Shown: positions 1 to 64,000 of the stretch, piece by piece
Layout of the letters: the number at the start of each line of letters is the position of its first letter
Numbering within the stretch: position 1 is the first letter of the stretch
Source of the DNA: Comamonas serinivorans
GTDB lineage: Bacteria; Pseudomonadota; Gammaproteobacteria; Burkholderiales; Burkholderiaceae_C
Assembly: GCF_002158865.1 (NCBI RefSeq)
Contig: NZ_CP021455.1
Coordinates: forward strand, 1,096,835-1,160,834
Length of the DNA: 64,000 bases
Direction of reading: 5' to 3'
Program-made: the position numbers and the translations under genes
Notes under the pieces: generated by a model
The model's database searches: none
What the model was told of the DNA's origin: nothing
Seen by the model: only the letters and a program-made list of their open reading frames with translations

Positions 1-537
1 GCGCGCTGGGCCAACGTGCAGGACTTCTGCGACTGGATCGTGGGCCGCTGCGGCGGCGAGATCGAGGACGGCACCAACGTGATGAGCGAGCGCCGCAGCG
101 TGCTCGAGGTGGCGCAGACCATCGCCCTCATCACCTCGCTGAAGGAGAAGGAGCAGGACGCCAACCAGATCACGCTGTCCACCCTGCATGCCAGCAAGGG
201 GCTCGAGTGGCCGCACGTGATGCTGGTGGGCGTGGTCGAAGGCCTGCTGCCGTTCCAGAGCGATGCCGAGGGCGCCCCCCCCATGACCGCCCAGCGCGTG
301 GAGGAGGAGCGTCGGCTGATGTACGTGGGCATCACGCGCGCGCAGCGCAGCCTGCAGGTGAGCTGGAGCCGTCAGCGCAAGAAAGGGCGCAGCCACGTGC
401 CGGCCTTGCCCAGCCGCTTCATCGGCGAGATGGCGCTGAACCACGCCACCACCCGCGAAGACCCGCGCGAAAAGCTCAAGGCCTTGCGTGCGGAGTTCGC
501 CAAGCGCGCCGCCAGCGCGCCGCGCGGCAATGCCTGA
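1..537 (+). CDS. rep: ATP-dependent DNA helicase Rep, C-terminal part (5' end outside window)
   Basis: Frame open from the window edge. TLHASKGLEWPHVMLVG...EERRLMYVGITRAQRSL...PSRFIGEM is collinear with the SF1 helicase motif V/VI region and the C-terminal tail of E. coli Rep. Confidence 0.8.
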   Translation, partial: ARWANVQDFCDWIVGRCGGEIEDGTNVMSERRSVLEVAQTIALITSLKEKEQDANQITLSTLHASKGLEWPHVMLVGVVEGLLPFQSDAEGAPPMTAQRVEEERRLMYVGITRAQRSLQVSWSRQRKKGRSHVPALPSRFIGEMALNHATTREDPREKLKALRAEFAKRAASAPRGNA

Positions 538-541
538 TCAA

Positions 542-590
542 GGGTATGACTGTGCTTCCGTTGTTTCTACATCGGCAATGAGGCGATACT
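542..590. repeat. nested-palindrome repeat family, copy R0
   Basis: GGGTATGAC...TTCCGTT-GTTTCTAC-ATCGGCAA...GCGATACT. Between the rep stop and the GIY-YIG start. Confidence 0.7.
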
Positions 591-594
591 GCGC

Positions 595-1095
595 ATGATG
601 CATCCCGACGCCACGACCCACACCAATCCCGCTTCGTCGGATGCTCGGGCCACCTTGCGCCTGCACGGCCTGGTGCCTTGCGGGGCCTGGGCGCCCGGCC
701 GCTACGCCAGCGTGAGCCATTTGCGCGACCAATGCGCGTTTGGCCTCGCCTACGAGGTGCAGGCCGATTGGCGCACGCGGCCGCATGTGGTGTACGCCTT
801 CGTCGCCGGCGAGGCGGTGCTCTATGTCGGCGAAACCTCGGCCGGCATGGCGGCGCGCTTTGCCGGTTACCGCTACGGCAACCCCCTGGTCAGCGACACG
901 GACAACCGTGTCAAGCTCGCCCTCACGCGCACCCTGCAGGCGGGCGGCAGCGTGGCCATCTGGGCCACGCAACCGCAGGCCAGCCTCAGCCTGCCGGACG
1001 GCACGGTGTTGACCGTGCCCGCCAGCAAGCCGCTGGAGGAGGTCCTGATCGCGCGGATTCGGCCCGAGCTGAATGTGAAAATGCTCGCTGTCTGA
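595..1095 (+). CDS. GIY-YIG nuclease-domain protein
   Basis: VVYAFVAGEAVLYVGETS...RF.GY...E.VLIARIRPELN fits the GIY..YIG..R..E pattern of the GIY-YIG fold. Repeat copy R0 lies directly upstream. Confidence 0.6.
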   Translation: MMHPDATTHTNPASSDARATLRLHGLVPCGAWAPGRYASVSHLRDQCAFGLAYEVQADWRTRPHVVYAFVAGEAVLYVGETSAGMAARFAGYRYGNPLVSDTDNRVKLALTRTLQAGGSVAIWATQPQASLSLPDGTVLTVPASKPLEEVLIARIRPELNVKMLAV

Positions 1096-1112
1096 TTTGC
1101 TGGATCGCCCCC

Positions 1113-1760
1113 ATGCCTCAACCCCACGACACCGCCACGTCCCTGTCTTCGCCCGTCACGTTCACGCGCCTGGTGCGGGCGCGCCTGTGGCGCTGGGCCG
1201 GTTTGATGGGGGTGCTGGGGCTCACGGCCTGCGCCTCGGACGATTTCATGCGGCAGTACCAGGACATCGGCCGCACGACCTTGCCCGCGCTGCCCACGCC
1301 GCGGGCCACGGCCGAACCAGGCACCTGCCGGGACGTGACGCGCATGACCGCCCGCGACCTCTACGGCGAGTGGCGGCTCAGCCTGCTCAAGCCCAACGTG
1401 GGCGGCCACATGCGGCTGTCGCAGCACCCCGAGTTCTCGGAAAGCCTGCGCGGCCACATCGCCTACGGCGACGTGCAGGCCATTGCCTCGGGCGACGTCA
1501 CGGCCGGCCAGTTCGACCTCGACGAGTCTGCGGACGGCAAGCGCATGACCGCCACCTGGTCCGGCAAACTGACGCCCGCCGCCTGTGGCAACGAAATCCG
1601 CGGCACCTGGACCGACCTGGAGCGCGACCAGAGCAGCGCTTTCGTGCTTCGGCGCGTGGGCGGCGCAGCGGCTGCGGCCGACGCCGCCAGCACGCCCGTG
1701 CGCGACGAACTGCCCGATGGCGTGCAGGTGTTGCCGGTGCCCGAACCGTCGCTGAACTGA
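1113..1760 (+). CDS. hypothetical lipoprotein
   Basis: Internal ATG of the 678..1760 ORF. Signal peptide plus lipobox (GVLGLTAC). The upstream part of the long ORF overlaps the GIY-YIG gene out of frame. Confidence 0.55.
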   Translation: MPQPHDTATSLSSPVTFTRLVRARLWRWAGLMGVLGLTACASDDFMRQYQDIGRTTLPALPTPRATAEPGTCRDVTRMTARDLYGEWRLSLLKPNVGGHMRLSQHPEFSESLRGHIAYGDVQAIASGDVTAGQFDLDESADGKRMTATWSGKLTPAACGNEIRGTWTDLERDQSSAFVLRRVGGAAAAADAASTPVRDELPDGVQVLPVPEPSLN

Positions 1761-1829
1761 GGCCTCAGCCGGGGCTGCGCGTGGCGCGGCTCCGGGCCGC
1801 GTCGGGCAAACAAACGCGTGGGATGCGGA

Positions 1830-2906
1830 TCAGGCGGCGTGGCCCGTGGCCAGGCTGCTCCGCGTCCTGACCTCGCCCGTTCGCTCGTCGATGGGCAGCA
1901 AGGGCAGGCGATCGCGGTGGTCGCCATACAGGCGCGCCACGCGTTCGTCCAGGCTGGGGTGGCTGGCCAGGCGTTCGCGCCAGCCACTGGCATTCTGTTC
2001 CCACTCGACCAGCAGCAGGTGGGCCATGGGCGCCCACAGCACGTCGCCCAGCGGCAGGCGGTTGGCGCGGCTGACGCTGTGCGTGACCTGCTGCGTCATC
2101 ACCTTGCGCAGCACGCCGCCCAGGCCGTCCACGTCGCGCGTCCACTGCACAGCGTGCGCGTCGGCCAGAAACTCGCGCTCGCGCGAGGCTGCGGCCTGCA
2201 GCAGGCGCGCGCCCAGCCAGCCCACGAAGCCCAGCGCCATGAACAGCCAGCCGATGGCGATCAGCTTGGGCAGCGGCAGGTCTTCGCGGCTGGTGTCGCT
2301 CATCCACTGGCCGTAGGTGTGCACCATGGCCAGGCCGCCCACCATGCCCATGAGCTGCAGGTTGAAGGCGGTGTCGCCCTCGCGCAGGTGGCTGCACTCG
2401 TGCGCCACCAGGCCTTGCAGCTCGCGGCGCGACAGGTGGGTGAGCGCGCCCTGCGTGACCACGATCAGCCAGTCCTTGGGCGTGAGCCCCAGCGCGAAGG
2501 CGTTGATCTCGTCGGCGCGGGGCAGCAGCATGACGCGCGGGCGGCGCATCTGGGCCGACAGCGCCATTTCGCTGACGATGTTGGCCAGCCGCTGCTCGGC
2601 AAAGCTGTGGGCCGTGCGCAGCTCGCGCGCACCCAGCCGCTGCGCCAGGCGCTCGCTGCCCTGGCGGATGACGCCGGCTTCCAGCCACCAGCCGCCCAGC
2701 GTCAGGAACAGCGCAATGCCCACGAAGGGCCAGGCCACCTTGGCGGGCAGGTGAAACGGCTGGCCGCTGACCAGGCTGATGACCCAGGCGCCACCCGCCA
2801 GCACGCCCAGCGGCGCCAGCACCGTGGCGGCGCTGACCAGGGCGAACGCCAGCATCAGCCGGCGCGAGCGTCGGCGGGCGGTGGCCTGGTGATCGAAGAA
2901 GCGCAT
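1830..2906 (-). CDS. M48 family metallopeptidase (HtpX-like)
   Basis: Two N-terminal TM segments, HECSH zinc motif, and the usual placement downstream of lemA. Confidence 0.8.
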   Translation of the reverse strand: MRFFDHQATARRRSRRLMLAFALVSAATVLAPLGVLAGGAWVISLVSGQPFHLPAKVAWPFVGIALFLTLGGWWLEAGVIRQGSERLAQRLGARELRTAHSFAEQRLANIVSEMALSAQMRRPRVMLLPRADEINAFALGLTPKDWLIVVTQGALTHLSRRELQGLVAHECSHLREGDTAFNLQLMGMVGGLAMVHTYGQWMSDTSREDLPLPKLIAIGWLFMALGFVGWLGARLLQAAASREREFLADAHAVQWTRDVDGLGGVLRKVMTQQVTHSVSRANRLPLGDVLWAPMAHLLLVEWEQNASGWRERLASHPSLDERVARLYGDHRDRLPLLPIDERTGEVRTRSSLATGHAA

Positions 2907-2930
2907 GGCGGCATCAGCAGGTTGTGATGG

Positions 2931-2980
2931 GGGTATGGGCGAGTTGTCGATTTTGTGTCATCGGAAATATGGCCATACCC
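2931..2980. repeat. nested-palindrome repeat family, copy R1
   Basis: GGGTATGGGC ... GTCGAT-TTTGTGTC-ATCGG ... GGCCATACCC. Between lemA and the M48 gene. Confidence 0.8.
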
Positions 2981-3122
2981 TGTAAAAAATGGGGTGAAGG
3001 CGTGCCTGGCCGCCGTCACCGGTGCAGGGCCTGGGTGTGTGCCGGGTCCGGCGGAGTCAACGCGTCACCGGCCAGGCGGCCCTGCAGCGTGTGGACCCGC
3101 GCTGCGCAACGGCGCCGCGCCC

Positions 3123-3710
3123 TCAAAACTGCACCTTGACGGGCTGCCGCTCGGCCTCGCTTTGCGTGGCCTGCAGCGCGCTGGCGGGCGTGAAGCCGGC
3201 CAGGCGCGCGACGAGCACCGTGGGCACGACCTGGCTGGCCGTGTTGAAGTCCAGCACGGCATCGTTGAACGCCTGGCGCGCAAAGCCGATGCGGTTTTCC
3301 GTGCTCGTCAGCTCTTCGCTGAGCTCGCGCATGGTCTGGTCCGCTTTCAGGTCGGGGTAGGCCTCGGACACCACCATCAGGCGCCCCAGGGCGCCCCCCA
3401 GCAGGCCATCGGCGGCGGCCAGGCCGGCCATGGCCTGGGCGTTGCCGGGTTCGCGCCGGGCCACCGCGGCGGCCGACTGCGCCTGGCCGCGGGCCGCGAT
3501 GACGGCCTGCAGCGTGTCGTGCTCGTGGCTCAGGTACTTCTTCGCCACCTCGACCAGGTTGGGCACCAGGTCGTGGCGGCGCTTGAGCTGCACGTCGATC
3601 TGGGCGAACGCATTGGCGATGCGGTTGCGCAGCTCGACCAAGCGGTTGTAGGCCATGACGGCCCAGACGATCACGCAAGCCAGCACGGCCGCTGCAATCC
3701 ACCATCCCAT
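3123..3710 (-). CDS. lemA: LemA family protein
   Basis: 195-aa product from MGWWIAAAVL. N-terminal TM followed by YNRLV.LRN....A.AQIDVQLKRRHDLVPNLVE, the LemA signature. The longer 3123..4499 ORF is an artefactual extension. Confidence 0.85.
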   Translation of the reverse strand: MGWWIAAAVLACVIVWAVMAYNRLVELRNRIANAFAQIDVQLKRRHDLVPNLVEVAKKYLSHEHDTLQAVIAARGQAQSAAAVARREPGNAQAMAGLAAADGLLGGALGRLMVVSEAYPDLKADQTMRELSEELTSTENRIGFARQAFNDAVLDFNTASQVVPTVLVARLAGFTPASALQATQSEAERQPVKVQF

Positions 3711-3775
3711 GTCGCACCTCCTCGATGTCGCCGCACCGTGCGGCGGTTGTGTGTCGGCCTGATGAGTCAGGGTTA

Positions 3776-3800
3776 GACATAACATGACGCATATTATGTC
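3776..3800. promoter_or_regulatory. AT-rich inverted repeat in lemA upstream region
   Basis: GACATAA-N11-TTATGTC, 66 bp upstream of the lemA start. Function unknown. Confidence 0.25.
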
Positions 3801-4061
3801 CAGCGAGCCACGCCTGGACAAGCGATTTTCGGGGCAGCCGTCGCGGCAGCGCAGAGCGATCTGTGCGTCACCGCGCGCTCCGTTCATGGCGTCTGGGCAT
3901 CGATGCAGCCGTTTCGCGTTACACGGGTGGTGTCGCGGGCTGTGTGCGCTGCATCGCGGTGCGGCCGCATAGACGCCGTTGGCGGGGTCTGCAGCCGCTC
4001 GGGTTGACCGGAGCCGCCGCCAGGGCCGGTTAGGATGCTGCGCTTTGCACGGACCCGAACC

Positions 4062-4376
4062 ATGAGCTTTGCCGACAACCTGCGTGACCTGCCCGCCATC
4101 GACCACCTGGCCGCCCTCGAGCTGCTGGACGAGGCGGGCCAGGTGGTGGCCTCGATCCCGAACCAGCCCGGCAAGGCGGGTTCGCTCAAGCTGTATGCGG
4201 CCCTGGCCGCCCGCCACGGCGCCATCAACCTGGCCGCCGCCGAAGAAGGCCTGGCCTTGTTCGCCGAACACACCGAGGATGCGCGCCAGCACCCGGGCAG
4301 CCACCCCAACATCGACCGCCTGTTCGAGGTCATCGCCACGGGCAAGCCCCTGTCGGTGCGCCTGTTGCCGGCTTGA
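4062..4376 (+). CDS. small conserved hypothetical protein
   Basis: 104-aa ORF with GC-rich third positions. Start at MSFADNL (alternative ATG at 4035). No family recognised with confidence. Confidence 0.45.
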   Translation: MSFADNLRDLPAIDHLAALELLDEAGQVVASIPNQPGKAGSLKLYAALAARHGAINLAAAEEGLALFAEHTEDARQHPGSHPNIDRLFEVIATGKPLSVRLLPA

Positions 4377-4406
4377 GGGGAGCCTCCTCGCGGTGTTTTG
4401 ATTCAA

Positions 4407-4459
4407 GGGGGTATGCGCCCATTTCCGTTTAAAGAAAAACGCAAGTGGATGCATACCCC
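4407..4459. repeat. nested-palindrome repeat family, copy R2
   Basis: GGGGGTATGC ... CCATTTCCGTTT-AAAGAAA-AACGCAAGTGG ... GCATACCCC. Confidence 0.8.
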
Positions 4460-4617
4460 ATGCATTGCGTGCGGATAAAGGGTGGCGCCATGCCGTCATG
4501 GCCAGCCATCCCGTCCCGGTGCCTCGGCCCCGCGCATGGGCTCAGGCACTTGGCCAGACGCCGACCCTACGGGCCGCCCGCCAACCGCAGACCCCCCATC
4601 GAGGTGGGTGCCGCCGG

Positions 4618-6603
4618 TCACTCGGGTGAGGGCGTCGGATCAGGGTGCCGCCTGCAGCCGTCAGTCGCCGGCTGCAACAGGTCTTGCACGCGTGCGCGCA
4701 TGGTCTCCAGCGTCTGCGCTTCGGGGGGCATGGCCTCGCCCACGCTCAGGCCCACCGGGCTGAAGGTCCCACGCCGGAATGGCTTGGTCATGGCGCCCGT
4801 GGGTTCGATGCGCGAGAAGTAGCTGCCCCAGAGGTTGGTCAGCGCCATGGGCACCACGGGCACGCTCAGGCCGTCGGCGCGCGCCTGCTCCAGGATCTTC
4901 AGCACCCCGCTCTTGAACGCACCCAGCTCGCCGTCGCGCGTGATGGCGCCTTCGGGGAAGATGGCCAGCAGCTCGCCTTCGCGCAGCACCTGGGCGGCTT
5001 CGACGAAGGCGCGCTCGTAGGCCGCGGGGTCGTCGCGTGCGGGGGCGATGGGGATGGCCTTGGCGAGCTTGAACAGCCAGCCCAGCACGGGCACCTTGAA
5101 GATCTGGTGGTCCATGATGAAGCGGATGGGCCGCGGGCTGGCCGCCATCAGCAGCACGGCGTCGATGAAGCTGACGTGGTTGGCGATGAGCACGGCCGGA
5201 CCGTCGGCCGGGATGTGGTCACGCCCGGTGATGCGGAAGCGGTACACCAGCTTGGTGAGCACCCAGGCGTGAAAGCGCAGCCAGTACTCGGGCACCAGGA
5301 AGAAGATGTAGGCCGCCACCAGCGCATTGGCGATGCCGGTGAACAGGAAGATCTGCGGGATGGAGAAGCCGGCCTGCAGCAGCGCGCCCGCGATCACGGC
5401 CGAGGCGATCATGAACAGCGCGTTGAGGATGTTGTTGGCCGCGATGATGCGCGCGCGGTGCGAGGGCCGGGCGCGCAGCTGGATGAGCGCGTACATGGGC
5501 ACGCTGAACAGGCCGGTGAACATCGACATCAGGCCCAGGTCGGCCATCACGCGCCAGTGCGCGCCCTGTTGCAGAAAGCCGCCCACGTCGAACAGGCCAC
5601 TGGCGGGCGGCGCGGGCAGGCTGCGCGTGGCGAAGAACAGGTCGATGGCGAACACCGTCATGCCGATGGCGCCCACGGGCACCAGCCCGATCTCGACCTG
5701 GTGGCCCGACAGCTTTTCGCACAGCAGCGCCCCCACGCCGATGCCGACCGAGAACACGGCCAGCAGCAGCGAGGCGACGTGGGCGTCGCAGTGCAGCACT
5801 TCTTTGGCAAAGGCCGGAAACTGGCTGAGGAACACAGCGCCGAAGAACCACATCCACGAGATGCCCAGCAGCGAGCGGAACACGGCCAGCTGCTCGTGCG
5901 CCAGGCGCAGGTTGCGCCAGGTTTCGGTCACAGGGTTCCAGTTCACCTGCAAGCCGGGGTCGGTGGCCGGCGACACAGGGATGAACTGCGCCGCAAGCCG
6001 CCCCAGCAGGGCCAGCACCACGCACGAGATGCCCACCCATTCGGGCCCCACCTGCGGCACCACCACCAGCACCCCGCCCACCAGCTGGCCCAGCAAGATG
6101 GCGACGAAGGTGCCCATTTCGACCATGCCGTTGCCGCCCGTCAGTTCGCGCTCGGACAGGTGCTGCGGCAGGTAGGCGAACTTCACCGGGCCGAACAGGG
6201 TGGAGTGCAGGCCCATGAGGAAGGTGCACAGCAGCAGCACCGGCACGTTGGCGCTGAAGAAGCCCCAGGCCGCCAGGGCCATGATGGCCACCTCCAGCCA
6301 TTTGACGAAGCGGATCAGCGCGCGCTTTTCCAGCTTGTCGGCCAGCTGGCCGCTGGTGGCCGAGAACACCAGATAGGGCAGGATGAACAGCGCGCCGATC
6401 ACCAGGCCCGCCATGTCGGCCGGCAGCCAGCTCACCTGCAGCATGTAGGTCACCATCACGGTGAACGCGAACTTGAAGAGGTTGTCGTTCGCGGCGCCGG
6501 CAAACTGGGTCCAAAAAAACGGCGCAAAGCGGCGCTGGCCCAGCAAGGCGAACTGCCCGGAGGGCGCTTGGCCGGCCTGGGCCTGGCGGGTCGATTCGGT
6601 CAT
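4618..6603 (-). CDS. MFS lysophospholipid transporter fused to acyltransferase (LplT/Aas-like)
   Basis: Twelve-TM MFS body followed by a PlsC-type acyltransferase domain with NHVSFIDAVLL (HX4D) and FPEGAITRDG. Start trimmed to MTESTRQ. Confidence 0.8.
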   Translation of the reverse strand: MTESTRQAQAGQAPSGQFALLGQRRFAPFFWTQFAGAANDNLFKFAFTVMVTYMLQVSWLPADMAGLVIGALFILPYLVFSATSGQLADKLEKRALIRFVKWLEVAIMALAAWGFFSANVPVLLLCTFLMGLHSTLFGPVKFAYLPQHLSERELTGGNGMVEMGTFVAILLGQLVGGVLVVVPQVGPEWVGISCVVLALLGRLAAQFIPVSPATDPGLQVNWNPVTETWRNLRLAHEQLAVFRSLLGISWMWFFGAVFLSQFPAFAKEVLHCDAHVASLLLAVFSVGIGVGALLCEKLSGHQVEIGLVPVGAIGMTVFAIDLFFATRSLPAPPASGLFDVGGFLQQGAHWRVMADLGLMSMFTGLFSVPMYALIQLRARPSHRARIIAANNILNALFMIASAVIAGALLQAGFSIPQIFLFTGIANALVAAYIFFLVPEYWLRFHAWVLTKLVYRFRITGRDHIPADGPAVLIANHVSFIDAVLLMAASPRPIRFIMDHQIFKVPVLGWLFKLAKAIPIAPARDDPAAYERAFVEAAQVLREGELLAIFPEGAITRDGELGAFKSGVLKILEQARADGLSVPVVPMALTNLWGSYFSRIEPTGAMTKPFRRGTFSPVGLSVGEAMPPEAQTLETMRARVQDLLQPATDGCRRHPDPTPSPE

Positions 6604-6901
6604 GGGGGCTTGGGTCCTGTGACGGCCTGGGGAAATGCGAGTGTGCGGCGCAGATTGTGAAGCCATGGCCGGCCGCACGGCCAGCGCCTGGACAGGCGGC
6701 GACGCCGCCAGGCTTGGTCGGATGCGTCGTCGTCCCCATCGACGCGGCGAACAGCTACGGTGAGTGGAGAGGACCAAGAGGGCAGGCCTGGGGCATTCGC
6801 CTGAGGACAGGGCGGCCACGCCGCCTCGCAGCGTCGCCCGAGGTGCCGGACGCGCGGCGGCCGGTGGACTCGGTGGGCGGCAGCGCGAACGCGACCCGGC
6901 A

Positions 6902-7753
6902 TCAGCGCCGCCGCATGGCCCAGCCGATGGGCACCACCGCCAGCGCCGCCACCGCGTGCTTGAGGCTGTGGCCGGCCACCCAGCCCTGGGTCAGCTCGAA
7001 CACGGCGTGGTCGCCCAGCTCCAGCACCTTGGCGGCGATGTAGGCCAGCACCACCCAAAGCCAGCGCACCCCCAGGCCGTCCGGCCGGTTGGGACTCAGG
7101 CCCAGACCCACCAGCAGCGCCAAGCCGGCGCCTTGCACCAGCGCCCAGGGCGTCATGTTGCCCACCTGCCAAGCCCACAGGGCCGCGCTGGCCGAGGCCA
7201 GCAGCAGCGGCAGCGGCAGCGCGCGACCCAGGCGGGGGCTCACGCGGTCGGCCACAGCCAGGCCGATCACGCCGGCAAAGGCCAGCGACATGCCGAGCCG
7301 GTCCACGGCCAGGCCCGCATCGCCGGGCGCCCAGTGGTAGACGCTGGAGCCCGCGGCCGTGGCGATCAGGCCCAGCACCACCCATCGCACGAGCACCATG
7401 CAAGTATGGTCGGCCATTCGATCATGGATGAAGGTAGATGAACCGATACCCGATGAAAAGATGGCGGCTCGCCGCCACAGCCACAGCGCCGCCAGGACGA
7501 ACGGTGCGTTGCTGAGCACGTCCAGGGCGTGCGGCAGTGCGCCCCAGGCGCGCTGGTCGGCGAAGTCGTGGTAGCCGGCGGGCAAGGGTGCGGCGGGCAG
7601 GCCGGCGGCCAGCACCACGGCGGCCAGCAAGGCCAGCAGCACGAGCCACTCGGCGCGGCGCAAGGGACCGAGGGCAGGGTGGGCGGGTTGGACGACGCCG
7701 GCCACGCCGGTAGACGGGGACGGGCGAGCGGCGGGCGGGCGAGCGTGTGGCAT
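6902..7753 (-). CDS. polytopic membrane protein, ceramidase (alkaline phytoceramidase)-like family
   Basis: YHDFADQR..G.P...DVLSN motif, several TM segments and SSVYHW/DRLGM motifs. Carries repeat copy R3 in frame (see findings). Confidence 0.5.
   Translation of the reverse strand: MPHARPPAARPSPSTGVAGVVQPAHPALGPLRRAEWLVLLALLAAVVLAAGLPAAPLPAGYHDFADQRAWGALPHALDVLSNAPFVLAALWLWRRAAIFSSGIGSSTFIHDRMADHTCMVLVRWVVLGLIATAAGSSVYHWAPGDAGLAVDRLGMSLAFAGVIGLAVADRVSPRLGRALPLPLLLASASAALWAWQVGNMTPWALVQGAGLALLVGLGLSPNRPDGLGVRWLWVVLAYIAAKVLELGDHAVFELTQGWVAGHSLKHAVAALAVVPIGWAMRRR
7403..7451. repeat. nested-palindrome repeat family, copy R3 (inside CDS 6902..7753)
   Basis: AGTATGG ... TTCGATCATGGATGAA ... CCGATACCC. 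Translated in frame as SGIGSSTFIHDRMADHTC. Locally AT-rich third positions. Confidence 0.6.
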
Positions 7754-7901
7754 TAGGCGCGACAAGGGGTGGACGCAGAAGTGGCCTGCACTGTGCGCAA
7801 GGCGCCGCCAACCGTCGCGTACATTGCGCCTCGGTGGCGCGGCTTCACGCTCAGGGTATCGTCGCACGCGCCCGAACCATCGACACGGAGGGAGGATTTC
7901 G

Positions 7902-8633
7902 ATGAGCACCACGCAGGACCTGGTCACCGCACTCAAACACGAACTGAAGGCCGCGCAGATGACCTATGCGGACCTGGCCAAGGAGCTCGGCATGGCCGAG
8001 TCCAGCGTCAAACGCATGCTGGCCAAAGGCGACATGCCGCTGACCCGCATCGACGCCATCTGCCGTGCGCTCAAGCTCGACTTTGCCGACCTGGCGCGCC
8101 GCGTGGCCGACGCCCAGCCCCTGCTCAGCCAGCTCACGCAGGCCCAGGAGGTGGCCGTGGTGGCGGACAAAAAGCTGCTGCTGTGCGCCATCTGCGTGCT
8201 GAGCCACTGGACGCTGGAGCAGATCTGCGAGGCCTACCGCATCGACGAGCCCGAGTGCATCCGCCACCTGGTGATGCTCGACCGCATCGGCATCATCGAG
8301 CTGCGGCCGCTGAACCGCTACCGCCTGAAGCTGGCCAAGACCTTCCGCTGGCGGCCCAACGGCCCGGTGATGGATTTCTTCCGCGAGAACGTGCTGCTGG
8401 ATTACTACGGCGGCAGCTTCGACCGCGACGACGAGGTGCTGCAGCTGGTGCACGGCACCATCGGCCACAGCATGGGGCCGGTGTTCGTCGAACGCATCCA
8501 GCGCATTGCGCAGGACTTTGCCAAGCAGCACCTGGCCGATCAGAAGCTGCCTGACGACATGCGCGAGGGCTACACCCTGCTGCTGTCCATGCGGCGCTGG
8601 GAATTCGCGGCCTTCACCGCCTTGCGGCGCTGA
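7902..8633 (+). CDS. XRE-family helix-turn-helix transcriptional regulator
   Basis: N-terminal HTH (MTYADLAKELGMAESSVKRMLAKGDM). RBS GGAGGGAGG lies upstream of the ATG at 7902. Confidence 0.7.
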   Translation: MSTTQDLVTALKHELKAAQMTYADLAKELGMAESSVKRMLAKGDMPLTRIDAICRALKLDFADLARRVADAQPLLSQLTQAQEVAVVADKKLLLCAICVLSHWTLEQICEAYRIDEPECIRHLVMLDRIGIIELRPLNRYRLKLAKTFRWRPNGPVMDFFRENVLLDYYGGSFDRDDEVLQLVHGTIGHSMGPVFVERIQRIAQDFAKQHLADQKLPDDMREGYTLLLSMRRWEFAAFTALRR

Positions 8634-8771
8634 TCGGGGCGCGGCCCTGGACCCGGGTGTGGACCATCCCGCCGGCGGGGGAAGTCGGGCGCCGGGCTGA
8701 CGACCTGCGGGTGCCGCACATCCCGGCAAGGGTGTGAGGTCGCTGCACGGGCCTAGGGTGGAGATGTCGTG

Positions 8772-8820
8772 CAGTATGGGGCGGTCTCCGGTGCAAAGAA
8801 AACGACAGTTGGCGAATACG
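8772..8820. repeat. nested-palindrome repeat family, copy R4 (degenerate)
   Basis: CAGTATGGGG ... CCGGT-GCAAAGAA-AACGA ... CGAATACG. Confidence 0.4.
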
Positions 8821-8868
8821 GGGCGAGTGCCGATGAAGCAATCGTGACGGTGGTGGCCCGCAGCTGAG

Positions 8869-8882
8869 CTGCATTGCAGTCT
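8869..8882. repeat. 14-nt direct repeat copy 1 (CTGCATTGCAGTCT)
   Basis: An exact 14-mer containing the palindrome ACTGCA-T-TGCAGT. It recurs at 9014. Confidence 0.6.
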
Positions 8883-9013
8883 TGTGGGTCTTGCCCAGTC
8901 GCCCCAGACCAGCGCGGCCGCCAGCGGCCTCGCAGGGCGCTGGCCAGGCCTGCGCGCGGCGTTGAGCATGACGCACCGAGCCGCCAGCGTGTGGTCGCTG
9001 GGGTGTGCCAGAA

Positions 9014-9027
9014 CTGCATTGCAGTCT
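9014..9027. repeat. 14-nt direct repeat copy 2 (CTGCATTGCAGTCT)
   Basis: Identical 14-mer 145 bp downstream of copy 1. Both lie inside the 630-bp gene-free gap 8634-9263. Confidence 0.6.
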
Positions 9028-9263
9028 CATACACAACCTCCAGCCACCGCAAACCGGGTGCGGCCACCTAGACTGGCGCGAGCGGTCAACGGCATGGTGG
9101 GCCCCAGGCCACGTTGAGGTGATACCGGGCCGGCACGAGGGGCTGCATGGCAGTCCCATGAATCGACCCCCAGCACCTGAGCGTGGGCCAGCCCATCGCC
9201 AGACCCAGGTTGCCCGGGCTGCATGCCGGGCGCCCCTCTTTCACCTGTTCCAGCGGAGTTTCC

Positions 9264-9992
9264 ATGAACCCACAGAAAGCTGTGCTCGTCATCGGTGCGG
9301 GCGATGCCACGGGAGGCGCGATTGCCCGCCGCTTTGCGCGCGAGGGCTACATCGCCTGCGTCACGCGCCGCAGCGCCGACAAGCTGCAGCCCCTGGTCGA
9401 GCAGATTCGCGCCGACGGCGGCCAGGCGCATGGCTTTGGCAGCGATGCCCGCCAGGAAGAGGCCATGGCCTCGTTGGTGGCGCACATCGAGCGTGACATC
9501 GCCCCCATCGAGGTGGCGGTGTTCAACATCGGCGCCAACGTGCGCTTTCCCATCACCGAGACCACCGCGCGCGTCTACTTCAAGGTGTGGGAGATGGCCT
9601 GTTTCGCCGGCTTTCTGATGGGACGCGAGGCGGCCAAGGTGATGGTGCCGCGGGGCCGCGGCACCATTCTGTTCACCGGGGCCACGGCCAGCCTGCGGGG
9701 GCGCGACGGGTTCGCGGCCTTTGCCGGCGCCAAGCACGGCTTGCGGGCGCTGGCACAGAGCATGGCGCGCGAGCTGTGGCCGAAGGGCATCCACGTCGCC
9801 CACCCCATCATCGACGGCGCCATCGACACCGACTTCATCCAGAGCAATTTCCCCGAACGCTATGCGACCAAGGCGCAGGACGGCATCGTCAACCCCGAGC
9901 GCATCGCCGAGCTGTACTGGCAGATCCACCAGCAGCCGCGCGACGCCTGGACGCACGAAACCGAGCTGCGGCCCTGGATGGAGCCGTGGTGA
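9264..9992 (+). CDS. short-chain dehydrogenase/reductase (SDR)
   Basis: VIGAGDATGGAIARRFA Rossmann motif; NIGAN; S...Y..AK-type catalytic region (FAGAKHGLRALAQSMA). Confidence 0.85.
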   Translation: MNPQKAVLVIGAGDATGGAIARRFAREGYIACVTRRSADKLQPLVEQIRADGGQAHGFGSDARQEEAMASLVAHIERDIAPIEVAVFNIGANVRFPITETTARVYFKVWEMACFAGFLMGREAAKVMVPRGRGTILFTGATASLRGRDGFAAFAGAKHGLRALAQSMARELWPKGIHVAHPIIDGAIDTDFIQSNFPERYATKAQDGIVNPERIAELYWQIHQQPRDAWTHETELRPWMEPW

Positions 9993-10220
9993 GGCCGCGT
10001 GAGCCTGGGTGACGCGCCGATGTGCGCGGGCCGGCGATGATGGCGAACACGGTGGCGTGGCGATCCGCCCATGAGCCTGGACCAGCCCGGCTACGCGGGC
10101 GATGGCCGCGACCGCGTGGCTGTCACCCAGCTGGGCGCGCCGTCTTGGCCGTGGGTGAGGTGGCGTGGTCCACAGGCGCCATCGGCGCGACACCCGTTGT
10201 GATGCAAAGATGAATTAAAC

Positions 10221-10272
10221 GCAGTATGCATGGCTTGCCGTTTGAAGATGAACGGCAATGGCTGCATACTGC
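10221..10272. repeat. nested-palindrome repeat family, copy R5
   Basis: GCAGTATGCA / TGCATACTGC perfect 10-bp outer arms. Inner TTGCCGTT-TGAAGATG-AACGGCAA. Confidence 0.9.
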
Positions 10273-10293
10273 ACACTGAATGCAGGAGACACC

Positions 10294-10896
10294 ATGAGCA
10301 AGACCGCGGATTTTCTGTTTGACTTCGGCAGCCCCAATGCCTACCTGAGCCACAAGGTGATCCCGCAGATCGAGGCGCGCACGGGCGCGCGGTTCACCTA
10401 CGTGCCCATTTTGCTGGGCGGCTTGTTCAAGGCGGCCAACAACCGCTCGCCCATGGAGGCCTTCGCCGACATCCCGAACAAGCTCGCCTACGAGCGCGTG
10501 GAGCGCGAGCGCTTCGTCAAGCGGCATGCGCTCACCGCCTTCCGCCACAACCCGCACTTTCCGGTCAACACGCTGCAGATCATGCGTGGCGCGGTGGCGG
10601 CGCAGCAGCTCGGCTGCTTCGAGCGCTACGTCGACGTGGTCTACGCCAGCATGTGGGAGCGCGGCGCCAACATGGCCGACGCTGCCGTCATCGCGGCCGA
10701 ACTCACGGCGGGCGGGCTGGACGCGGCGGCCATCCAGGCCGCCTCGCAGGCGCCCGAGGTCAAGGCCGGGCTGCTGGCCAACACGCAGCAGGCCTTCGAG
10801 CGCGGGGCCTTCGGCTCGCCCACCTTCTTCGTCGGCCCGGAGATCTACTTTGGCAAGGACAAGCTGCGCGAGGTCGAAGAGGCGCTGGCGGCTTGA
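10294..10896 (+). CDS. 2-hydroxychromene-2-carboxylate isomerase family (DsbA-like) protein
   Basis: FLFDFGSPNAYL...GAFGSPTFFVG.EIYFGKDKL is the typical HCCA isomerase / DsbA-fold pattern. Confidence 0.8.
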   Translation: MSKTADFLFDFGSPNAYLSHKVIPQIEARTGARFTYVPILLGGLFKAANNRSPMEAFADIPNKLAYERVERERFVKRHALTAFRHNPHFPVNTLQIMRGAVAAQQLGCFERYVDVVYASMWERGANMADAAVIAAELTAGGLDAAAIQAASQAPEVKAGLLANTQQAFERGAFGSPTFFVGPEIYFGKDKLREVEEALAA

Positions 10897-11023
10897 CGCC
10901 GAGCCTTGTTCACGGCCAACGCCGCGGCGTTGGGGCATGGCGCGGCCTGCTGAGGCAGCTCAGCGCCTGCAGCCCCATCACCACGTGCGTGCGACATTCC
11001 ATGAACCCCAAGGAGACACGGAC

Positions 11024-11437
11024 ATGAGCGACATCCATTACCAGGCCGTGCTGCCCGAGGGCTGGCAGCGCCCGCGCGGTTTTTCGCATGGCGTGGTGGC
11101 CCAGGGCAGCAAGCTGCTGCGCATCGCGGGGCAGATCGGCAGCAAGCCGGACGCGCACGGCGTGGAAGCGGGGCTGGATTTCGGCCAGCAGTGGGAGCGC
11201 GCGCTGGGGAATGTGGTGGCCGTGGTGCGCGCCGCTGGCGGCAGCGCGAGCCACCTGGTGGCGCTGCGCGTCTACGTCACCCGCATGGACGACTTTCGCG
11301 AGCACGGCGCCGCGATCGGCGCGGCCTGGTCCACGCACCTGGGCAAGCACTTTCCGGCCATGACGCTGGTGCAGGTGGCGGGCTTGCTCGATGCCCACGC
11401 CACGGTGGAGATCGAAGCCGAGGCCGTGCTGGCCTGA
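11024..11437 (+). CDS. RidA/YjgF family deaminase-like protein
   Basis: 137 aa; GQIG...LRVYVT...P A.T.V.V..L......VEIEAEAV C-terminal signature; RBS AAGGAGA. Confidence 0.8.
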   Translation: MSDIHYQAVLPEGWQRPRGFSHGVVAQGSKLLRIAGQIGSKPDAHGVEAGLDFGQQWERALGNVVAVVRAAGGSASHLVALRVYVTRMDDFREHGAAIGAAWSTHLGKHFPAMTLVQVAGLLDAHATVEIEAEAVLA

Positions 11438-11929
11438 ACGCTCGCCACGACCGGCGAGGCGCCGACGTGGCGGTTCGTCGCCATCGCGGGAAGCCCCATG
11501 CGCAGCACCAGGTGCCTGGCTGGGCTTGCAGCACTCGGCACCACCGGGTCATTGGCGTCAACGCCAGAGGTGACCGCCACCAGCTGCCTGTGGTTCAGGC
11601 CCTGGCCGTTCACCAGGCCCATACCGGCTTTGCCGGGGCGGTCTGGGCGATGGTGGATGCTGCGGTGGAGCGCCAGCCGGGAAGCGGAACATCACCTTGT
11701 CCCGACTGCTTCGGCGCAGAGCCATGACGACACAGCTGACGTGCGGGGCGGTGATGCGTGACGCGTGACGATGGCCTGTTGGATCAACAGGCAGCCGAAC
11801 TGCAAATCACCACGGCCACCTCCGCCGCTGAGCAACGGAAGTGTTCGTCATGCGGTGAGCGCGTCTGCGTCTGAGATGTCCACGACCTCCCATGCAATCC
11901 GGGGCCGTCGGCCTGGCCCGGGCGACGTG

Positions 11930-12991
11930 TCAGACAGGGGTGCCTGGCGGCCGCTCGCCCTGGCCGTGTGCAGCCTGGGTTGGCGGGATGTGCTGGGCAT
12001 CGGCGGGGGAGTTTGCGCCAGTTTCCGATGATGTTTCGGGTTCATTGACGTAATACTGCTGGCCGCCACCCGACTCGTAGTAAATGCGTGTGAGCAGCTC
12101 GCCAATCAGGCCGGCGGCGACGAAGGTGATGCCCATCAGCACCAGCATCACGCCGACGATGAGCAGCGGGCGCCCGCCGATGTCGTGACCGAACAGCTTG
12201 AGGAGGAACAGCCAGGCCAGGATGAGGAAACCCGGCGTGGCCAGCCACAGGCCCACGCCCCCGAAGGCGTGCAGCGGGCGCTGGCGGTAGCGCATCAGGA
12301 AGACCATGAGGATCAGGTCCAGGATGACGCGGAAGGTGCGGTCGATGCCGTACTTGGACACGCCGCGTGTGCGGGCGTGGTGGCGCACGGGCACCTCGGT
12401 GATGCGGGCGCCGGCATCGCGCGCCAGCGATGGGATGAAGCGGTGCAGTTCGCCATAAAGGTGGATGCGGTCGATGATGTGCCGCCGGTAGGCCTTGAGC
12501 GCGCAGCCATAGTCGTGCAGCTGCACGCCGGTGGCCTGGGAGATCAGGCGGTTGGCGATTTTGGACGGCAGCTTGCGCGAGAGCGCCGCGTCCTGCCGGT
12601 CCTTGCGCCAGCCCGAGACCATGTCCACGTCGGGATCGGTCTCGAGCCGGTTCAGCAGCAGCGGGATGTCGTCGGGCTCGTTCTGCAGGTCGGCATCCAG
12701 CGTGACCACGTAGCGGCCGCGCACGCGGTCGAAGCCCGCCTGCAGGCCGCTGGACTGGCCGTAGTTGCGGGCCAGCAGCACGGGGCGCAGCCAGGGCCGC
12801 GTGCGGGCCAGCTCGAGCAGCAGCTTGCCGCTGCCGTCGCGGGAGCCGTCGTCCACGGCAATCAGCTCGAACGACAGCGGCTGGCTGCGCATGGCGGCCT
12901 CGATGCGCGTGACCAGGTCGGGCAGGTTGTCCACCTCGTTGTAGATGGGGACGACGATGGAGACCTCAGGGGGTGTGGAAATGGGCTGCAT
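11930..12991 (-). CDS. GT2 polyprenyl-phosphate glycosyltransferase (ArnC/RgtE-like)
   Basis: SIVVPIYNE...AVDDGSRDGS...LARNYGQ...TLDADLQNEP followed by two C-terminal TM segments. The C-terminal tail is read through repeat copy R6. Confidence 0.85.
   Translation of the reverse strand: MQPISTPPEVSIVVPIYNEVDNLPDLVTRIEAAMRSQPLSFELIAVDDGSRDGSGKLLLELARTRPWLRPVLLARNYGQSSGLQAGFDRVRGRYVVTLDADLQNEPDDIPLLLNRLETDPDVDMVSGWRKDRQDAALSRKLPSKIANRLISQATGVQLHDYGCALKAYRRHIIDRIHLYGELHRFIPSLARDAGARITEVPVRHHARTRGVSKYGIDRTFRVILDLILMVFLMRYRQRPLHAFGGVGLWLATPGFLILAWLFLLKLFGHDIGGRPLLIVGVMLVLMGITFVAAGLIGELLTRIYYESGGGQQYYVNEPETSSETGANSPADAQHIPPTQAAHGQGERPPGTPV
12008..12059. repeat. nested-palindrome repeat family, copy R6 (in the 3' end of the GT2 gene)
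   Basis: GGAGTTTGC ... TTTCCGATGA-TGTT-TCGGG ... GTAATACTGC. The minus strand resembles R13 (TCATCGGAAA.TGGC.GCA.ACTCC). Confidence 0.6.
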
Positions 12992-13159
12992 GGCGGGTGG
13001 ATGAGGCGGGCGATGACGCATGGGCACGCTGGCGAACCGGCGTCCGGTGTCCTGGCGACAGGCCTGGCGCTGCGGGGCAGGTGGATAATCACCGCAAACG
13101 CCGATTGTGCCCATTCCGAGTTCCGTCGCGCGCTGCGCCACCGCCTGCCGCCCACCTCC

Positions 13160-14752
13160 ATGCCCCGTTCGCCCGCTGCTTCCTCAGACGCCGCCCGTCC
13201 GTCCCCTGCGCAGCGGCCCTGGCTGCAAGCCCTGTACGACAACCCCTGGCCCTGGCTGCTGGCCTTTTTGCTGGCCCACGTGGTGTCGCGCGGCGTGATC
13301 TCAACCGGCATGAAATGGGACGAGTCCGAGCAGATTCTCTGGTCGCAGCAGCTGGCCCTGGGCTATGGCGCGCAGCCGCCGCTCTACACCTGGCTGCAGT
13401 GGGCCGTGATCCAGGTGCTGGGGCCGTCGGTGCTGGCGCTGGCGCTGGTCAAGCACGCGGCCATTGGCCTGACCTATGTGCTGGCCTGGCTGGCCGCGCG
13501 GCAGCTGCTCACGGCGCGCGGTGCCTTCTGGGTCGCCAGCGGGCTGCTGCTGATGCCGCCTTTCGGCTGGAACGCGGTGCGCGACCTGACCCACACCGTG
13601 CTCGTCACGGCGATGGCGCTGGGCCTGTGCGGGGCCGTGCTGCGCCTGGTGCAGGCGCCCAGACCGGGCCACTACGCGCTGGTGGGCCTGTTCTGCGGCC
13701 TGGGCATGATGGCCAAGTACAGCTTTGCCCTGAGCATCGGCGCGTTCTTCGTCGCCTGCCTCACGGTGCCGCAGGCGCGGCGCGCCCTGTTTCAGCGCGG
13801 CTGGTGGCTGGCGCCGCTGGTGGGCCTGCTGATCTTCGCGCCCAACGGCTGGTGGGTGCTGAACCATTGGCACGAGGCCACGGCGGCCACCCTGGACAAG
13901 ATGGAGATCTCGCAGCAGGTGTCGGTCTTCACCGGCGCCGCGAACCTGCTGCAGATCACGGCGTCCACGTTGCTGCTGTGGGCCCTGGTGGTGGTGCTGG
14001 CCTTTCGCGGCCAGCTGCGCGCGCCCTTGCCCGCCGACGCCGATGCCCGCTGGCCCTGGCGCAGCTGGGCCTGGCCGCTGCTGGGGCGCTACCTGCTGTT
14101 CGTCGGCCTGGCCATGGTGGCCATGGTCGTGCTGGGCGATGTGAGCAACTTCAAGGAGCGCTGGCTGCTGCCCCTGGTGGCCGTGGTGCCGTTGGCGTTC
14201 TTCGTCTGGCGCCCGTCGCTGCAGGCCGACGACAACCCGCGCGGCGGCCTGTACACCGGGGCGGTGCTGGTGTTCGCGCTGATCTTCTTCGCCATGGCGA
14301 CGGCGCGGCCCTGGGTGGCCGGTGCACGCAACCAGGACAAGCCCGGCGAGGCCGACGAGCTGACTTTTCCGGTGCCCGAGCTGGCGGCCCGGCTGCGCCA
14401 GGCGGGCTACGACGGGCGTGGCGACATCGTGGGCGCCGACCACATGCTGGCGGCCATGATGCGGTCCGAGTTTCCCCAGGTGCAGGCGCGCGGCTGCGCG
14501 CCTTTGCCAGGTCGCACGCCGGCGGCCTGCGTGGCCCAGGCCCTGCAGCAGGCGCGTGCCACAGGGCGGGGCCTGCTGCTGGTGTCGCGTGCCCGTGACG
14601 CGGGCTGGTGGGCCGCAGTATTGCCCCAGACTGGTTACAAAGAGTACGAGAGCATGGCCATACCTTCTTCCAAAATGCCTGTTGACGCGGCACCGATGCC
14701 GTTCCATTTCGTGTGGGTGCCCCCGCAGACCGTGCCGGGGGCGCAGCCATGA
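13160..14752 (+). CDS. ArnT/PMT-like (GT39/GT83) lipid-linked sugar transferase
   Basis: Polytopic protein starting [26 protein letters not shown]. Divergent from the GT2 gene. The first 325 aa of the 12185..14752 ORF are antisense to the GT2 gene and were trimmed. Confidence 0.75.
14615..14664. repeat. nested-palindrome repeat family, copy R7 (in the 3' end of the ArnT-like gene)
   Basis: GCAGTATTG ... GGCCATACC outer arms with a degenerate interior. A partial inner-arm-like GATGCCGTTCCATTTCG follows. Confidence 0.5.
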
Positions 14753-15768
14753 GCACGGTGCTGGTCACCGGCGTGGCGGGCTTCATCGGCATGCATTGCG
14801 CGCGCGAGCTGCTGGGCCAGGGCCACCAGGTCGTGGGCATCGACAACCTCAACGCCTACTACGAGGTCTCGCTCAAGCAAGCGCGGCTGGCCCAGCTGCA
14901 GGCGCACCCGCATGCCGCGAACTTCCGCTTCGAGCGGCTGGACGTGGCCGACCGCGACGGCATGGCCCGGTTGTTCGACGCCACGCGCCCCACGCGCGTG
15001 CTGCACCTGGCCGCCCAGGCCGGCGTGCGCTACTCCATCGACCAGCCCGACGACTACACCGACGCCAACCTGCTGGGCTTTGGCAACGTGCTGCAGAACG
15101 GCCGCCGCCACGCCGTGCAGCACCTGGTGTATGCCAGCAGCTCCAGCGTCTACGGCGGCAACGCCAAGATGCCCTATGCCGAGCGCGATGCCGTCGACCA
15201 CCCCATCAGCTACTACGCGGCCACCAAGAAGGCCAACGAGCTGATGGCGCACACCTACGCCCACCTTTACGGCATGCCGACGACGGGCTTGCGCTTCTTC
15301 ACCGTCTATGGGCCCTGGGGCCGGCCCGACATGGCCTTGTTCAAGTTCACGCGCGCCATGCTGGCGGGCGAGGCCATCGACGTCTACGGCCAGGGCCAGC
15401 TGGTGCGCGACTTCACCTTCATCGACGACATCGTCCAGGGGGTGCTGCGCGTGCTGGACAAACCCGCCACGCCCGATGCCCAGTACGACGCCATGGTGCC
15501 CAATCCGGGAACGAGCACGGCCCCATACCGCATCTTCAACATCGGCAACAGCCAGCCCACGGTGCTGATGGACTACATCGCCGCCATCGAGCGCGCCCTG
15601 GGCGTCACCGCCAACAAACGCATGCTGCCCATTCAGCCGGGCGACATGCAGGCCACTTCGGCCGACACGCGTGCCCTGCGCGACTGGGTCGGCTTCGAGC
15701 CCGGCACGCCCGTGACCGTCGGCGTGCAGCGCTTCGTGGATTGGTACAGGGAGTTTTTCCGCACATGA
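14749..15768 (+). CDS. UDP-glucuronate 4-epimerase (NAD-dependent epimerase family)
   Basis: [69 protein letters not shown] are hallmarks of the LpsL/Cap1J-type epimerases. ATGA overlap with the upstream gene. Confidence 0.8.
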
Positions 15769-17135
15769 AAGTCACCGTATTTGGCACCGGCTACGTGGGC
15801 CTGGTGCAGGGGGCCGTGCTGGCCGATGCCGGCCACCACGTGCTCTGCGTGGACGTGGACGCCGACAAGGTGGCGGGCCTCCAGGCCGGCCGCATGCCCA
15901 TCCACGAGCCTGGCCTGGAGGCGCTGGTGCACCGCACCCAGCAGCTCGGCCGGCTGGACTTCACCACCGATGCCGCCGAGGGCGTGCGCCGCAGTCCCGT
16001 CATCTTCCTGGCCGTGGGCACGCCGCCCGACGAGGACGGCAGCGCCGACCTGCAGTACGTGCTGGCCGTCGCGCGCACCATCGCCACGCACATGGATGGC
16101 CCCCGCACCGTCATCAACAAATCGACGGTGCCCGTGGGCACGGCCGACAAGGTGGCGCAGGTGTTGCGCCAGGTGCTGGCCGAGCGCGGTGCCGACCACG
16201 TGTTCGACGTCGTCTCCAACCCCGAATTCCTCAAGGAGGGCGCCGCCGTGGCCGATTGCCAGCGGCCGGACCGCATCATCGTCGGCACCGACAGCCCGCG
16301 GGCCGAAGCCCAGCTGCGCGAGCTGTACGCGCCCTTCAACCGCAACCACGACAAGATCGTGGTGATGGACGTGAAGAGCGCCGAGCTGACCAAGTACGCC
16401 GCCAACGCCATGCTGGCGACCAAGATCAGCTTCATGAACGAGATCGCCAACATCGCCGAGCGCATGGGGGCCGACATCGAGGCCGTGCGCCGCGGCATCG
16501 GCAGCGATCCGCGCATCGGCTACCACTTCATCTACCCCGGGGTGGGCTATGGCGGCAGCTGCTTTCCCAAGGACGTGAAGGCCCTCATCCACACCGCACA
16601 AGAGGCCGGCTTCGAGCCCACGCTGCTCGACGCCGTGGAGGCACGCAACCGCGCCCAGCGCGAGGTGCTGTTCTCGAAGATCAGTGCGCATTACGCGGCC
16701 CGGGGCGGGTCGCTGGCCGGCAAGACCGTCGCCGTCTGGGGCCTGGCCTTCAAGCCCAACACCGACGACATGCGCGAAGCGCCCAGCCGCAACCTGCTGC
16801 AGGCCCTGTGGCAGGCCGGCGCCACCGTGCAGGCGCATGACCCCGTGGCCATGGCCGAGGCCCGCCGCATCTTCGGCGAGCGCCCCGACCTGCGCCTGGT
16901 GGACAGCCCCATGGCCGCGCTGCAGGGGGCCGACTGCCTGGCCATCGTGACCGAGTGGCAGAGCTTTCGCGTGCCCGATTTCGACGAGCTGGCCCAGGCC
17001 CTGACAGACCGCATCGTGTTCGACGGCCGCAACCTGTACGACCCCGCCGTGGTCGCCCGCCACGGGCTGACCTACGTGTCGATCGGTCGGCCGGTGCGCG
17101 GTGAGCCCGCCGGAGACTGGCTGAATCCGGTTTGA
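15765..17135 (+). CDS. ugd: UDP-glucose 6-dehydrogenase
   Basis: [14 protein letters not shown]...GGSCFPKDV...[19 protein letters not shown] overlap with the epimerase gene. Confidence 0.9.
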
Positions 17136-17142
17136 ACATCAG

Positions 17143-17195
17143 CCAGTATGGGTTGGTTGCCGTTGATGAAAAAACGGCAATGAGCTTATACCCCC
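17143..17195. repeat. nested-palindrome repeat family, copy R8
   Basis: CCAGTATGGG ... TTGCCGTT-GATGAAAA-AACGGCAA ... CTTATACCCCC. Between ugd and the GIY-YIG/DUF4357 gene. Confidence 0.85.
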
Positions 17196-17219
17196 ATTCA
17201 AGATGACACAAGGCAAGCC

Positions 17220-18149
17220 ATGAGCATCGGCCGCAGCATTCGCCTGTTCCTGGTGGACGGGTCTTCCAATGGCCTGCTGACCGCAGAAATCATGAACTGG
17301 ACCGGCCACGTGCTGACCGGTCCGCGCAGCAAGCTGGCCGAGGTGGTGCGGCGGCCCGAGTGCGCGCGCACCGGCATCTACTTCCTGATCGGCCCCGATC
17401 CCGACAACGCCTTGCTGACGCGCGTCTACATCGGTGAATCCGACGATGTGGCGGAGCGCCTCAAGCAGCACAACCGGCCCGAAACCCCGGACGGCAGGGG
17501 CGGCAAGGACTTCTGGGAGCGCGTGTGCCTGGTCACCAGCAAGGACATGAACCTGACCAAGGCGCACGCCAAGTACCTGGAGAGCAAGCTCATCGGCATC
17601 GCCACGGCTGCGGGGCGCTGCGTGGTGTCCAACGGCACGGCGCACGACTACGGGGCGCTGCCCGAGTCCGACCGCGCCGACATGGCGTACTTCCTCGACC
17701 AGATCCGCACCGTGCTGCCCGTGCTGGGCTTCGACTTTCTGCACGAGGCGCGACGGGCGCCGTCCACCTTGCCCGTCCCGCCGGTGGCCGACGCGCAAGG
17801 CTTCGAGATGAGCGTGCCGCGCCATGGCATCCAGGCCTTCGCCAAAGAGGTGGATGGCGAGTTCGTGGTGCAGCAGGGCTCGCGCGCACGCGGCAGCTGG
17901 ATCGGCGGCATCAGCGGCTACCAGGGGCTGTTTGAACAGCTGGTGGCCAGCGGCATCCTGCAGGCCGACGGGGCCGACCACTGCCGGTTTGCCGAGGACC
18001 ACGCCTTCAGCAGCCCCAGTGCCGCCGCGTCGGTGGTGTGCGGCCGCATCGCCAACGGCCGCACCAGCTGGCTGGTGCAAGGCAGCTTGCAAACCTATGC
18101 CGATTGGCAGGACGCCCAGCTCAAGGCCGACGGGGCGCCAGCCGAGTGA
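17220..18149 (+). CDS. GIY-YIG nuclease family protein with DUF4357-like C-terminal domain
   Basis: GIYFLIG...VYIGESDDVAERLKQH...KYLESKLI in the N-terminal half. C-terminal FVVQQGS.AR......Y..L.E.L...G.L...F.ED..FSSPSAAASVV.GR..NG...W matches the DUF4357 pattern. Confidence 0.7.
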   Translation: MSIGRSIRLFLVDGSSNGLLTAEIMNWTGHVLTGPRSKLAEVVRRPECARTGIYFLIGPDPDNALLTRVYIGESDDVAERLKQHNRPETPDGRGGKDFWERVCLVTSKDMNLTKAHAKYLESKLIGIATAAGRCVVSNGTAHDYGALPESDRADMAYFLDQIRTVLPVLGFDFLHEARRAPSTLPVPPVADAQGFEMSVPRHGIQAFAKEVDGEFVVQQGSRARGSWIGGISGYQGLFEQLVASGILQADGADHCRFAEDHAFSSPSAAASVVCGRIANGRTSWLVQGSLQTYADWQDAQLKADGAPAE

Positions 18150-18518
18150 CGCGCGACTGGCTGTGAGGACGCGCTGACGCGCTGGGCAAACGCAGCCATT
18201 GGTGCGCCCCTCACCGCCGGCCGTTCAGGGGGTGCACCGTGTTGCCAACTTGGCGCCTCGCCTTTTTGCCGCGACCGCGCGGAGCAGCTTCCTTCACGGT
18301 CACTTTGCTTCGGCGTCCCGTGACAAGTATGCGCAGGCGAATGGCGCACGCGAGGACACGCGTAGGCGGTACACAGGCCGTGTCAACACAAACCGCGTGG
18401 TCACCTGCGACCACCCCGAGCCGCCGGTGAGGGCTGCGCATCGGCTGCGTGGCCCGCGGGGGCCACGCCGGTTCGCGCCCCGCGGCGGGTGCCAGGCTGG
18501 CGCAGACCCTGGGCCGAC

Positions 18519-19406
18519 TCAGCGCCCGAAGGCGAACACGGCCGGGTCGTGCTTGCTGGGCAGGGCCACGGCATTCGCCTCGGCGTTCGCCCCGCTGGCG
18601 CGCAGCCAGCTGCGCCACTGGCTCACGCTGCCGCTGCGCGTGTGGCCGCCCGGCAGGGTCAGGCCCCAGCTCAGCGACAGCCGCGTGTTGGGCTGCAAGC
18701 CTTGCACCAGCGCCTGCAGCAGCGCGGCGTTGCGGAACGGGGTTTCGATGGCGATCTGCGTTTGCCCGGTTTTGAGCGCGTGCGCCTCCAGCTGCTTGAT
18801 GCGCGTGCTGCGTTGGCTGGCGTCCTGCGGCAGGTAGCCGATGAAGGCAAAGCTCTGCCCGTTCAGGCCGCTGGCGGCCAGCGCCAGCAGCAGCGACACC
18901 GGGCCGGGCAGGACGACCACGGGCACGCCCAGGGCATGTGCGGCCCGCACCACGGCGCTGCCGGGGTCGGCAATCGCGGGCATGCCGGCCTCGCTGATCA
19001 GGCCCACGTCCAGGCCTTGCTGGGTGGGGGCCAGCCAGGCGCGGGCCGCGGCCTCGGTCTGGCGGCCGGCCTCGTGGGTGCCGTCGTGGTCGCCCTGCTT
19101 GTGCGCGGCGCGCGGCAGTTCGCTGATCTGCATCTGCTGCAGCGGCACGGCCAGCGGGCAGACCTCGCCGATGCGTTTGAGCACGGCCCGGGCCGTCTTG
19201 GCGTTTTCGCACACCCAGTGCGTGATCTGCGAGGCGGTGTGCAGCACGCCGTGGGGCAGCACCTCGGTGATGGGCACACCCGCTTCGCAGCCGAAGTCCA
19301 GCGGCGCCGGCACCAGCACCAGGCGCCCCGGCGCACGCGGGCTTGGTTGCTCGCTGGGGGATGAAGAAACTTCGGCAGTATCGGGATTTTCCGTTGAGTG
19401 CGTCAT
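18519..19406 (-). CDS. SAM-dependent methyltransferase, tetrapyrrole-methylase (RsmI-like) superfamily
   Basis: GLISEAGMPAIADPG...VVVLPGPVSLLLALAASGL...F.F.GYLP. Lies immediately downstream of maf. The annotated start codon and first ~11 codons lie inside repeat copy R9, so the start is uncertain. Confidence 0.65.
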   Translation of the reverse strand: MTHSTENPDTAEVSSSPSEQPSPRAPGRLVLVPAPLDFGCEAGVPITEVLPHGVLHTASQITHWVCENAKTARAVLKRIGEVCPLAVPLQQMQISELPRAAHKQGDHDGTHEAGRQTEAAARAWLAPTQQGLDVGLISEAGMPAIADPGSAVVRAAHALGVPVVVLPGPVSLLLALAASGLNGQSFAFIGYLPQDASQRSTRIKQLEAHALKTGQTQIAIETPFRNAALLQALVQGLQPNTRLSLSWGLTLPGGHTRSGSVSQWRSWLRASGANAEANAVALPSKHDPAVFAFGR

Positions 19407-19426
19407 CGGTAATGCTAGATACTGGG
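19374..19426. repeat. nested-palindrome repeat family, copy R9
   Basis: GGCAGTATCGGG ... TTTTCCGTT-GAGTGCGTC-ATCGGTAA ... CTAGATACTGGG. Fills the maf/methyltransferase junction. Confidence 0.75.
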
Positions 19427-20047
19427 TCAGATGGGCATGCCGACGGCACGCAGCAAGCGGCAGGTGCGGATCAGCGGCAGGCCGATGAGGGCCGTGGGGT
19501 CGTCGTTGTCGATGGCGTCGAGCAGGCTGATGCCCAGGCCTTCGCTCTTGGCGCTGCCGGCGCAGTCGTAGGGCTGCTCGGCGTGCAGGTAGTGCTCGAT
19601 CTCGGCCTCCGTCAGCGTGCGAAAGCGCACGGCCACCTCCGCCACCTCGTGCTGCACAAAGCCGATGTCCTGGCAGACCACGGCCACGGCGGTGTGAAAC
19701 CGCACGGTCTGCCCGCTCATGCGCGTGAGCTGCGCCACCGCACGCTCGTGCGTGCCAGGCTTGCCCAGCGGCTCGCCATGCAGGTCGGCCACCTGGTCCG
19801 ACCCGATGACCGCGGCGTCGGGCCGCTGGCGCGCGACCGCCTGGGCCTTGGCCACCGCCAGGCGCAGCGCCAGGGCGCCGGGCAGCTCGCCCGCCAGCGG
19901 CGTCTCGTCCACCTCGGGCCCGATCACCTCGAAGGGCAAGCGCAGCCGGTGCATCAGCTCGGCCCGGTAGCGCGAGGTGGAGCCCAGCACCAGCGGACGC
20001 GGCAGGTTGAGGGACGAATTGAGGGAGATTTCGTGGACGTGCGACAT
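19427..20047 (-). CDS. maf: Maf-like nucleoside triphosphate pyrophosphatase
   Basis: LVLGSTSRYRAELM......E..DE......P..LA..KA......VIGSDQV....G...GKP........Y.CAGS.K.EGLGI is the Maf/YceF pattern. Confidence 0.85.
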   Translation of the reverse strand: MSHVHEISLNSSLNLPRPLVLGSTSRYRAELMHRLRLPFEVIGPEVDETPLAGELPGALALRLAVAKAQAVARQRPDAAVIGSDQVADLHGEPLGKPGTHERAVAQLTRMSGQTVRFHTAVAVVCQDIGFVQHEVAEVAVRFRTLTEAEIEHYLHAEQPYDCAGSAKSEGLGISLLDAIDNDDPTALIGLPLIRTCRLLRAVGMPI

Positions 20048-20229
20048 GTGGCGATTGTGCCGCTGAGCGGTGCCGCCGCGCGGTAACGCCACGCGGTAAC
20101 GCCGTGTCGTGCTGTCGAGCCAGCCTGGGGGCGGTTTGCACCCACGCGTGTGGCCCGCGACCGTTCGGCGCCAGGCCCGGCCGCCACGTCCAGCCGGGAC
20201 TACACTGCGGGCCGCGCCCTGGAGGCCCC

Positions 20230-20862
20230 ATGCCCGACACCCACCACCTGATTGCCTTCGCCCTGCTGTCGCTGGGCATGGCCCTGACCCCGGGGCCCAA
20301 CATGATCTACCTGATCTCGCGCTCGATCAGCCAGGGCCACCGCGCCGGCTTGATCTCGCTGCTGGGCGTGGCCGTGGGTTTCCTGTTCTACCTGCTGTGC
20401 GCGGCGCTGGGCATCACGGCCTTGCTGATGGCCGTGCCCTTTGCCTATGACGCGCTGCGCCTGGGCGGCGCGGCCTACCTGCTGGTGCTGGCCTGGCAGT
20501 CGCTGCGGCCCGGCGGCAGCTCGCCGTTTCAGGTGCGCCGGCTGCCTGCCGACAGCCCGCGCAAGCTGTTCCTCATGGGGTTGGTGACGAACTTGCTCAA
20601 CCCCAAGATCGCCATCATGTACCTGTCGCTGTTGCCGCAGTTCATCGCGCCAGGCCAGGGCCACGTGCTGGCGCAGTCGCTGGTGCTGGGGGCCGTGCAG
20701 ATCGTGTTCAGCATCGCCATCAATGGCCTGGTCGTGTTCACGGCCGGCGGCATTGCCGTGTTCCTGGCCACGCGGCCGCGCTGGCAGCTGGTGCAGCGCT
20801 GGGTCATGGGCACGGCGCTGGCCACGCTCGCGGTGCGCATCGCGCTCGATGGCAAGCGCTGA
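20230..20862 (+). CDS. LysE/RhtB family amino-acid exporter
   Basis: LTPGPNMIYLISRS...NLLNPKIAIMYLSLLPQF; six TM segments. Confidence 0.8.
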   Translation: MPDTHHLIAFALLSLGMALTPGPNMIYLISRSISQGHRAGLISLLGVAVGFLFYLLCAALGITALLMAVPFAYDALRLGGAAYLLVLAWQSLRPGGSSPFQVRRLPADSPRKLFLMGLVTNLLNPKIAIMYLSLLPQFIAPGQGHVLAQSLVLGAVQIVFSIAINGLVVFTAGGIAVFLATRPRWQLVQRWVMGTALATLAVRIALDGKR

Positions 20863-20871
20863 CTGGCAAGC

Positions 20872-20920
20872 CAGTATGGGGTGTTGACCGATCTGAAATT
20901 GATCGACGACGGCTGATACC
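20872..20920. repeat. nested-palindrome repeat family, copy R10
   Basis: CCAGTATGGGG ... ACCGATC-TGAAAT-TGATCGAC ... GGCTGATACC. Confidence 0.7.
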
Positions 20921-21265
20921 TCGGTCCATGGCGGTGCTTGCGAGGGCCATTTGCGCGGACCTCGGTGCTGCTGTCGCTGTGTCGATCAGGCCCCAGCTTC
21001 TGCAGCAGGGCGCGCCAGCTGACGCGGCCGCGGCGCTCGGACCCGCTGTCGGCTTGGCACCAGACCCTGGCCGGATGCGACCTCGAAGCACGGGCGCAGG
21101 GTGCATGAACGGTTGGCCGCCTGGGCGAGCGACACCCCGATGTGCCTCCACCCCTTCGCACTTTGCGCCTGCCATGGCGTGCCCGTCGTGTGGCAAACCG
21201 GCGCCCGGCGTTTGCGGCATGGCGGGCCTGCGGTCGCATCCGGGGCGCCGCCGGAGTGAGGCACT

Positions 21266-21898
21266 TCAGCCGGCCGGATCGGCCTCGCGCCAGGCGCCGG
21301 GGGCCAGGCCGGCCAGCGTGTGCGGCCCGATGGCCGCGCGCACCAGGCGCAGCGTGGGGTGGCCCACGGCGGCCGTCATGCGGCGCACCTGGCGGTTGCG
21401 GCCCTCGCGGATGACCAGCTCCAGCCAGCAGTCGGGGATGTGCTGGCGCACGCGGATGGGCGGGTTGCGGGGCCACAGCGCCGGCGCCTCGGGCAGCAGG
21501 CGCGCCTGCGCGGGCAGGGTGGGGCCGTCGTTCAGCAGCACGCCGTTGCGCAGCGCCTGCAGCGCGGCCTCGCTGGGCACGCCCTCCACCTGCGCCCAGT
21601 AGGTCTTGGCCATCTTGTGGCGCGGGTCGGCGATGCGCGCCTGCAGTGCGCCGTCGTTGGTCAGCAGCAGCAGGCCTTCGCTGTCGGCGTCGAGCCGGCC
21701 GGCCACGTAGACGCCGGGCATGGCGATGAAATCCTGCAGCCCCTGCCAGCGGCCTTCGGGCGTGAACTGGCTCAGCACGCCATAGGGCTTGTTGAAGCAC
21801 AGCAGCCGCGTGGGCTCGCGCGAGGCCGGGCTGGCGCGGCGGGGTGTGCGCGGGCTGCGGGGGGCGTGGCGCGAGGGTGAGGGAGGACGAGCGGGCAT
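21266..21898 (-). CDS. RsuA/RluE-family 23S rRNA pseudouridine synthase
   Basis: [11 protein letters not shown]....[18 protein letters not shown]...H...K.Y...V......L..L..GV.L. Basic N-terminal tail. Resembles RluE. Confidence 0.75.
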
Positions 21899-22235
21899 GG
21901 TGGGCTCGGTAGCAAGCAAAGGCGGGCCGCGTGCGAGGGCGAAGGCCGTGGCCACGGCCCATGCGGCAGGGGGCCGATCATAGGCGGGGAGGACCTGGCG
22001 GTGTGGCGGCGAGCCGAGCAGGTGTTCGAGCACTGAGCGGACAACGGCAGCGCCCCCGACTTGGCCAGCGGGTCCGTAGGCCGCGCCGGCCTTGGGCTGC
22101 TGGGGTGACCGCACCCAGCGCCTGATGAGCGGTGCGGTGCGACAATCGCAGATTGCCTTGCCCACTGCACCGCGGCAGGCGGCGCCGGCGCTGCATGCGC
22201 TGTCCTGCGCTCGCCCACGCCCGCACCGCCAGACC

Positions 22236-23612
22236 ATGACCCTGACCGCCTTGCCCCTGCGTTTGTCCACCACCCAGGCTGATTTCGAGCAGCGTTTTGC
22301 CGAACGCCTGCACTGGAGCGCCGACCAGGACGCCGCCATCGAGCAGCGCGTGGCCGACATCCTGGCCGACGTGCAACAGCGCGGCGACGCCGCCGTGCTG
22401 GACTACACGGCGCGCTTCGACGGCCTGCAGGCCCAGGCCATGGCCGATCTGGAGCTGACCCAGGCCGACTTCAAGCAAGCGTTCGACAGCCTGCCGGTGG
22501 AGCAGCAGCGCGCGCTGCAGGCCGCGGCCGACCGCGTGCGCCGCTACCACGAGGCGCAGAAAAAAGCCAACGGCGAGAGCTGGAGCTACCGCGACGAAGA
22601 CGGCACGCTGCTGGGCCAGAAGGTGACGCCGCTGGACCGCGTGGGCATCTACGTGCCGGGCGGCAAGGCCGCCTACCCCAGCAGCCTCATCATGAACGCC
22701 GTGCCGGCCCACGTGGCCGGCGTGGCCGAAATCATCATGGTGGTGCCCACGCCGGCCAAGGGCAGCGTGGCCACCGGCGGCAGCGGCGAGACCGGCTCGG
22801 CCGCCCCGCAGCGCGGCGAGCGCAACCCGCTGGTGCTGGCCGCGGCCCACGTGGCGGGCGTCACGCGCGCCTTCACCATCGGCGGCGCCCAGGCCGTGGC
22901 CGCGCTGGCCTATGGCACGGCCACCATCCCCAAGGTGGACAAGATCACCGGGCCGGGCAACGCCTACGTGGCCAGCGCCAAGAAGCGCGTGTTTGGCCAG
23001 GTGGGCATCGACATGATCGCCGGCCCGAGCGAAATCCTGGTGCTGGCCGACGGCAGCACGCCGCCCGACTGGGTGGCCATGGACCTGTTCTCGCAGGCCG
23101 AGCACGACGAGCTGGCGCAGTCCATCCTGCTGTGCCCCGATGCGGCCTACATCGACGCCGTGCAGCGCGAAATCGACCGCCTGCTGCCCGAGATGCCGCG
23201 CCGCGACATCATCGCCAAGAGCCTCAATGGGCGCGGCGCGCTCATCCTGACGCGTGACATGGACGAAGCCTGCGCCATCAGCAACCGCATCGCCCCCGAG
23301 CACCTGGAGGTCAGCAGCCGTGACCCGCACCGCTGGGAGCCGCTGCTGCGGCACGCGGGCGCGATCTTCCTCGGCGCCTACACCAGCGAAAGCCTGGGCG
23401 ACTACTGCGCCGGCCCCAACCACGTGCTGCCCACCAGCGGCACGGCGCGCTTTTCGTCGCCGCTGGGCGTGTACGACTTCCAGAAACGCTCCAGCCTGAT
23501 CGAGGTCAGCGAAGCCGGCGCGCAGGTGCTGGGCCAGACGGCCGCCGTGCTGGCCTATGGCGAGGGCCTGCAGGGCCACGCGCGCGCCGCGGAGATGCGC
23601 CTGAAGCGTTGA
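22236..23612 (+). CDS. hisD: histidinol dehydrogenase
   Basis: [76 protein letters not shown]. Contains a short low-complexity insertion ([19 protein letters not shown]). Confidence 0.9.
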
Positions 23613-23666
23613 GGGTAGTACGGGTCAATTCCCGTTGAAAATATAACGATAATGGATGCATACCCC
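23613..23666. repeat. nested-palindrome repeat family, copy R11
   Basis: GGGTAGTACGGG ... ATTCCCGTT-GAAAATAT-AACGATAAT ... GCATACCCC. Starts 1 nt after the hisD stop. Confidence 0.7.
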
Positions 23667-23964
23667 TTGATGATTTGCCTCTGAATGCCGTTTTGGCGTC
23701 ACAAGCCCGGATGTTCACAGGAGCGGCCTGTCGAAGCCGACGCCTGCTGGCGGGGTGTTCACGCCAACGTTGGGTGGGCCAGGCGCGCTGTCGGTCCTGG
23801 TGCCCGTGGCTGGGCGCGGGTTGCATGGCGCGGGTTGTCGTCGCCAGCCAGCTTGGGCCAGCGGCCCATTCACCCGCAGGGCGCGGGAGATGCGGGGCCG
23901 GGCCATCCGGCCCGGGCGCATCCGTTTTAGGCTTGTGCTTTCCCTGCTGCGACAAGGACTGGCC

Positions 23965-24360
23965 ATGCCCACTCTGCCACGACGCCGTTTCCACACCCAA
24001 CTGCTGGGGGCCGCGGGGCTGGCTGCCCTGCTGACCAGCGCCGCCGCCTGGGCGCATCACGGCTGGTCCTGGGCCGACGGTGACCAGACCACGCTGACCG
24101 GCACCCTCGAAGCCATTGCCATGGCGCCGCCGCACCCCATGCTCCTGGTCAAGGCCGACGGCGTCACCTGGCAAGTCGACCTGGGCAACCCGTCGCAGAC
24201 CGAGCGGTCCGGCTTCACCGGACAGTCGGCCAAGGTCGGCGATGCCATCACCGTGCTGGGCAACCGCTCCAAGGACCACAGCCAGCGCCACATGAAGGCT
24301 GTGCGCATCACGCTGGACGGCAAGCACTACGACATGTACCCCGAACGCCTGGGCCGGTGA
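23965..24360 (+). CDS. periplasmic protein, DUF6152-like
   Basis: Tat-like signal (RRRFHTQLLGAAGLAAL) followed by AHHGWSW. Family assignment is from memory of the motif only. Confidence 0.45.
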   Translation: MPTLPRRRFHTQLLGAAGLAALLTSAAAWAHHGWSWADGDQTTLTGTLEAIAMAPPHPMLLVKADGVTWQVDLGNPSQTERSGFTGQSAKVGDAITVLGNRSKDHSQRHMKAVRITLDGKHYDMYPERLGR

Positions 24361-24387
24361 GCCGCGCACCCGCGCACGAGCCTGTCC

Positions 24388-24882
24388 ATGGACGACCTGC
24401 TGAACCTGCTGGCAGCGTGGCCCGGTGCGCGCTGGCTGCAGGGCTCGGGCACCGCCTACCTGGTCGTGAACGCGGCGCACATCCTGGGTCTGGGGCTGCT
24501 GATCGGCGCCATCGTGCCGCTGGACGTGGCCGTGCTGCGCCACAAGCCGCCGGCTGCTGCCGGCACGGCTGCCGAGCGCCTGCGCGTGCTGCTGGACGTG
24601 TTGCCGCGCGCCGCGGCGCAGGGGCTGGTGCTGGCGCTGCTCACCGGCGTCTGGCTGTTCAGCGTGCGGCCGCACGACTACCTGGGCAATGCGGCCTTCC
24701 TGGCCAAGCTGGCGCTGCTGACCCTGGCCCTGCTCAACGTGGCCTGGCAACACCGCGGTCCCGCCTGGGCGGCGCTGCGGCGTGGGGCGCCGTCCACGGC
24801 CGGCCAGCGCCTGCGTGCGGCCCTGTCGCTGCTGCTGTGGGGAGCGGTGCTGCTGGCGGGGCGGTGGATCGGGTTCGTGTGA
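24388..24882 (+). CDS. hypothetical integral membrane protein
   Basis: 164-aa ORF with four hydrophobic segments, 27 nt downstream of the previous gene. Confidence 0.5.
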   Translation: MDDLLNLLAAWPGARWLQGSGTAYLVVNAAHILGLGLLIGAIVPLDVAVLRHKPPAAAGTAAERLRVLLDVLPRAAAQGLVLALLTGVWLFSVRPHDYLGNAAFLAKLALLTLALLNVAWQHRGPAWAALRRGAPSTAGQRLRAALSLLLWGAVLLAGRWIGFV

Positions 24883-25444
24883 GCGACCGGACCCGCCGCG
24901 CGTGATCTGCGGCAGTGGGGACCGGGGTGCCGCCGCGTGAACCGCAGCCGTTCCCGCGGCAAGGCGGGCAACACCCGGCAGCAGGGGAACTCGCCGATTC
25001 ACGAAGGTGCTGCCTGAGCGGCGCCAATGGCTTGCCTGGCGCGGCGGGCGCAGAAGGCACCCGGGGCGCATCCACCGACAACCCCGCGAATCCCTCGCGC
25101 GGCGGCTTGGGAGACGAGCCTGTGCCGACAGGACTGGCACTGCCCAGTCCGGTGGACGACAACGCGACGGCCACCCATCCCCCGAGCCCTTTGCTGGCGC
25201 GAGGTGGCGTCGGCGACGGCGTGCGCCTGGACGCACAGGCCGTCAAGCCGGGGCCTCCTCAGTGCGCCCGATACCGCCCCCTTACGGGCGCGCTGGCATC
25301 ACCTCGACCCCTCGCCAACGGTGGCACGCTGCAGGCCGAGCCCGGCGCAGGGTGGAGACCCGCCACGCGGCCTGTGCCTCGGCGGGAGGGGCAACAGTCC
25401 TGAGGGTTTGATTCACTCTGAACCTGCTGGAGCAGACGCAGACA

Positions 25445-25496
25445 GAGGTATGAGGCTGTGTCCGTTTCAAGGTAAACGGACAGATGGTCATACTCG
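25445..25496. repeat. nested-palindrome repeat family, copy R12
   Basis: GAGGTATGAGG ... CTGTGTCCGTTT-CAAGGT-AAACGGACAG ... GGTCATACTCG. Confidence 0.85.
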
Positions 25497-25617
25497 GAAT
25501 CCGAACGTATGGTGGCCAGCATCTGATGACCGGGTTGGCGCGCGGGCAGGGCTGCAGCGACCGGGCCTCATGCGGTGGATGTACCCCCGCTACCCCGTCA
25601 ACCCGCGGGGCAGTGGG

Positions 25618-26385
25618 TCAACGCGGGTTGGTGGCGGCGGACGCAGCGGGCAGCGCAGGCGTGGCTGGCGCCGAAGGCGTCGGCGCGGTGCCGGTTGGCC
25701 TGGCGCTGGGCGCGGGCTCGGTGGGCACGTCGGTCACCACGGTCTGCACGCCGGCGGCGGCGTTCGGAAAGTCCTTCAACGCCGCGTTCAGCATGGCCGC
25801 GAAGATGGCGTCGTTGAGCCCGCTGGGGCTTTCGTTGCGGGCGCGGGTTTCGTACACCGTCTGGCCGGTGCTCAGGTTCTGGATCGCCACGCGCAGCTCG
25901 CGCAGGTAGGTGCTGGGCGGCATGTAGGCGCCGCCCCAACCCCATCCCGGGTAGCCGTAGCCCAGGCCAAACCGCCAGCCGGGACGCCACGGTCCCCAGG
26001 GGCCCCAGCCACCCGGGCCCCAGTCGTCGACCCAGGCGGTGCGCAGGCTGGCCGACACCTGCACCGCGAGGCTGGCCGACGCGTCGTCGCGCACGAGGCC
26101 GTGGCGGTCCAGCGCGGCCTGGGTCATGGCCTGCAGCGGCGCGAGGTCCAGCCGCGATTGCGACGGCAGCACGTCGAAACGGTAGCGAGCCCCTTGCCAC
26201 TGCATCGGGGCCGCGGTGCCCGCAGGGGCGCTGAAGGCCTGTACCTCGGTGTTCACACGCAGGGGGCCGCTGGCGCAGCCGGCCAGAACCAGCGCCGCCA
26301 CGAGGGCGCCGGCGCGGACACAGGTGCGCGCGCCCGCGCCCAGGGCGCGCAGCGGAAGCGGGGGGGAAATCGTCAGGGTGACCAT
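25618..26385 (-). CDS. lipoprotein, DUF4136-like with Gly/Trp/Pro-rich insert
   Basis: Lipobox LVLAGCAS. Start trimmed to MVTLT. The rest of the 25618..26904 ORF is an upstream extension. Confidence 0.55.
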   Translation of the reverse strand: MVTLTISPPLPLRALGAGARTCVRAGALVAALVLAGCASGPLRVNTEVQAFSAPAGTAAPMQWQGARYRFDVLPSQSRLDLAPLQAMTQAALDRHGLVRDDASASLAVQVSASLRTAWVDDWGPGGWGPWGPWRPGWRFGLGYGYPGWGWGGAYMPPSTYLRELRVAIQNLSTGQTVYETRARNESPSGLNDAIFAAMLNAALKDFPNAAAGVQTVVTDVPTEPAPSARPTGTAPTPSAPATPALPAASAATNPR

Positions 26386-26546
26386 GGGATGAAGGCGTGA
26401 AGCGGGGCGCAAGGCTGTGTTGGATGGCGCAGTGTGGCCGCAGTTCCACCGTCGTGTCGACAACAGGGTGAACGAGACCGCCGGGCGCGCGAGCCGGCCC
26501 ACCGGAAGTGGGCGTGGTCGCGCAGCGGGTTGGGACAGGCCGTGGC

Positions 26547-27512
26547 TCAGCTTTTCTGTGTCAGCGCGGCCATCTTCTGGTAGCGGGCCAGCTCGCGGCG
26601 CTGGAACTGCAGCATGTCGGCCGGGCCGTAGTCCAGCGTGGTGCCGGGCTTGCCCTGCATCTGCCGCTGCACCGTGGGCGACTTCAGGGCCTGCGCCGTG
26701 GCGCGCGAGAGGGCGTCGACGATGGGGGCCGGCGTGCCAGCCTTGGCCGACAGCGAGCTCCAGACGTAGGACTCGAGCTCGGCGTAGCCCAGCTCCTTCA
26801 TGGTGGGCACATCGGGCGCTTGCGCATCGCGCGTGGCGCCGGTCTGTACCAGGGCTTTGACCTTGCCGGCCTTGATCAGCTCCACGGCGCTGGTGGCGTC
26901 GCACAGGCCCAGGTCCAGCCGGCCGCCAACGAGGTCGATCATCATGTTGGCCGGGCCTTTGTAGGTGATGTGGGTGGCGGGCGCGCCCTCCAGCGAGGTC
27001 ACCCAGGTGGCGAGCAGCTTGTAGCCCTCGGTGTAGTTGCCGATGTTGAGCGGCCGGCCTGCGGCCTTGGCCTGTTGCAGCGCCTGCTTGAGGCCGGCAA
27101 ACGCCGTGTTGGCCGGGGCGACGATGAACGGGGCCGAGATGTTCAGACCATGGACGGGCGTCAGGTCCCTGAAGGGGTCGTAGCTCAGGTCCTTGACGGT
27201 CACGAGGTTGACGACCAGCACCGAGGTCGGCGCCACCAGCAGCGTGTAGCCGTCGGCGGGCTGAGCGATGACGTGGCTGGCGGCGATGGCACCCACCGCG
27301 CCGGGCCGGTTTTCGACCACCACGGGCACCTTGAGGATGCGCTGCAGTTCATCGGCCACGGCGCGGGCGTTTTCGTCGGCGCCGCCACCGGGGGTGTAGG
27401 GCATGACGACCTTGATGGATTTGCTGGGCCAGCCCGATTCGGCGGCCTGCAGGGCGGGGTGGAGCAGGCCGGCACCCAGGGCGGTGCAGGCTTGGCGGCG
27501 AGTGAGGCTCAT
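26547..27512 (-). CDS. Bug-family tripartite tricarboxylate transporter substrate-binding protein (TctC)
   Basis: Tat-like signal, then [23 protein letters not shown]...[10 protein letters not shown]......ADGYTLL. Confidence 0.85.
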
Positions 27513-27730
27513 GGCGAGGTCCTTGGCAAAAACCGACGGCTGACGAGGGACGGGCACGGCGGGCATGCCGTGCGCGGGTTCACTGCCCGGCCAGCTTTGC
27601 AAGCCTGGGCGGCCGAGGCTGTGCTTTAGGCGTCAGCGCAGGCCGCAGATGCCGTGCCTGGCCGGTGGCGAACGCCCGCCTGCGGCCGCGGAGCGCGCGG
27701 CGGCCAGGCGGACTAAAATCACCGGCTTCG

Positions 27731-27847
27731 CACCAAGGAGCGCTGCAGTTGGCCCAGGCCTTGCCTGGCCGGGCCTGTCAGGCTTGGTGCGGAACGTGTC
27801 GCGCCGGCCACGCCTGCGCTGGCGCGTGGTGTCAACGGCGCTCACCT
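27731..27847 (+). promoter_or_regulatory. SAH (S-adenosylhomocysteine) riboswitch in the metH leader
   Basis: CCAAGGAGCGCTGC (27733-27746) ... CAGGCTTGG (27779-27787) ... CAACGGCGCTCACC (27833-27846) match the conserved SAH-element cores (AGGAGCGCUGC / CAGGCUCGG / AACGGCGCUCAC). P1 is CCAAG/CTTGG and extra hairpins occupy the variable positions. CTCACCTG (27841-27848) can pair with CAGGTGAG (27872-27879), which contains the metH RBS. Confidence 0.75.
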
Positions 27848-27883
27848 GTTGTGTTGCTTGTCGGTTTTTTGCAGGTGAGTGTG

Positions 27884-30652
<2,769 letters not shown>

Positions 30653-30657
30653 GGTGA

Positions 30658-30709
30658 GGAGTATGGAGTGTTTATCGATGATTCTTCATCGGAAATGGCT
30701 GCATACTCC
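30658..30709. repeat. nested-palindrome repeat family, copy R13
   Basis: GGAGTATGG ... TTTATCGATGA-TTCT-TCATCGGAAA ... GCATACTCC. Confidence 0.85.
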
Positions 30710-30722
30710 ATGTAGATGATGC

Positions 30723-31343
30723 TCAATCGCTGCGGCCGAATCCGGCGACAGGGTGTCGCAGGCGATCGTGGCGGTAGTCCTCGGCGACCTGTGCCCGCAG
30801 CACCTGCCAGTGCGCGCGGGACACATGCTGGCCCAGCGGCTGCCAGGCCGGGTAAGGGTTGTAGACCGCCACGTCGTCGGGGTACAGAAACGGCTGGAAC
30901 TTGAACGGGATGGGCAGCTGCGGTGCGGGCCCCAGGTTCAGCAGGGCCAGCAGACGCGCACAGCGGCCGCGAATGCGCTGCCAGTGTTCGCCCTCCACAA
31001 AGCCGCGGTGCGAGGTGTGCCAGGCCAGCTCGCGCACCACCTCGCGTTTCAAGGCTGGCGGAAAACGGTGCGCGTCGATCAGCCCATGCAGGCGCGGGTC
31101 GTCCAGCACGGCATCGGCCAGGTTCATCAGCTCGAAGTCCTGCAGCACCAGGGCGCAGAACAGCTGGTAGGCCGGGTTGCTGATGCGGTAGCCATGCTCC
31201 TCATCCAGCGTGATGGCGGCTTGGTGCGCGCCGGGGCTCACTGGCGTCAGCGTGCAGGTGTAGAAGTGCGCGAGCTGGGTGGCTGCTGGCAACTGGCCGA
31301 AGTGCAGCAACGCGTGCAGGTGGTTCAGGTCAAGCATCGGCAT
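30723..31343 (-). CDS. hypothetical protein (orphan, no recognised domain)
   Basis: 206-aa ORF, same strand and 77 nt downstream of the SPFH gene, with a 9-bp-stem hairpin (31379..31404) in the gap. Confidence 0.45.
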   Translation of the reverse strand: MPMLDLNHLHALLHFGQLPAATQLAHFYTCTLTPVSPGAHQAAITLDEEHGYRISNPAYQLFCALVLQDFELMNLADAVLDDPRLHGLIDAHRFPPALKREVVRELAWHTSHRGFVEGEHWQRIRGRCARLLALLNLGPAPQLPIPFKFQPFLYPDDVAVYNPYPAWQPLGQHVSRAHWQVLRAQVAEDYRHDRLRHPVAGFGRSD

Positions 31344-31420
31344 CCCCAGTCAGCGTCGCGCACAAAGCGTGGCAACTTGAGCGGCACGGTTCACGGTGCC
31401 GCTCATCCAGTGCTCGGCGC

Positions 31421-32581
31421 TCACCCTGGCTGGCGCAGCGTCACCAGGCCGTTCAGCACCTGATCGAGCCCGCCGACGACGGAGATCTTGTCGATGCGCT
31501 CGGCCACGCGCTCCAGCGTTTCCAGCTCCTTCATGCGCAGGGCGACGGGGTTGCCCTCCATCACCTTGGCGGTGTTCAACAGCGAACGCGTGGCCGCCGT
31601 TTCCTCGCGGCGGCGGATCACGTTGGCCTGGGCCGACTTTTCGGCCTCCACGACCTGGGCGAGGATGGTCTTCATCTCGCCGGGCAGGATGATGTCTTTC
31701 ACGCCCACGCTGTCCAGCGCCACGCCCGATTCAGCCAGGCGCTCGCGCACCTGGGCCAGCACGGCGCCATCGATGGCGGCCTTGTTTTCCAGCAACGCAT
31801 CCAGGTTCTGTTCGCCCACGGCGGCGCGCAGGCCGAATTGCAGCTCGCGGTAGACGTGGTCGGCTGGCTTGGGCATGCGCGCCAGCGCGCGCTGCACGTC
31901 GGTGAAGTGCCACACGGCCGAGAGGTTCAGTCGCAGGCCCACCTTGTCACGGGTCAGGATTTCCTGGCCATTCACCTCGGCGATCTGCGCTCGCAGGTCC
32001 ACGGTGCTCACGCTCACCTGACGGTTGAAGCGCCAGAAGCCATGCACGCCTGCCGGCAGCAGCGCTTGCATCTGGCCGTCCAGCGTGAGCACGCCAGCGT
32101 GGAACTCGGGCACCTGCACCAGCAGCACGCCGTCCAGGCCGCGCACGGCGCGCGGGCGCAGTGCCACGCTGTGCAGCTTGGCCAGCAACTCGGCGGGCAG
32201 GCGCGCGTCGGCGCTCAGGTCGACCACGTCCACGCGCTGTTCGCGCAGGCCGCGCCAGAACAGCTGGCGCGTGGACGGCGGCAGGATCTCGACCAGCACG
32301 CCGTCTTCGTGGCGCAGGCCGACCTCGGTTTCGCCCAGCACCACCTGCACGAACTCGCGGGCCAGCAGGGCCGGCTCGTGGGCTACGAAGTAGTCGGCCA
32401 GCTCGTGCTCAAAGCGCGCCGGCGCGTCCGGTTTGCCCAGCGAAAAGCGTTCCAGCGTCACATCGTCCAGGCCTGTGAACACGCGGTGCTTGCCCGGGCC
32501 AAACAGGCCGGCGAAATCGCCATCGCGCAGCAGCAGCGCGCGTTCGTGCTTTTTGACGGTGAAAATGGTGAATCCCAGCAT
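31421..32581 (-). CDS. SPFH/Band-7 (slipin-like) domain protein without TM segment
   Basis: C-terminal half: VGVKDIILPGEMK.ILAQVVEAEK.AQANVIRRREETAATRSLLNTAK is typical SPFH plus coiled-coil. N-terminal ~180 aa form an extra beta-rich region. RBS GGGAGAG. Confidence 0.75.
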   Translation of the reverse strand: MLGFTIFTVKKHERALLLRDGDFAGLFGPGKHRVFTGLDDVTLERFSLGKPDAPARFEHELADYFVAHEPALLAREFVQVVLGETEVGLRHEDGVLVEILPPSTRQLFWRGLREQRVDVVDLSADARLPAELLAKLHSVALRPRAVRGLDGVLLVQVPEFHAGVLTLDGQMQALLPAGVHGFWRFNRQVSVSTVDLRAQIAEVNGQEILTRDKVGLRLNLSAVWHFTDVQRALARMPKPADHVYRELQFGLRAAVGEQNLDALLENKAAIDGAVLAQVRERLAESGVALDSVGVKDIILPGEMKTILAQVVEAEKSAQANVIRRREETAATRSLLNTAKVMEGNPVALRMKELETLERVAERIDKISVVGGLDQVLNGLVTLRQPG

Positions 32582-32608
32582 GTTGCTCTCCCGGTGTGTT
32601 GTTGGTCA

Positions 32609-32660
32609 TGGGTATGGCCGTGTCGTCATTGATGATCAGTCGCAAAAATTGCCATACCCA
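32609..32660. repeat. nested-palindrome repeat family, copy R14
   Basis: TGGGTATGGC / GCCATACCCA perfect 10-bp outer arms. Interior TCATTGATGA. Lies just upstream of the SPFH start. Confidence 0.8.
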
Positions 32661-32933
32661 AGTTCTGTTCAAGGTGCCCAGCTCGCACAGGCTGCGGGCG
32701 ATCGGCGGGGTGCCGGCGCGCGTGGTCGTGCTCCCGGTTGTGTTGCTGGCACTGGCCTGGGCCAGGTGCACGGCCGCACAACCGCGATGGCGGCTGGCGC
32801 GCCAGGCACCGAAGCGCGAGGCACAGGCAGCCTGTGCGGGCAAGGTGCGCCGGGCGGCAGGACCAAGCCATTCGCCAAGCGCCGCCTTGCCAGGGCGGGT
32901 GGGGCTTTCGCCCCCATCCAAGCGGTGCAAGCA

Positions 32934-33040
32934 CCGCGGCAATGGGCGGGAATCGAACCCGCAGCCGCCACCGAAGTCGCGGTGTTCAACCATGAACAAG
33001 TCTTGGACCGAAACCAAGCGTCACCTCAGCCCATCCGCGG
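32934..33040 (-). ncRNA. tRNA-like structured RNA 3 (canonical T-arm, extended bulged stem)
   Basis: Minus strand: closing stem CCGCGGATGG / CCAT-TG-CCGCGG and a canonical T-arm GCGGG-TTCGATT-CCCGC. Internal hairpins are CTTGG-TTTCGGT-CCAAG, TGTTCA-TGGT-TGAACA, and CCGCGAC-TTCG-GTGGCGG (UUCG tetraloop). It begins ~85 nt downstream of promoter P1. Confidence 0.55.
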
Positions 33041-33134
33041 CATACCGCCCACCCAAGAACGGGTCTGGCGGGCGGCACCGGGCCGCATGCATGCGGCACC
33101 TCGTGCGGATGACTGCGTCCGACAGCAGGTGTCT

Positions 33135-33150
33135 TGCAGACGCCGTGCCA
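33135..33150 (-). promoter_or_regulatory. sigma-54 promoter P1 (divergent from rtcR)
   Basis: Minus strand reads TGGCACGGCGTCTGCA, with GG and GC elements at the exact consensus spacing (TGGCAC-N5-TTGCW). Confidence 0.7.
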
Positions 33151-33280
33151 ACTTCCGGCCCAGGCCGTTTCCGCGTGGAGGCCGCTGCGCCAATGCCTTG
33201 ATTTGCAAGCGGTTCGGTGCCCCTGGCCCGCTGACCTGCGTGTCAGCGGGCGATCGTCGGTGTTTGCTAGACTGAGGACC

Positions 33281-33310
33281 CTTGATTCATCCGGCGCGTT
33301 CTTGATTCAG
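33281..33310 (+). promoter_or_regulatory. candidate UAS direct repeats CTTGATTCA x2 upstream of P1 / at rtcR start
   Basis: CTTGATTCATCC (33281-92) and CTTGATTCAG (33301-10), plus a related CTTGATTTGCAAG at 33197-33209. They lie 130-160 bp upstream of P1 on its template. Confidence 0.35.
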
Positions 33311-33312
33311 CC

Positions 33313-34965
33313 ATGAAACCCATTCACGTCATCACCTTCCTGGGCACCCAGCTGGACAGCGGCAACGGTGCCGGCCGCTGGGAGAAGTGGCGGCCCACCG
33401 TGGCGCTGACCCAGCACGAGGACATGGAGGTCGCGCGGCTGGACCTGCTGCTGACCGGGCCCAGCCACCGGGCGCTGGCCGAGCGCGTGCGCGCCGACAT
33501 CGGCACGGTGTCGCCCGCCACCGAGGTCGTGCTGCACGAGTTGGCCGTGGACGATCCCTGGGACTTCGACGTCGTCTACACGCAGCTGTTCGATTGGGCC
33601 CGCGCGCAGGCCTTCGATACCGAGGCCGCGCAGTACTGGGCGCACATCACCACCGGCACGCATGTGGCGCAGATCTGCCTGTTCCTGCTGACCGAGTCGC
33701 GCGTGCTGCCCGGGGTGCTGTGCCAGACCTCGCCGCCCAAGCGGCAGCGCGAGGGCGCGGCCGGTGCCTACACGCTGATCGACCTCGACCTCTCGCGCTA
33801 CGACGCCATCGCCCAGCGCCATGCGGCCGACCAGCGCGATGCAGTGGCCTTCCTGAAAAGCGGCATCGCCACGCGCAATGCGCGCTTCAACGCGCTCATC
33901 GACGAGGTCGAGCGCGTGGCCGTGCGCTCCACCGCGCCGGTGCTGTTCGTGGGGCCCACGGGCGCGGGCAAGTCCTTCCTGGCCCGGCGCATGCACGAGC
34001 TGAAGAAATCGCGCCACCAGATCAACGGCGCCTTCGTCGAAGTCAACTGCGCCACGCTGCGTGGCGACGGCGCGGCCTCGACGCTGTTCGGCCACAAGCG
34101 CGGTGCTTTCACCGGCGCCGCCACCGACCGGCCCGGCCTGCTGCGCGCCGCCGATGGTGGGCTGCTGTTCCTCGACGAAATCGGCGAGCTGGGGGCCGAC
34201 GAGCAGGCCATGCTGCTCATGGCCATCGAAGACAAGCGCTTCTACCCCCTGGGTTCGGACCGCGAGGTGACCAGCGACTTTCAGCTGGTGGCGGGCACCA
34301 ACCGCGACCTGCGCGCCGAGGTCGCCGCGGGGCGGTTTCGCGAAGACCTGTTCTCGCGCATCAACCTGTGGACCTACGAGCTGCCTGGCCTGGCGGGCCG
34401 GCCTGAGGACATCGAACCCAACGTCGACTACCTGCTCACCCGCCATGCGCAAGCCTCGCGCCGCGCGGCCCGCTTCAACGTCGAAGCGCGCCGCGCCTAC
34501 CTGCGCTTTGCGCAAAGCGGCGAAGCGCTGTGGCGCGGCAATTTCCGCGACCTGTATGCCAGCGTGACGCGCCTGGCGACCCTGGCCGAGGGCGGGCGCA
34601 TCACCGAGCCGCTGGTGGTGGCTGAGATCAAACGGCTGCGCTGGATGTGGACGCGCGACAGCGCGGTGGCGGCGCCCGGCGCGCGCGCCTCGGGGGGCTC
34701 GCCGGGGGCGATGGCGGTCGATGCGGCGAGCGTGGACCTGGCCGACTTCTACGACGAAGCGGCCCTGGAGCAGATCGACCTGTTCGACCGCGTGCAGCTG
34801 CAGGGCGTCATCGCGGTGTGCCAGCGCTCGCGCACGCTGTCGGACGCGGGGCGCCAGCTGTACCAGGCCTCGCGGGCGCAACGCGCGGCGTTGAACGATT
34901 CGGACCGCCTGCGCAAGTACCTGGCCAAGTTCAACCTGAGCTGGGACCGCGTCAGCACACGATGA
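33313..34965 (+). CDS. rtcR: sigma-54-dependent transcriptional regulator RtcR (CARF-AAA+-HTH)
   Basis: Collinear over the full length with E. coli RtcR as I recall it: WEKWRPTV N-terminal region, HITTGTHVAQICLFLL, GPTGAGKSFLARR, GAFTGA loop, FLDEIGELG, and C-terminal DRLRKYLAKF HTH. Confidence 0.85.
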   Translation: MKPIHVITFLGTQLDSGNGAGRWEKWRPTVALTQHEDMEVARLDLLLTGPSHRALAERVRADIGTVSPATEVVLHELAVDDPWDFDVVYTQLFDWARAQAFDTEAAQYWAHITTGTHVAQICLFLLTESRVLPGVLCQTSPPKRQREGAAGAYTLIDLDLSRYDAIAQRHAADQRDAVAFLKSGIATRNARFNALIDEVERVAVRSTAPVLFVGPTGAGKSFLARRMHELKKSRHQINGAFVEVNCATLRGDGAASTLFGHKRGAFTGAATDRPGLLRAADGGLLFLDEIGELGADEQAMLLMAIEDKRFYPLGSDREVTSDFQLVAGTNRDLRAEVAAGRFREDLFSRINLWTYELPGLAGRPEDIEPNVDYLLTRHAQASRRAARFNVEARRAYLRFAQSGEALWRGNFRDLYASVTRLATLAEGGRITEPLVVAEIKRLRWMWTRDSAVAAPGARASGGSPGAMAVDAASVDLADFYDEAALEQIDLFDRVQLQGVIAVCQRSRTLSDAGRQLYQASRAQRAALNDSDRLRKYLAKFNLSWDRVSTR

Positions 34966-34966
34966 T

Positions 34967-35019
34967 GGGGTATGGTGTGAATGCCGTTTTCCATGAAACG
35001 GAAATGGCCTGATACTGCC
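34967..35019. repeat. nested-palindrome repeat family, copy R15
   Basis: GGGGTATGG ... TGCCGTTT-TCCATG-AAACGGAA ... CTGATACTGCC. Starts 2 nt after the rtcR stop. Confidence 0.85.
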
Positions 35020-35133
35020 AAGGCTAAGCATTCCACAATGGGATGATCAACAGCGCGCCCGCCGGCTTGCACGGTGGGGCGCATGCAGCGGCTGGCCCAA
35101 GGCCGGGTGCACGACATGGAGAGGGAGACGCAC

Positions 35134-35802
35134 ATGGCGCAGTACATCGAGGTCATTGGACAGGCCAGCGTGAGCGAAGTGGCCGTGGAGCAGCGCGTGG
35201 CGCTGACGGTGTCGCACCGCGGCAAGGGCGGTGGCATGTCGGACAAGGTGGTGGCGCACAAGGCCACGCAGCAGCGTGAGCGGGTGATCGCCACGCTGCT
35301 GGCCCACGGCATGCGGGAGCACGAATTGCATGAGGGCGGCATGGACAGCGGCACCTGGCACTTCAAGCGCAAGCGCGAGGTGCACCACAGCCACCGCATC
35401 CTGCTGATCTGCGAGGACGACGCGCGCCTGTTTGCGGCCCTCGAGGCCCTGGCGCCGCTGCAGGACGAGGGCGAGCTTGACTTGCAACTGGACATGCTGG
35501 ACGCCCGCTACGAGGTGCCGGCCGGTGCGCTGAGCGGGGCGCAGCAGGCGGCGGTGGCGCATGCCCGTGAGCATGCGAATGGCCTGGCGCAGGCTGCCGG
35601 CGTGGCGCTGGGCGCGGTGGTGCAGGTGCAAGAGCTGGCGCCGGCGCGGGAGCGTTCGGGTGCCTATGGCGAGTCCTGGTATGGCTTGGCCGCCGCAGGC
35701 GGCGCGGCTGCGGCACCGGCCATGACCCTCTTGGCGAGTAACCAGCGCACGCGCACCTTGAGCTACCGCGTGCGCTTTGCGCTGCAGCGGGCTGTGCCCT
35801 GA
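35134..35802 (+). CDS. SIMPL (DUF541)-like protein, no signal peptide
   Basis: YIEVIGQASVSEVAVEQRVALTV...A...A...A..LAQAAGVALGAVVQVQE pattern. RBS GGAGAGGGAG lies 6 nt upstream of the ATG at 35134. Confidence 0.55.
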   Translation: MAQYIEVIGQASVSEVAVEQRVALTVSHRGKGGGMSDKVVAHKATQQRERVIATLLAHGMREHELHEGGMDSGTWHFKRKREVHHSHRILLICEDDARLFAALEALAPLQDEGELDLQLDMLDARYEVPAGALSGAQQAAVAHAREHANGLAQAAGVALGAVVQVQELAPARERSGAYGESWYGLAAAGGAAAAPAMTLLASNQRTRTLSYRVRFALQRAVP

Positions 35803-35883
35803 CGCGCGTCGTTCGCCGCAACGCCTGGGCCGCGGTGGCCTGAATGTCGGTCCGACCGTGCACTGGGCAGGACGTGGGGCCAG

Positions 35884-35916
35884 TGAATCGCCTGCAACGC
35901 CCCTGCAGACGATTCA
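35884..35916 (+). promoter_or_regulatory. candidate enhancer (UAS) inverted repeat upstream of P2
   Basis: TGAATCG-N19-CGATTCA lies 110-140 bp upstream of P2. It shares the GATTCA core with sites upstream of P1 and P3. Confidence 0.35.
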
Positions 35917-36025
35917 TGGGCGGGCGTAGAGTTCGCATCGAAAGCGATACAGTGGGATCGTGTTCGGCGGTCATGGTGGCGTGCAGCCCTGCTGTCGCCC
36001 TGGGGTGAAGCGGGATGGGCCGAAC

Positions 36026-36041
36026 TGGCACGGCCGTTGCG
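36026..36041 (+). promoter_or_regulatory. sigma-54 promoter P2
   Basis: TGGCACGGCCGTTGCG is a perfect TGGCAC-N5-TTGC. The predicted start lies a few nt before the stem of tRNA-like RNA 1 (36059). Confidence 0.75.
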
Positions 36042-36058
36042 AAGGATGAGGTGAACGT

Positions 36059-36146
36059 GGGCCCAGGTCTGGGGTGGCGCAAAGCGAGCGCGTCGGACTT
36101 GAATCCGAAGGGTGCTGGTGCAAGTCCAGCCCCCAGACCTGGGCCC
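36059..36146 (+). ncRNA. tRNA-like / Y-RNA-like cloverleaf RNA 1
   Basis: Perfect 16-bp stem GGGCCCAGGTCTGGGG (36059-74) / CCCCAGACCTGGGCCC (36131-46). It encloses TG, D-like arm GCGC-AAAGCGA-GCGC, G, anticodon-like arm TCGGA-CTTGAA-TCCGA, AGGGT, and T-like arm GCTGG-TGCAAGT-CCAGC. There is no CCA end. Confidence 0.65.
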
Positions 36147-36292
36147 GCGAAACCCGGGGGCGCGACGGCGCGAGGCAGGCCTTGACGCGGCGGCCGTGTC
36201 GGCAAGGGTGCAGCGAGAAGCGGCTACCAGGCCGGTTGCCACGCATCGCAGCCCGTCGGCCAGCCCGACCGGCAGGGGATGAGGTCAGGTGT

Positions 36293-36373
36293 GCAACGGT
36301 CTGGCGCAGTTCAAGGAGAACGCCCGACCATGCATCGGGAAGGTGCTGGACAAGCCAGCCGCCAGACCGTTGC
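36293..36373 (+). ncRNA. tRNA-like / Y-RNA-like cloverleaf RNA 2 (paralogue of RNA 1)
   Basis: Perfect 14-bp stem GCAACGGTCTGGCG / CGCCAGACCGTTGC. It encloses CA, GTTC-AAGGA-GAAC, G, CCCGA-CCATGCA-TCGGG, AAGGT and GCTGG-ACAAG-CCAGC. The topology matches RNA 1, with compensatory changes in the D-like and anticodon-like stems. Confidence 0.65.
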
Positions 36374-36422
36374 GCATGGGCCAGTCCCCGTCCCGATCCA
36401 CACGAACACAGGGAGAGCGGCC

Positions 36423-39320
36423 ATGGGCCAGCACGACGAAGAGCACTCACCGGACGCCGGTGAGCACCCGGTGCCGCCGGCGCATGCGGCATCCGGGCTT
36501 GCCCAGGCGAACCCGGGCTGGGCAGCCGGCCAGCTTGCACGCGCCCGTGCGGCTTTGGCACAGGCACAGGTACAGCGGGACCCGTCAGGGCCCGACGCGG
36601 CCGGCGCTGCGTCATCCGCGGATACCGACGCTGCAGGCCACGCCGTGGCGCGTGCGCTGGCCAAGGTGAATGCCTGGCGCCAGGCCTTGGCCGGCATGGC
36701 CAGTGGCGAGCTGCAGGTGGGGTCGCGCACGCCGCTGCGCAACGTGGCGGCCTGGCTCACGCCGAATGTGTTGCACGGCGGATTCGCCTCGGGCCAGCTG
36801 ATGGCCGGGGGGCGCGCGCAAGCACACGAGACGCACTGGCTGGCGCAACTGGCGGCCGGTCAGCCGCTGGGCAGCACGCCGACCGACTGTGCCCGGATGG
36901 CCACGCTGGCGGCACAGCCCGTGGACCGCAGCACGCTGCCCCAGAAGCTGGACCGCACGCCGCTGAACGACTGGTTCCTGACCGAGGCGGGCCTGCAGCA
37001 GCTGATGCAGTGGCTGGACGACGGCCGCTGGCGCATCGCCGTGCCCGAGGAGGGCGCCTTGCTGGTGGTGGCCTGGCTGCTGAGGCAGGGGCATGACACC
37101 TCGGCGGCCCGCCTGTTGGACACCCTGTCGCCCTACTGGCACCGCGTTCGCTTTTACCCGCAGCCCGCTGCGACGCCCATGCCGGCGCTCGACCGCGTGA
37201 GCCTGCGCAGCGCGCAGGACGTGATGGCGCAGTTGAACCAGCTGCAGACGCCGCCCGCGGTGCTGGCCCAGCACCAAGCCATCCACGTGTGGCGCCCCTT
37301 GCTCGACGAGCTGGTGCTGCTGTGGCTGCAGGCCGTGCCCGGCGCGCTGCACGGCCCTGACGCTGCCGCGGCCCATGGCGAATCCGGGCGAGGTGCCGAC
37401 GGCGCCGTGACGGATGCGCTGCCGCGCCTGCGTGCCGGCACGCGCGAGGCCGAAGGCGGCTTGCCCCTGGCCGAGCCCGACGCCGACTGGCGGCAGCAGG
37501 CGGCGGCCTGGCGCCTGCGGGCGCGCGAGGCCGAGGCGCAGCACACGCGCAGCCGGGCGCACCGCAAGCCCGGCTCGCACGTGGCGCAGTTGTGGGCCAT
37601 GCTGGACCAGGTGCTGCAAGGTCAGGCCCTGAGCGAGGCACAGCGCCGCCGGCTGCGCTTTGTGCTGGCGTGCCAGGTCAGCGCCCATGGCGTGCCAGGC
37701 GATGCGAGGCACCACACCTGGCGCGCCGCGCAACGGGCGCAGACCGACACCGTGTGGCGCGCCCACTGGGCGTACGCACTGGCCGCGCGCGTGCAGGCGC
37801 AGGGCCCCTACGCGCTGGGCGATGGCCTGCCGGATCTGGACACCGCGCTGCAAGCTGCCACGGCGCAAGAGGCACAACAACATGCGCACCTGCCCGAAGG
37901 CACCGTGGTCTGGCCCAGCCTGCGCCGCAAGCTGCGCCGCGCCCACTTGGCCACCGTGCCGCAGCTGGTGCAAGCCGGCATCGTGCCGTCGAGCGAGGTG
38001 CTGGCCAGCGTGCTGCCCGGCACCACGGGCGCACAGCTGGCGCGCACCATGCCCGATGCGGCCAGCGCGCGGCTGCTGGGCGCGCTGTGGCGTGCGTTTC
38101 GCGGGCGACGCTCGGTGCTGCTGCTGAACCACGAGTCGCAGGTGCGCTTTCACGAGCTGCCCTGGGTGCTGCGCTTGCAGCAGCACGCCTGCGTGCCGGC
38201 GACGGCCGCCGGGACCGAGGGCGATTCGGCACATCGCTGGGACATGGCCGGCCTGGCGCGCAGCCAGGCGTTGGCGCAGCTGGATGCGGCCGCGCGCCTG
38301 GCGCTGACGCAATTCCCGCAATCGGCCTTCCCGAACCCGCTGCTGTGGGAGCTTCGCGCGCTGGCCGAGCAGGGTGGCTGGCAGCCGCCGTGGGTCGAAG
38401 ACATCGCGGCCGACATCTTCATGGGCAGCTTTGGGCCCAAGTTCGGGCAGGCCGTGCACGACGCGCTGCCCTGGTTGCAGGGCAGCCTGTATGCGCAGCA
38501 TTTCCAGCTCGACCTGGAGGCGCTGCGCCTGGCCATGGCGCCGGCCGTGGCCTGCCACGCGGCCTTTCAGCGTTACGCCGAAACGCCAGCGGGCTCACCC
38601 GGCAACCCCGCGGCCAAGCGCGAACAACAGGCCTTGCTGCAGCGCTATCACGCGGCGCCCGACCTGCTGGTGGCGCACCTGCGTGCGCGCACGGGCTGGT
38701 CGGCCGACGCCCGCGGCGTGGGCGCGAATGGCGCCGTCATCGAGCAGATGGGCCTGGTCAGCACGGCCAACTTCGCGCCGCTGGCGCAGCGCTTTGGCTG
38801 GGGCGTGGCCGGTGCCGGTTTGCGCGATGCCACGGCCCAGGCGCGCGAGCTCCAGGGGTGGGCGCAGGCCGCACGCACGGGCTTCGAGCGGCTGTGCGCG
38901 GGGCTGGACCTGGGCGTGCGCGAAGCCGGCGCCATGCTGGACAAGCCGCCAACCCAGATCCAGGCGACAAACCCGGCGGATGCCCATGCGGCAGCGACAG
39001 AAGCCCAGGCCGCCGACCGCCTGCTGGCCGAGCGCGTGCGCCGGGCCGCCACCAGCTGGCGCCAGGTCGTGCTGCTGCTGAGCCTGCTGCCCGCCGAGCA
39101 GCAGCGCGCCAACCTGCTGGGCATGCAGCGCCACCTCGCGGCCTGTGACACCCCCGCCAGCCGGGGCGTGACGCGCGCCCTGGCGCCCCAGCTGGCCGAC
39201 CTGATGGCCTGTGTGCAAGGCCAGGCGCGCGACGCCGGTCGGCCACCGTTCCACGGCTGGACCCAGCCAGGGCAGCGGGGCGTGCTGTTCACCCTGCGCC
39301 AGGGCCTGAAGGCCGGGTGA
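36423..39320 (+). CDS. large orphan protein (965 aa), predicted all-alpha, no recognised domain
   Basis: Longest frame in the region. RBS GGGAGAG upstream of the ATG at 36423. Ala/Leu/Gln/Trp-rich composition, versus an Arg/Gly-rich antisense ORF. Lies downstream of sigma-54 promoter P2 and the two tRNA-like RNAs. Confidence 0.6.
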   Translation: MGQHDEEHSPDAGEHPVPPAHAASGLAQANPGWAAGQLARARAALAQAQVQRDPSGPDAAGAASSADTDAAGHAVARALAKVNAWRQALAGMASGELQVGSRTPLRNVAAWLTPNVLHGGFASGQLMAGGRAQAHETHWLAQLAAGQPLGSTPTDCARMATLAAQPVDRSTLPQKLDRTPLNDWFLTEAGLQQLMQWLDDGRWRIAVPEEGALLVVAWLLRQGHDTSAARLLDTLSPYWHRVRFYPQPAATPMPALDRVSLRSAQDVMAQLNQLQTPPAVLAQHQAIHVWRPLLDELVLLWLQAVPGALHGPDAAAAHGESGRGADGAVTDALPRLRAGTREAEGGLPLAEPDADWRQQAAAWRLRAREAEAQHTRSRAHRKPGSHVAQLWAMLDQVLQGQALSEAQRRRLRFVLACQVSAHGVPGDARHHTWRAAQRAQTDTVWRAHWAYALAARVQAQGPYALGDGLPDLDTALQAATAQEAQQHAHLPEGTVVWPSLRRKLRRAHLATVPQLVQAGIVPSSEVLASVLPGTTGAQLARTMPDAASARLLGALWRAFRGRRSVLLLNHESQVRFHELPWVLRLQQHACVPATAAGTEGDSAHRWDMAGLARSQALAQLDAAARLALTQFPQSAFPNPLLWELRALAEQGGWQPPWVEDIAADIFMGSFGPKFGQAVHDALPWLQGSLYAQHFQLDLEALRLAMAPAVACHAAFQRYAETPAGSPGNPAAKREQQALLQRYHAAPDLLVAHLRARTGWSADARGVGANGAVIEQMGLVSTANFAPLAQRFGWGVAGAGLRDATAQARELQGWAQAARTGFERLCAGLDLGVREAGAMLDKPPTQIQATNPADAHAAATEAQAADRLLAERVRRAATSWRQVVLLLSLLPAEQQRANLLGMQRHLAACDTPASRGVTRALAPQLADLMACVQGQARDAGRPPFHGWTQPGQRGVLFTLRQGLKAG

Positions 39321-39710
39321 GCAGGTCGGGTGAGGTCAGGTGAAGCCAGCGGGGCCATGGGGCCCCATCTTCCAGGTTGGCCCGAATGGTGACCGTGGGT
39401 CTGGGTGCCGGTGCTGCCGCCCCAGGCGTTCGCTGTGGGCGCCTGGCGGACTGGCGCCGAGGAACGGAGGAGCTTGCGCGACAATCCGGCATCCGGTCCG
39501 GGCGAGGCTCGCTAGGACATGGCCATGGCGCGCGGCGGTCAGCACGCGGCGGTGTCGGCCCCGCAGCCGCGCGATCCCGGTGGTCGGGTGCAAGTGCCCT
39601 GTCGGCTTGCGTTCCACGCCAACAGGCCTGCTGCCGTGCCTCGTGCCATGTCAACCGTTGCTTGACGGTCGGCGGGCCCCGTGCCCACGCCGTGTTGTTC
39701 AGAAGTACCC

Positions 39711-40454
39711 ATGCCTTTACGCATCGACGAAGCCATCACCCAGCTGGATCACGGCTGGCTCAGCCATTTGAAATCGCAGGGTTACGGCGGCGATGCCTTG
39801 CGCCAGGCGATCGACCTGGTGCTGTACGCCCAACAGCAGGCGGCGGCGCGCAACAGCGCCGAGTTCAAGGCCGCCATCGCGCGCGTCAACCACCTGGTGG
39901 GGGCGGGCATCGCGTGTGACAACAACGGCGACTACCTGTACACGGCCGAGTGGCGCGACCCGGCTTGCGCCGGGCTGGGCTTCGCCATCGAATACGCGGC
40001 CGACCCGGCCAGCTGGCGGGCCGAGTTCCGCATGCCCGGCTGCTGGCCGCACACCGTGGACAACCTCGACATCACCGACACCCGCGCTGTGGACCACGAC
40101 TTTGCGCTCTGGCTGGCGCGCGCCAGTGCCCGCCATTTCACGCACCTGATCGAACGCCAGCTGCCCGAAGGCGAAGCACTGCGCGCGCCCTGTACGGCGG
40201 CCGTGCGGGCCGGCACCTGGGCCGAATTCGTGTGCCTGCACCCACTGCAACCCGTGGCCCGCCTGGGGCACGAGCGGCTGGAGCAGGCCGCCTGGTCGGC
40301 CCAATACCCCAGTGCCGCCCAGCGCGAGTTGCAGGCCCGCTTCGATGTGCAGAGCGCCTTGCTGCTGCGCTTGATCGTGGTTCAGCAGGCAGCATGGGCT
40401 TGGCATGAAGAGTATGGCGACAATCGCGATGACGATTCAACGGGAAGGCATTGA
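39711..40454 (+). CDS. orphan protein (247 aa), no recognised domain
   Basis: ORF between the 965-aa gene and rtcA on the same strand. The last ~15 codons and the stop lie in repeat copy R16. Confidence 0.5.
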   Translation: MPLRIDEAITQLDHGWLSHLKSQGYGGDALRQAIDLVLYAQQQAAARNSAEFKAAIARVNHLVGAGIACDNNGDYLYTAEWRDPACAGLGFAIEYAADPASWRAEFRMPGCWPHTVDNLDITDTRAVDHDFALWLARASARHFTHLIERQLPEGEALRAPCTAAVRAGTWAEFVCLHPLQPVARLGHERLEQAAWSAQYPSAAQRELQARFDVQSALLLRLIVVQQAAWAWHEEYGDNRDDDSTGRH

Positions 40455-40460
40455 TACTCC
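40410..40460. repeat. nested-palindrome repeat family, copy R16
   Basis: GAGTATGGCG ... ATCGCGATGACGATTCAACGGGAA ... TTGATACTCC. Supplies the last codons and the stop of the 247-aa ORF. Confidence 0.65.
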
Positions 40461-40814
40461 ATTTGATGTGGCGCTTGCTGAGGGCTGCTTGCCCGACACC
40501 GGAAGGCTGGCGTCGACGCAGGGACATGACGCGTGGCCAGCGGTGCATGGGCTCGCCAGCCGCCCGCACAGCGCCCCCAACCCGCTGACTGGGCGTCCTG
40601 ATGCAGCAGGCCTGGCTCGACCTGCCCGTGCTCTTTCGCCTGCATGCGCAGGCGCGTGGCCAACAGGTGGCGCAGCCCGAGCGGGCCGATGGGGTGTTCG
40701 CCATCCAGGGCACGGCCAGCGCGCAGCCTCACACCGTCCGAGACGGACCGCATCCGGGCCGATTGCCTGTGAAGGCGGGCTTGCAAGGGGCGCTGCATGG
40801 ATCGCTGGCGCGCT

Positions 40815-40828
40815 GGATGAATCAAGCC
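40815..40828 (-). promoter_or_regulatory. candidate UAS upstream of P3
   Basis: The reverse complement reads GGCTTGATTCATCC, nearly identical to the 33281 site and ~110 bp upstream of P3. Weaker CTTGATCCGG (40886-95) and TTGATTTGG (40919-27) sites follow. Confidence 0.35.
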
Positions 40829-40934
40829 AGTTTGGCTTGCGGTGGCTGAGCCGTGGCGAGGCGCAGGCGCCCTCGACGCCAAGTGCTTGATCCGGCAAGG
40901 GTTTGCGCGGCTCGCCTGTTGATTTGGCGGGGCC

Positions 40935-40950
40935 TGGCACGCCGCGTGCA
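40935..40950 (+). promoter_or_regulatory. sigma-54 promoter P3 (rtcA)
   Basis: TGGCACGCCGCGTGCA has correct GG/GC spacing and lies 38 nt upstream of the rtcA ATG. Confidence 0.65.
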
Positions 40951-40987
40951 ACGAGGATGGCCACACACAACTCAACTGGGAGCACAC

Positions 40988-42193
40988 ATGCCAACCGACG
41001 ACCAGGTGGAGGCGAAGCCGCGTCACCGTGACCCAGCTCGCACGGCCACCGCCGCAGACACCAAAAGCGTGACCGGCGCAGCGCAGACGGGCCGTGGCGC
41101 AGCCATCGAGATCGATGGCTCGCAGGGCGAGGGCGGCGGGCAGATCCTGCGCACGGCGCTGGCCTTGTCCATGATCACCGGCCAGCCGCTGCACCTGCGC
41201 GCCATCCGCGCCAAGCGGCCCAAGCCCGGGCTCATGCGCCAGCACCTGATGTGCGTGCAGGCGGCCGCGCAGGTCAGCGGGGCCCACATCAGCGGGGCCG
41301 AGCTGGGGGCCACCGAGTTGCGCTTCGCGCCGGGCCCGGTGCGGGCGAGCGCCTACGAATTTGCCATGGCCAGCGCAGGCAGCTGCATGCTGGTGCTGCA
41401 GACCGTGCTGCCGGCGTTGATGCTGGCCGATGCCCCCAGCACGCTGGTGCTGCGGGGCGGCACGCACAACCCCATGGCGCCCAGCTTCCACTTTGTGCGC
41501 GATGCCTTTGCGCCGCTGGTGCAGCGCCTGGGCGCCGGCCTGACGCTGCAGCTGCAGCGGCTGGGCTTTTACCCCGCAGGCGGTGGCGAGGTCACGGCCA
41601 CCATCACGCCTGCGGCCCGCCTGACCCCGTTCGACCTGACCGAGCGTGGCGAGCTGCAGCAGGGCGATGCTCTGTGCCTGACGCCGGGGCTGTCGGGGTC
41701 GATCGCGCGCCGCGAGCTGACGGCGCTGGGCCAGGCCATGGGCTGGGGCGAGGACCGCTTGCGCTTTGGCGAGGCCAGGCAGCACGAGGGGCCGGGCAAT
41801 GCCTTGATCGCCCGCCTGCGCTACGCCCACGTGACCGAGGTGTTCGTCGAGCTTGGGGCCCGCAACCTGTCGTCGGAGCAGGTGGCCGGCAAGCTGGTGC
41901 AGGCCATCCGGGCGTTTCAACGCCGGCCAGGTGCCGCGGTGGGCCCACACTTGGCCGACCAGCTGGTGCTGCTGCAGGCCCTGGCCGTGTGGCAGGCCGG
42001 ACGGACCGGCAGCCAGGCGGATGCGCCCCACGCCGATGTGCCCCAGGCGGATGTGCCGCAAGCACGCTTCTCGTGCAGCGAGGTGACCGAGCACTTGCGC
42101 ACCAACTGCGTGGTGATCGAACGCTTTCTGCCCGTGCGCTGCACGCTGACCCAGGGCCCTGTGTCCCGGGTGACGGTGCGCTGGGCGGGGTGA
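40988..42193 (+). CDS. rtcA: RNA 3'-terminal phosphate cyclase RtcA
   Basis: IEIDGSQGEGGGQILRTALALS..TG.P..L..IRA.R..PGL..QHL. RBS GGGAG upstream of the ATG at 40988. N-terminal ~35-aa extension and a 15-nt x3 in-frame repeat near the C-terminus. Confidence 0.85.
   Translation: MPTDDQVEAKPRHRDPARTATAADTKSVTGAAQTGRGAAIEIDGSQGEGGGQILRTALALSMITGQPLHLRAIRAKRPKPGLMRQHLMCVQAAAQVSGAHISGAELGATELRFAPGPVRASAYEFAMASAGSCMLVLQTVLPALMLADAPSTLVLRGGTHNPMAPSFHFVRDAFAPLVQRLGAGLTLQLQRLGFYPAGGGEVTATITPAARLTPFDLTERGELQQGDALCLTPGLSGSIARRELTALGQAMGWGEDRLRFGEARQHEGPGNALIARLRYAHVTEVFVELGARNLSSEQVAGKLVQAIRAFQRRPGAAVGPHLADQLVLLQALAVWQAGRTGSQADAPHADVPQADVPQARFSCSEVTEHLRTNCVVIERFLPVRCTLTQGPVSRVTVRWAG
42017..42061 (+). 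repeat. 15-nt x3 in-frame tandem repeat inside rtcA
   Basis: GCGGATGCGCCCCAC / GCCGATGTGCCCCAG / GCGGATGTGCCGCAA, encoding ADAPH-ADVPQ-ADVPQ. Confidence 0.7.
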
Positions 42194-42365
42194 GTCCCGC
42201 GCGCCAGTCGGGGCACTGAGGCGGGCTGGCGGGGCCCCTGGCCTCGCCGGCCGGGCCCATGCCATCCCGCGCAAGGCCCGCCGGCGCCGAGGTGCCCGGC
42301 GCCGCGCAACGGACGATGCGCGGAGCTAGGGCCGGGGTGAGCGGGATGGGCGACAATCGCGCGCC

Positions 42366-43250
42366 ATGACTGCAGCCAACCCCTCTGCGGATTCGACCGT
42401 GAATTCCAACGCCTACATCCTGACCCTGTCTTGCCCCGACCGCACGGGCATCGTCCATGCCGTTTCGGGCTTTCTGCTGGAGCAGGGCGGCAACATCGAA
42501 GAAGCCGCGCAATTCAACGACCCGGGCACCGGCCTGTTCTTCATGCGCGTGCGTTTTGCCAGTGCCAGCGCGGACTACGAGGCCCTGCGCGCCAAGCTGA
42601 CCGACTTCGCCAAGCCGCTGGACATGAAGCTGCGCCTGTATTCGACCAGCGAGCCCATGCGCACGGTGATCTTCGTCAGCAAGGAAGGCCACTGCCTCAA
42701 CGACCTGCTGTTCCGCTGGAAGTCGGGCCTGCTGCCCATCGACATCCGCGCCATCGTCAGCAACCACCGCGACTTCTACCAGCTGGCCGCGAGCTACAAC
42801 ATCCCGTTCCACCACCTGCCCATGACCCGGGACAACAAGGCCGAGGTCGAGGCCAAGCAGTTCGAGATCATCAAGCAGGAAAGCGCCGACCTGGTGGTGC
42901 TGGCGCGCTACATGCAGATCCTGTCGGATGACCTGTGCCGCAAGCTGGCGGGGCGGGCCATCAACATCCACCACAGCTTCCTGCCCAGCTTCAAGGGCGC
43001 ACGCCCCTACTACCAGGCGCACGAGCGCGGGGTGAAGCTCATCGGCGCCACGGCGCACTACGTGACGGCCGACCTCGACGAGGGGCCCATCATCGAGCAG
43101 GACGTGGCGCGCGTGGACCACTCGCGCACCGTGGAAGACCTGACCGCCATCGGCCGCGACACCGAGAGCCAGGTGCTGGCCCGCGCCGTGAAGTGGCACA
43201 GCGAGCACCGCGTGCTGCTCAATGGCCACAAGACCGTGGTGTTCCGCTGA
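42366..43250 (+). CDS. purU: formyltetrahydrofolate deformylase
   Basis: ACT-like N-terminus (ILTLSCPDRTGIVHAVSGFL), then SNH.D......IPF.H......K, INIHHSFLPSFKGA.PY.QA, ATAHYVT..LDEGPIIEQ. Confidence 0.9.
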   Translation: MTAANPSADSTVNSNAYILTLSCPDRTGIVHAVSGFLLEQGGNIEEAAQFNDPGTGLFFMRVRFASASADYEALRAKLTDFAKPLDMKLRLYSTSEPMRTVIFVSKEGHCLNDLLFRWKSGLLPIDIRAIVSNHRDFYQLAASYNIPFHHLPMTRDNKAEVEAKQFEIIKQESADLVVLARYMQILSDDLCRKLAGRAINIHHSFLPSFKGARPYYQAHERGVKLIGATAHYVTADLDEGPIIEQDVARVDHSRTVEDLTAIGRDTESQVLARAVKWHSEHRVLLNGHKTVVFR

Positions 43251-43388
43251 GCGCCTGAACGGGCGTCGTTCGCGGGTTTTGGGGAGTGCGCCGGCACGCC
43301 GGATGCCGGGTGCTCAACGGGGCCTGCATCGCACGCCGCAGCGCCAGCGGTGCGTGTCGTGTCTGGACGAGGTTGATGGGTGTGTGAC

Positions 43389-43440
43389 GGGGTATTGGGT
43401 CAGCCCCGTTCATATATCAACGGCGAGTAAGCCATACCCC
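43389..43440. repeat. nested-palindrome repeat family, copy R17
   Basis: GGGGTATTGG ... GCCCCGTT-CATATATC-AACGGCGA ... GCCATACCCC. Confidence 0.85.
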
Positions 43441-43599
43441 TGATTGATTCGGGTGTGGCATTCACGCCATCCAGCGCCGAGGATGAGGCGCTCAAGAGGA
43501 GCACCACCACTGACGCCTGGCCACCCGCGCATCCCGCATGGCGGCGCGTGCAATCGGCCACGCGGCCACGCCGTCGACCTGCCGCGTTGGGCACGCGAC

Positions 43600-44067
43600 T
43601 CAGCGTGCGCTGGATTCGCCGGCCGCGGGCTGCACCGGCCTGGGGCTTGCGCTGTTGGCCGCCGGCACCACGGCAGGCTGCGCGGGCTTGCGTGCGGGTG
43701 CTGGGGCCGTCGCAGCGCGGGCGGCGGGGCGCGTGCCGCCAACCGGCAACTCGGCATACGGGCGCGACAAGCCGTTGGCCAGGCAGTTGCGCATGGCCTC
43801 GCGGCGCAGCTGCGTCGTGTGCTTGGTCGACTCCCCCTGCACGGCGTTCGAGCTGCGGCGGCAATCGCGCTCGATCGCGGCTTCGGCCTTGGCGCGTCGT
43901 TGCAGGCAGGCCTTGAACTCGCTGGGGCGCTGTTCGGCTGGCAGGGCTTGCAACTCGTGTTGGCACATCTGCATGCGCGTGGGCACGTGCCCGGCGGCGA
44001 CGCCGTCGGCCTGGGCGGCGGACCAGGGCAGCGTCAGGACCAACAGAAGCGGGGTGAGGGGTTTCAT
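43600..44067 (-). CDS. hypothetical secreted protein (Cys-containing, Pro/Ala-rich tail)
   Basis: Signal peptide MKPLTPLLLVLTLPWSAAQA, four Cys residues and a low-complexity C-terminus. Confidence 0.5.
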   Translation of the reverse strand: MKPLTPLLLVLTLPWSAAQADGVAAGHVPTRMQMCQHELQALPAEQRPSEFKACLQRRAKAEAAIERDCRRSSNAVQGESTKHTTQLRREAMRNCLANGLSRPYAELPVGGTRPAARAATAPAPARKPAQPAVVPAANSASPRPVQPAAGESSAR

Positions 44068-44729
44068 GGTGACCGCATTGTCTCCGAGTCCCTGGCCGGC
44101 CCGCGTGACGATGCTGGCCGGTGTGGCGTGATGGAAACGGTGCAGGCGGCGCCCGCGCGTGGCCTGTAGATCCAGTGCGAATGCGCGTCGCGGGTCGCTG
44201 CGTGCGCCTCATGCCGACACGCGCGGCCACACAGGCTGTGTGGCTTGTCCTGCGGCTTCAGAGCGCTCAGGTGCATGCGCCGACGCTGATCGCCGGCTTC
44301 CACCGCCTGCGGCTTGGCCCATGCCCCTTAGACCGCGTGGCGCCGATGTGGCCAGCCGTGGGCATTCGACTGGGCAGCCGTTGGCGAGCGGTGCTTGGCG
44401 CGCCGGATGCGATCGTGTGGCTGAGCAGGACCAGTTCGGCAAAGGCGAGTGGCTTGGCACGCCGGTTTGGCATGCTGATTTGCAAAACAGTTGTGAGCAC
44501 GCGCCTGGGGCCTGGCCCTGGGGCAAGATCGGGCGTTTGGCGCGCATGGCCGCGGCGCGTGGGCCCGTGCGGTCATCGCAATGGCTTCGCGGCCGGCTGG
44601 TGTGCCAGCGCGGCGTGGTTCGCTGGGACCGGCGAGGCTGGCGCGGGCAGGCTGCCTGCGACGCCTTGCACTACGTGCGACTTGCGCATGCGGCCGCAGG
44701 CGCGGGTGAATGGGACGAAGGATGTGGGC

Positions 44730-45134
44730 ATGCAGGCCTTGATGGGGTTGATGTGGTTGCTGGTGTTTCAGGCGGGGGGCGAGTTGCTGGCCCAGAGCCT
44801 GGGACTGGCCTTGCCGGGGGCGGTGCTGGGCATGGCCCTGCTGGTGGTGGCCTTGCGCTGGCGCGCGGTGCGCGAGCCGGTGGCGGCCTGTGCCGACTTC
44901 CTGCTCACGCACCTGTCGCTGCTGTTCGTACCGGCCGGCGTGGGGGTCCTGGCCCACATGGGGCTGGTGACGCAGCATGGCCTGGTGCTGCTGGTCATCC
45001 TGCTGGTGTCCACCGCCATCGGGCTGGTGGTGACTGCCGTGCTGCTGAACTGGCTCACGCGCCATGAAGCCGCTCCATCGGCCGTCCCGCCTGGCGCGGC
45101 GTCGCTCCCTTCGTCGACGGAGCAGGGCGGATGA
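44730..45134 (+). CDS. CidA/LrgA family holin-like protein
   Basis: 134 aa with four TM segments and an ATGA overlap with the following LrgB gene. The long 44121 start is an artefactual extension. Confidence 0.7.
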   Translation: MQALMGLMWLLVFQAGGELLAQSLGLALPGAVLGMALLVVALRWRAVREPVAACADFLLTHLSLLFVPAGVGVLAHMGLVTQHGLVLLVILLVSTAIGLVVTAVLLNWLTRHEAAPSAVPPGAASLPSSTEQGG

Positions 45135-45880
45135 CGGCGCTCTCTGCCTGGGCCGGCCAGGCCGCAGCGCTGTGGCACAGCTGGGCGGCCACGCCGCTGT
45201 TCGGGCTCACGCTCACGCTCATGGTGTACCTGGCGGTGCAAACCGTGTACCGGCGCCTGGGCAACCTGACCTGGGCCAACCCCGTGTTCTGGTCGGTGCT
45301 GGTGGTGGCCGTGGTGCTCAGCGTCACCGGCGTGCCCTATGCGCGCTATTTCGCCAGCGCGCAGTTCATCCACCTGTTGCTGGGCCCGGCCGTGGTGGCC
45401 ATGGCCTGGCCGCTGTGGCAGCGCCGCGCGGCCTTGCGCCAGCGCGGCGTCAAGCTGTTGGCCGTGGCGATGGTGGGCGGCGCATGCGCCGCCGGCTCGG
45501 CCGTGCTCATGGCCTGGTGGTGGGGGCTGCCGCGCGAGGTGATCCTCTCGCTGGCGCCCAAGTCGGTCACCACGCCGGTGGCCATGGGCGTGGCCGACGC
45601 GATCGGTGGCATCCCGGCCCTGTCGGCGGTGTTCGCGGTGCTGACCGGCATGATCGGCGCCATTGGCGGCAAGACCGTGTTTGCCCTGCTGCGCCTGCCG
45701 GCCACCAGCCGCGGCGACATGGTGCGCGGCTTTGCCATGGGCACGGCGGCGCATGGCATCGGCTCGGCGCGCGCGCTGCAGGTCAACGCCGAGGCGGGCG
45801 CCTACGCCGGCCTGGCCATGGGGCTGCAATCGCTGCTGGCGGCCCTGCTGATTCCGCTGCTGGTGCAACTGTGGCCGTGA
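45131..45880 (+). CDS. LrgB family protein
   Basis: SLAPKSVTTPVAMGVA...GG.PAL.AVFAVLTG..GA; MGTAAHGIG.ARA. Confidence 0.8.
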   Translation: MTALSAWAGQAAALWHSWAATPLFGLTLTLMVYLAVQTVYRRLGNLTWANPVFWSVLVVAVVLSVTGVPYARYFASAQFIHLLLGPAVVAMAWPLWQRRAALRQRGVKLLAVAMVGGACAAGSAVLMAWWWGLPREVILSLAPKSVTTPVAMGVADAIGGIPALSAVFAVLTGMIGAIGGKTVFALLRLPATSRGDMVRGFAMGTAAHGIGSARALQVNAEAGAYAGLAMGLQSLLAALLIPLLVQLWP

Positions 45881-46192
45881 AGGCGGGTGGTCGGGCGGCC
45901 AGGCGAGCGCGTTCACCGTGGCCGACGTGGCGCGCGGCCATGGCGTCTGCCCCACGCCACTGAACACCACGCCCGCAACCGGGGTGGTGCTTTGATGGCC
46001 CAGGGCGGCGCTGCGCGCAGCATGCGCTCTGCCGCGGTTCGCGTGGGATGCCGCGCCGCCACGAATGCAATTGAGAATGCATGGCATGTGCATGCAGAGC
46101 GCCAATCAGGGGACATTGCGCCGCCGCTTTGTGGACGGCCCTGGGGGCGGGGATACTCTGGGCATTCGGATGAACCCTGAGGAGAATCGACC

Positions 46193-46669
46193 ATGCAAGG
46201 CGACGCCCAAGTTGTGGACTGCCTGATCGCGCTGCTGCGCGGCGAGCTTGCCGCACGCGACCAGTATTTCGTGCATTCGCGCACCTACGAGGACCAGGGC
46301 TTCACCAAGCTCTACGAGCGCCTCAACCACGAAATGGAAGAGGAAACGCAGCACGCCGACGCCATCCTGCGCCGCATCCTCATGCTGGGGGCGCGACCCG
46401 ACATGCGGCCCACCGCCTTCGAGCCGGGCCTGACGGTGCCCGACATGCTGCGCAAGGACCTGGCCACCGAGTACGAGGTGCGCGCCAACCTGCAGGCCGG
46501 CATTGCGCTGTGCGAGGCGCAGCGTGACTTCGTCACGCGCGACATCCTGCTCGCGCAGCTCCGCGACACCGAGGAAGACCACGCTTACTGGCTCGAAAAG
46601 CAGCTCGGCCTGATCGACAAGGTGGGCCTGCAGAACTACCTGCAGTCGCAGACCAGCGCTGGCGTGTGA
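46193..46669 (+). CDS. bfr: bacterioferritin
   Basis: MQGD..V...LN.LL..EL.A..QYF.H.R....G...L......E...E..HAD........LG..P; 158 aa; E/H ferroxidase ligands. Confidence 0.9.
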
Positions 46670-46986
46670 CAGCGCGGCGGGCCTTGGCTGGCTCGGCCAG
46701 CGGGTGACTGGTTGGCGGCGGGGCTTTGTCCCTGACCGCGGGCACTCGACCTTGGCGCGCCGCCGTTCCCTCCACCCGTTCGCTTGTTCAGCGGTGCGCC
46801 ACAGCTGCCGGCGAACACGGTGTTGCCACCTCCGTCAAGGGCAGACTCACCGCCAACACCTCACAGCCCACACCAACCATCTGACCTGTGCAGCCCTTGG
46901 CCATCCGCCACCCGGTGGTTGACGAGCTGTCAGCGTTTGCAACCAGCCATGACACATGTGGGTGCAGTGTATGGCTTTAGGTGTGA

Positions 46987-47039
46987 CCAGTATGGGTTGA
47001 TTGTCGTTGTTCAAAAAACGGAAATGGCCGCATACTGGG
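46987..47039. repeat. nested-palindrome repeat family, copy R18
   Basis: CCAGTATGGG ... TTGTCGTT-GTTCAAAA-AACGGAAA ... GCATACTGGG. An extra half-arm GCAGTGTATGGC lies at ~46965. Confidence 0.85.
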
Positions 47040-47158
47040 TCAGCTGTTGAATGACCTGCGGCATGCCAGACGACCAACCGGTCCATCGCAGCCCGCGCGT
47101 GGGGCCACCCCAGGTGGTCATAATGGCCCCCGTCTCAACTGACCTGGATGCCCTTCGA

Positions 47159-47626
47159 ATGACCAAGTTCCATGTGCCCTTGCTCGCCGCCCTGATGGCC
47201 ACCGCGTTGACCGCCTGTGCGGGCAACCCCGGTGACAAGTCCGCCGCTGCCGCGCAGCCGCAGCCGGCCGCAGCGCCCGCCGCGCCGGGCAAGGCCGTGA
47301 CCACCGCGAGCGGCCTGACCTACCAGAGCCTGAAGGACGGCACGGGCGCATCGCCCAAGGCCACCAACACCGTGCGCGTGCACTACCACGGCACCCTGGC
47401 GGACGGCAAGGTCTTCGACAGCTCGGTGCAGCGCGGCCAGCCGGCCGAATTCCGCCTGAACCAGGTCATCCCCTGCTGGACCGAAGGCGTGCAGATGATG
47501 AAGGTCGGCGGCAAGGCCAAGCTGACCTGCCCGCCGCAGATCGCCTACGGTGCCCGCGGCGCCGGCGGCGTGATCCCGCCCAACGCCACGCTGACCTTCG
47601 AGGTCGAGTTGCTCGACGTCAAGTGA
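47159..47626 (+). CDS. FKBP-type peptidyl-prolyl cis-trans isomerase lipoprotein
   Basis: Lipobox ALTAC. V.VHYHGTL.DGKVFDSS..RG.PAEF.L..VIP.W.EG...MKVGGK..L..P...AYG..G.GG.IPPNATL.FEVELL. Confidence 0.85.
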   Translation: MTKFHVPLLAALMATALTACAGNPGDKSAAAAQPQPAAAPAAPGKAVTTASGLTYQSLKDGTGASPKATNTVRVHYHGTLADGKVFDSSVQRGQPAEFRLNQVIPCWTEGVQMMKVGGKAKLTCPPQIAYGARGAGGVIPPNATLTFEVELLDVK

Positions 47627-47657
47627 CGCCTGGCCTGCAAGCGGCAGGCCATGACAC

Positions 47658-47683
47658 AGCCGACCTCAGGGTCGGCTTTTTTG
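47658..47683 (+). terminator. Rho-independent terminator after the FKBP gene
   Basis: AGCCGACC-TCAG-GGTCGGCT followed by TTTTTT. A second hairpin GGCCTGC-AAGCG-GCAGGCC lies at 47632-47650. Confidence 0.8.
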
Positions 47684-47909
47684 TGGGCGAGCCGGGCGGT
47701 GACGCTGGCTTCGGGTGTGATGCGGTGAGCGCCCTGTGTCACCTCGCCCACGGCTTGCCATGGCGGTGCAGCGGGACTGACCCATCGGCGTCGGGGCTGC
47801 GGCCGTGAAGCGATGGCGGTTGCTGCACCACCGCCTGTGCGCCAGGGGGCGGCTGAGTGGCGGCCCGATGGCCCGGCGCGGGCGGGAACGGGGTTATCCT
47901 CCGCGTCCC

Positions 47910-49190
47910 ATGTCATTTCACTCTCTGGGCTTGAGCCCCGCGCTGGCGCGCGCCGCCGCCGACCTGGCCTTTGACCAGCCCACGCCGATTCAGGCCGAGG
48001 CGGTGCCCGTCATCCTGCGCGGGGCCGACCTGCTGGCGCGCGCGCAGACGGGCTCGGGCAAGACGGCGGCGTTTGCGCTGCCGCTGCTGCAGGCCTTCGA
48101 GATCTCGCCAGACCAGGGCCCGCGCCGCGTGCAGGCGCTGGTGCTGGCACCCACGCGCGAGCTGGCGGCCCAGATCGGCGAGACGCTGCGCAGCCTGGCG
48201 CGGCACCTGGCGCGGGCGCCGCGCATCGCGGTGGTGTTCGGCGGGGCGTCCATCAACCCCCAGATGATGCGGCTGCGCGGTGGCGCCGACATCGTGGTGG
48301 CCACGCCGGGGCGGCTGCTCGACCTGGTGGACCACAACGCGCTGCGTCTCGCCGAGGTGCGCACGCTGGTGCTCGACGAAGCCGACCGTTTGCTCGACCT
48401 GGGCTTTGCCGACGAGCTGGGCCGTGTGCTGGCGCTGTTGCCGGCGCGGCGGCAGAACCTGCTGTTCTCGGCCACGTATGGCGGCGCGGTGCAGGCGCTG
48501 GCCGAGCGCCTGTTGCACGAGCCGGTGCAGGTCACGATCGCAGCGCCTGCAGTGGCTGACGCGCTGGTGCAGCAACGCGCCATCGCCGTCGATGCGGCCC
48601 AGCGCGCACCGCTGTTGCGCCACCTGCTGCGCCATGCGGGCTGGAGCCGGGTGCTGGTGTTCGTGGCCACGCAACATGCGACGGAGCACCTGGCTGCCAA
48701 GCTGCGCAGCCACGGCATCGCCGCCGCGCCGCTGCACGGGCAATTGAGCCAAGGCGCACGCACGCAGGCGCTGGAGGCCTTCAAGGCCGCGCAGGTGCAG
48801 GTGCTGGTGGCCACCGACCTGGCCGCGCGCGGCATCGACATCGCCCAGCTGCCCGTGGTACTGAACTACGACCTGCCGCGCTCCACCGTCGACTACACGC
48901 ACCGCATCGGCCGCACCGCGCGGGCCGGGCAGGCCGGGCTGGCGGTGAGTTTCGTCAGCGCCGAGACCGAGGCCCATTTCGCGCTGATCGAAAAGCGCCA
49001 GGGCCTGAGCCTGACGCGCGAGCAGATTGCCGGCTTTGAACCCACGCAGACCGACGCGCTACCGCTGGCATTGGTCGATGGCACGGGCGGCATCAAGGGC
49101 AAGCGGCCGAGCAAGAAGGACAAGCTGCGGGCCGCCGCCGCCGCCGCAGCAGCAGCAGCCGCCGCCGACAGCCCGCACCAGGCGGACTGA
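47910..49190 (+). CDS. DEAD-box ATP-dependent RNA helicase (RhlE-like)
   Basis: Q-motif PTPIQ, AQTGSGKTAAF, PTRELA, DEAD, SAT, HGQLSQ, ARGIDI and HRIGRTARAG. Basic, Ala-rich C-terminal tail. Confidence 0.85.
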   Translation: MSFHSLGLSPALARAAADLAFDQPTPIQAEAVPVILRGADLLARAQTGSGKTAAFALPLLQAFEISPDQGPRRVQALVLAPTRELAAQIGETLRSLARHLARAPRIAVVFGGASINPQMMRLRGGADIVVATPGRLLDLVDHNALRLAEVRTLVLDEADRLLDLGFADELGRVLALLPARRQNLLFSATYGGAVQALAERLLHEPVQVTIAAPAVADALVQQRAIAVDAAQRAPLLRHLLRHAGWSRVLVFVATQHATEHLAAKLRSHGIAAAPLHGQLSQGARTQALEAFKAAQVQVLVATDLAARGIDIAQLPVVLNYDLPRSTVDYTHRIGRTARAGQAGLAVSFVSAETEAHFALIEKRQGLSLTREQIAGFEPTQTDALPLALVDGTGGIKGKRPSKKDKLRAAAAAAAAAAAADSPHQAD

Positions 49191-49251
49191 CGCGTAGCGA
49201 GCGTCAGGCCTGCGCGGGCCGGATGTCTGTGTCCAGGCTGGCGCATTGCAT

Positions 49252-49305
49252 GCCAGTATGGGGAAGATGCCGTTGTTAAAAAAACGGGAGGGGCTAGATA
49301 CTGCC
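49252..49305. repeat. nested-palindrome repeat family, copy R19
   Basis: GCCAGTATGGGG ... ATGCCGTT-GTTAAAAA-AACGGGAG ... CTAGATACTGCC. Confidence 0.85.
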
Positions 49306-49372
49306 TGCTCGCTGCGCCTGCGTGGCATCACGCCGTGCAGCGGTCCGGCGCTTGGCTTGCGATGGCGCCTCG

Positions 49373-50305
49373 TCAGTCGTCCACGTCATCGTCGGGTGCA
49401 ACGCCTTGCGCCGCGGCCTGCGGGTAGATGGCCTGCACGCACGCCAGCCAAGCACGGGCGGCGCGCGAGAGGCGACCGCGCCGCCACAACAGGACCACGT
49501 CCCAGGCCAGCTCGGGCTCGATGAGCGGGCGGCTGGCCACGCGGGCGGGGTCGAAGCGCGCGATGACGTGCTCGAACATGACGCCCACGCCCAGGTTGGC
49601 GGCCACGAGGTCGCCGAGGAAATCCCAGTAACGCGTCTGCAGCTTCACCTCGGGCGTGAAGCCGGCTGCGGCGCAGGCGTCGAGCACGGCCTGGTGCAGG
49701 TGAAAGTCGGACGTGTAGAGGACGAAGGGCTGATCGGCCAGCTCGCGCCAGCGCACGGGCTGGTGGGGGTCGGCAACGGCCGCGGCCGGGAAGACCGCGC
49801 GCGTGACCTGGTGGGCGAGCACCCACTGCTGCAGCTCGGGATCGCGTTCGCCCCCGGGCTCGTCCCCCAGGCCCACCGTCATGTCGACCTCGCCGTCGAT
49901 CACCGCCTGACGCAGGCCGCGCGCGCCCAGCTCGGCCACCTGCAGCGTGACGCCCGGATGCAGCCGGGCAAAGCGCGCCAGCACCGGGGCCATGTAGTGG
50001 CCGCTGGTGGGCATGACGCCGACGGTGAGGGTGCCGCGTGCCATGCCGTCGACCTCGGCCACCTCCTGCTGCAGGCGCTGTGCATCGGCCAGCAGCTGCT
50101 GGCCGCGCGCGAACACGACCTGGCCGGCGTCGGTCAGCCGCACGCCACGGCCCTGGCGCACCAGCAGCGGGCCGCCCAGCTCGTCTTCGAGTGCGCGCAC
50201 CATCTTGCTGATGGTGGGCTGGGTGACGAACACGGCCTGGGCAGCGCGCGAGAAGCTGTTGTGGTTGACGACTTCGACGAAGTAGCGGAGCGCGCGCAAG
50301 TCCAT
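49373..50305 (-). CDS. LysR-family transcriptional regulator (CidR-like position)
   Basis: MDLRALRYFVEVVNHNSFSRAAQAVFVTQPTISKMVRALEDELG HTH. Divergent from the lrgAB-like pair. Confidence 0.85.
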   Translation of the reverse strand: MDLRALRYFVEVVNHNSFSRAAQAVFVTQPTISKMVRALEDELGGPLLVRQGRGVRLTDAGQVVFARGQQLLADAQRLQQEVAEVDGMARGTLTVGVMPTSGHYMAPVLARFARLHPGVTLQVAELGARGLRQAVIDGEVDMTVGLGDEPGGERDPELQQWVLAHQVTRAVFPAAAVADPHQPVRWRELADQPFVLYTSDFHLHQAVLDACAAAGFTPEVKLQTRYWDFLGDLVAANLGVGVMFEHVIARFDPARVASRPLIEPELAWDVVLLWRRGRLSRAARAWLACVQAIYPQAAAQGVAPDDDVDD

Positions 50306-50389
50306 GGTGGATCAATCATTCGTAGGGTGAATTGATTTCATGAAAATAAGTCATTTTGAGAATATCAGCGTAAACCCTAGGATGGGGCC

Positions 50390-50899
50390 ATGTCTCAGCC
50401 CCTGCAGAACGCGGACTTGTCGCACACCCACGCCGCACGCGCCGCCAAGGCCGCCCGGGCGCTGACCGGCGTGGTGGCGCAGGTGGCGGTGCTCAGCGCC
50501 ATCTGGGTGGCCATGGAGCAGCTGCGGCTGCTCCTGGGCTGGCGCATGCCGGCGGGCTTGCTGGGCCTGGCGCTGCTGGCCCTGGGCCTGTTCGCAGGCT
50601 GGGTGAAGGCCGATTGGCTGCGGCGGGGCACCAACTGGCTGTTGGCCGACATGCTGCTGTTCTTCGTGCCCGCCATGCTGGTGGTCACCGACTACCCCGA
50701 TCTGGTGCGCGCGCAGGGCTGGCGCATCCTGGCGGTGATCGTGCTGTCCACGGCGTGCGTGCTGGCCGTCACCGCGGTGGCGGTGGACCGGGTGTACCGC
50801 CTGGAGCTGGCGTGGGCGCGCCGCCGGTCCACCCGGCGTGCGCGGCTGAAGGTGCATGGGTATCAGGCTGCATCGATCGATCAACAAACGCAAAGCTGA
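50390..50899 (+). CDS. CidA/LrgA family protein (second copy)
   Basis: Four TM segments. The C-terminal ~14 codons and the stop lie in repeat copy R20. Confidence 0.65.
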   Translation: MSQPLQNADLSHTHAARAAKAARALTGVVAQVAVLSAIWVAMEQLRLLLGWRMPAGLLGLALLALGLFAGWVKADWLRRGTNWLLADMLLFFVPAMLVVTDYPDLVRAQGWRILAVIVLSTACVLAVTAVAVDRVYRLELAWARRRSTRRARLKVHGYQAASIDQQTQS

Positions 50900-50908
50900 A
50901 GTACTGCG
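50858..50908. repeat. nested-palindrome repeat family, copy R20
   Basis: GGGTATCAGG ... CATCGATCGATCAACAAACGCAAAG ... CTGAAGTACTGCG. The interior resembles R21. Overlaps the 3' end of the second lrgA-like gene. Confidence 0.55.
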
Positions 50909-50939
50909 CCATGATGAAACCAAACACCGAGGGCGTGCC

Positions 50940-51644
50940 ATGCTGACCGCCGTGTCCCCGGAAGCGGTCGCCCTGGGCTCGCTGCTGGTCACGGTGGCTT
51001 GCTATGTGCTGAACAAACGCCTCTACCGCGCCTGCCCGCATGTGCTGCTGATGCCGTTGATCGCCACGCCCGCGCTGCTCATCGCGCTGGCCTGTGCGTT
51101 GCAGGTGAGCCATGGGCAGTACATGACCCACACGCACTGGCTGGTCTGGCTGCTGGGCCCCACCACGGTGGCGTTTGCCCTGCCGCTGTACGACCACCGG
51201 CAGGTGCTGGCGCGGCACGGGCTGTCCATCGGCACCGGGGTGGTGGTGGCCAGCGCCGTGTCGATCTGCACCACGGTGTGGCTGGCGCGTTGGCTGGGGC
51301 TGCCGGTGGCGGTGCAAAAAGGCCTGGCTGTGCGCTCGGTCACGACGCCGTTCGCCATCGAGGCCGAGCGCGCACTGGGCGGCCCGACCGACCTGGCCGC
51401 GCTGTTCGTGCTGTTGACGGGGGTGGCCGGCATGTTGCTGGGCGGGTTGGCCCTGCGCGGGCTGCCCCGCGTGCGCGAGCGCCTGGCCGGCGGCGCGGTG
51501 TTGGGCGCGGCGGCCCACGGCACGGGCGTGGCCACGGCGCGCCAGCTGGGCGAGGTGCAGGCGGTGGTCGCGTCGCTGGTGATGATGATCGCCGGGGCGG
51601 TGAACGTGCTGATCGCGCCGTGGGTGCGCCTGGTGTTCTTCTGA
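50940..51644 (+). CDS. LrgB family protein (second copy)
   Basis: KGLAVRSVTTPFAIE....GG...LAALFVLLTG..GM; LGAAAHGTG.A.A. Confidence 0.75.
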   Translation: MLTAVSPEAVALGSLLVTVACYVLNKRLYRACPHVLLMPLIATPALLIALACALQVSHGQYMTHTHWLVWLLGPTTVAFALPLYDHRQVLARHGLSIGTGVVVASAVSICTTVWLARWLGLPVAVQKGLAVRSVTTPFAIEAERALGGPTDLAALFVLLTGVAGMLLGGLALRGLPRVRERLAGGAVLGAAAHGTGVATARQLGEVQAVVASLVMMIAGAVNVLIAPWVRLVFF

Positions 51645-51770
51645 CCCGTGTCGGCGTCGGCGCGATGCCGGCAGAGGTGACCGGCAGCTGGCTTTGGCAG
51701 CTTCGCGCTCGACACGGCGGCATGCGCCCCCCCAAAATGTTGTCGTTTGTAACGAAGCGAGGAGGCCGAC

Positions 51771-52634
51771 ATGGGCAACAGGGCATGCGCAAGCGGGGGC
51801 CGGTGCGGCGTGTTGGTCATCGGCGCCTGGCTGGCGGGCAGTGCCGCGGCGGCGGTGGTCACCACGCCGGCCGGGGTGCTGGTGGGGCCGGCCGGCGATG
51901 CGCCGGTGGCCGAGGTCTGGCAGCGCACCAACGTGCGCGTCGGGTCGTCGGCGGGCATCACGGCGGACTACCCGAACGCCAGCACGGCGTCGGGCCTGTT
52001 GACCTCGGACAGCGTGAACGGCAAGGCCGACTGGCAGTACCTGGCCGCCACCCCCTTGGGCCCCCTGAGCAGCTTCCGCTCGGCCACCTACCAGTGGTAC
52101 CGCGACGGCGCCAGCACCGTGGCGGGGCATTTCAGCCCGTTGCTGCGCATGCTGGTCGATGTGGATGGCAACCCGGCCACCACAGACCTGGCCTGGGTCA
52201 TTTACGAACGCGGCGCCATCGATGCCGTGACCCCGGTGCCAACCGACACCTGGGTCACCGAAACCATCGACGGCGACACGCGGGTGTGGGTGCATCAGGT
52301 GGGCTCGACCAACAACCAGGTGCCCTACACGCGGATGGCGGACTTCGCCGCCGGCACGCATGTGCCCGAAGCCGGCGGCACCCAGATCACGGGCGCCAGC
52401 CTGATCCTGGGCTTGCAGGCGGGCATCGGCTCGGGCTGGGACGGCGTGTTTCGCGGCGCGGTCGACCACATCGGCCTGGTGGCCCAGCGCAGCCTGGGGC
52501 CGGACAACTTCGAGCTGGCGCCCCCACCGCCGAGTCCCGCGCCCGCGGCCGTGCCGGCCGCATCGTGGTGGAGCCTGCTGGGACTGGGCAGCCTGCTGGT
52601 CTGCTGGGGCGCGTGGCGCCGCCGCAGGGCTTGA
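51771..52634 (+). CDS. secreted protein with IPTL-/PEP-CTERM-like C-terminal sorting tail
   Basis: RBS GAGGAGG, signal peptide, and a C-terminus of VPAASWWSLLGLGSLLVCWGAWRRRRA (short motif + TM + Arg cluster). Confidence 0.55.
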   Translation: MGNRACASGGRCGVLVIGAWLAGSAAAAVVTTPAGVLVGPAGDAPVAEVWQRTNVRVGSSAGITADYPNASTASGLLTSDSVNGKADWQYLAATPLGPLSSFRSATYQWYRDGASTVAGHFSPLLRMLVDVDGNPATTDLAWVIYERGAIDAVTPVPTDTWVTETIDGDTRVWVHQVGSTNNQVPYTRMADFAAGTHVPEAGGTQITGASLILGLQAGIGSGWDGVFRGAVDHIGLVAQRSLGPDNFELAPPPPSPAPAAVPAASWWSLLGLGSLLVCWGAWRRRRA

Positions 52635-52901
52635 TGCACACGGGCTTGGCGTGGCTGGACGATGGCCTGGCCCACCAAGCCGCGCAGGACCTGGCCTCGG
52701 GCGGCGCGGCGTGCGCCCGCGCGCTCGCGTTGGTTCGGCCTCGCGTCCAACCGCCTGGTGCCCGCAGCACCCACCGCACGGCGGGCACAGGCCCGGCGAA
52801 AGCCTGGCCGGATCGGCACGGGAGCCGGCCGCGGCCGCACGCATACCCGTGAAGGCTGGATGAGGGCTGCATTCACTCCCGGGCGTCGTGACCGCCCGGG
52901 C

Positions 52902-53345
52902 TCACGCCAGGTACTGCGCGGCGAACTCGGCGCTGGGGGCAATGGGCGTGATCACGTCGATCAGCGTGCCCTCGGGCCCCTGGGCGATGAAGTGGCGCTG
53001 GCCAAAGGCCTCGCTGCGCAGCGGCAGCAGGATGGGCAGCACCTCGCGCAGGCGCGCCCACTCGGCGTCCACGTCCGCCACCTCCAGGTTCAGCAGCAGG
53101 CCGTGCGCCCGGGCGCCGCGCTGGGCTGCGGGCACGGTGTCGTGGCTGGCGTCCAGCACGGCCAGGTTGGCCTGAGGATTGCCCGCGGACTGCAGGTGCA
53201 CGTACCAGCTGCTCTCGAACAGGGCCTGAAAGTCGAAGTGGGTGCGGAAGAAGGTGGCGGTCTGCGCCACGTGGGCGGTCATCAGCACCGGGTAGAACGA
53301 GCGGATGGGCGACGCGGTGACAGGGCTGGCAGCAGGGGAGGGCAT
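52902..53345 (-). CDS. VOC/glyoxalase-family protein
   Basis: ~147 aa with a beta-alpha-beta-beta-beta-type pattern. Divergent from the TetR gene. Start at MPSPAAS. Confidence 0.55.
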
Positions 53346-53357
53346 GGCGATTCCTTC

Positions 53358-53403
53358 AAAACATACAATCTGCATGTCTAAAGATTAAAACATACAGGCT
53401 GCA
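53358..53403. promoter_or_regulatory. probable TetR operator pair in divergent VOC/TetR intergenic region
   Basis: AAAACATACAATCTGCATGT (contains the imperfect palindrome ACATACA-ATC-TGCATGT) and AAAACATACAGGCTGCA are repeated 29 bp apart in an AT-rich 61-bp gap. Confidence 0.5.
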
Positions 53404-53406
53404 CGC

Positions 53407-54000
53407 ATGCAAGACAAGCCCACCCGAACCAACGCCGAACGCACGCAGGCCACGCGCGGTGCCCTCCTCACCGCGGCCCGCGCGCTGTTTGTGCAGCGCG
53501 GGTATGCCGACACCAGCACGCCCGAGATCGTGGCCGCCGCCGAGGTCACGCGCGGCGCGCTGTACCACCACTTCGCGGACAAGCGGGCGCTGTTCCTGGC
53601 CGTGGCGCAGGCTTCGGCGTTCGAGGTGGCCGAGGCCGTGGCGCACGCGAGCGACGGGGCCCCCGATGCCGTGCAGGCCCTGAACCGGGGCGCGCAGGCC
53701 TACCTGCAAGCCATGGCCGAGGCCGGGCGCGCGCGCGTGCTGCTCGTCGAGGCGCCGGCGGTGCTGTCGGCACCCGAGCTGCTGGCCCTGAGCGACCAGG
53801 CGGGTGCCCAGGCCTTGGCGCAGGGCCTGGGCGAGTTGTTTGGCGAGCGGGGCGTGGCGGTGCCCGCCGACGAACTGCATGCGCTGGCCCAGCTGTTGTC
53901 GGCCGCGTTCGACCGCATGGCCCTGGCGCTGGCGCGGGGCGAGGCGGTCGAACCCTATGCGGCCGCCATGCAGCGCCTGCTGGCGGGCTTGGCGGGCTGA
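53407..54000 (+). CDS. TetR/AcrR-family transcriptional regulator
   Basis: TRGALLTAARALFVQRGYADTSTPEIVAAAEVTRGALYHHFADKRALF is the canonical TetR HTH. Confidence 0.8.
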   Translation: MQDKPTRTNAERTQATRGALLTAARALFVQRGYADTSTPEIVAAAEVTRGALYHHFADKRALFLAVAQASAFEVAEAVAHASDGAPDAVQALNRGAQAYLQAMAEAGRARVLLVEAPAVLSAPELLALSDQAGAQALAQGLGELFGERGVAVPADELHALAQLLSAAFDRMALALARGEAVEPYAAAMQRLLAGLAG

Positions 54001-54056
54001 GGAAGGCCTTTGGCGCGGGGCCGCTGCAGAAGCCGTGCTGCGCCGTTGTGGAGGAT

Positions 54057-54106
54057 GAGTATCAGCCCATTGCCGTTCATCAACAAACGGTGATGGGGTG
54101 ATACGG
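54057..54106. repeat. nested-palindrome repeat family, copy R21
   Basis: GAGTATCAGCCCA ... TTGCCGTT-CATCAACA-AACGGTGA ... TGGGGTGATACGG. Confidence 0.85.
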
Positions 54107-54127
54107 TCTGAAAATGGTTGAGGCCTG

Positions 54128-55264
54128 TCAAACGCCCATCTGGTCGAGTGCGGCCTGAAGCTGTGCCACGCTGCGGTCCACGTTGCCCCACTTGTCCAGG
54201 CCGAACAACCCGAGGCGGAAGGTCCGGAAGTCCGGCCCTTCGCCGCATTGCAGCGGCACGCCGGCGGCGGCCTGAACGCCCACGGCTGCGAACTTGCGCG
54301 TGTTCTGGATGTCCGGGTCGCTGGTGTAGCTCACCACCACGCCGGGCGACTGGAAGCCCGCGGCTGCCACGCTGGGGAAGCCGCGTGATTCGAGCAGGGC
54401 CCGCACCTGCGTGCCCAGCGCGATCTGCTGGTCGCGCAGCGTGGCCAGGCCGCGGTCGCGCGCTTCGAGCATGGTGTCGCGCACCTGGGCCAGTGCATCC
54501 GTGGGCATGGTGGTGTGGTAGGCGTGCTGGCCATTCACATAGCCTTCGGCGATCTGCAGCCACTTCTTCAGATCGCAGGCAAAGCTGGAACTGGTGGTGC
54601 CGTCGATGGCGGCGCGGGCACGCTCGTTCAGCATGACGAAGGCGCCGCAGGGCGAGGCGCTCCAGCCCTTTTGCGGGGCGCTGATGAGCACGTCGACGCC
54701 GGTTGCCGCCATGTCCACCCAGATCGCGCCCGAGGCGATGCAGTCCAGCACGAACAGCGCACCCACCTCGTGCGCGGCGTCGGCCACCGTGCGCAGGTAG
54801 TCGTCGGGCAGCAGGATGCCGCTGGCGGTTTCGCAATGCGGGGCGAACACGACCTTGGGCTTTTCGGCGCGGATGGTGGCCGCCACCTCGTCCGCCGGCA
54901 TGGGTGTCCAGGGCGCCTGCGGGCCGCTGCCGACCTGGCGGGCCGCGCAGACGGTGGCGCCGCCATTCAGGCCGAAATGGCCCATGTCGAAGATCTGCGA
55001 CCAGCGGAAGCTGAAGAAGCCGTTGCGCACGATGAGCACCTTTTCGCCGTTGGCGAACTGGCGGGCCACGGCCTCCATGCCGAAGGTGCCGCTGCCGGGC
55101 ACGATGGCTGCGGTGTGGGCGTTGTAGGTGGTCTTCAGCGTGGCCAGGATGTCCTGCATGACGCCGATGAAGCGCTGGGACATGTGGTTGAGCGCGCGGT
55201 CGGTGTACACGACCGAGAACTCGAGCAGGCCATCGGGGTCGACGTGGGGCAGCAGGGCGGGCAT
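54128..55264 (-). CDS. class-V aminotransferase (serine-pyruvate/alanine-glyoxylate type)
   Basis: VPGSGTFGMEA, H.ETASG, D.IAS.G and SAPQKGW (PLP lysine region). Confidence 0.8.
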   Translation of the reverse strand: MPALLPHVDPDGLLEFSVVYTDRALNHMSQRFIGVMQDILATLKTTYNAHTAAIVPGSGTFGMEAVARQFANGEKVLIVRNGFFSFRWSQIFDMGHFGLNGGATVCAARQVGSGPQAPWTPMPADEVAATIRAEKPKVVFAPHCETASGILLPDDYLRTVADAAHEVGALFVLDCIASGAIWVDMAATGVDVLISAPQKGWSASPCGAFVMLNERARAAIDGTTSSSFACDLKKWLQIAEGYVNGQHAYHTTMPTDALAQVRDTMLEARDRGLATLRDQQIALGTQVRALLESRGFPSVAAAGFQSPGVVVSYTSDPDIQNTRKFAAVGVQAAAGVPLQCGEGPDFRTFRLGLFGLDKWGNVDRSVAQLQAALDQMGV

Positions 55265-55706
55265 GGGGGTCTCCGGGTGTGGGGTGGGCAATCGGCGTGC
55301 GGACGGTGCGACCGTGCGCGGTCTGCGCCGCAGGGCGCGCGGTGCGGGAACCTGGGGCCACCGGTTGGTGGCAGCGGCCCGATTCTAGGGCGTGCCTTCA
55401 GGTGCAGCGGCGGCCCGGCTGGGCGGGTTGGGCGGCATGGCTGCGGGCGGGTGCCGCTGTGCAAGGCATCGCCCGGGCGGTCGAGGCATCTTGGCCAGAG
55501 ATGGGTCGGGGCGGTCAGGTCGCGGCGGCTGAGCGATGGCGCCACGCTGGCGATGCTGCACGCCTTTTTCCGTCTCACCTGGGCTGTGCGCGGCCCGACG
55601 TGCTTGCCGCCATGGCGTTCAGCGTGGTGGGCCATTTCGCATCGCCGGCATCGGCGGTATGGGTGGGACGTGTGTGGCGTGAATGGCCAGTTCTGAGGTT
55701 TTGATG

Positions 55707-55758
55707 TGAGTATGGCCTCATTCCCGTTGTTCATTGAACGGGAACGAGGCCATACTCA
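55707..55758. repeat. nested-palindrome repeat family, copy R22 (most regular copy)
   Basis: TGAGTATGGCCTC / GAGGCCATACTCA perfect 13-bp outer arms. Inner TTCCCGTT-GTTCATTG-AACGGGAA is a perfect 8 bp. Confidence 0.9.
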
Positions 55759-55796
55759 TGTGCCATGATTCGCGCCACGCGTCAGCGCGCCGCTGC

Positions 55797-57044
55797 TTAC
55801 AGCCCGGTTTCCAGCGCCAGCAGGTCGTCCACGGTCTGGCGGCGGCGAATCAGCCGCGCCTGGCCGCCATCGACCAGCACCTCGGCCGCCAGCGGGCGCG
55901 TGTTGTAGTTGCTGGACATGCTGGCGCCATACGCGCCGGTGTCGTGAATCACCAGCAAGTCGCCGACCTGCGCGGCCGGCAGCATGCGCGGCAGCACCAC
56001 GCCGCCTTCGCCCTGGGTGAACACGTCCCCCGATTCGCACAGCGGGCCCGCCACCACGCTGGCCACCTCGGCGGCCTGGCTGCCATCCCGGCGCAGCAGG
56101 CCCATGGCGTGGTAGCTGCCGTACATGGAGGGGCGCATCAGTTCGTTGAAGCCCGTGTCGACCAGCACGAAATGCGAGCGGCCCTGGTTCTTGACGGCGC
56201 GCACCTGGCCCAGCAGCACGCCCGATTCGGCCACGAGGAAACGGCCGGGCTCGATCTCCAGGTGCAGGGCATGGCCCACGATGGCCTCGGCCTGCTGACG
56301 CGCGGCATGCCACAGGCTGAAGTAGTGCGCGGTGTCGATGCGATCGCCCCCCGCCTGGTAGGGGATGGACAGCCCGCCGCCGGCCGACAGGGCCTGCAGG
56401 TCCATGCCCGCGGCGCGGGTTTGCTCGACCAGGCCGACCATGGCGCCGCAGACGTTCTGCAGGTGGGCGTAGTCCACGCCCGAGCCGATGTGCATGTGCA
56501 GGCCGACCAGCGTCAAGCCATTGCGCTGCACGGCGGCCAGGGCCGCGGCCAGGTCGCCGTGCCAGATGCCGTGCTTGCTGTGCTCGCCGCCGGTGTTGGT
56601 CTTGTTGCTGTGGCCGTGGCCGAAGCCGGGGTTGATGCGCAGCCACACGGCATGGCCGGGCGAGGCCGCGCCGAGCTGGTCCAGCATGTCGATGGAGCCG
56701 GCGTTCACGGGCACGCGGTGTTCGACCACGGTGGCGAGCGTGGCCGGGTCGAACACGTCGGCCGTGAAGACGATGGGGGCGGGCTCGTCAAACCCGGGCT
56801 GGTAGCCGGCGGCCAGCGCGCGCAGGATCTCGCCGCGCGAGACGGCATCGACCCGGACGCCGCGCTCGCGCATCAGCGACAGGATGTGGATGTTGGAGCA
56901 GGCTTTTTGCGCAAAGCGCACGGTGTCGAAGGCCTGCAGCTGGGCGATGCGCTCGCGGATGGTGGCGGCGTCATACACCCACAGCGGGGTGCCGAACTCG
57001 TCGGCCAGGGCCCAGAGCTGGGCGGCAGAAAAAGGATTGGACAT
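55797..57044 (-). CDS. lysA: diaminopimelate decarboxylase
   Basis: FGTPLWVYD, FAQKACSN, HIGSG, GGGL.IPY, EPGR.LVA, and CESGD with a downstream D.GAY. Confidence 0.9.
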   Translation of the reverse strand: MSNPFSAAQLWALADEFGTPLWVYDAATIRERIAQLQAFDTVRFAQKACSNIHILSLMRERGVRVDAVSRGEILRALAAGYQPGFDEPAPIVFTADVFDPATLATVVEHRVPVNAGSIDMLDQLGAASPGHAVWLRINPGFGHGHSNKTNTGGEHSKHGIWHGDLAAALAAVQRNGLTLVGLHMHIGSGVDYAHLQNVCGAMVGLVEQTRAAGMDLQALSAGGGLSIPYQAGGDRIDTAHYFSLWHAARQQAEAIVGHALHLEIEPGRFLVAESGVLLGQVRAVKNQGRSHFVLVDTGFNELMRPSMYGSYHAMGLLRRDGSQAAEVASVVAGPLCESGDVFTQGEGGVVLPRMLPAAQVGDLLVIHDTGAYGASMSSNYNTRPLAAEVLVDGGQARLIRRRQTVDDLLALETGL

Positions 57045-57232
57045 GGGCAGGTGGCGTGGCGTCGGCCGGTGCAAGGCTGCGTGGCCGGTGAACCCGCGAT
57101 TGTCGCCGCAACGGCGCCAGGGGGCGCCGTGCGGGTGTGTCATTGAGGCGATGCAACAGGCGCCGGTGGCCTGCAGGCCATGGGCGGCATCGGCGGCCTT
57201 GCGCCGTGCGGGCTTGCCTGGGTGTCAGCCCC

Positions 57233-58801
57233 TTATCCGTTGTCGTCGCCGCCCTCGGGCAGGCGCTCGATCCGCACGGTCTTGATGCGCTGGGGATCCA
57301 CCTCGTCCACCGTGAACGCGTAGCCCTGGTGAACCGTGCTGGCGCCGCGCGCGGGCAGCTCACCAAACACGCGCAGCAGGTAGCCGGCCAGCGAATAGGC
57401 CTCGCTGCCCTGCACCAGGCCGTCCACGCCGAGGGTGCTTTCCAGCTGGTGCAGGTCAGCCGTGCCGGCCACGCGCCAGCGCCCGTCGCCGGCCGGCTGG
57501 ATCTCCAGCTGTTCGTCCTCGTCGGGGAATTCGCCGGCAATCGCTTCCAGCACGTCGATGGGGGTGACGATGCCCTTGAGGGTGCCGTCCTCGTCGTTGA
57601 CCAGCACCAGTTGGCCCTTGGCGCTTCGCAACACGCCGATCACGTCGATGACCAGCATGGATTCGGGCACGAACACGGGCTGGCGCAGGTAGCCGTTGGG
57701 CTCCAGCCGGCCCCTCTCTTCGATGGCGCCGAGCAGGTCCTTGGCGCGGGCCACGCCCAGCACCTGGTCCAGCGAGCCCTGGCACACCGGGTACATGCCG
57801 TGCGGCGCGGCCAGCAGCTTGCGTCGGTTCACGGCGCCATCGTCATCGACGTCCACCCACGAGATGTTGGAGCGCAAGGTCATGATGGAGCGCACGTTGC
57901 GCTCGGCCAGGCGCAGCACGCCGCCCACCATGTGGCGCTCTTCGGCCGCGAAGGCCGGTTCCGGGGCATCCGGCTCGGCTCCGCCACCCGCGGTGGCCGC
58001 CTGGGTGGCCTGCGCCGTCGTGCGGTGCCCCAACAGGCTCAGCACGCGCTCGGCCGTGCGTTGGCGCAGTGGCAGGCGCGCCTCGTGCTTGGCCGCGTTG
58101 CGGTTGGCCAGCTGGTTGAAGAACTCGATCAGGATGGAGAAACCGATCGCCGCGTACAGGTAGCCCTTGGGCAGGTGGAAGCCCAGGCCCTCGGCCACCA
58201 GCGACAAGCCGATCATGAGCAGGAAGCTCAGGCACAGCACGACGACGGTGGGGTGCGCGTTGACGAAGCGCGTGAGCGGCTTGGAGGCCAGCAGCATCAC
58301 GCCGATGGAGATGACCACGGCGGCCATCATCACGGGCAGCTGGTCCACCATGCCGACGGCGGTGATCACGGCGTCGAGCGAGAACACCGCGTCGAGCACC
58401 ACGATCTGCGCCACCACGAGCGAGAAGCTCGAGTAGGCGACTGTGGCGGTGGCCTGGTGCTGCACGCCTTCCAGCCGCTCGTGCAACTCCGAGGTGGCCT
58501 TGAACAGCAGGAACAGGCCGCCAAAGAGCAGGATCAGGTCGCGTCCCGAGAACGGATGGCCGAACACGTGGAACAGCGGTGACGTGAGCGTCACCAGCCA
58601 GGAGATCACCGACAGCAGGCCCAGGCGCATGATCAGCGCGAGGCTCAGTCCGATCACGCGGGCGCGGTCACGCTGGTGCGGCGGCAGCTTCTCGGCCAGG
58701 ATGGCGATGAAGATCAGGTTGTCGATGCCCAGGACGATTTCCAGGACGACGAGCGTGGCCAGGCCGACCCAGACGGCCGGGTCGGTCAGTAATTCAAGCA
58801 T
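57233..58801 (-). CDS. TerC-family membrane protein with CBS pair and CorC/HlyC C-terminal domain
   Basis: [16 protein letters not shown].. TerC motifs, then CBS domains and a transporter-associated C-terminal domain. Confidence 0.85.
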
Positions 58802-59112
58802 GGTGGGGATGGGTTAGGCGCGAGACCGGCCAGGCCGGCAAGGGCTGCCGGCAGCGGTGCGCACAAGAAGATGGGGGACGACCAGCACGGGATGCTGGCG
58901 GGTGGTGTCGAGCAAGGCCGTCGACTGGGGGGCTCGGCGTCGCTTGACGCAGAAGGAGAGTCCATGCGCAAAATTTTATCGGGGCCTCGAATGTCCCCGA
59001 GAGGCCCGGGCCGAAGGGGGCTTTAGCGGGCCGCCGAAGGCTGGTGCCATCGACCGGATGTCCGACAGGCATGGTCGGTCCTTCTATGCTTGGCCGTTTG
59101 AGCGGATCTCGC

Positions 59113-59703
59113 ATGCACCTTTTTCCACCGGCACACCCCTTGCTCACGCCGCGGCTGCAACTGCGGCGTTTTCGCGACACCGACTTCGCCGCGTATGCCG
59201 CCTACCACGGTGACCCGCAGGTGTACCGCTTTCTGTACCAGGCCGCACCCGAGGCCGACCGGCTGGGAACGCAGTTCGCCGAGGTGTTGCGCGCACCGTT
59301 CGACGGCGATGGGCACGCCTTGCGCCTGGCGGCCGTGCGCCAGGCCGATGAGGCCGTTGTCGGTGAGGTGCTGCTCAAGATCGCCAGCCTCGCGGCCTTG
59401 CAGCTGGAGGTGGGCTACATCTTCAACCCGCGCTTTGGCGGCCAGGGCTATGCGACTGAGGCGGTGCGCGCCCTGCTGAATTGGGGCTTCGAGGGCATGG
59501 GCGCCCACCGGATCTTTGCGCGGCTGGATGCGCTCAACACGGCCTCTGTCAAGGTGGTGGAGCGCCTGGGCATGCGCCGGGAAGCCCACTTGATCCAGAA
59601 CGACCGGTTCAACGGTGTCTGGGGAGACGAGTACATCCATGCGTTGTTGCGGTCCGAGTGGCCGCAGGTGGCTGTGTGCCCTGGCCAGGGCCCAGCAGGA
59701 TGA
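59113..59703 (+). CDS. GNAT-family N-acetyltransferase (RimJ/RimL-like)
   Basis: T.RL.LRRF...D......Y..DP.V..F; VGY.F.P.F.GQGYATEA..A.L..GF......HRI.A......N..S..V.E.LGM..E. Confidence 0.75.
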   Translation: MHLFPPAHPLLTPRLQLRRFRDTDFAAYAAYHGDPQVYRFLYQAAPEADRLGTQFAEVLRAPFDGDGHALRLAAVRQADEAVVGEVLLKIASLAALQLEVGYIFNPRFGGQGYATEAVRALLNWGFEGMGAHRIFARLDALNTASVKVVERLGMRREAHLIQNDRFNGVWGDEYIHALLRSEWPQVAVCPGQGPAG

Positions 59704-60055
59704 GGTGTTCGGCCTGGGGCAGGCCAGATGCCGGTCGAGCGACCCGGCCTCGGTCCCGATGATGGGGTGGCGAGGCATCGCAGCGCCATCTTGGGTGACT
59801 ACGCGATGGCATCGCCCATGGCGAACACCCTCTGCATGACGTGGGCGGCCACGGGTGTGAGGCTGCGTCTTGCCTGCGCGACCTGGCCGGGGGTCTGCTG
59901 ATGGATGCCATCGGCGTCGTGGCCTTCGCGCCGGTGCTGCTGGCGCGGCGCTGCTGGGCGTGGCCCTGCTGCTGCAACGCAGATCGCCCGCTCACCCGGC
60001 GCTGCAAGCCTGCTGGGCCGTTGTCCAGCCATCCACATCGCAGTGCAATTCTTGT

Positions 60056-60108
60056 GCAGTATGGGTCAACTTCCGTTTGATTGACATCGGATATGCGGGT
60101 ATACCCAT
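60056..60108. repeat. nested-palindrome repeat family, copy R23
   Basis: GCAGTATGGGT ... CTTCCGTTT-GATTGAC-ATCGGATA ... GGGTATACCCAT. Confidence 0.65.
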
Positions 60109-60149
60109 GTTGATGTGGCGTTTGCGGTGCCCGCCCCGAAGTCGGGTGA

Positions 60150-61547
60150 TCAGTCGCGTGCCGGGGCACCGCCTGCAGCCGGCTCCCCCGTGTCAGCGGC
60201 CCCAGCCTGGGGACCACCGGGCTCGGCATCCATGGAGAAGCCGATCGTCGTGCGGCCCTGGGCGGAATGGGCCGACGCCTGCCCGCCGTGCATGCGCGCA
60301 ACGGCGCTGACGATGGCCAGACCCAGGCCGTGGTGGCGGGCGGCGTCGGTGCGCGCGGCATCCACGCGGTAGAAGCGGTCGAACAGGTGCGGCAGGTGGC
60401 TGGCATCCAGGGGCGCGCCCTGGTTGCTCACCGCCAGCGTCACCTGGCCGTTGCCAGGGACGATGTCGATGCAGAGGTCGGAGCCCGCATCGGCATGGCG
60501 CACGGCATTCGACAGCAGGTTGGACAGGGCGCGCTCCACCAGCGGCTGGTCCAAGGCGCCGACGTGGTCGCCCCGAATCCGCAGGCCCAGACCGGCCTCG
60601 GCCAACTCGGCTTCGTGGTAGCTGGCGACCCGCTGTGCCACCGCAGCCAGGCTGGCGGGTGGGCCGCGCCGTGCGAGCGCCCCGCGGTCGGCCCGGGACA
60701 GGAACAACATGTCCTGAACGATGCTGGCCATGCGGTGCAGCTCTTCGAGGTTGGCGCCCAGCGTGTCGCGCAGGGTGCCCGCATCGCGTTGCCGCCGCAG
60801 GGCAATCTCGGTGCCGCCGATGAGGTTTGCCAACGGGGTGCACAGCTCATGCGCCACGTCGGCGTTGAAGCCCTCCAGCTGCTGGTAGGCGTGCTCCAGG
60901 CGCTCCAGCAGCGCGTTGAACTGCTCGACCAGGGGCCGCAGCTCGTCGGGCTGGCCGGCGAGCAGAAGGCGTTGGTGCAGGGTGTCGGCGCTGAGCTGGC
61001 GTGCCTGGTCGGTCAGCAGCCGCAAGGGGCGCAGGCCCTGCCGCACCAGGACAAAGCCGCCGGCCGAGATCAGCGCGGCCCCGATCACGCTCGCCAGCAC
61101 CAGGATCCAGGCGATGCGGGCCAGCAGCACTTGGTCGTCGTCGATCGACAGGCCGAGTTGGCCGCTCACCCGGGGTCGGCCTGCACCCGGCACACCCGGC
61201 AGGGCGCTCTCGATGGCCCGGGTGCGTTGGGCACGGCGGGGCACGTCGCCCGCTGGCGGGCGTGCATAGAACACCGTGCCGTCGGCGTGGCGCAGCACCA
61301 GCGACATGTCGCCATGCCCGAGCAGGAACTCATCGAGCCGATGGCGCAGGTCCGCCGCGCTGGACTCCGCGAACAGGTGCGCGAGCAGGGTGGTTTTCTC
61401 GTCGAGGAAGCGCGTCTGCCGCGATTCCAGCCCCATCGCAATCGCGGCATAGATGGCGAGGCAGATGGCGGCCAGGCCGGCCAGGCTTTGCAACGCCAGC
61501 CACATCGACAGGCGTCGGCCCAGGGAATGAGGGCTGTGCGCTGTCAC
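60150..61547 (-). CDS. heavy-metal-type sensor histidine kinase (CusS/CzcS-like)
   Basis: Two TM segments, HAMP, H-box FNADVAHELCTPLANL, N/G boxes (LLSNAVRHA, GLGLAIV). 4-nt overlap with the regulator gene. Confidence 0.85.
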   Translation of the reverse strand: MTAHSPHSLGRRLSMWLALQSLAGLAAICLAIYAAIAMGLESRQTRFLDEKTTLLAHLFAESSAADLRHRLDEFLLGHGDMSLVLRHADGTVFYARPPAGDVPRRAQRTRAIESALPGVPGAGRPRVSGQLGLSIDDDQVLLARIAWILVLASVIGAALISAGGFVLVRQGLRPLRLLTDQARQLSADTLHQRLLLAGQPDELRPLVEQFNALLERLEHAYQQLEGFNADVAHELCTPLANLIGGTEIALRRQRDAGTLRDTLGANLEELHRMASIVQDMLFLSRADRGALARRGPPASLAAVAQRVASYHEAELAEAGLGLRIRGDHVGALDQPLVERALSNLLSNAVRHADAGSDLCIDIVPGNGQVTLAVSNQGAPLDASHLPHLFDRFYRVDAARTDAARHHGLGLAIVSAVARMHGGQASAHSAQGRTTIGFSMDAEPGGPQAGAADTGEPAAGGAPARD

Positions 61548-62233
61548 GTCGAACGGGGCTCCAGGACGTAGCCCATGCCGCGAACCGTGTGCAACAGGGG
61601 GTGCGAAAACGGCTCGTCTATCTTGCTGCGGAGTCGGCGCACGGCCACGTCGATCACGTTCGTGCCATGGTCGAAGTTCACGTCCCAGACCTGCTCGGCG
61701 ATCTCGGTGCGCGACAAGACCTCGCCCGTGCGCCGCATCAGCAACGACAGCAGCTGGAACTCCTTGGCCGACAGGTCCAGCCGCCTGCCGTTCCGCGTGG
61801 CGCGCCGGCGGACCAGGTCCAGGTGCAGATCGGCCACGGTCAGCTGCAGCGTGTCGGCCAGGCCCGGCGCGGTCGCGCGCCGCAGCAGCACCTCGATGCG
61901 GGCCAGCAGCTCGGTGAACGCAAACGGCTTGACGAGGTAGTCGTCGGCGCCGGCCTTGAGCCCCTGCACGCGGTCTTCGACCTGGCCCCGTGCGGTCAGC
62001 ATCAGGATGGGGATGTGGGCCCGCGGTGACTGCCGGAGCGCCGCCAGCACCCCCAGGCCATCGATGCCGGGCAGCATGCCGTCCAACACGATGAGGTCGT
62101 GGTGGCCTTCGGTCGCAAGGTGCAGGCCATCGATGCCGTTGTGCGTCACCTCCACCACATAGCCTTCTTCGCCCAGCCCCTTGCGCAGGTAATCGGCCAG
62201 CTTGACCTCGTCTTCGACCACCAGGATCTTCAT
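61544..62233 (-). CDS. OmpR-family response regulator (CusR/CzcR-like)
   Basis: MKILVVEDE...DLIVLD...LMLTA...GADDYL.KPF receiver plus a winged-helix domain (RGMGYVL). Confidence 0.9.
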   Translation of the reverse strand: MKILVVEDEVKLADYLRKGLGEEGYVVEVTHNGIDGLHLATEGHHDLIVLDGMLPGIDGLGVLAALRQSPRAHIPILMLTARGQVEDRVQGLKAGADDYLVKPFAFTELLARIEVLLRRATAPGLADTLQLTVADLHLDLVRRRATRNGRRLDLSAKEFQLLSLLMRRTGEVLSRTEIAEQVWDVNFDHGTNVIDVAVRRLRSKIDEPFSHPLLHTVRGMGYVLEPRST

Positions 62234-62392
62234 GGCGCGATCCGATCCGTGGCGCGCCTCTGACATGACAGAACTGTCATCTGCCGGACCCGTTCCTGTT
62301 GGGTGCGGCTTCCTACAGTGGCCCCCATGCCTCGTGGCATGCGAGACGCGTTGAGAACACGTCCGCAATTTCCGCTGACAGGAGTGATCACC

Positions 62393-62716
62393 ATGAACAA
62401 GACTTTTTCCATTTTGACCATTGTCGCTGGCGTGCTGTCGGCCCCGGTGGCCGCGCATGCCGCATCGGCCTGGCACGAGGGCAACGGCAACGTGGTTCAG
62501 TTCACGCCCCACCACATCGGCTCCCAGCCGCGGGCCGAAGTGCAGGCCGACACCCGTGCGGCGCGCGAAGGCGGCACCCTGAGCACCTACCAGAGAGCGA
62601 TTCCCGTGCCGGGCAAAAGTTCGGCCAGCCCCAAGACGCGCGCCGAGGTGATCGAGGAGATGCGCACCCAGTCGCCGGAAGCCCGCCAGGCGTACAAGGC
62701 GCTGTACGGCGGCTGA
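62393..62716 (+). CDS. DUF4148-like small periplasmic protein
   Basis: Signal peptide ending AHA. C-terminal KTRAEV..E...... motif. Confidence 0.5.
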   Translation: MNKTFSILTIVAGVLSAPVAAHAASAWHEGNGNVVQFTPHHIGSQPRAEVQADTRAAREGGTLSTYQRAIPVPGKSSASPKTRAEVIEEMRTQSPEARQAYKALYGG

Positions 62717-62808
62717 TCGCCGCCGGGGGGGCGCCGACGCGCGCCGCGCTCGCATCGTCCAGGCCTGGCAGACGGCCTGAGACGATCTCCCTACAATCGC
62801 CCTCGCTC

Positions 62809-63246
62809 ATGAACCAGGCATCCCTTCGCAGCGCATCGAGCGGCGGCTCCGCCGCCGCGATGCCGGCTCGCCGTCAGCGGCTGGCCGGCTGGCTGCTGCT
62901 GGCCTTGCTGTGCCTGATGCCGCTGCAATTCAGTTGGGCGGCCGTGGCCCGCTATTGCCAGCACGAGGCCGTGGCCCCGGCTCAGCAGCCCCATGCCGGG
63001 CACCACAGCCACGAGCACCGGGCGCAGGTGGCGGGCGTGGTGTCCAGCCTGCCCGATGCGGATTGCCACTACTGCCATGCCTCGGTGGCGCCGTTCGTGA
63101 TCTCGCAGTACGCGCAGCAGGCGCCCAGTGTGCCGCCCCAGCAGCGGCTGCAGTCCCCCAACCCCGCTTTCCCTGGCTGGATTCCGCCCGGCATCGACCG
63201 CCCCAATTGGCCTTGGACCGACCGTTCCGGCATGGCGGAGGCTTGA
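62809..63246 (+). CDS. His/Cys-rich periplasmic protein, CzcI-like position upstream of the efflux OMP
   Basis: TM/signal segment, HAGHHSHEH and CHYCH motifs. Lies directly upstream of the CzcC-like gene. Confidence 0.45.
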   Translation: MNQASLRSASSGGSAAAMPARRQRLAGWLLLALLCLMPLQFSWAAVARYCQHEAVAPAQQPHAGHHSHEHRAQVAGVVSSLPDADCHYCHASVAPFVISQYAQQAPSVPPQQRLQSPNPAFPGWIPPGIDRPNWPWTDRSGMAEA

Positions 63247-63306
63247 GCTTGCTTTGACCTTGGCCATGTCGGATTCACGTTGGTTCGAGACTGAACGGAG
63301 AATTCG

Positions 63307-64000
63307 ATGGGCAAAGTTCGTGTGCCGCTCGCCTGGTTGGCGTGTGCGGCCTTGGCCGGCAATGCGCTGGCGGATGAGGGTCGGCTGGGGGATGCAGCAC
63401 CCCCTGTGCGAGGCGGGTTGAGCGAGCCCGCCCCTGCGCCCGCGACGGGCGCAGGGCTGGACCTGGCGACGGCGTTGCACCGCGCCGAGGCGCGCAGCCC
63501 CGACATGGCGGCCTCACAGCTGGAGGCGGAGGCGACGCGCCACGAGCTGGCGCAGGCGGGTGTTCGGCCCAACCCTGAACTGGGGGTGGACGTGGAGGAC
63601 GCGAACCGTCGCCAGCGCACGACCACCGTGCTGCTGAGCCAGCGCATGGAGCTGGGCGGCAAGCGCGACGCGCGGGTGCAGGCCGCGCGCAAGGCCAGCG
63701 AGCTGGCCACCGTTCAGACGCAGCAGCAGCGCGTGGAAACGCGTGCGGCGGTGACCCGCGCGTTCTTCGACACCCTGATCGCGCAGGAGCGCGTCCAGCT
63801 GGCGCAAGAGGCCTTGAACCTGGCGCAGCTCGGCGCCGCGGTGGCCGACAAGCGCGTGCAGGCGGGCAAGGTGTCGCCGGTCGAGCTGACCCGGGCCCGT
63901 GTGGCCCAGGCGCAGACGCGCATGGCGCTGACCCAGGCGCAGGGCGAGCTGCAGACCAGCCTGCACGCGCTGCATGCGGCGCTGGGCGGCGACACCCGCG
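63307..64000 (+). CDS. TolC-family outer-membrane efflux protein (CzcC/CusC-like), N-terminal part, runs off window
   Basis: My own translation from the ATG at 63307 (absent from the ORF track because no stop is reached): signal peptide LACAALAGNALA, then LDLATAL..A.ARSPD......E......L.QAG..PNPEL and the usual heptad-rich helices. Confidence 0.8.
   Translation, partial: MGKVRVPLAWLACAALAGNALADEGRLGDAAPPVRGGLSEPAPAPATGAGLDLATALHRAEARSPDMAASQLEAEATRHELAQAGVRPNPELGVDVEDANRRQRTTTVLLSQRMELGGKRDARVQAARKASELATVQTQQQRVETRAAVTRAFFDTLIAQERVQLAQEALNLAQLGAAVADKRVQAGKVSPVELTRARVAQAQTRMALTQAQGELQTSLHALHAALGGDTR

What the first reader, a model, noticed from the sequence alone, without database searches (positions are those of the whole stretch)
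30723..32581. Cytoplasmic SPFH protein plus orphan ORF as apparent RtcR/sigma-54 targets
Seen: the gene at the canonical RtcR-regulated position (divergent from rtcR, downstream of P1) is not rtcB. It encodes a 386-aa SPFH/Band-7 protein. This protein lacks the usual N-terminal membrane anchor and has an extra ~180-aa N-terminal beta-rich region. A 206-aa ORF with no recognisable domain follows. SPFH proteins are normally membrane-scaffold proteins partnered with NfeD-type proteases, and no such partner is present here. Inference: these are either an unrecognised component of the RNA-stress response or a case of promoter capture.
Basis: partly seen in the sequence, partly recalled or inferred. 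Interest (0 to 1): 0.5.

Follow-up and report, generated by a model that had tools for sequence, protein, structure and literature searches.

The report
Rtc-operon SPFH protein with tRNA-like leader
The SPFH gene beside rtcR is the already-predicted "Band-7 plus tRNA-like RNA" cofactor module of bacterial RNA-repair operons, here cut off from its usual RtcB ligase, and the 206-aa ORF behind it is most likely an unrelated stray toxin-immunity gene.

Summary
A 386-aa soluble SPFH protein (31421-32581, -) and a 206-aa ORF (30723-31343, -) lie divergent from a bona fide rtcR, behind a sigma-54 promoter (33135-33150, -). The promoter lies about 540 nt upstream of the SPFH start codon, and the leader between them is a conserved structured RNA with a tRNA-like module.

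This SPFH family is not strain-specific. In 80 species loci, 53 have a divergent rtcR, 54 have rtcB directly downstream, and 71 have tRNA T-arm motifs just upstream. This is the "Band-7 + b7a-tRNA" module predicted by Burroughs & Aravind (2016). PA4582/PaFlo8 of P. aeruginosa is the SPFH protein described inside that species' rtc locus. The module's function is still untested.

What is unusual here is that rtcB is absent from the window. rtcA belongs to a second sigma-54 unit on the other side of rtcR.

ORF206 is a real but rare gene. Its relatives follow Rhs toxin genes, so it looks like an orphan immunity gene placed next to SPFH by rearrangement.

The most novel item lies outside the finding. 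The second unit pairs tandem tRNA-like RNAs with an uncharacterised ~900-aa protein family, and this pairing recurs in distant phyla.

The parts
33135..33150 (-). Sigma-54 promoter P1 (TGGCACGGCGTCTGCA). The inferred transcription start is near 33124.
   Evidence: It is the only exact TGGCAC-N5-YTGCW match in the window. An equivalent site is invariant in close relatives. A similar site is present in 52 of 54 rtcR-linked leaders.
33190..33202 (-). ATCAAGGCATTGG motif about 40 nt upstream of P1. It is a candidate shared cis-element (RtcR or IHF site); its binding protein is not established.
   Evidence: There are only two exact matches in the window. The other lies about 44 nt upstream of P3 at 40879-40891.
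32582..33124 (-). Leader RNA of about 543 nt between P1 and the SPFH start codon. It is non-coding and structured.
   Evidence: No codon-position GC signal. The fold z-score is -4.46. It is conserved with Variovorax and Xenophilus, and 19 of 88 predicted pairs show compensatory changes.
33027..33115 (-). 5' domain of the leader: an outer stem enclosing two GC-rich hairpins (33081-33100 and 33039-33079).
   Evidence: Consensus structure and coordinates. The motif CCGGTGC...YATGCCGC is found in 37 of 54 leaders.
33002..33018 (-). Hairpin CUUGGUUUCGGUCCAAG, a degenerate T-arm of the first tRNA-like module.
   Evidence: It aligns with a canonical GGTTCGAGTCC T-arm in Xenophilus.
32938..33006 (-). 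tRNA-like module (b7a-tRNA type): D-like arm, anticodon-like arm capped by a UUCG tetraloop, and a canonical T-arm (32946-32962). The acceptor stem is broken.
   Evidence: Covariance model R1, built from 53 homologous tRNA-like modules, scores 27.4 bits, E 8e-6. The T-arm was also seen.
31421..32581 (-). Soluble SPFH/Band-7 ('slipin') protein, 386 aa. N-terminal beta-rich region 1 to ~185, SPFH domain ~186-300, helices 301-365.
   Evidence: dN/dS against Xenophilus is 0.15.
31379..31404 (-). GC-rich 9-bp hairpin just after the SPFH stop codon, with no U-tract.
   Evidence: Sequence, coordinates. A similar hairpin follows the SPFH gene in Xenophilus, where rtcB comes next. The terminator scan did not call it.
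30723..31343 (-). ORF206, a rare-family protein and predicted orphan immunity protein of an Rhs-type polymorphic toxin.
33313..34965 (+). rtcR, a sigma-54 activator with a CARF-type RtcR N-terminal domain.
   Evidence: Pfam RtcR plus Sigma54_activat. NCBIfam RNA_repair_RtcR at 788 bits.
36026..36041 (+). Sigma-54 promoter P2 (TGGCACGGCCGTTGCG), 42 nt upstream of a tRNA-like RNA.
   Evidence: Sites at the same position occur in L088 and L089.
36068..36138 (+). tRNA-like RNA of a second type, with a 6-nt 'anticodon' loop.
   Evidence: Rfam tRNA model at 52.8 bits. ARAGORN reports an undetermined anticodon. R1 scores 38.6 bits.
36300..36367 (+). Second tRNA-like RNA of the same type, with a shortened T-loop.
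   Evidence: R1 scores 24.8 bits, E 5e-5. The same tandem pair occurs in L088 and L089.
36423..39320 (+). Uncharacterised ~900-aa protein (CCO03_04750 family).
   Evidence: 39 homolog clusters. No Pfam or PDB relative.
39681..40454 (+). Uncharacterised ~250-aa protein that is conserved in the same operon in L088 and L089.
   Evidence: 68-80% identity by tblastn. Coding signature.
40589..40769 (+). 3' remnant of a ~730-aa gene that is intact in L088 and L089.
   Evidence: tblastn matches only the last ~60 residues.
40935..40950 (+). Sigma-54 promoter P3 (TGGCACGCCGCGTGCA) upstream of rtcA.
   Evidence: TGGCAC-N5-GTGCA occurs at the same position in L088 and L089.
40985..42193 (+). rtcA (RNA 3'-terminal phosphate cyclase).
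   Evidence: tblastn gives 61% identity to Variovorax RtcA. Pfam RTC matches at E 5e-74.

Best explanation
The 386-aa gene encodes the soluble SPFH/Band-7 protein that belongs to RtcR-controlled RNA-repair operons in Beta- and Gammaproteobacteria. Its RNA partner is encoded in its own ~540-nt leader, a structured RNA with a tRNA-like module (the 'b7a-tRNA' of Burroughs & Aravind).

Proposed sequence of events:
1. RtcR is activated. In Salmonella the signal is tRNA fragments ending in a 2',3'-cyclic phosphate. Transfer of that signal to this organism is inferred.
2. Sigma-54 RNA polymerase starts near 33124 and transcribes the leader RNA and then the SPFH gene. This step is inferred from the promoter motif and its conservation.
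3. The SPFH protein oligomerises through its C-terminal helices into a stomatin/HflK-like ring, but in the cytoplasm. Together with the tRNA-like RNA it acts as a scaffold or cofactor for handling damaged tRNA, analogous to Ro60 with Y RNA. This step is inferred and untested anywhere.

In most relatives rtcB and rtcA follow the SPFH gene directly. In this genome that part is missing. ORF206, a stray immunity-type gene of an Rhs toxin system, abuts the SPFH gene instead and is probably co-transcribed by read-through. rtcA is supplied by a second sigma-54 unit downstream of rtcR.
For: Identity of the protein:
- No transmembrane segment.

Conserved linkage:
- More than 564 species hold a relative. 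Of the best 80 loci, 53 have a divergent rtcR, 54 have rtcB within 900 nt downstream (65 somewhere in the locus), and 71 have at least one T-arm motif upstream.
- The closest relative, Xenophilus (86% identity), has rtcR<>Band_7-RtcB-RtcA.

RNA partner:
- ARAGORN and Rfam call one or two tRNA-like genes in 54 of 85 leaders. Their anticodons are unrelated or defective, and some loops are tetraloops.
- The cloverleaf is 97% paired, with covariation in 13 of 19 pairs.
- The window's leader is homologous, scores 27.4 bits with the model, and is more stable than shuffled sequences (z -4.46).

Promoter: conserved in 52 of 54 rtcR-linked leaders.

Selection: SPFH dN/dS is 0.15.

Loss of rtcB: no tblastn hit in the window.

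ORF206:
- No homolog in any SPFH locus.
- Homology to the nearest relative starts at about 31341, the ORF206 start.
- Homology to Xenophilus ends shortly after the SPFH stop codon.
- ORF206 relatives directly follow an Rhs C-terminal toxin domain in two independent loci and lie in Rhs-associated gene arrays in others.

Literature.
Against: - No expression data exist. RtcR dependence of P1 rests on position and motif only.
- The window's tRNA-like module is degenerate. The acceptor stem is broken, and neither ARAGORN nor the Rfam tRNA model detects it. It may not work like the better-formed copies.
- No RNA binding by any SPFH protein of this family has been shown.
- Deletion of the P. aeruginosa SPFH gene in the rtc locus (PaFlo8) gave no phenotype in standard assays.
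- Without rtcB in the window, the module's usual enzymatic partner may be absent, which could mean decay.
- The immunity assignment for ORF206 rests on gene neighbourhood in a handful of metagenomic contigs. Its structure model is unusable (pLDDT 42).
- The 80 loci are those most similar to the query, so the linkage figures describe Beta- and Gammaproteobacterial relatives, not the whole family.
Confidence: 0.7

Rival explanations
1. The tRNA-like leader acts in cis as a regulatory 5' UTR, not as a separate RNA partner of the protein. Possible roles are a processing site, an attenuator, or a sensor for tRNA-directed enzymes or nucleases that sets SPFH and rtcB expression.
For: The RNA always lies between the promoter and the SPFH start codon. 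About 230-390 nt of further leader follow it. No separate terminator was found after it in the window. Its position is fixed relative to the gene even where rtcR is replaced by an HNH gene.
Against: tRNA-like units are typical substrates for RNase P and RNase Z and would probably be released. Ro60 with Y RNA occupies the same operon position in other bacteria and acts in trans. In Variovorax a further tRNA-like element with a CCA end lies between the SPFH gene and rtcB. This explanation is not exclusive with the main one.
Confidence: 0.25
2. The SPFH unit here is a decaying remnant of a canonical rtcR<>SPFH-rtcB-rtcA operon and no longer has a function.
For: rtcB is absent from the window. The first tRNA-like module is reduced to a hairpin and the second has lost its acceptor stem. 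The neighbouring second operon also carries a deletion.
Against: The SPFH ORF is intact and under purifying selection (dN/dS 0.15). The promoter and leader are conserved. The same reduced leader type occurs in Variovorax and Xenophilus, which keep rtcB. At least ten other species have tRNA-like plus SPFH without an adjacent rtcB.
Confidence: 0.1
3. ORF206 is a functional member of the RtcR regulon. It would be an immunity-type protein recruited so that RNA damage caused by a toxin induces its own antidote.
For: It is 77 nt downstream of the SPFH gene on the same strand, with no canonical terminator between them. Many Rhs and CDI toxins are RNases (general knowledge). ORF206 relatives follow an Rhs toxin domain.
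Against: The arrangement is seen only here. Even the 96%-identical relative has different upstream DNA. dN/dS against that relative is 0.88, though on few substitutions. The activity of the cognate toxin domain is unknown, with no Pfam match.
Confidence: 0.15
4. The SPFH protein is an ordinary membrane-microdomain scaffold, and its position next to rtcR is incidental.
For: The SPFH core and C-terminal helices closely resemble the membrane cage formers stomatin, HflK/C and QmcA.
Against: It has no transmembrane or hydrophobic hairpin segment and no adjacent NfeD partner. Synteny with rtcR, rtcB and a tRNA-like RNA is conserved across two proteobacterial classes.
Confidence: 0.05

Closest known systems
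[quoted passage not shown] The P. aeruginosa protein PA4582 / PA14_60630 / PaFlo8 is described in the same rtc-locus position.
   Same: Same protein family by sequence: ~60% identity to the Pseudomonas- and Burkholderia-labelled loci in the set (P. aeruginosa itself was not among them) and 86% to Xenophilus. Same divergent rtcR, same sigma-54 promoter position, and the same tRNA-like RNA between promoter and gene.
   Different: No rtcB or rtcA follows the SPFH gene here. An unrelated ORF206 follows instead. The tRNA-like part is reduced to one recognisable module with a broken acceptor stem.
Rsr (Ro60) with YrlA/YrlB Y RNAs in the Salmonella rsr-yrlBA-rtcBA operon
   Same: An RtcR/sigma-54-controlled unit that pairs a non-enzymatic protein with a tRNA-mimicking non-coding RNA next to the RNA-repair enzymes. 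A close relative of this locus (L089, RtcR 85% identical) has Ro60 nearby instead of the SPFH protein.
   Different: The proteins are unrelated (TROVE/vWA versus SPFH). There is no Ro60 in the window. The order is reversed: the RNA precedes the protein gene here, whereas the operon name rsr-yrlBA-rtcBA places the Y RNA genes after rsr.
Membrane SPFH cages: stomatin, HflK/C-FtsH, QmcA-YbbJ (NfeD), prohibitin, flotillin
   Different: No membrane anchor and no NfeD or FtsH partner gene beside it. It has an extra ~185-residue beta-rich N-terminal region with no sequence match in the PDB.
Major vault protein with vault RNA
   Different: The match is far weaker than to stomatin-type proteins. Whether the N-terminal beta units correspond to vault repeats was not resolved. 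No evidence shows that this protein forms a closed shell.
Immunity proteins of Rhs/YD-repeat polymorphic toxin systems (for ORF206)
   Same: Relatives of ORF206 lie immediately after an Rhs C-terminal toxin domain in L102 and after an orphan copy of that domain in L107. Others lie in arrays of small genes next to Rhs genes.
   Different: In the window there is no Rhs gene or toxin domain next to it. It is a solitary copy between the SPFH gene and metH.

Membership tests
SPFH / Band-7 superfamily | SPFH domain recognisable by sequence profile | tested here: met
   Pfam PF01145 at E 1e-25, 91 bits against a cut-off of 23.6. The profile matches stomatin chains at E 6e-23.
SPFH / Band-7 superfamily | SPFH alpha/beta fold followed by an oligomerising helix | tested here: met
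Rtc-operon Band-7 + b7a-tRNA module | Protein orthologous to the Band-7 proteins encoded next to rtcB | tested here: met
   Full-length 55-86% identity to proteins that sit directly upstream of rtcB in 54 of 80 loci.
Rtc-operon Band-7 + b7a-tRNA module | tRNA-like RNA encoded next to the Band-7 gene | tested here: met
   Model R1 hit at 32938-33006 (27.4 bits, E 8e-6). The leader is homologous to those of relatives. The copy is divergent, with a broken acceptor stem.
Rtc-operon Band-7 + b7a-tRNA module | RtcB ligase encoded in the same unit | tested here: not met
   No tblastn hit to RtcB anywhere in the 64-kb window (best E 0.78). The rest of the genome could not be searched.
Rtc-operon Band-7 + b7a-tRNA module | RtcR/sigma-54-dependent transcription | not testable with these tools
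   The promoter motif and the divergent rtcR are present and conserved. Actual dependence needs expression data.
Classical membrane stomatin/NfeD pair | N-terminal membrane anchor or hydrophobic hairpin | tested here: not met
   The highest Kyte-Doolittle 19-residue window is 1.24. The N-terminus is beta-strand in the model.
Classical membrane stomatin/NfeD pair | Adjacent NfeD-family partner gene | tested here: not met
   The neighbours are ORF206 (no domain) and rtcR. The whole window was not scanned for NfeD.
Ro60 / Y RNA module | TROVE-domain protein | tested here: not met
   The Ro60 protein of L089 gives no tblastn hit in the window.
Authentic tRNA gene (for the leader element) | Intact cloverleaf with a 7-nt anticodon loop and a conserved anticodon identity | tested here: not met
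   Not detected by ARAGORN or by the Rfam tRNA model in the window. Across 53 homologous elements the 'anticodons' are all different, undetermined, or replaced by tetraloops.
Rhs polymorphic-toxin immunity protein (ORF206) | Encoded immediately downstream of the cognate toxin C-terminal domain | tested here: inconclusive
   Met for homologs in L102 and L107, which share a 56%-identical toxin domain. Not met in the window, where the copy is solitary.
Rhs polymorphic-toxin immunity protein (ORF206) | Neutralises the toxin | not testable with these tools
   Needs co-expression of ORF206 with the L102/L107 toxin domain.

The most novel reading that the evidence does not exclude
RtcR in this organism may control a regulon with no RtcB ligase, built from two different 'protein plus tRNA-like RNA' modules.

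The first is the predicted Band-7/b7a-tRNA pair, which would then work without RtcB. Supporting this, at least ten other species also keep that pair without an adjacent rtcB.

The second appears undescribed. A conserved sigma-54 promoter (36026) drives two tandem tRNA-like RNAs and an ~900-aa protein family with no detectable domain. That family carries a tRNA-like RNA directly upstream in Betaproteobacteria, Streptomyces and Planctomycetes. It sits beside RtcR and RtcA in L089, with RtcA also present in the L088 copy of the operon, and beside an RNA ligase plus kinase in Massilia. It would be a third kind of RNA-repair scaffold with its own cognate RNA, after Ro60/Y RNA and Band-7/b7a-tRNA.
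Probability: 0.3. Interest if true: 0.65.

Novelty: new member of a known kind. Interest (0 to 1): 0.3.

Why it matters
The role of the non-enzymatic partners in bacterial RNA-repair operons (Ro60 with Y RNA, Band-7 with tRNA-like RNA) is still unknown. This locus adds no new principle for the SPFH protein. It is, however, a natural case in which the SPFH protein and its tRNA-like RNA are kept under an RtcR-type promoter without RtcB. That argues the pair has a function of its own, and it offers a simple system for testing it.

The locus also shows that gene-by-gene reading misses the RNA partner, which was the key to identifying the module.

The neighbouring unit, which pairs tRNA-like RNAs with an uncharacterised ~900-aa protein across phyla, is the part most likely to be new biology.

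Tried and rejected
- **Inversion hypothesis.** I considered that one inversion moved rtcA to the far side of rtcR. I rejected it because rtcA belongs to a separate conserved operon, rtcR - tRNA-like x2 - ORF~900 - ORF~250-330 - ORF~730 - rtcA, seen in L088 and L089. The only inverted repeat at the junctions is 22 nt at 82% complementarity, among many such pairs.
- **rtcB remnants.** I searched downstream of the SPFH gene and across the whole window and found none.
- **Defence system.** PADLOC gave no match for the SPFH protein, ORF206, SIMPL or the large ORF.
- **Phage origin.** PHROGs gave nothing relevant.
- **Rfam.** No family other than generic tRNA or T-arm matches in the window or in 8 related loci.
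- **ORF206 structure.** The model is unusable (pLDDT 42), so no fold search was run.
- **ORF206 context from its closest relatives.** The contigs were too short. The metagenome scan was needed instead.
- **Sigma-70 promoter for the SPFH gene.** The only consensus-like site lies inside the coding region.
- **Original Burroughs & Aravind paper.** It is not held in the library, so its content is cited second-hand and from my own recollection of the abstract.
Full report
**1. What is in the window**

The window comes from Comamonas serinivorans. The SPFH protein is 100% identical to CCO03_04730. The local gene order is:

| Feature | Coordinates | Strand |
|---|---|---|
| metH | 27665-30652 | + |
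| ORF206 | 30723-31343 | - |
| SPFH gene | 31421-32581 | - |
| Intergenic region, 731 bp | 32582-33312 | |
| rtcR | 33313-34965 | + |
| SIMPL/DUF541 gene | 35074-35802 | + |
| Non-coding stretch | ~35803-36422 | |
| Large ORF | 36423-39320 | + |
| ~250-aa ORF | 39681-40454 | + |
| rtcA | ~40985-42193 | + |

Codon-position GC content shows that ORF206, the SPFH gene, rtcR, the large ORF and rtcA are real coding regions. It shows that 32582-33312 and 35800-36400 are not.

**2. Check of the observation**

- The 386-aa protein has a Band_7 domain (E 1e-25).
- It has no predicted transmembrane segment.
- In an AlphaFold2 model of reasonable confidence (pLDDT 80.6) it has a beta-rich N-terminal ~185 residues, an SPFH domain, and long C-terminal helices.
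- ORF206 has no match in Pfam, NCBIfam, PADLOC or PHROGs.
- rtcR is a confident equivalog match (788 bits).
- One exact sigma-54 site (TGGCACGGCGTCTGCA, 33135-33150, -) points at the SPFH gene.

**3.

The promoter lies 554 nt upstream of the SPFH start codon. The transcribed leader contains a perfect tRNA T-arm, GCGGGTTCGATTCCCGC, at 32946-32962.

Evidence from 80 species loci that encode a relative of the SPFH protein:
- 71 have at least one T-arm motif within 800 nt upstream of the gene.
- Among the 54 leaders that face rtcR, 53 have at least one T-arm and 43 have two, about 73 nt apart. 52 have a sigma-54 site about 185 nt upstream of the first T-arm. The typical leader is about 490 nt long.
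- ARAGORN and the Rfam tRNA model call one or two tRNA-like genes in 54 of 85 leaders.

These are not decoding tRNAs. The called "anticodons" include Thr, Ile, Phe, Lys, Asn, Glu, Arg, Pro, Val, Met, Ser, Gln, Leu and a stop anticodon. Many are undetermined, some loops are UUCG or GNRA tetraloops, and the acceptor stem is short and usually lacks CCA.

An alignment of 53 such modules is 97% paired in the cloverleaf. Changes on both sides occur in 13 of 19 pairs, far above the shuffled and slid controls. One caveat applies: the sequences were selected by ARAGORN, which favours cloverleaves.

A covariance model built from this alignment finds the window's leader copy at 32938-33006 (27.4 bits, E 8e-6).

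The window's leader aligns along its length with those of Variovorax and Xenophilus. It folds more stably than shuffled sequences (z -4.46). A five-sequence consensus structure has compensatory changes in 19 of 88 pairs.

In this lineage the first tRNA-like module is reduced to a hairpin (33002-33018). That hairpin aligns with a canonical T-arm in Xenophilus. The second module keeps its D-like, anticodon-like and T arms but has lost its acceptor stem. A conserved 5' domain (33027-33115) precedes both.

**4. The SPFH gene is a conserved member of Rtc operons**

- Of the 80 loci, 53 have a divergent rtcR at about 650-750 bp, 54 have rtcB directly downstream, and 44 have both.
- The genes that follow are RtcB, a treble-clef zinc-finger protein, RtcA and RlaP.
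- The closest relative (Xenophilus, 86% identity) has rtcR<>Band_7-RtcB-RtcA.

The association is already in the literature.
[quoted passage not shown] The module is described as interchangeable with Ro60/YrlA and as not validated experimentally.
- My own recollection of the 2016 abstract agrees: SPFH/Band-7 scaffolds with a novel tRNA-like molecule. I could not read the paper itself.
- P. aeruginosa PA4582 is listed as an rtc-operon gene of unknown function. A 2026 study names an SPFH protein embedded in the P. aeruginosa rtc locus (PA14_60630, PaFlo8) and finds no phenotype for its deletion in standard assays. That PA4582 and PaFlo8 are the same gene is my reading of the two papers, not a tool result.

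**5. What is unusual here**

There is no rtcB anywhere in the window. Homology to Xenophilus continues past the SPFH stop codon, through a GC-rich hairpin (31379-31404), and then ends.

The closest relative of ORF206 is a metagenomic contig (L086) with 96% nucleotide identity. It matches the window only from position 31341, the ORF206 start, through the ORF and on to the end of the contig, which falls in the last bases of the convergent metH gene. Its upstream DNA is unrelated. A recombination junction therefore lies in the 77-bp spacer between the SPFH gene and ORF206.

The SPFH gene itself is under purifying selection (dN/dS 0.15). At least ten other species keep the tRNA-like plus SPFH pair with no adjacent rtcB, often with an HNH gene upstream instead of rtcR. 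The pair is therefore probably a functional unit in its own right.

**6. ORF206**

ORF206 is a real gene.
- It has a coding signature.
- dN/dS is 0.3-0.4 against homologs at 57-58% identity.
- It carries many invariant residues.

The family is very small: 3 clusters by word-indexed search and about 20 representatives in an exhaustive profile search. None of the 80 SPFH loci has it.

A metagenome scan found 13 loci. In several of them the gene lies in a run of small co-directional genes behind RHS/YD-shell proteins. Two loci are informative.
- In L102 it directly follows, and overlaps, a 1133-aa Rhs protein.
- The C-terminal 180 residues of that Rhs protein are 56% identical to a free-standing 182-aa ORF in L107. 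An ORF206-type gene immediately follows that ORF too.

A variable C-terminal toxin domain followed by its partner gene is the signature of toxin and immunity pairs in polymorphic toxin systems (general knowledge of these systems). I therefore assign ORF206 as a solitary "orphan" immunity-type gene, with moderate confidence.

No canonical terminator separates it from the SPFH gene. Read-through from P1 is therefore plausible but unproven.

**7. The other side of rtcR (outside the finding)**

A perfect sigma-54 site, P2 (TGGCACGGCCGTTGC, 36026), lies 42 nt upstream of a tRNA-like element at 36068-36138. A second, similar element lies at 36300-36367. Both precede the large ORF.

A third site, P3 (TGGCACGCCGCGTGCA, 40935), precedes rtcA.

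Two metagenomic contigs show the same order with the same P2 and P3 sites: rtcR, two tRNA-like RNAs, ORF~900, ORF~250-330, ORF~730, rtcA. They are L088 (whose fetched stretch starts just downstream of where rtcR would lie) and L089 (RtcR 85% identical). In the window only the last ~60 codons of the ~730-aa gene survive.

The ~900-aa family has 39 clusters and no Pfam or PDB relative. A tRNA-like element lies immediately upstream of its gene in several distant lineages.
- Massilia, where the locus sits beside an RNA ligase (PF09414) and an AAA_33 kinase.
- Streptomyces.
- A planctomycete, which has two copies.
- One further locus (L095) has none.

The exact motif ATCAAG-N3-TTGG occurs only twice in the window, about 40 nt upstream of P1 and about 44 nt upstream of P3. 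This hints at a shared regulator site.

**8. Mechanism, and how sure each step is**

Shown by sequence and comparison:
- the identity of the protein family;
- its conserved linkage to rtcR, rtcB and a tRNA-like RNA;
- the conserved sigma-54 promoter;
- the loss of rtcB from this unit;
- the foreign origin of ORF206.

Inferred from established knowledge:
- RtcR activation by tRNA fragments with cyclic phosphate ends (Salmonella);
- ring or cage assembly of the SPFH protein through its C-terminal helices, by analogy with stomatin, HflK/C and QmcA.

Hypothesis only:
- the protein and the tRNA-like RNA form a cytoplasmic ribonucleoprotein that recruits, shields or presents damaged tRNA, as proposed for Ro60/Y RNA.

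The RNA could instead, or in addition, act in cis.

**9. Verdict**

The finding is real and correctly described, but it is an instance of a module predicted in 2016. The "orphan ORF" is best explained by accidental juxtaposition.

Interest is modest for the finding itself. It is higher for the neighbouring module that pairs tRNA-like RNAs with the ~900-aa protein, which deserves its own follow-up.

Noticed in passing
window 36026-39320 (+); also L088, L089/L090, L091/L092, L093, L094: A conserved sigma-54 promoter (36026) drives two tandem tRNA-like RNAs (36068-36138 and 36300-36367) and an ~900-aa protein with no Pfam or PDB relative. Homologs of this protein in Massilia, Streptomyces and a planctomycete also have a tRNA-like element immediately upstream. 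In Betaproteobacteria the unit sits between rtcR and rtcA, and in Massilia it sits beside an RNA ligase plus kinase.
   Followed up: partly
window 40589-40769 (+): Only the last ~60 codons remain of a ~730-aa gene that is intact between the ~250-aa gene and rtcA in L088 and L089. By eye, the C-terminal region of the intact protein looks TerD-like. This was not tested.
   Followed up: partly
window 40935-40950 (+): A third sigma-54-type site (TGGCACGCCGCGTGCA) lies about 35 nt upstream of the rtcA start codon. TGGCAC-N5-GTGCA occurs at the same position in L088 and L089.
   Followed up: partly
window 33190-33202 (-) and 40879-40891 (-): The motif ATCAAG-N3-TTGG has only two exact matches in the window. 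Each lies 40-45 nt upstream of a sigma-54 promoter (P1 and P3). It is a possible shared regulator or IHF site.
   Followed up: partly
L001 about 7379-7420 (Variovorax boronicumulans): A further tRNA-like 3' half, ending in ...GGTTCGAATCCCGCCGTGTCCACCA with a CCA end, lies between the SPFH gene and rtcB.
   Followed up: no
L005, L006, L008, L009, L011, L012, L014, L016, L021, L029, L034, L035, L040: In about 13 loci an HNH endonuclease gene, on the same strand, replaces rtcR upstream of the tRNA-like RNA and the SPFH gene. Several of these loci have no rtcB nearby.
   Followed up: partly
L089 1548-1767 (-) and 2351-3919 (-): The close relative of this locus (RtcR 85% identical) has a Ro60 (TROVE/vWA) gene with T-arm-containing elements beside it, and no SPFH gene in the fetched 18.5-kb stretch. 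This fits the idea that Ro60/Y RNA and Band-7/tRNA-like RNA replace each other.
   Followed up: no
L102 927-4328 and L107 5413-5961: An Rhs C-terminal domain of ~180 aa, with motifs MYRMDHHP and YHHHV and no Pfam match, is the likely cognate toxin of the ORF206 family. Its activity is unknown.
   Followed up: partly
window 35074-35802 (+): A SIMPL/DUF541 gene sits between rtcR and promoter P2. It is absent from that position in L089.
   Followed up: no
L086 1-562: The DNA upstream of the 96%-identical ORF206 copy is unrelated to the window. By eye it contains two T-arm-like motifs (GGTTCGAATCC and GGTTCGACTTCC). ARAGORN finds no tRNA there.
   Followed up: no

Follow-up and report, generated by a model that had tools for sequence, protein, structure and literature searches.

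The 64,000-nt stretch of DNA analysed here (the window) carries, on the minus strand between a divergently transcribed rtcR gene and a gene for an SPFH/Band-7 protein, a non-coding element that on comparative grounds is a real, conserved and eroded tRNA look-alike in the leader of the SPFH gene. In related loci the element takes the form of a near-canonical cloverleaf whose acceptor stem has 4-5 bp and whose anticodon varies freely; in the window copy the D arm is now a UGGU-capped hairpin, the anticodon arm is a UUCG-capped hairpin, and only the T arm is intact. The window copy appears to be a diverged homologue of the b7a-tRNA, a class judged here from its summary in 10.1101/312249, since a covariance model of the cloverleaf built from other genera matches both the Variovorax loci and the window. 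It would thus be a known kind of RNA in a new form, a member of a predicted class rather than a new kind of RNA.

The rtcR-SPFH locus and its predicted promoter

The assignment of the SPFH start codon to position 32581, made in an earlier reading of the sequence alone, agrees with the Band_7 domain found in the encoded protein (Table 1), which is 82-85% identical to its Variovorax homologues. An exact-sequence look-up of this protein returned no record, and a scan against viral contigs found no relatives. The rtcR gene is directly divergent from the leader and RtcA is coded at 40853-42193 of the window, with no rtcB found within the 64 kb, so that the repair context is incomplete in this genome's locus. 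For the neighbouring orphan open reading frames (206, 257, and 1013 aa), PADLOC, NCBIfam, and relaxed Pfam searches gave no match. Among the 80 related Burkholderiales loci used for comparison, 15 of them from Variovorax, the order is leader-SPFH-RtcB-(RlaP)-RtcA; the Variovorax loci retain SPFH-RtcB-RtcA, and the operon of locus L078 carries Rsr and YrlA in addition. In about 45 of the 80 loci the leader-SPFH-RtcB unit is directly preceded, on its own strand, by a tRNA array and an HNH gene; the arrays that were scanned hold 6-20 tRNA genes. Neither an array nor an HNH gene was found in the window, and a literature search on tRNA arrays together with RtcR turned up nothing relevant.

The sigma-54-type motif divergent from rtcR shows the -24 GG and -12 GC at the correct spacing and is conserved in relatives, where TGGCAC-N5-CTGCA stands 530-594 nt upstream of SPFH in 26 loci (all 15 Variovorax loci, the Polaromonas and Rhodoferax loci, L029, and L078), with rtcR directly divergent wherever the contig extends far enough. 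The motif occurs twice in the window against 1.22 expected, a count that by itself is not above chance, and the promoter call is therefore based on position and conservation. Transcription would start near 33125, and an RtcR-activated promoter at this site would yield a leader of approximately 545 nt. The sequence-only reading had placed the element about 85 nt downstream of a promoter divergent from rtcR, inside a long structured leader; the distance from the predicted start site agrees with this, and the placement is supported. Fragments of tRNA that carry a terminal 2',3'-cyclic phosphate activate RtcR (PMC7790460, PMC10159003). A pairing of the promoter with hairpin C that was proposed by RNAalifold was discarded, because the promoter is not transcribed. 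The open reading frames of the leader have a GC3 of 0.66-0.75 versus 0.86-0.92 in real genes of this genome, so that a protein-coding leader is ruled out by codon-position GC, as had been assumed when no credible reading frame was recognized there.

Table 1. Features of the rtcR-SPFH region, in window coordinates
Feature	Position	Strand	Basis or remark
SPFH/Band-7 protein gene, 386 aa, downstream of leader	31421..32581	minus	Pfam Band_7, E 1e-25
Ribosome-binding site of SPFH gene, GGGAGAG	32592-32586	minus	
Copy of genome-wide palindromic intergenic repeat, GGGUAUGGC...GCCAUACCC, "R14"	32610..32659	minus	inverted ends, by eye
Long imperfect stem domain, 3' half of leader	32675..32850	minus	base is a 12-nt perfect complement, 32838-32827/32695-32684
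GNRA-capped hairpin GGGGC-GAAA-GCCCC	32901..32915	minus	conserved in Variovorax
Local hairpin GCGGUG-CUUG-CACCGC	32922..32937	minus	99.1% paired in Variovorax
Extent matched by model R1 (b7a-tRNA-type cloverleaf)	32938..33000	minus	24.6 bits, E 2.8e-6
Canonical T arm GCGGG-UUCGAUU-CCCGC	32946..32962	minus	sequence; 5-bp stem, UUCGAnU-type loop
Hairpin C, CCGCGAC-UUCG-GUGGCGG, anticodon-arm homologue	32965..32982	minus	UUCG tetraloop replaces 7-nt loop
Hairpin B, UGUUCA-UGGU-UGAACA, tRNA D-arm homologue	32983..32998	minus	model R1 alignment
Hairpin A, CUUGG-UUUCGGU-CCAAG, 5-bp stem and 7-nt loop	33002..33018	minus	kept in Variovorax
AUGCCGC motif, 3' of P1-P3	33043-33037	minus	UGCCG core invariant in 62/62 non-Variovorax leaders
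5' hairpins P1 (33121-33106), P2 (33100-33081), P3 (~33079-33042)	33042..33121	minus	Variovorax alignment
Sigma-54-type promoter TGGCACGGCGTCTGCA (TGGCAC-N5-CTGCA; -24 GG / -12 GC), divergent from rtcR	33135..33150	minus	pattern match
rtcR, sigma-54-dependent activator, CARF-type RtcR domain	33313..34965	plus	Pfam RtcR 6e-76, Sigma54_activat 5.5e-49

Architecture of the element and its conservation in related loci

Single-sequence folding of the 116-nt element gives a weak signal (z = -1.78), and the case for the element is thus carried by conservation. Nearly all of the 80 related loci have one or more T arms at a distance of 250-400 nt upstream of SPFH. Over the 63 non-Variovorax loci the cloverleaf is 98.1% paired, with a covariation score of 0.355 versus 0.107 in shuffles (0/500 as high) and at most 0.077 when the structure is slid along the alignment, and its anticodon stem shows 28-35 double changes. 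The relatives' copies score 35-52 bits with the Rfam tRNA model, which in L047, L035, and L015 spans positions 4-67 only, and ARAGORN assigns them identities that differ by locus (Thr, Ile, Val, Lys, Glu, Leu, or Pro). The constancy of the D and T arm sequences while the anticodon varies points to a single origin rather than to derivation from different tRNA genes.

The covariance model, R1, was built from the 63 non-Variovorax copies with no Variovorax sequence included. Its best match in the window, at the element, exceeds the next one (9.5 bits), and it is the lowest-scoring of all copies, the Variovorax loci reaching 39.5-42.5 bits. In the Variovorax alignment the structure is likewise 98.1% paired, with nine double-change pairs versus 2.3 in shuffles (0/500), among them compensations specific to the window in hairpins A and B. 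The comparison of related genomes that the sequence-only reading had recommended has thus returned strong covariation, and its view of a tRNA-derived, non-coding element is supported. The outcome that it had named as fatal, i.e., an ordinary tRNA pseudogene or att remnant whose extra hairpins are not conserved, did not occur: these hairpins are conserved with compensatory changes in the 15 Variovorax loci and can be traced to D and anticodon arms elsewhere. A metagenome scan for more Variovorax-type copies with the pattern TCATGGTNGANCACCG gave at least 120 stretches, and in the 80 loci examined R1 found nothing where the pattern had matched.

The canonical T arm lies where it had been described, and its core, GGTTCRANTCC, occurs once in the 64 kb versus 0.10 expected; the GGUUCGA and UCC of the T stem-loop are invariant in 63/63 non-Variovorax A3 copies, and the outer stem covaries. 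All three internal hairpins of the earlier description, the last of them UUCG-capped, are present as well. In 4 of the 16 aligned sequences, the window among them, both bases of an A:U pair in hairpin A have changed to give G:C. Hairpin A may be the remnant of a first tRNA-like module (TLE1) of other genera, which there combines a T arm and a stacked acceptor stem of 6-7 bp with a GG-containing linker, where a D arm would stand, and an NCCA tail. Relative to Polaromonas, approximately 55 nt of this region are absent from the window, and with E up to 0.01 allowed, the covariance model of TLE1 (R2) matched neither the window nor Variovorax. The homology of hairpin B to the D arm follows from the placement by R1 of the Variovorax GCUCA-UGGU-UGAGC on the D arm, which in other genera reads GCUC-AGUCGGGUA-GAGC; the loop of hairpin B retains the GG, and its stem in the window carries a compensatory C:G to U:A change (columns 165:176). 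The counterpart of hairpin C in the Variovorax copies is CCGUG-CUAACCA-CACGG, and in L041, L046, L057, and L078 the anticodon loop has likewise been swapped for GNRA or short loops.

The long, bulged closing helix (33040-33031/32945-32934, bulge of 2 nt), which the sequence-only reading had stacked on the T arm, can be drawn, but it is not conserved. It is the minimum-free-energy structure only for a fragment cut at 32930 and does not form in folds of 231-nt and 554-nt contexts. Its outer 4-6 bp overlap the local hairpin at 32937-32922, the two being mutually exclusive, and in L007 and L009 a G:C to A:U double change preserves the local hairpin and breaks the closing-helix pair. The inner AUGG/CCAU pairing exists in the window only, the segment being 57.5% paired across Variovorax. 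A conserved bulged helix was therefore rejected on the strength of the Variovorax alignment, and the missing conserved acceptor helix weakens the case for RNase P-type recognition.

Upstream of the element, P1-P3 show 95-99% pairing with four double changes in the Variovorax alignment, and the homologue of P3 in other genera is a 16-bp stem, eight pairs of which covary. Downstream, the GNRA hairpin noted earlier at 32915-32901 is present; across genera its stem covaries (GGUC/GACC versus GGGGC/GCCCC) around a constant GAAA loop, and its equivalent in other genera, GGUCGAAAGACC, is nearly invariant. A second UUCG hairpin was confirmed at 32817-32806. The 7-bp hairpin at 32837-32821 exists in the sequence, but it is rivalled by the long-range complement at the base of the 3' stem domain. 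This domain folds with z = -4.26 (0/200 shuffles as good). It is probably homologous to a 41-bp stem, 28 of whose pairs covary, that occupies the corresponding 3' position in other genera. The repeat copy reported as R14 was seen again at 32659-32610; by eye it resembles families D1/D4, which have at least 11 copies in the window, it was not listed by the repeat-finding tool, and it is not conserved in related leaders.

Relation to known RNAs

The b7a-tRNA was predicted beside Band-7 and RtcB genes by Burroughs and Aravind in 2016, as cited by Wang et al. 2018 (10.1101/312249), where it is proposed to be redundant with YrlA and figures as a prediction without validation. The window element resembles it in being co-oriented with, and (at 33018-32946) 365 nt upstream of, a Band_7 gene. 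Of the RNA-repair neighborhood of the b7a-tRNA setting, rtcR and RtcA are found in the window, but not rtcB. The cloverleaf of the relatives fits the wording of that source, according to which the RNA "strongly resembles an authentic tRNA", while in the window only the T arm is canonical. The differences are that neither the D loop nor the anticodon loop nor a conserved acceptor stem survives in the window copy, and that the relatives' cloverleaf is one module of a covarying leader of approximately 500 nt with an NCCA-ended second mini-tRNA. With canonical tRNA (RF00005, threshold 29 bits) the element shares a perfect T arm and the order of D-like, anticodon-like, and T hairpins, whereas its D loop has only 4 nt (UGGU), UUCG stands at the anticodon, and there is no 7-bp acceptor stem or CCA. 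ARAGORN, a check suggested by the sequence-only reading, and the Rfam tRNA model gave no tRNA call at the site (RF00005, none at E up to 10).

That reading had also likened a bulged long helix plus a tRNA-like domain to the design of Y RNAs, which does not hold, since the helix fails the comparative test. YrlA possesses a tRNA-like domain and is encoded in rtc operons (PMC4201824, 10.1101/312249), and the parallel extends to a tRNA-shaped non-coding RNA in an RtcR/sigma-54-controlled repair operon (rsr-yrlBA-rtcBA), with conserved D and T features, no free CCA, and no functional anticodon. The topology, however, is different, the acceptor-like arm of YrlA being a closed stem-loop and its ends exiting via the anticodon-like stem, and the window element has no sequence or structure match to YrlA, no accompanying Ro60 gene, and no conserved Ro-binding stem. 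The YrlA model (RF02553, gathering score 69 bits) found no match in 32000-37500 at E up to 10, while the positive control, L078:11127-11259, scored 81.1 bits. Similarly, tblastn with the L078 Rsr found no homologue in the window, and no TROVE/vWA_Ro60 domain occurred in the open reading frames tested. The Y-RNA analogy would therefore hold for the proposed role, and not for structure or family.

Two further comparisons are more distant. The acceptor/T-arm of TLE1 in relatives recalls tmRNA and minihelix mimics, and the beta-tmRNA model gives a local match to the T arm in the window, this 17-nt T-arm fragment being the sole Rfam match at the site in gathering and E-value modes (13.6 bits versus a gathering score of 84). 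TLE1 was not detected in the window, which also lacks a tag reading frame and pseudoknots. The arrays and HNH genes beside the leader in related loci resemble the cyanobacterial L-arrays, which are associated with HNH and co-regulated with rtcB (PMC8421152), whereas the window has neither, and its element is not a decoding tRNA. By itself, the element of the window is what one would expect to find in an operon of a known type.

Proposed function and alternative explanations

RNA repair by the Rtc system is found widely, and neither its physiological substrates nor its RNA cofactors are well understood; to our knowledge, Y RNAs are the only RNA partners of the Rtc system that have been studied. 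The Band-7-associated tRNA mimic is a candidate for another such partner, so far by prediction only. In the model that we favor, and to which we give roughly an even chance, the element would be a diverged b7a-tRNA mimic in an RtcR-controlled leader, acting as a partner of the SPFH protein in RNA repair. Sensing of damaged tRNA by RtcR would switch on the sigma-54 promoter and so the production of the leader, following which tRNA-handling factors would recognize, and possibly excise, the tRNA-like module. The SPFH protein could then use the module as its RNA partner or scaffold, as Ro60 uses a Y RNA, and the two together might handle or repair cleaved tRNA or rRNA. The predicted RtcR/sigma-54 promoter supplies an obvious condition for induction. 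In the relatives, the short acceptor, the varying identity, and the replaced anticodon loops indicate a mimic rather than a decoding tRNA. The window locus and its 80 relatives together show which features withstand erosion, namely the T arm, the GG-containing D-type hairpin, and the spacer stem, and which are dispensable, namely the anticodon loop and the full acceptor; that the former are kept while the anticodon is not points to the tRNA "elbow" shape, rather than decoding, as what matters.

A purely cis-acting leader, in which the tRNA-like fold and competing helices determine how stable the SPFH mRNA is, or how it is processed or translated, without any trans-acting RNA, possibly by way of RNase P or RNase E entry, is an unlikely but still substantial alternative, and cis and trans roles are not exclusive. 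It draws on the position of the element inside a continuous leader of which the 5' 270 nt are highly conserved in Variovorax, on the folding of the whole leader (z = -4.46 relative to shuffles) with its mutually exclusive helices, and on the conserved structure of other genera, which reaches to within 20-40 nt of the ribosome-binding site and ends in the motif CUGUAACGGCACC. However, the discriminating covariation backs one conformer, the local hairpin, and not both; the RBS-proximal part of the leader is not conserved within Variovorax and holds the mobile repeat; and no RBS-sequestering helix or terminator-like site was found, the three terminator-like hits in 32300-36400 being at chance level. 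The low R1 score of the window copy, its lost loops, acceptor stem, and first tRNA-like unit, and the unrelated orphan genes in a window without rtcB could instead indicate a decaying relic, a module losing its function in a lineage whose locus has lost rtcB, with the remainder drifting. This is improbable, given that all 15 Variovorax loci, which have SPFH-RtcB-RtcA, share the reduced architecture and thus mark it as an old, maintained variant, that the differences of the window in hairpins A and B are compensatory and not disruptive, and that erosion has spared the T arm, the GNRA hairpin, and P1-P3.

The known sensing of cleaved tRNA by RtcR (PMC7790460, PMC10159003) also invites the idea of a sentinel or bait tRNA, a substrate of anticodon nucleases or other tRNases whose cyclic-phosphate half would feed back on the RtcR CARF domain or soak up the toxin, all the more as the anticodon loop of the relatives keeps features of tRNA, U33 among them, with an anticodon identity that varies by lineage and a sponge role has been proposed for the rtcB-co-regulated tRNAs of cyanobacterial arrays (PMC8421152). 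We regard this as quite improbable, as the usual cleavage site is absent from the window, L041, L046, L057, and L078, which have a tetraloop or short loop, and as the RNA would be made only once RtcR is active, unless there is basal transcription. A YrlA-type bacterial Y RNA that binds Ro60 via the bulged helix has a very slim chance: the association of YrlA with rtc operons and weak YrlA-model matches (~24 bits) that overlap the leader element in L035 and L078 stand in its favor, yet in the window neither YrlA nor an Rsr/Ro60 gene was detected in the searches described above, the helix is not conserved, and the true YrlA of L078 (81 bits) and its leader element occupy different places in one operon. 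Slimmer still, and scarcely credible, is an ordinary tRNA pseudogene or att remnant without function, which would account for the tRNA ancestry and for the tRNA gene arrays near many related loci, but not for the fixed position relative to SPFH across genera, the strong covariation, or the single origin implied by constant D and T arms with a varying anticodon; no integrase or direct repeat was found at the site.

Beyond the window, it is conceivable, and put forward here only tentatively, that the b7a-tRNA is the core of a larger, apparently undescribed multi-domain leader RNA of approximately 500 nt that belongs to the Band-7-RtcB units of Burkholderiales. Its parts would be, in order, the covarying 16-bp 5' stem flanked by CCGGUG and AUGCCGC, the NCCA mini-tRNA, the abutting cloverleaf, the GNRA hairpin, and a covarying stem of approximately 40 bp, the whole being driven by an RtcR/sigma-54 promoter or located downstream of a tRNA array and HNH gene; what the window holds would be a streamlined Variovorax version. 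If this is correct, RNase P could yield a CCA-ended mini-tRNA and a tRNA mimic as the RNA component of an SPFH-based repair particle. The CCA-ended second mini-tRNA of the larger leader and the frequent fusion to tRNA arrays are the two leads that the related loci provide.

The conserved leader RNA of related loci

With the SPFH protein as query, 80 loci were retrieved from Burkholderiales genomes. Almost every one carries one or two T arms at a distance of 250-400 nt upstream of the SPFH start. In the loci outside Variovorax, the one closest to SPFH is part of a near-canonical cloverleaf (TLE2; consensus UGGAUAGCUCAGUCGGGUAGAGCAACGnnCUnAUAAnnCGUCUGUCGCGGGUUCGAcUCCCGCUCCA), the four helices of which are 98.1% paired across 63 sequences, with a covariation score of 0.355; column shuffles gave 0.107 (0/500), and sliding the partners gave no more than 0.077. 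Its anticodon stem shows 28-35 double changes per pair, the acceptor stem has only 4-5 bp, and in L047, L035, and L015 the match to the Rfam tRNA model spans positions 4-67. The anticodon assigned by ARAGORN varies by locus (Thr, Ile, Val, Lys, Glu, Leu, Pro), and in four loci the anticodon loop is swapped for a GNRA or short loop; TLE2 mimics tRNA in structure and is no decoding tRNA.

Directly upstream of the cloverleaf is a mini-tRNA (TLE1; e.g., L035:3161-3223 and equivalents in alignments A4/A5); in most loci its 3' end is no farther than 1-5 nt from the cloverleaf's acceptor strand. Its T arm stacks with an acceptor stem of 6-7 bp, a GG-containing linker takes the position of the D arm, and a short hairpin, often GNRA-capped, is also present. 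The module is followed by NCCA in about 43 of 60 loci, shows strong covariation, and looks like a substrate of the RNase P/CCA-enzyme type. The covariance model of TLE1 (R2) detects 46 loci; in the fitted alignment, which leans toward the model, pairing reaches 87.6% vs 71.9% in shuffles and covariation 0.418 vs 0.165 (0/500), and in an independent permutation test the best complement averaged 6.28 vs 5.66 +/- 0.07. An extra R2 match (L067:3401-3466, 29.3 bits) lies ~4 kb upstream of the regular copy on an uncultured Burkholderiaceae contig.

The leader further contains a 16-bp 5' stem (8 covarying pairs), a 6-bp hairpin (5), a 3' stem of ~41 bp (28), and the conserved motifs AUGCCGC (UGCCG core invariant), GGUCGAAAGACC, and CUGUAACGGCACC. 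Rfam 15 contains none of these structures or motifs.

The window element and competing explanations

The feature is real, and the sequence-only reading had observed it correctly for the most part: the T arm GCGGG-UUCGAUU-CCCGC, three internal hairpins (the third UUCG-capped), a GNRA hairpin, a second UUCG hairpin, and a 7-bp hairpin were all recovered (see table), no leader ORF has this genome's coding signature, and the repeat copy noted in the leader shares its inverted ends with a palindromic family of which the window holds at least 11 copies. The T-loop core occurs once in the window vs 0.10 expected.

The cloverleaf model (R1), trained without any Variovorax sequence, scores 39.5-42.5 bits (E about 1e-12) on five Variovorax loci and 24.6 bits (E 2.8e-6; 33000-32938) on the window, the next window match scoring 9.5 bits. 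When 15 Variovorax leaders are aligned with the window, their D arm GCUCA-UGGU-UGAGC corresponds to UGUUCA-UGGU-UGAACA in the window, with a C:G to U:A compensation, and their anticodon arm CCGUG-CUAACCA-CACGG to CCGCGAC-UUCG-GUGGCGG, with the T arm unchanged in both. Neither the window nor Variovorax has TLE1; in the window ~55 nt of it are missing, hairpin A alone remains there, and R2 has no match at that position. The window element is very probably homologous to the relatives' cloverleaf, and we regard the homology, the way it is conserved, its non-coding character, and its gene context as demonstrated. It is probably an eroded variant of the b7a-tRNA (Band-7-associated tRNA-like RNA) kind, a class known from prediction. 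The element itself is of moderate interest, the family-level leads of higher interest.

Features of the window; gene calls combine codon-position GC, Pfam, and NCBIfam
Feature	Position	Strand	Remark
Long ORF	4618-6990	-	strong coding signature
Rfam Bcj11 ('Burkholderia RNA 11') match	5794-5915	-	69 bits
REP-like repeat copies (examples)	17143-17191, 34967-35015, 46987-47035
metH	27665-30652	+	SAH riboswitch in front
SAH riboswitch	27729-27850	+	48 bits, large insertion
206-aa orphan ORF	30723-31343	-
SPFH/Band_7 gene, 386 aa	31421-32581	-	Pfam Band_7
Non-coding leader, ~545 nt	32582 to ~33125	-
Repeat copy in leader	32659-32610		recognised by eye
Second UUCG hairpin	32817-32806
7-bp hairpin	32837-32821
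GNRA hairpin	32915-32901
T arm	32962-32946	-
Hairpins C, B, A	32982-32965, 32998-32983, 33018-33002	-
Sigma-54-type promoter TGGCACGGCGTCTGCA	33150-33135	-	directed away from rtcR
rtcR	33313-34965	+	RtcR/CARF + sigma-54 interaction domains
SIMPL/DUF541 gene	35074-35802	+
Second sigma-54-type promoter TGGCACGGCCGTTGCG	36026-36041	+
Another tRNA-like RNA	36068-36138	+
1013-aa orphan ORF	36279-39320	+
257-aa ORF	39681-40454	+
RtcA	40853-42193	+

A Y RNA is the rival suggested by the sequence-only reading, which had pointed to a tRNA-like domain plus a bulged helix; the tRNA-derived part of that proposal holds, and the Y-RNA design falls with its 10-bp closing helix, which failed the comparative test (Variovorax alignment plus window). 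The outer CCGC/GCGG pairs are invariant and overlap a conserved hairpin GCGGUG-CUUG-CACCGC, within which a G-to-A change in L007/L009 is compensated, and this change disrupts the closing pair. On the inner side, AUGG/CCAU pairing is confined to the window, that segment being 57.5% paired across the clade, and in longer folding contexts the helix is absent from the MFE. We treat it as unsupported, at most an alternative conformer. A tRNA pseudogene would share the tRNA ancestry; neither ARAGORN nor Rfam calls the element at its site. A decaying relic is a further rival. Folded by itself, the 116-nt fragment is barely more stable than shuffles (z = -1.78). The Variovorax structure (leader 5' hairpins P1-P3, hairpins A-C, T arm, local hairpin, GNRA hairpin) is 98.1% paired, with nine pairs showing double changes vs 2.3 in shuffles (0/500), modest evidence as it comes from 16 close relatives.

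The remaining rivals are a purely cis-acting leader and a bait for tRNases. The whole leader folds with z = -4.46 vs shuffles, and its 3' stem domain with z = -4.26. In the proposed mechanism, transcription would proceed from the sigma-54 promoter under RtcR control, the element probably being co-transcribed with SPFH; a protein or RNase would recognize the T-loop/GG "elbow", and the RNA would partner the SPFH protein much as Y RNA partners Ro60. The trans-acting cofactor role itself is a tentative and rather doubtful proposal. In 2016, Burroughs and Aravind reportedly put forward "a novel tRNA-like molecule" together with SPFH/Band-7 modules as scaffolding cofactors that parallel Ro60 and Y RNAs. 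Wang et al. 2018 (bioRxiv 10.1101/312249) summarizes the b7a-tRNA of Burroughs and Aravind 2016 as sometimes swapped with YrlA/Rsr and as experimentally unvalidated. RtcR is activated by tRNA fragments or nicked tRNAs with a 2',3'-cyclic phosphate end (PMC7790460, PMC10159003). No literature description was found of an RtcR/sigma-54 promoter context for a b7a-tRNA-type element, of the reduced Variovorax form, of the companion mini-tRNA, or of the covarying leader's size.

Gene order around SPFH in relatives

A sigma-54 motif is present at -530 to -594 in Variovorax, Polaromonas, Rhodoferax, and two further loci (L029, L078), where rtcR is directly divergent wherever the contig extends far enough; L064 has a divergent rtcR, yet neither promoter motif nor T arm was detected. 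The genes 3' of SPFH are RtcB, often RlaP, which adds nucleotides to damaged tRNA ends (PMC12776372), and RtcA. In Albitalea terrae (L078), Rsr with YrlB/YrlA is additionally found between SPFH and RtcB; this operon holds both the leader tRNA mimic upstream of SPFH and a Y RNA set (L078:10915-11259), with YrlB-like (35 bits), YrlA-like (38 bits), and YrlA (81 bits) elements following rsr and preceding rtcB.

Most other genera (Aquabacterium, Roseateles, Ideonella, Rubrivivax, etc.) have the order tRNA array - HNH endonuclease - leader - SPFH - RtcB, and L021 and L022 have rtcR, then RtcB-RlaP-RtcA, then tRNA array - HNH - leader - SPFH. The array and HNH gene lie immediately 5' of leader-SPFH-RtcB on the same strand in ~45 of the 80 loci (within L020-L080), with 6-20 tRNA genes in those scanned (e.g., L035:1332-3021, L047:5957-7421, L021/L022 whole). 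This placement, including the L021/L022 order, suggests that the arrays belong to an RtcR-linked repair island. A full-text literature search for "tRNA array" with RtcR returned no description of such an association; in cyanobacteria, arrays accompanied by an HNH gene share their regulation with rtcB (PMC8421152).

R1 also matches weakly between SPFH and rtcB in Variovorax (L001:9358-9407, L003:9355-9404, L007:9354-9403; 18-20 bits, E about 1e-4), which may represent another small element with a T arm; lacking rtcB, the window has nothing equivalent.

Other observations in the window

The window has a G+C content of 69.7%, and its SPFH protein is 82-85% identical to the Variovorax homologues. 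Neither rtcB nor rsr is present within the 64 kb, the place of rtcB in relatives being taken by the 206-aa ORF. Coding statistics are good for this ORF and for those of 1013 and 257 aa, and all three presumably sit in the RtcR regulon; none has a match in Pfam, NCBIfam, or PADLOC, and the 206-aa and 1013-aa proteins have no tblastn match in the 80 related loci.

In the plus-strand region 36026-36160, upstream of the 1013-aa ORF and, farther on, RtcA, the other tRNA-like RNA begins 27 nt after the second sigma-54-type promoter. It scores 52.8 bits with the Rfam tRNA model, has a 6-nt anticodon loop and no CCA, and its acceptor stem extends into a perfect ~16-bp stem (GGGCCCAGGUCUGGGG/CCCCAGACCUGGGCCC, z = -6.38). 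It gave no match with R1, R2, or YrlA, and a 14-nt T-arm motif taken from it as query does not occur in the 80 loci.

The palindromic repeats (GTATG...CCGTT...AACGG...CATAC, ~49-61 nt) are intergenic and found throughout the window, one directly after the rtcR stop codon and another just upstream of the SPFH ribosome-binding site. The SAH riboswitch is upstream of or overlaps the metH ORF start. The Bcj11 match sits within a strongly coding ORF and may therefore be a conserved coding segment rather than an sRNA.

Follow-up and report, generated by a model that had tools for sequence, protein, structure and literature searches.

The rtc locus of Comamonas serinivorans and its promoters

What DNA sequence brings RtcR, the regulator of the RNA-repair (Rtc) and Ro/Y-RNA response in bacteria, to the sigma-54 promoters of its own locus? 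The RtcR enhancer is listed as 'NK' in PMC4987338, its DNA target was given as not known in a 2016 review, and the literature searched yielded no RtcR operator or enhancer sequence, later searchable papers using the UAS only operationally. The initial annotation of this DNA had proposed a short motif shared by three sigma-54 promoters as the candidate binding site. The core of this idea, a shared cis-element placed at enhancer distance from sigma-54 promoters linked to RtcR, is supported by comparative evidence, but it required four corrections.

The window analysed here is a 64-kb stretch of DNA, in which rtcR (33313..34965, plus strand) encodes the sole GAFTGA (sigma-54 activator) protein. 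Its product, 100% identical to a Comamonas serinivorans protein, contains a CARF-type RtcR domain (Pfam RtcR, E=6e-76), a sigma-54 AAA+ domain (Sigma54_activat, E=5e-49) and a C-terminal helix-turn-helix (HTH). Promoter P1 (TGGCACGGCGTCTGC, 33136..33150, minus strand) reads towards an SPFH-domain gene, and nearly all relatives have a -24/-12 element divergent from rtcR, 125-182 bp away from the rtcR ATG. Promoter P2 (TGGCACGGCCGTTGC, 36026..36040, plus strand) is a perfect consensus match and is followed by a tRNA-like element and then a 1013-aa ORF; its counterpart in the syntenic relative L040 is TGGCACGGCCCATGC, with the same tRNA-like element downstream. Promoter P3 (TGGCACGCCGCGTGC, 40935..40949, plus strand) lies upstream of rtcA, the gene for RNA 3'-phosphate cyclase (40988..42193, plus strand; Pfam RTC, E=3e-74).

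For rtcR itself we infer only a putative extended -10 of a sigma-70 promoter (TGCTAGACT, 33265..33273, plus strand), because a simple -35/-10 scanner found no canonical promoter there; the pattern TG-n-TA(G/C)ACT was seen by eye at the matching place in L024, L029, L030, L031 and L040. The sequence TGGCGCG-N-TTGAT in the rtcR leader was rejected as a sigma-54 promoter, since by eye the distance from GG to GA falls short by one base and GA stands in place of the -12 GC.

Motif copies upstream of the three promoters

Every sequence quoted in the initial annotation was confirmed at its coordinates, namely CTTGATTCATCC (33281-92), CTTGATTCAG (33301-10) and CTTGATTTGCAAG (33197-33209) on the P1 side, the inverted pair TGAATCG...CGATTCA (35884-35916) on the P2 side, and GGATGAATCAAGCC (40815-28), CTTGATCCGG (40886-95) and TTGATTTGG (40919-27) on the P3 side. 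The word TTGATTCA has 5 copies against 0.36 expected, a number reached in 0/100 shuffles; exact CTTGATTCA occurs three times in the 64 kb, always within the rtc locus, and exact ATGAATCAAG twice (0.03 expected). Between -60 and -250 of the three sigma-54 promoters there are five TGAATC hexamers (0.21 expected; 0/2000 dinucleotide shuffles reach 5), and the hexamer is also enriched at the independent promoters of relatives (4 versus 0.65 expected, P=0.003). A chance resemblance between A+T-rich intergenic words would be helped by the short core and by intergenic DNA being less G+C-rich than genes, but it is rejected by composition-matched shuffles and, with the conservation in relatives described below, is effectively refuted; we give it almost no weight.

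Measured from the proximal end of each box to the -24 GG, the distances are 132 and 152 bp at P1, 110 bp at P3, and 111 and 138 bp at P2. The best copies do lie at enhancer distance, as had been claimed.

A 29-bp composite element

The TTGATTCA/TGAATCAA boxes form both arms of a composite of 29 bp, TGRATC-N5-CGCGCY-NNA-TGRATC-AAR, in which two TGRATC boxes 20 bp apart surround CGCGC. The TTGATTCA motif is real and non-random, but the functional unit appears to be the composite and not the 9-mer. The arms are paired direct repeats, with no inverted repeat beyond an internal TGA-N-TCA quasi-palindrome; an FNR/CRP box (TTGAT-N4-ATCAA) was rejected, since only a half-site is present.

Exactly two sites in the window match the composite without mismatch. 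The first, C1 (TGAATCAAGAACGCGCCGGATGAATCAAG, 33281..33309, minus strand), is a candidate RtcR operator/UAS located at -132 to -160 from the P1 GG and in the rtcR 5' leader, where it covers -32 to -4 from the ATG, in agreement with the earlier claim that P1-side copies overlap the rtcR 5' region. With a transcription start near 33280, as the putative extended -10 would imply, C1 would span roughly +1 to +30. The second, C3 (TGGATCGCTGGCGCGCTGGATGAATCAAG, 40798..40826, plus strand), is a candidate RtcR UAS of P3 at -138 to -110 from the P3 GG, and has the same orientation to P3 as C1 has to P1. In 660 kb of DNA (the window plus relatives) all matches with up to 4 mismatches were at rtcR leaders or upstream of rtcA sigma-54 promoters of the C. 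serinivorans clade, a result to be read with the pattern having been derived partly from sequences later scored with it. De novo Gibbs sampling of the promoter and leader regions of the clade returned (A)TGAATCAA and recovered C1, the sampled motif being in the same orientation and at a similar distance at P1 and P3 of the window and at the L029 promoter. Recent duplication of P1 and P3 was considered and rejected, because the composite is the only element that they share and nothing longer aligns (18-bp local match, 17/18 in the best local alignment).

The motif had been described as common to the three promoters, which holds for the full composite at P1 and P3 but only for the hexamer core at P2. 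No match to the composite with up to 7 mismatches was found at P2, the best alignment having about 10 mismatches (counted by hand). The inverted pair is present, but its first box, P2a (TGAATC(G), 35884..35889, plus strand, -143 from the P2 GG), is not kept in L040. The second, P2b (core box plus flank, 35907..35922, minus strand; CGATTCATGGGCGGGC on the plus strand), lies in reverse orientation at -120 to -105 from the P2 GG; its counterpart by eye in L040 is GGCGATTCAATGGGCGCA, about -100 from the P2-like promoter, a stretch that MAFFT put at 35943-35960. No IHF site was found at P2, where the best candidate has 3 mismatches, equal to the shuffle expectation. The sites that serve P2 are probably weaker or arranged in another way.

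Predicted IHF sites

Three copies had been listed as related or weaker forms of the same motif, an assignment that did not stand: TTGATTTGG was without support, and CTTGATTTGCAAG and CTTGATCCGG are parts of predicted IHF sites, a class separate from the strong boxes. The predicted site of P1 (AATCAAGGCATTG, 33191..33203, minus strand), which contains CTTGATTTGCAAG, matches the consensus WATCAANNNNTTR at 13/13 positions, a match equalled in 0/300 shuffles, and is centred at -48 from the GG. The predicted IHF-like site of P3 (GATCAAGCACTTG, 40880..40892, minus strand), which contains CTTGATCCGG, matches at 12/13 positions and is centred at -50; CAAGTGCTTG(A/T)T forms a conserved island in 4/5 aligned P3 regions. 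Both predicted sites are located between the candidate UAS and the promoter. About 20 related rtc promoters, including that of E. coli, have an IHF-consensus site with 0-1 mismatch at a fixed position (-35..-38), and PMC9650030 refers to an 'rtc IHF binding site'.

These sites raise the alternative that all TTGAT-containing boxes belong to IHF or another nucleoid protein, shaping the DNA without recruiting an activator. The boxes do hold a perfect WATCAA half (AATCAAG), and two of the copies listed earlier fit the full IHF consensus. However, that half is all that the strong TGAATCAAG boxes have in common with WATCAANNNNTTR: they lack the TTR arm (0-1 of 3), are flanked by the G+C-rich CGCGC core, and are distal to separate IHF-consensus sites already present at -48/-50, while boxes paired at 20 bp around a conserved CGCGCY are not characteristic of IHF. 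We regard this alternative as improbable.

Conservation in close relatives

The close clade was collected by a homologous-protein search together with the contigs encoding the matches. A metagenome scan with RtcR returned relatives at 58-73% identity only.

C1 is kept in the rtcR leaders of L024 to L031 and of L040, and orthologues of C3 were found upstream of the rtcA promoters of L045, L040/L041 (2 mismatches) and L042 (4 mismatches). The orthologues lie at -107..-139 from the promoter in L040, L042 and L045, at -118..-145 in L024 and at -86..-113 in L029. An alignment of five rtcA promoter regions (A3, 63% mean identity) contains three conserved islands only, which are the composite, the IHF site and the -24/-12 element. 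The half pattern CGCGCY-NNA-NNNATC is found at -121 from the rsr promoter of L024 (background, 0.09 per 10 kb). Deviations were seen in L043, whose rtcA promoter has TGGATCG only, and in L044, with a degenerate composite copy 30 bp nearer the promoter; L024 has an extra exact ATGAATCAAG (561-570) with no sigma-54 promoter nearby.

The rtcR-proximal TTGAT-N15-TTGAT with GGCGCG is kept also at loci with a Glt-symporter gene between rtcR and the closest sigma-54 promoter, indicating that the element is tied to rtcR itself. Another proposal would have the rtcR-proximal repeats work at the mRNA level, either as a translation signal of a non-Shine-Dalgarno kind or as the target of an sRNA, with an unrelated copy at P3. 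In none of the lineages looked at is rtcR preceded by a Shine-Dalgarno sequence, and UGAUUC/UGAUCC could, by our own reading, be predicted to pair with GGAUCA of the 16S rRNA 3' end. Against this, the same 29-bp element is present upstream of the rtcA promoter in the opposite transcriptional sense and is kept there in four to five lineages, and the predicted folding of the leader RNA is not significant (z = 0.44), which makes an action in the mRNA very unlikely. An Rfam search of the P1 leader gave a weak T-arm-like match only.

A different element at other rtcR loci

Exact TTGATTCA was absent upstream of rtcR in 22 genome loci whose RtcR is 57-73% identical, save for one copy at the IHF position in L014. 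Instead of being family-wide, the motif is confined to the C. serinivorans clade. The expected conservation near rtcR-linked sigma-54 promoters holds for the closest relatives, at rtcR leaders and rtcA promoters, but not for other Comamonadaceae. In these (Xenophilus, Comamonas, Variovorax, Acidovorax) the position is taken by an element of another sequence, so that MEME would not have recovered TTGATTCA across the family.

At the distant RtcR loci this element is YTAKC-N6-GMTAR-N4-TTATCC, right before the rtcR ATG, and it was confirmed on Variovorax and Acidovorax loci left out of its discovery. It is carried by Xenophilus, Variovorax, Undibacterium and others, with a palindrome-only form in Comamonas and Acidovorax. 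It shares with the composite its position, 2-8 bp before the rtcR ATG and some 100-130 bp away from the divergent -24/-12 element, and a 5-6-5-4-6 geometry whose outer boxes are repeated directly at a period of 20 bp; this positional homology speaks for RtcR as the binding protein. The sequences differ, with TTATC/CTAGC in place of TTGAT(TCA) and a GMTAR centre in place of YGGCG, and neither type was found in the other clade: YTAKC-N6-GMTAR had no match with up to 1 mismatch near the rtc promoters of the window or of L024-L031, its only match in the window being at 19403.

The RtcR recognition helix, ND(A/S)DRL(R/K)KYL, is almost invariant between clades with different boxes, and the only clade-specific change, just before it, is VV to AL/AI, indicating that a switch in specificity is not explained by obvious HTH changes.

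The E. coli rtcBA control region is organised alike. A divergent sigma-54 promoter lies 135 bp from the rtcR ATG, an IHF-like site is present at -35, and the rtcR start codon is immediately preceded by a candidate operator, but this has ATATC-N6-TATAA-GG-ATATCT in place of the TGRATC boxes. In Genschik et al. 1998, as cited in PMC9650030, the region comprises an RtcR UAS, an rtc IHF site and a sigma-54 promoter.

RtcR as the candidate binding protein

The best inference from these sequences, and one that we hold to be probable, is that the composite is a binding site for RtcR. The activator is linked to its targets, rtcA and a tRNA-like RNA, and has a conserved C-terminal HTH-like tail; rtcA and a tRNA-like/Y-RNA-like element are canonical members of the RtcR regulon (PMC4987338). 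As in known UASs of bacterial enhancer-binding proteins, the composite is separated by 80-200 bp from a downstream -24/-12 promoter, with a predicted IHF site in between, and one copy overlaps the putative promoter region of the activator's own gene, which would allow autoregulation as described for PspF and NtrC. It differs from them as a candidate site only, whose boxes are paired as direct repeats 20 bp apart around CGCGC and not as an inverted repeat. Enhancer-binding proteins usually use dyads, and direct repeats are unusual.

Those direct-repeat arms count against RtcR as the binding protein, as do P2 without a composite, the deviations in L043 and L044, the extra ATGAATCAAG in L024 and the almost invariant helix. 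The composite could instead be the operator of another transcription factor, such as a stress-responsive repressor, co-ordinating rtcR and rtcA, with RtcR binding elsewhere, for example at the perfect palindrome CGCTGAC-N6-GTCAGCG at 33229-33248 (P1) and at GCATCGAAAGCGATAC at 35935-35950 (P2). Besides the nearly identical helix and the unusual repeats, this alternative draws on the +1 to +30 placement of the rtcR copy, a classic repressor position, and on the 5-6-5 geometry that the palindromes near P1 and P2 share with the family-wide element. However, the palindromes of P1, P2 and P3 are mutually unrelated, that of P1 is not kept in L024, and no other regulator gene is conserved beside these loci. 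Moreover, the composite is the sole conserved island in the -80..-200 zone of the rtcA promoters, where an activator must bind. We therefore consider another factor unlikely.

If RtcR is the binding protein, it would bind the composite through its C-terminal HTH, and oligomers at the rtcA copy would contact sigma-54 RNA polymerase by DNA looping, helped by the predicted IHF site centred about -48/-50 from the -24 GG; the rtcR-proximal copy would act likewise on the divergent P1. Since this copy is just downstream of the putative extended -10, RtcR at this position would also reduce the transcription of rtcR (negative autoregulation).

A broader reading, which we put forward tentatively and at less than even confidence, is that the RtcR operator is tripartite (box, centre, box; 5-6-5-4-6) and located directly before the start codon of rtcR, serving as enhancer for the divergent sigma-54 promoter and as autoregulatory site. 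The C. serinivorans lineage would have replaced all three parts (TTATC/GMTAR to TTGAT(TCA)/GGCGC) and copied the new version to a relocated rtcA promoter, with the recognition helix hardly changed.

A UAS, an IHF site and a sigma-54 promoter are textbook architecture, so the finding is a useful and specific prediction about an ordinary kind of feature, not a surprise. Telling IHF sites apart from activator sites matters for the design of promoter mutants. With a defined and conserved candidate operator of 29 bp, the DNA recognition by RtcR, the prediction of its regulon and its autoregulation can be put to a direct test, and the counterpart element of different sequence in other lineages likewise opens them to testing. 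If the tripartite reading is true, it would mean operator turnover with specificity determinants outside the canonical helix, and an explicit model of the RtcR operator would be available for the first time, with an E. coli version that can be tested.

Organization of the rtc locus

The RtcR and RtcA proteins of the window share 100% identity with those of Comamonas serinivorans. The rtcR gene (33313-34965, + strand), with RtcR/CARF and sigma-54 AAA+ domains, is flanked by three -24/-12 elements. P1 (33136-50, - strand) is followed by a leader of ~540 nt and a SPFH-domain gene; P2 (36026-40, + strand), a perfect consensus match, lies upstream of a tRNA-like element and a 1013-aa ORF; and P3 (40935-49, + strand) is upstream of rtcA. 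No rtcB was found anywhere in the 64-kb window. At the divergent promoter of Xenophilus the gene order is SPFH, rtcB, rtcA. The Rtc operon of the window is rearranged (30723-33125, - strand, and 40988-42193, + strand): rtcA (40988-42193), with an N-terminal extension of ~40 residues, is now a lone gene with a sigma-54 promoter to itself, and P1 (unit 30723-33125) now serves only the SPFH/Band_7 gene and a 206-aa ORF, which has a homologue (55% identity) within the Ro60 operon of the relative L024. The locus L040 is syntenic with the window, with rtcR, P2 and the tRNA-like element, homologues of the 1013-aa ORF and of ORF 39711-40454, an extra 726-aa gene, P3 and rtcA.

Shared motif and predicted IHF sites

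The initial annotation proposed a TTGATTCA-type motif, shared by the three promoters at enhancer distance, as a candidate RtcR binding site. All the sequences it quoted were found in place. There are five copies of TTGATTCA against 0.36 expected and two of ATGAATCAAG against 0.03, and the three exact copies of CTTGATTCA all map within the rtc locus. In the -60 to -250 zones of the three promoters TGAATC occurs five times, against 0.21 expected (0/2000 dinucleotide shuffles); chance is excluded as the source of the motif. The observation was thus confirmed, while its reading as an RtcR site was supported in part and refined to a 29-bp composite.

Two TTGATTCA copies lie outside the rtc locus, one (4398) directly 5' of a REP-like element and the other (25408) ~30 bp upstream of its own. 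These hairpins of ~50-60 nt (GGTATG...CCGTTT..AAACGG...CATACC) are dispersed in the window (4408-4460; 25445-25495; 34966-35020, just past the rtcR stop; ~23643; ~47015), and were also found upstream of rtcR in L029, L040, L024 and L030.

Two copies that had been listed as related or weaker are of a different class. The IHF-type site CAATGCCTTGATT (33191-33203), whose right half is formed by CTTGATTTGCAAG (33197-33209), matches the consensus WATCAANNNNTTR at 13/13 positions and is centred 48 bp upstream of the P1 GG, and CTTGATCCGG is contained in CAAGTGCTTGATC (40880-40892; 12/13 match), centred at -50 from P3. In ~20 related rtc promoters, including that of E. coli, an IHF consensus with 0-1 mismatch is nearly fixed at -35 to -38, and an E. 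coli 'rtc IHF binding site' is mentioned by Kotta-Loizou et al. (PMC9650030). Given the consensus matches, the fixed position and this mention, both copies are predicted IHF sites. A further weaker copy, TTGATTTGG at 40919-27, adjoins the -24 element and has no support. The IHF consensus scan recognised no site at P2 in the window; the P2 counterpart of L040 has a perfect one.

A conserved 29-bp composite

Comparison with loci of relatives from metagenomes (RtcR homologues of 82-87% identity, L024-L031 and L040; RtcA homologues of 68-75%, L040-L045) revealed that the strong motif copies are the arms of a 29-bp composite, TGRATC-N5-CGCGCY-NNA-TGRATC-AAR. Matches without mismatches lie at 33281-33309 (- strand) and 40798-40826 (+ strand) in the window, and L024-L028 and L030 have one in the rtcR leader. 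Two mismatches are seen in the L029 and L040 leaders, and also in the copies that precede the rtcA promoters of L040/L041 and L045; L042 has four and the L031 leader five. The composite is absent from L043, and no further matches with up to four mismatches were found in the 660 kb of window and loci. The Ro60 (rsr) promoter of L024 has half of the pattern, CGCGCY-NNA-NNNATC, 121 bp upstream, against a background rate of 0.09 per 10 kb, and the L029 promoter carries TGAATC-AATGA-CGCGAA-AA-TAGATC.

A Gibbs sampler given only the promoter and leader regions of the clade returned (A)TGAATCAA, with equal orientation and distance at P1, P3 and L029, and TGAATC was independently enriched in the promoters of the relatives (4 vs 0.65 expected, P=0.003). 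In the alignment of five rtcA promoter regions (63% mean identity) the only conserved islands are the composite, the IHF site and the -24/-12 element, as expected where a sigma-54 promoter is served by an enhancer and an IHF site. The composite would be the enhancer of a sigma-54 activator, a known kind of element. The longest likeness between P1 and P3 is CGCGC(C/T)GGATGAATCAAG (17/18 match); since nothing longer is shared, it does not come from recent duplication. An extra exact ATGAATCAAG at L024 561-570 (- strand), past the stop of a MoxR-like AAA gene and ahead of the following gene in the Ro60 operon, lacks the left half of the composite and has no sigma-54 promoter nearby.

At P2 there are only TGAATCG boxes. 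L040 does not conserve the box at 35884; the one at 35911 and its GGGCG flank seem to be kept there, though only by our own reading. A conserved block upstream of P2 (35935-35950; ~3195-3222 in L040) holds the palindrome GCATC-GAAAGC-GATAC (GNATC-N6-GATNC), 77-92 bp from the GG, which may be a P2-specific activator site.

The tRNA-like element (36068-36139, + strand; Rfam tRNA, 52.8 bits; ARAGORN 'tRNA-???', with an aberrant anticodon loop) starts 28 bp 3' of the P2 -24/-12, ~16 nt past the predicted start. A Pfam search with the 1013-aa ORF gave no match, and the whole arrangement is kept in L040 (tRNA-like element at 3355-3425). The element looks like a Y-RNA/YrlA-type tRNA mimic at the head of an mRNA. 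The untranslated leader between P1 and the SPFH gene (32582-33125, - strand), of comparable length in Xenophilus (L001), contains a T-arm-like hairpin, GCGGGTTCGATTCCCGC, especially at 32946-32962, with a weak tmRNA/tRNA-like Rfam match (E=0.044). Here there may be another module of tRNA-like or Y-RNA type.

The rtcR leader

The rtcR-proximal composite starts 7 bp past a conserved TG-n-TA(G/C)ACT and ends 4 bp upstream of the ATG. The former is a putative extended -10, assigned by eye and conservation because a simple scanner found no -35/-10 pair. In L024, L029 and L040 a Glt-symporter gene lies between rtcR and the nearest sigma-54 promoter, and the leader still has TTGAT-N15-TTGAT with a central GGCGCG. 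This retention argues that selection on the composite is tied to the expression of rtcR, as would fit autoregulation. The leader RNA showed no significant fold (z = 0.44). A Shine-Dalgarno is absent before rtcR in every lineage examined (33281-33312 and the equivalent regions of relatives); ahead of the start codon lie the boxes of the candidate operator themselves.

CGCTGAC-CTGCGT-GTCAGCG (33229-33248) forms a perfect 20-bp palindrome, with the P1 IHF site on one side and the putative rtcR -10 on the other. It has the 5-6-5-like geometry of the family-wide element described below, and is not conserved in L024.

A family-wide element upstream of rtcR

TTGATTCA is missing from RtcR loci of 57-73% identity. 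At the equivalent position these have a different conserved element, YTAKC-N6-GMTAR, in many cases extended by N4-TTATCC, with 2-8 bp left before the ATG. It was found 30-60 bp upstream of rtcR in L001, L021, L037, L012-L014, L046, L047 and L003-L009, and was confirmed at two loci outside the discovery set, in Variovorax paradoxus (TTATAATTTTGGATAGCCTTTTATCC-aacca-ATG) and in Acidovorax (overlapping TTATC/CTAG palindromes). E. coli, where ATATCGTCTTTTATAAGGATATCT is a candidate RtcR target, has a variant, ATATC-GTCTTT-TATAA-GG-ATATCT-AAG-ATG (L023, 3240-3268). The YTTGA-N6-YGGCG-N4-YTTGAT of the window clade differs in box sequences, although the 5-6-5-4-6 geometry is identical. The shared place and geometry make the composite the positional counterpart of this element, diverged in sequence and also installed at the relocated rtcA promoter. 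The family-wide element, of which no description was found in the literature searched, is a candidate general RtcR operator.

The composite as a probable RtcR operator

The most economical reading of the composite is that of an RtcR operator or UAS. Its rivals are binding by another factor, IHF-like binding, a role at the RNA level and chance, the last of which is excluded. Two caveats to the RtcR reading are that the recognition helix, ND(A/S)DRL(R/K)KYL, hardly varies between clades with different boxes, and that the arms are direct, not inverted, repeats. Among the proteins encoded in the 64 kb, RtcR alone has a GAFTGA motif. Bound at the composite, RtcR would reach P1 and P3 through loops of IHF-bent DNA and activate them, and at the rtcR-proximal copy it would autoregulate rtcR. 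The RtcR enhancer was given as 'NK' in a 2016 review (PMC4987338); in the literature searched, later Rtc papers name a UAS or enhancer with no sequence given, and no definition of the RtcR operator was found. The composite gives a testable model of the RtcR operator, of moderate value and mainly for specialists.
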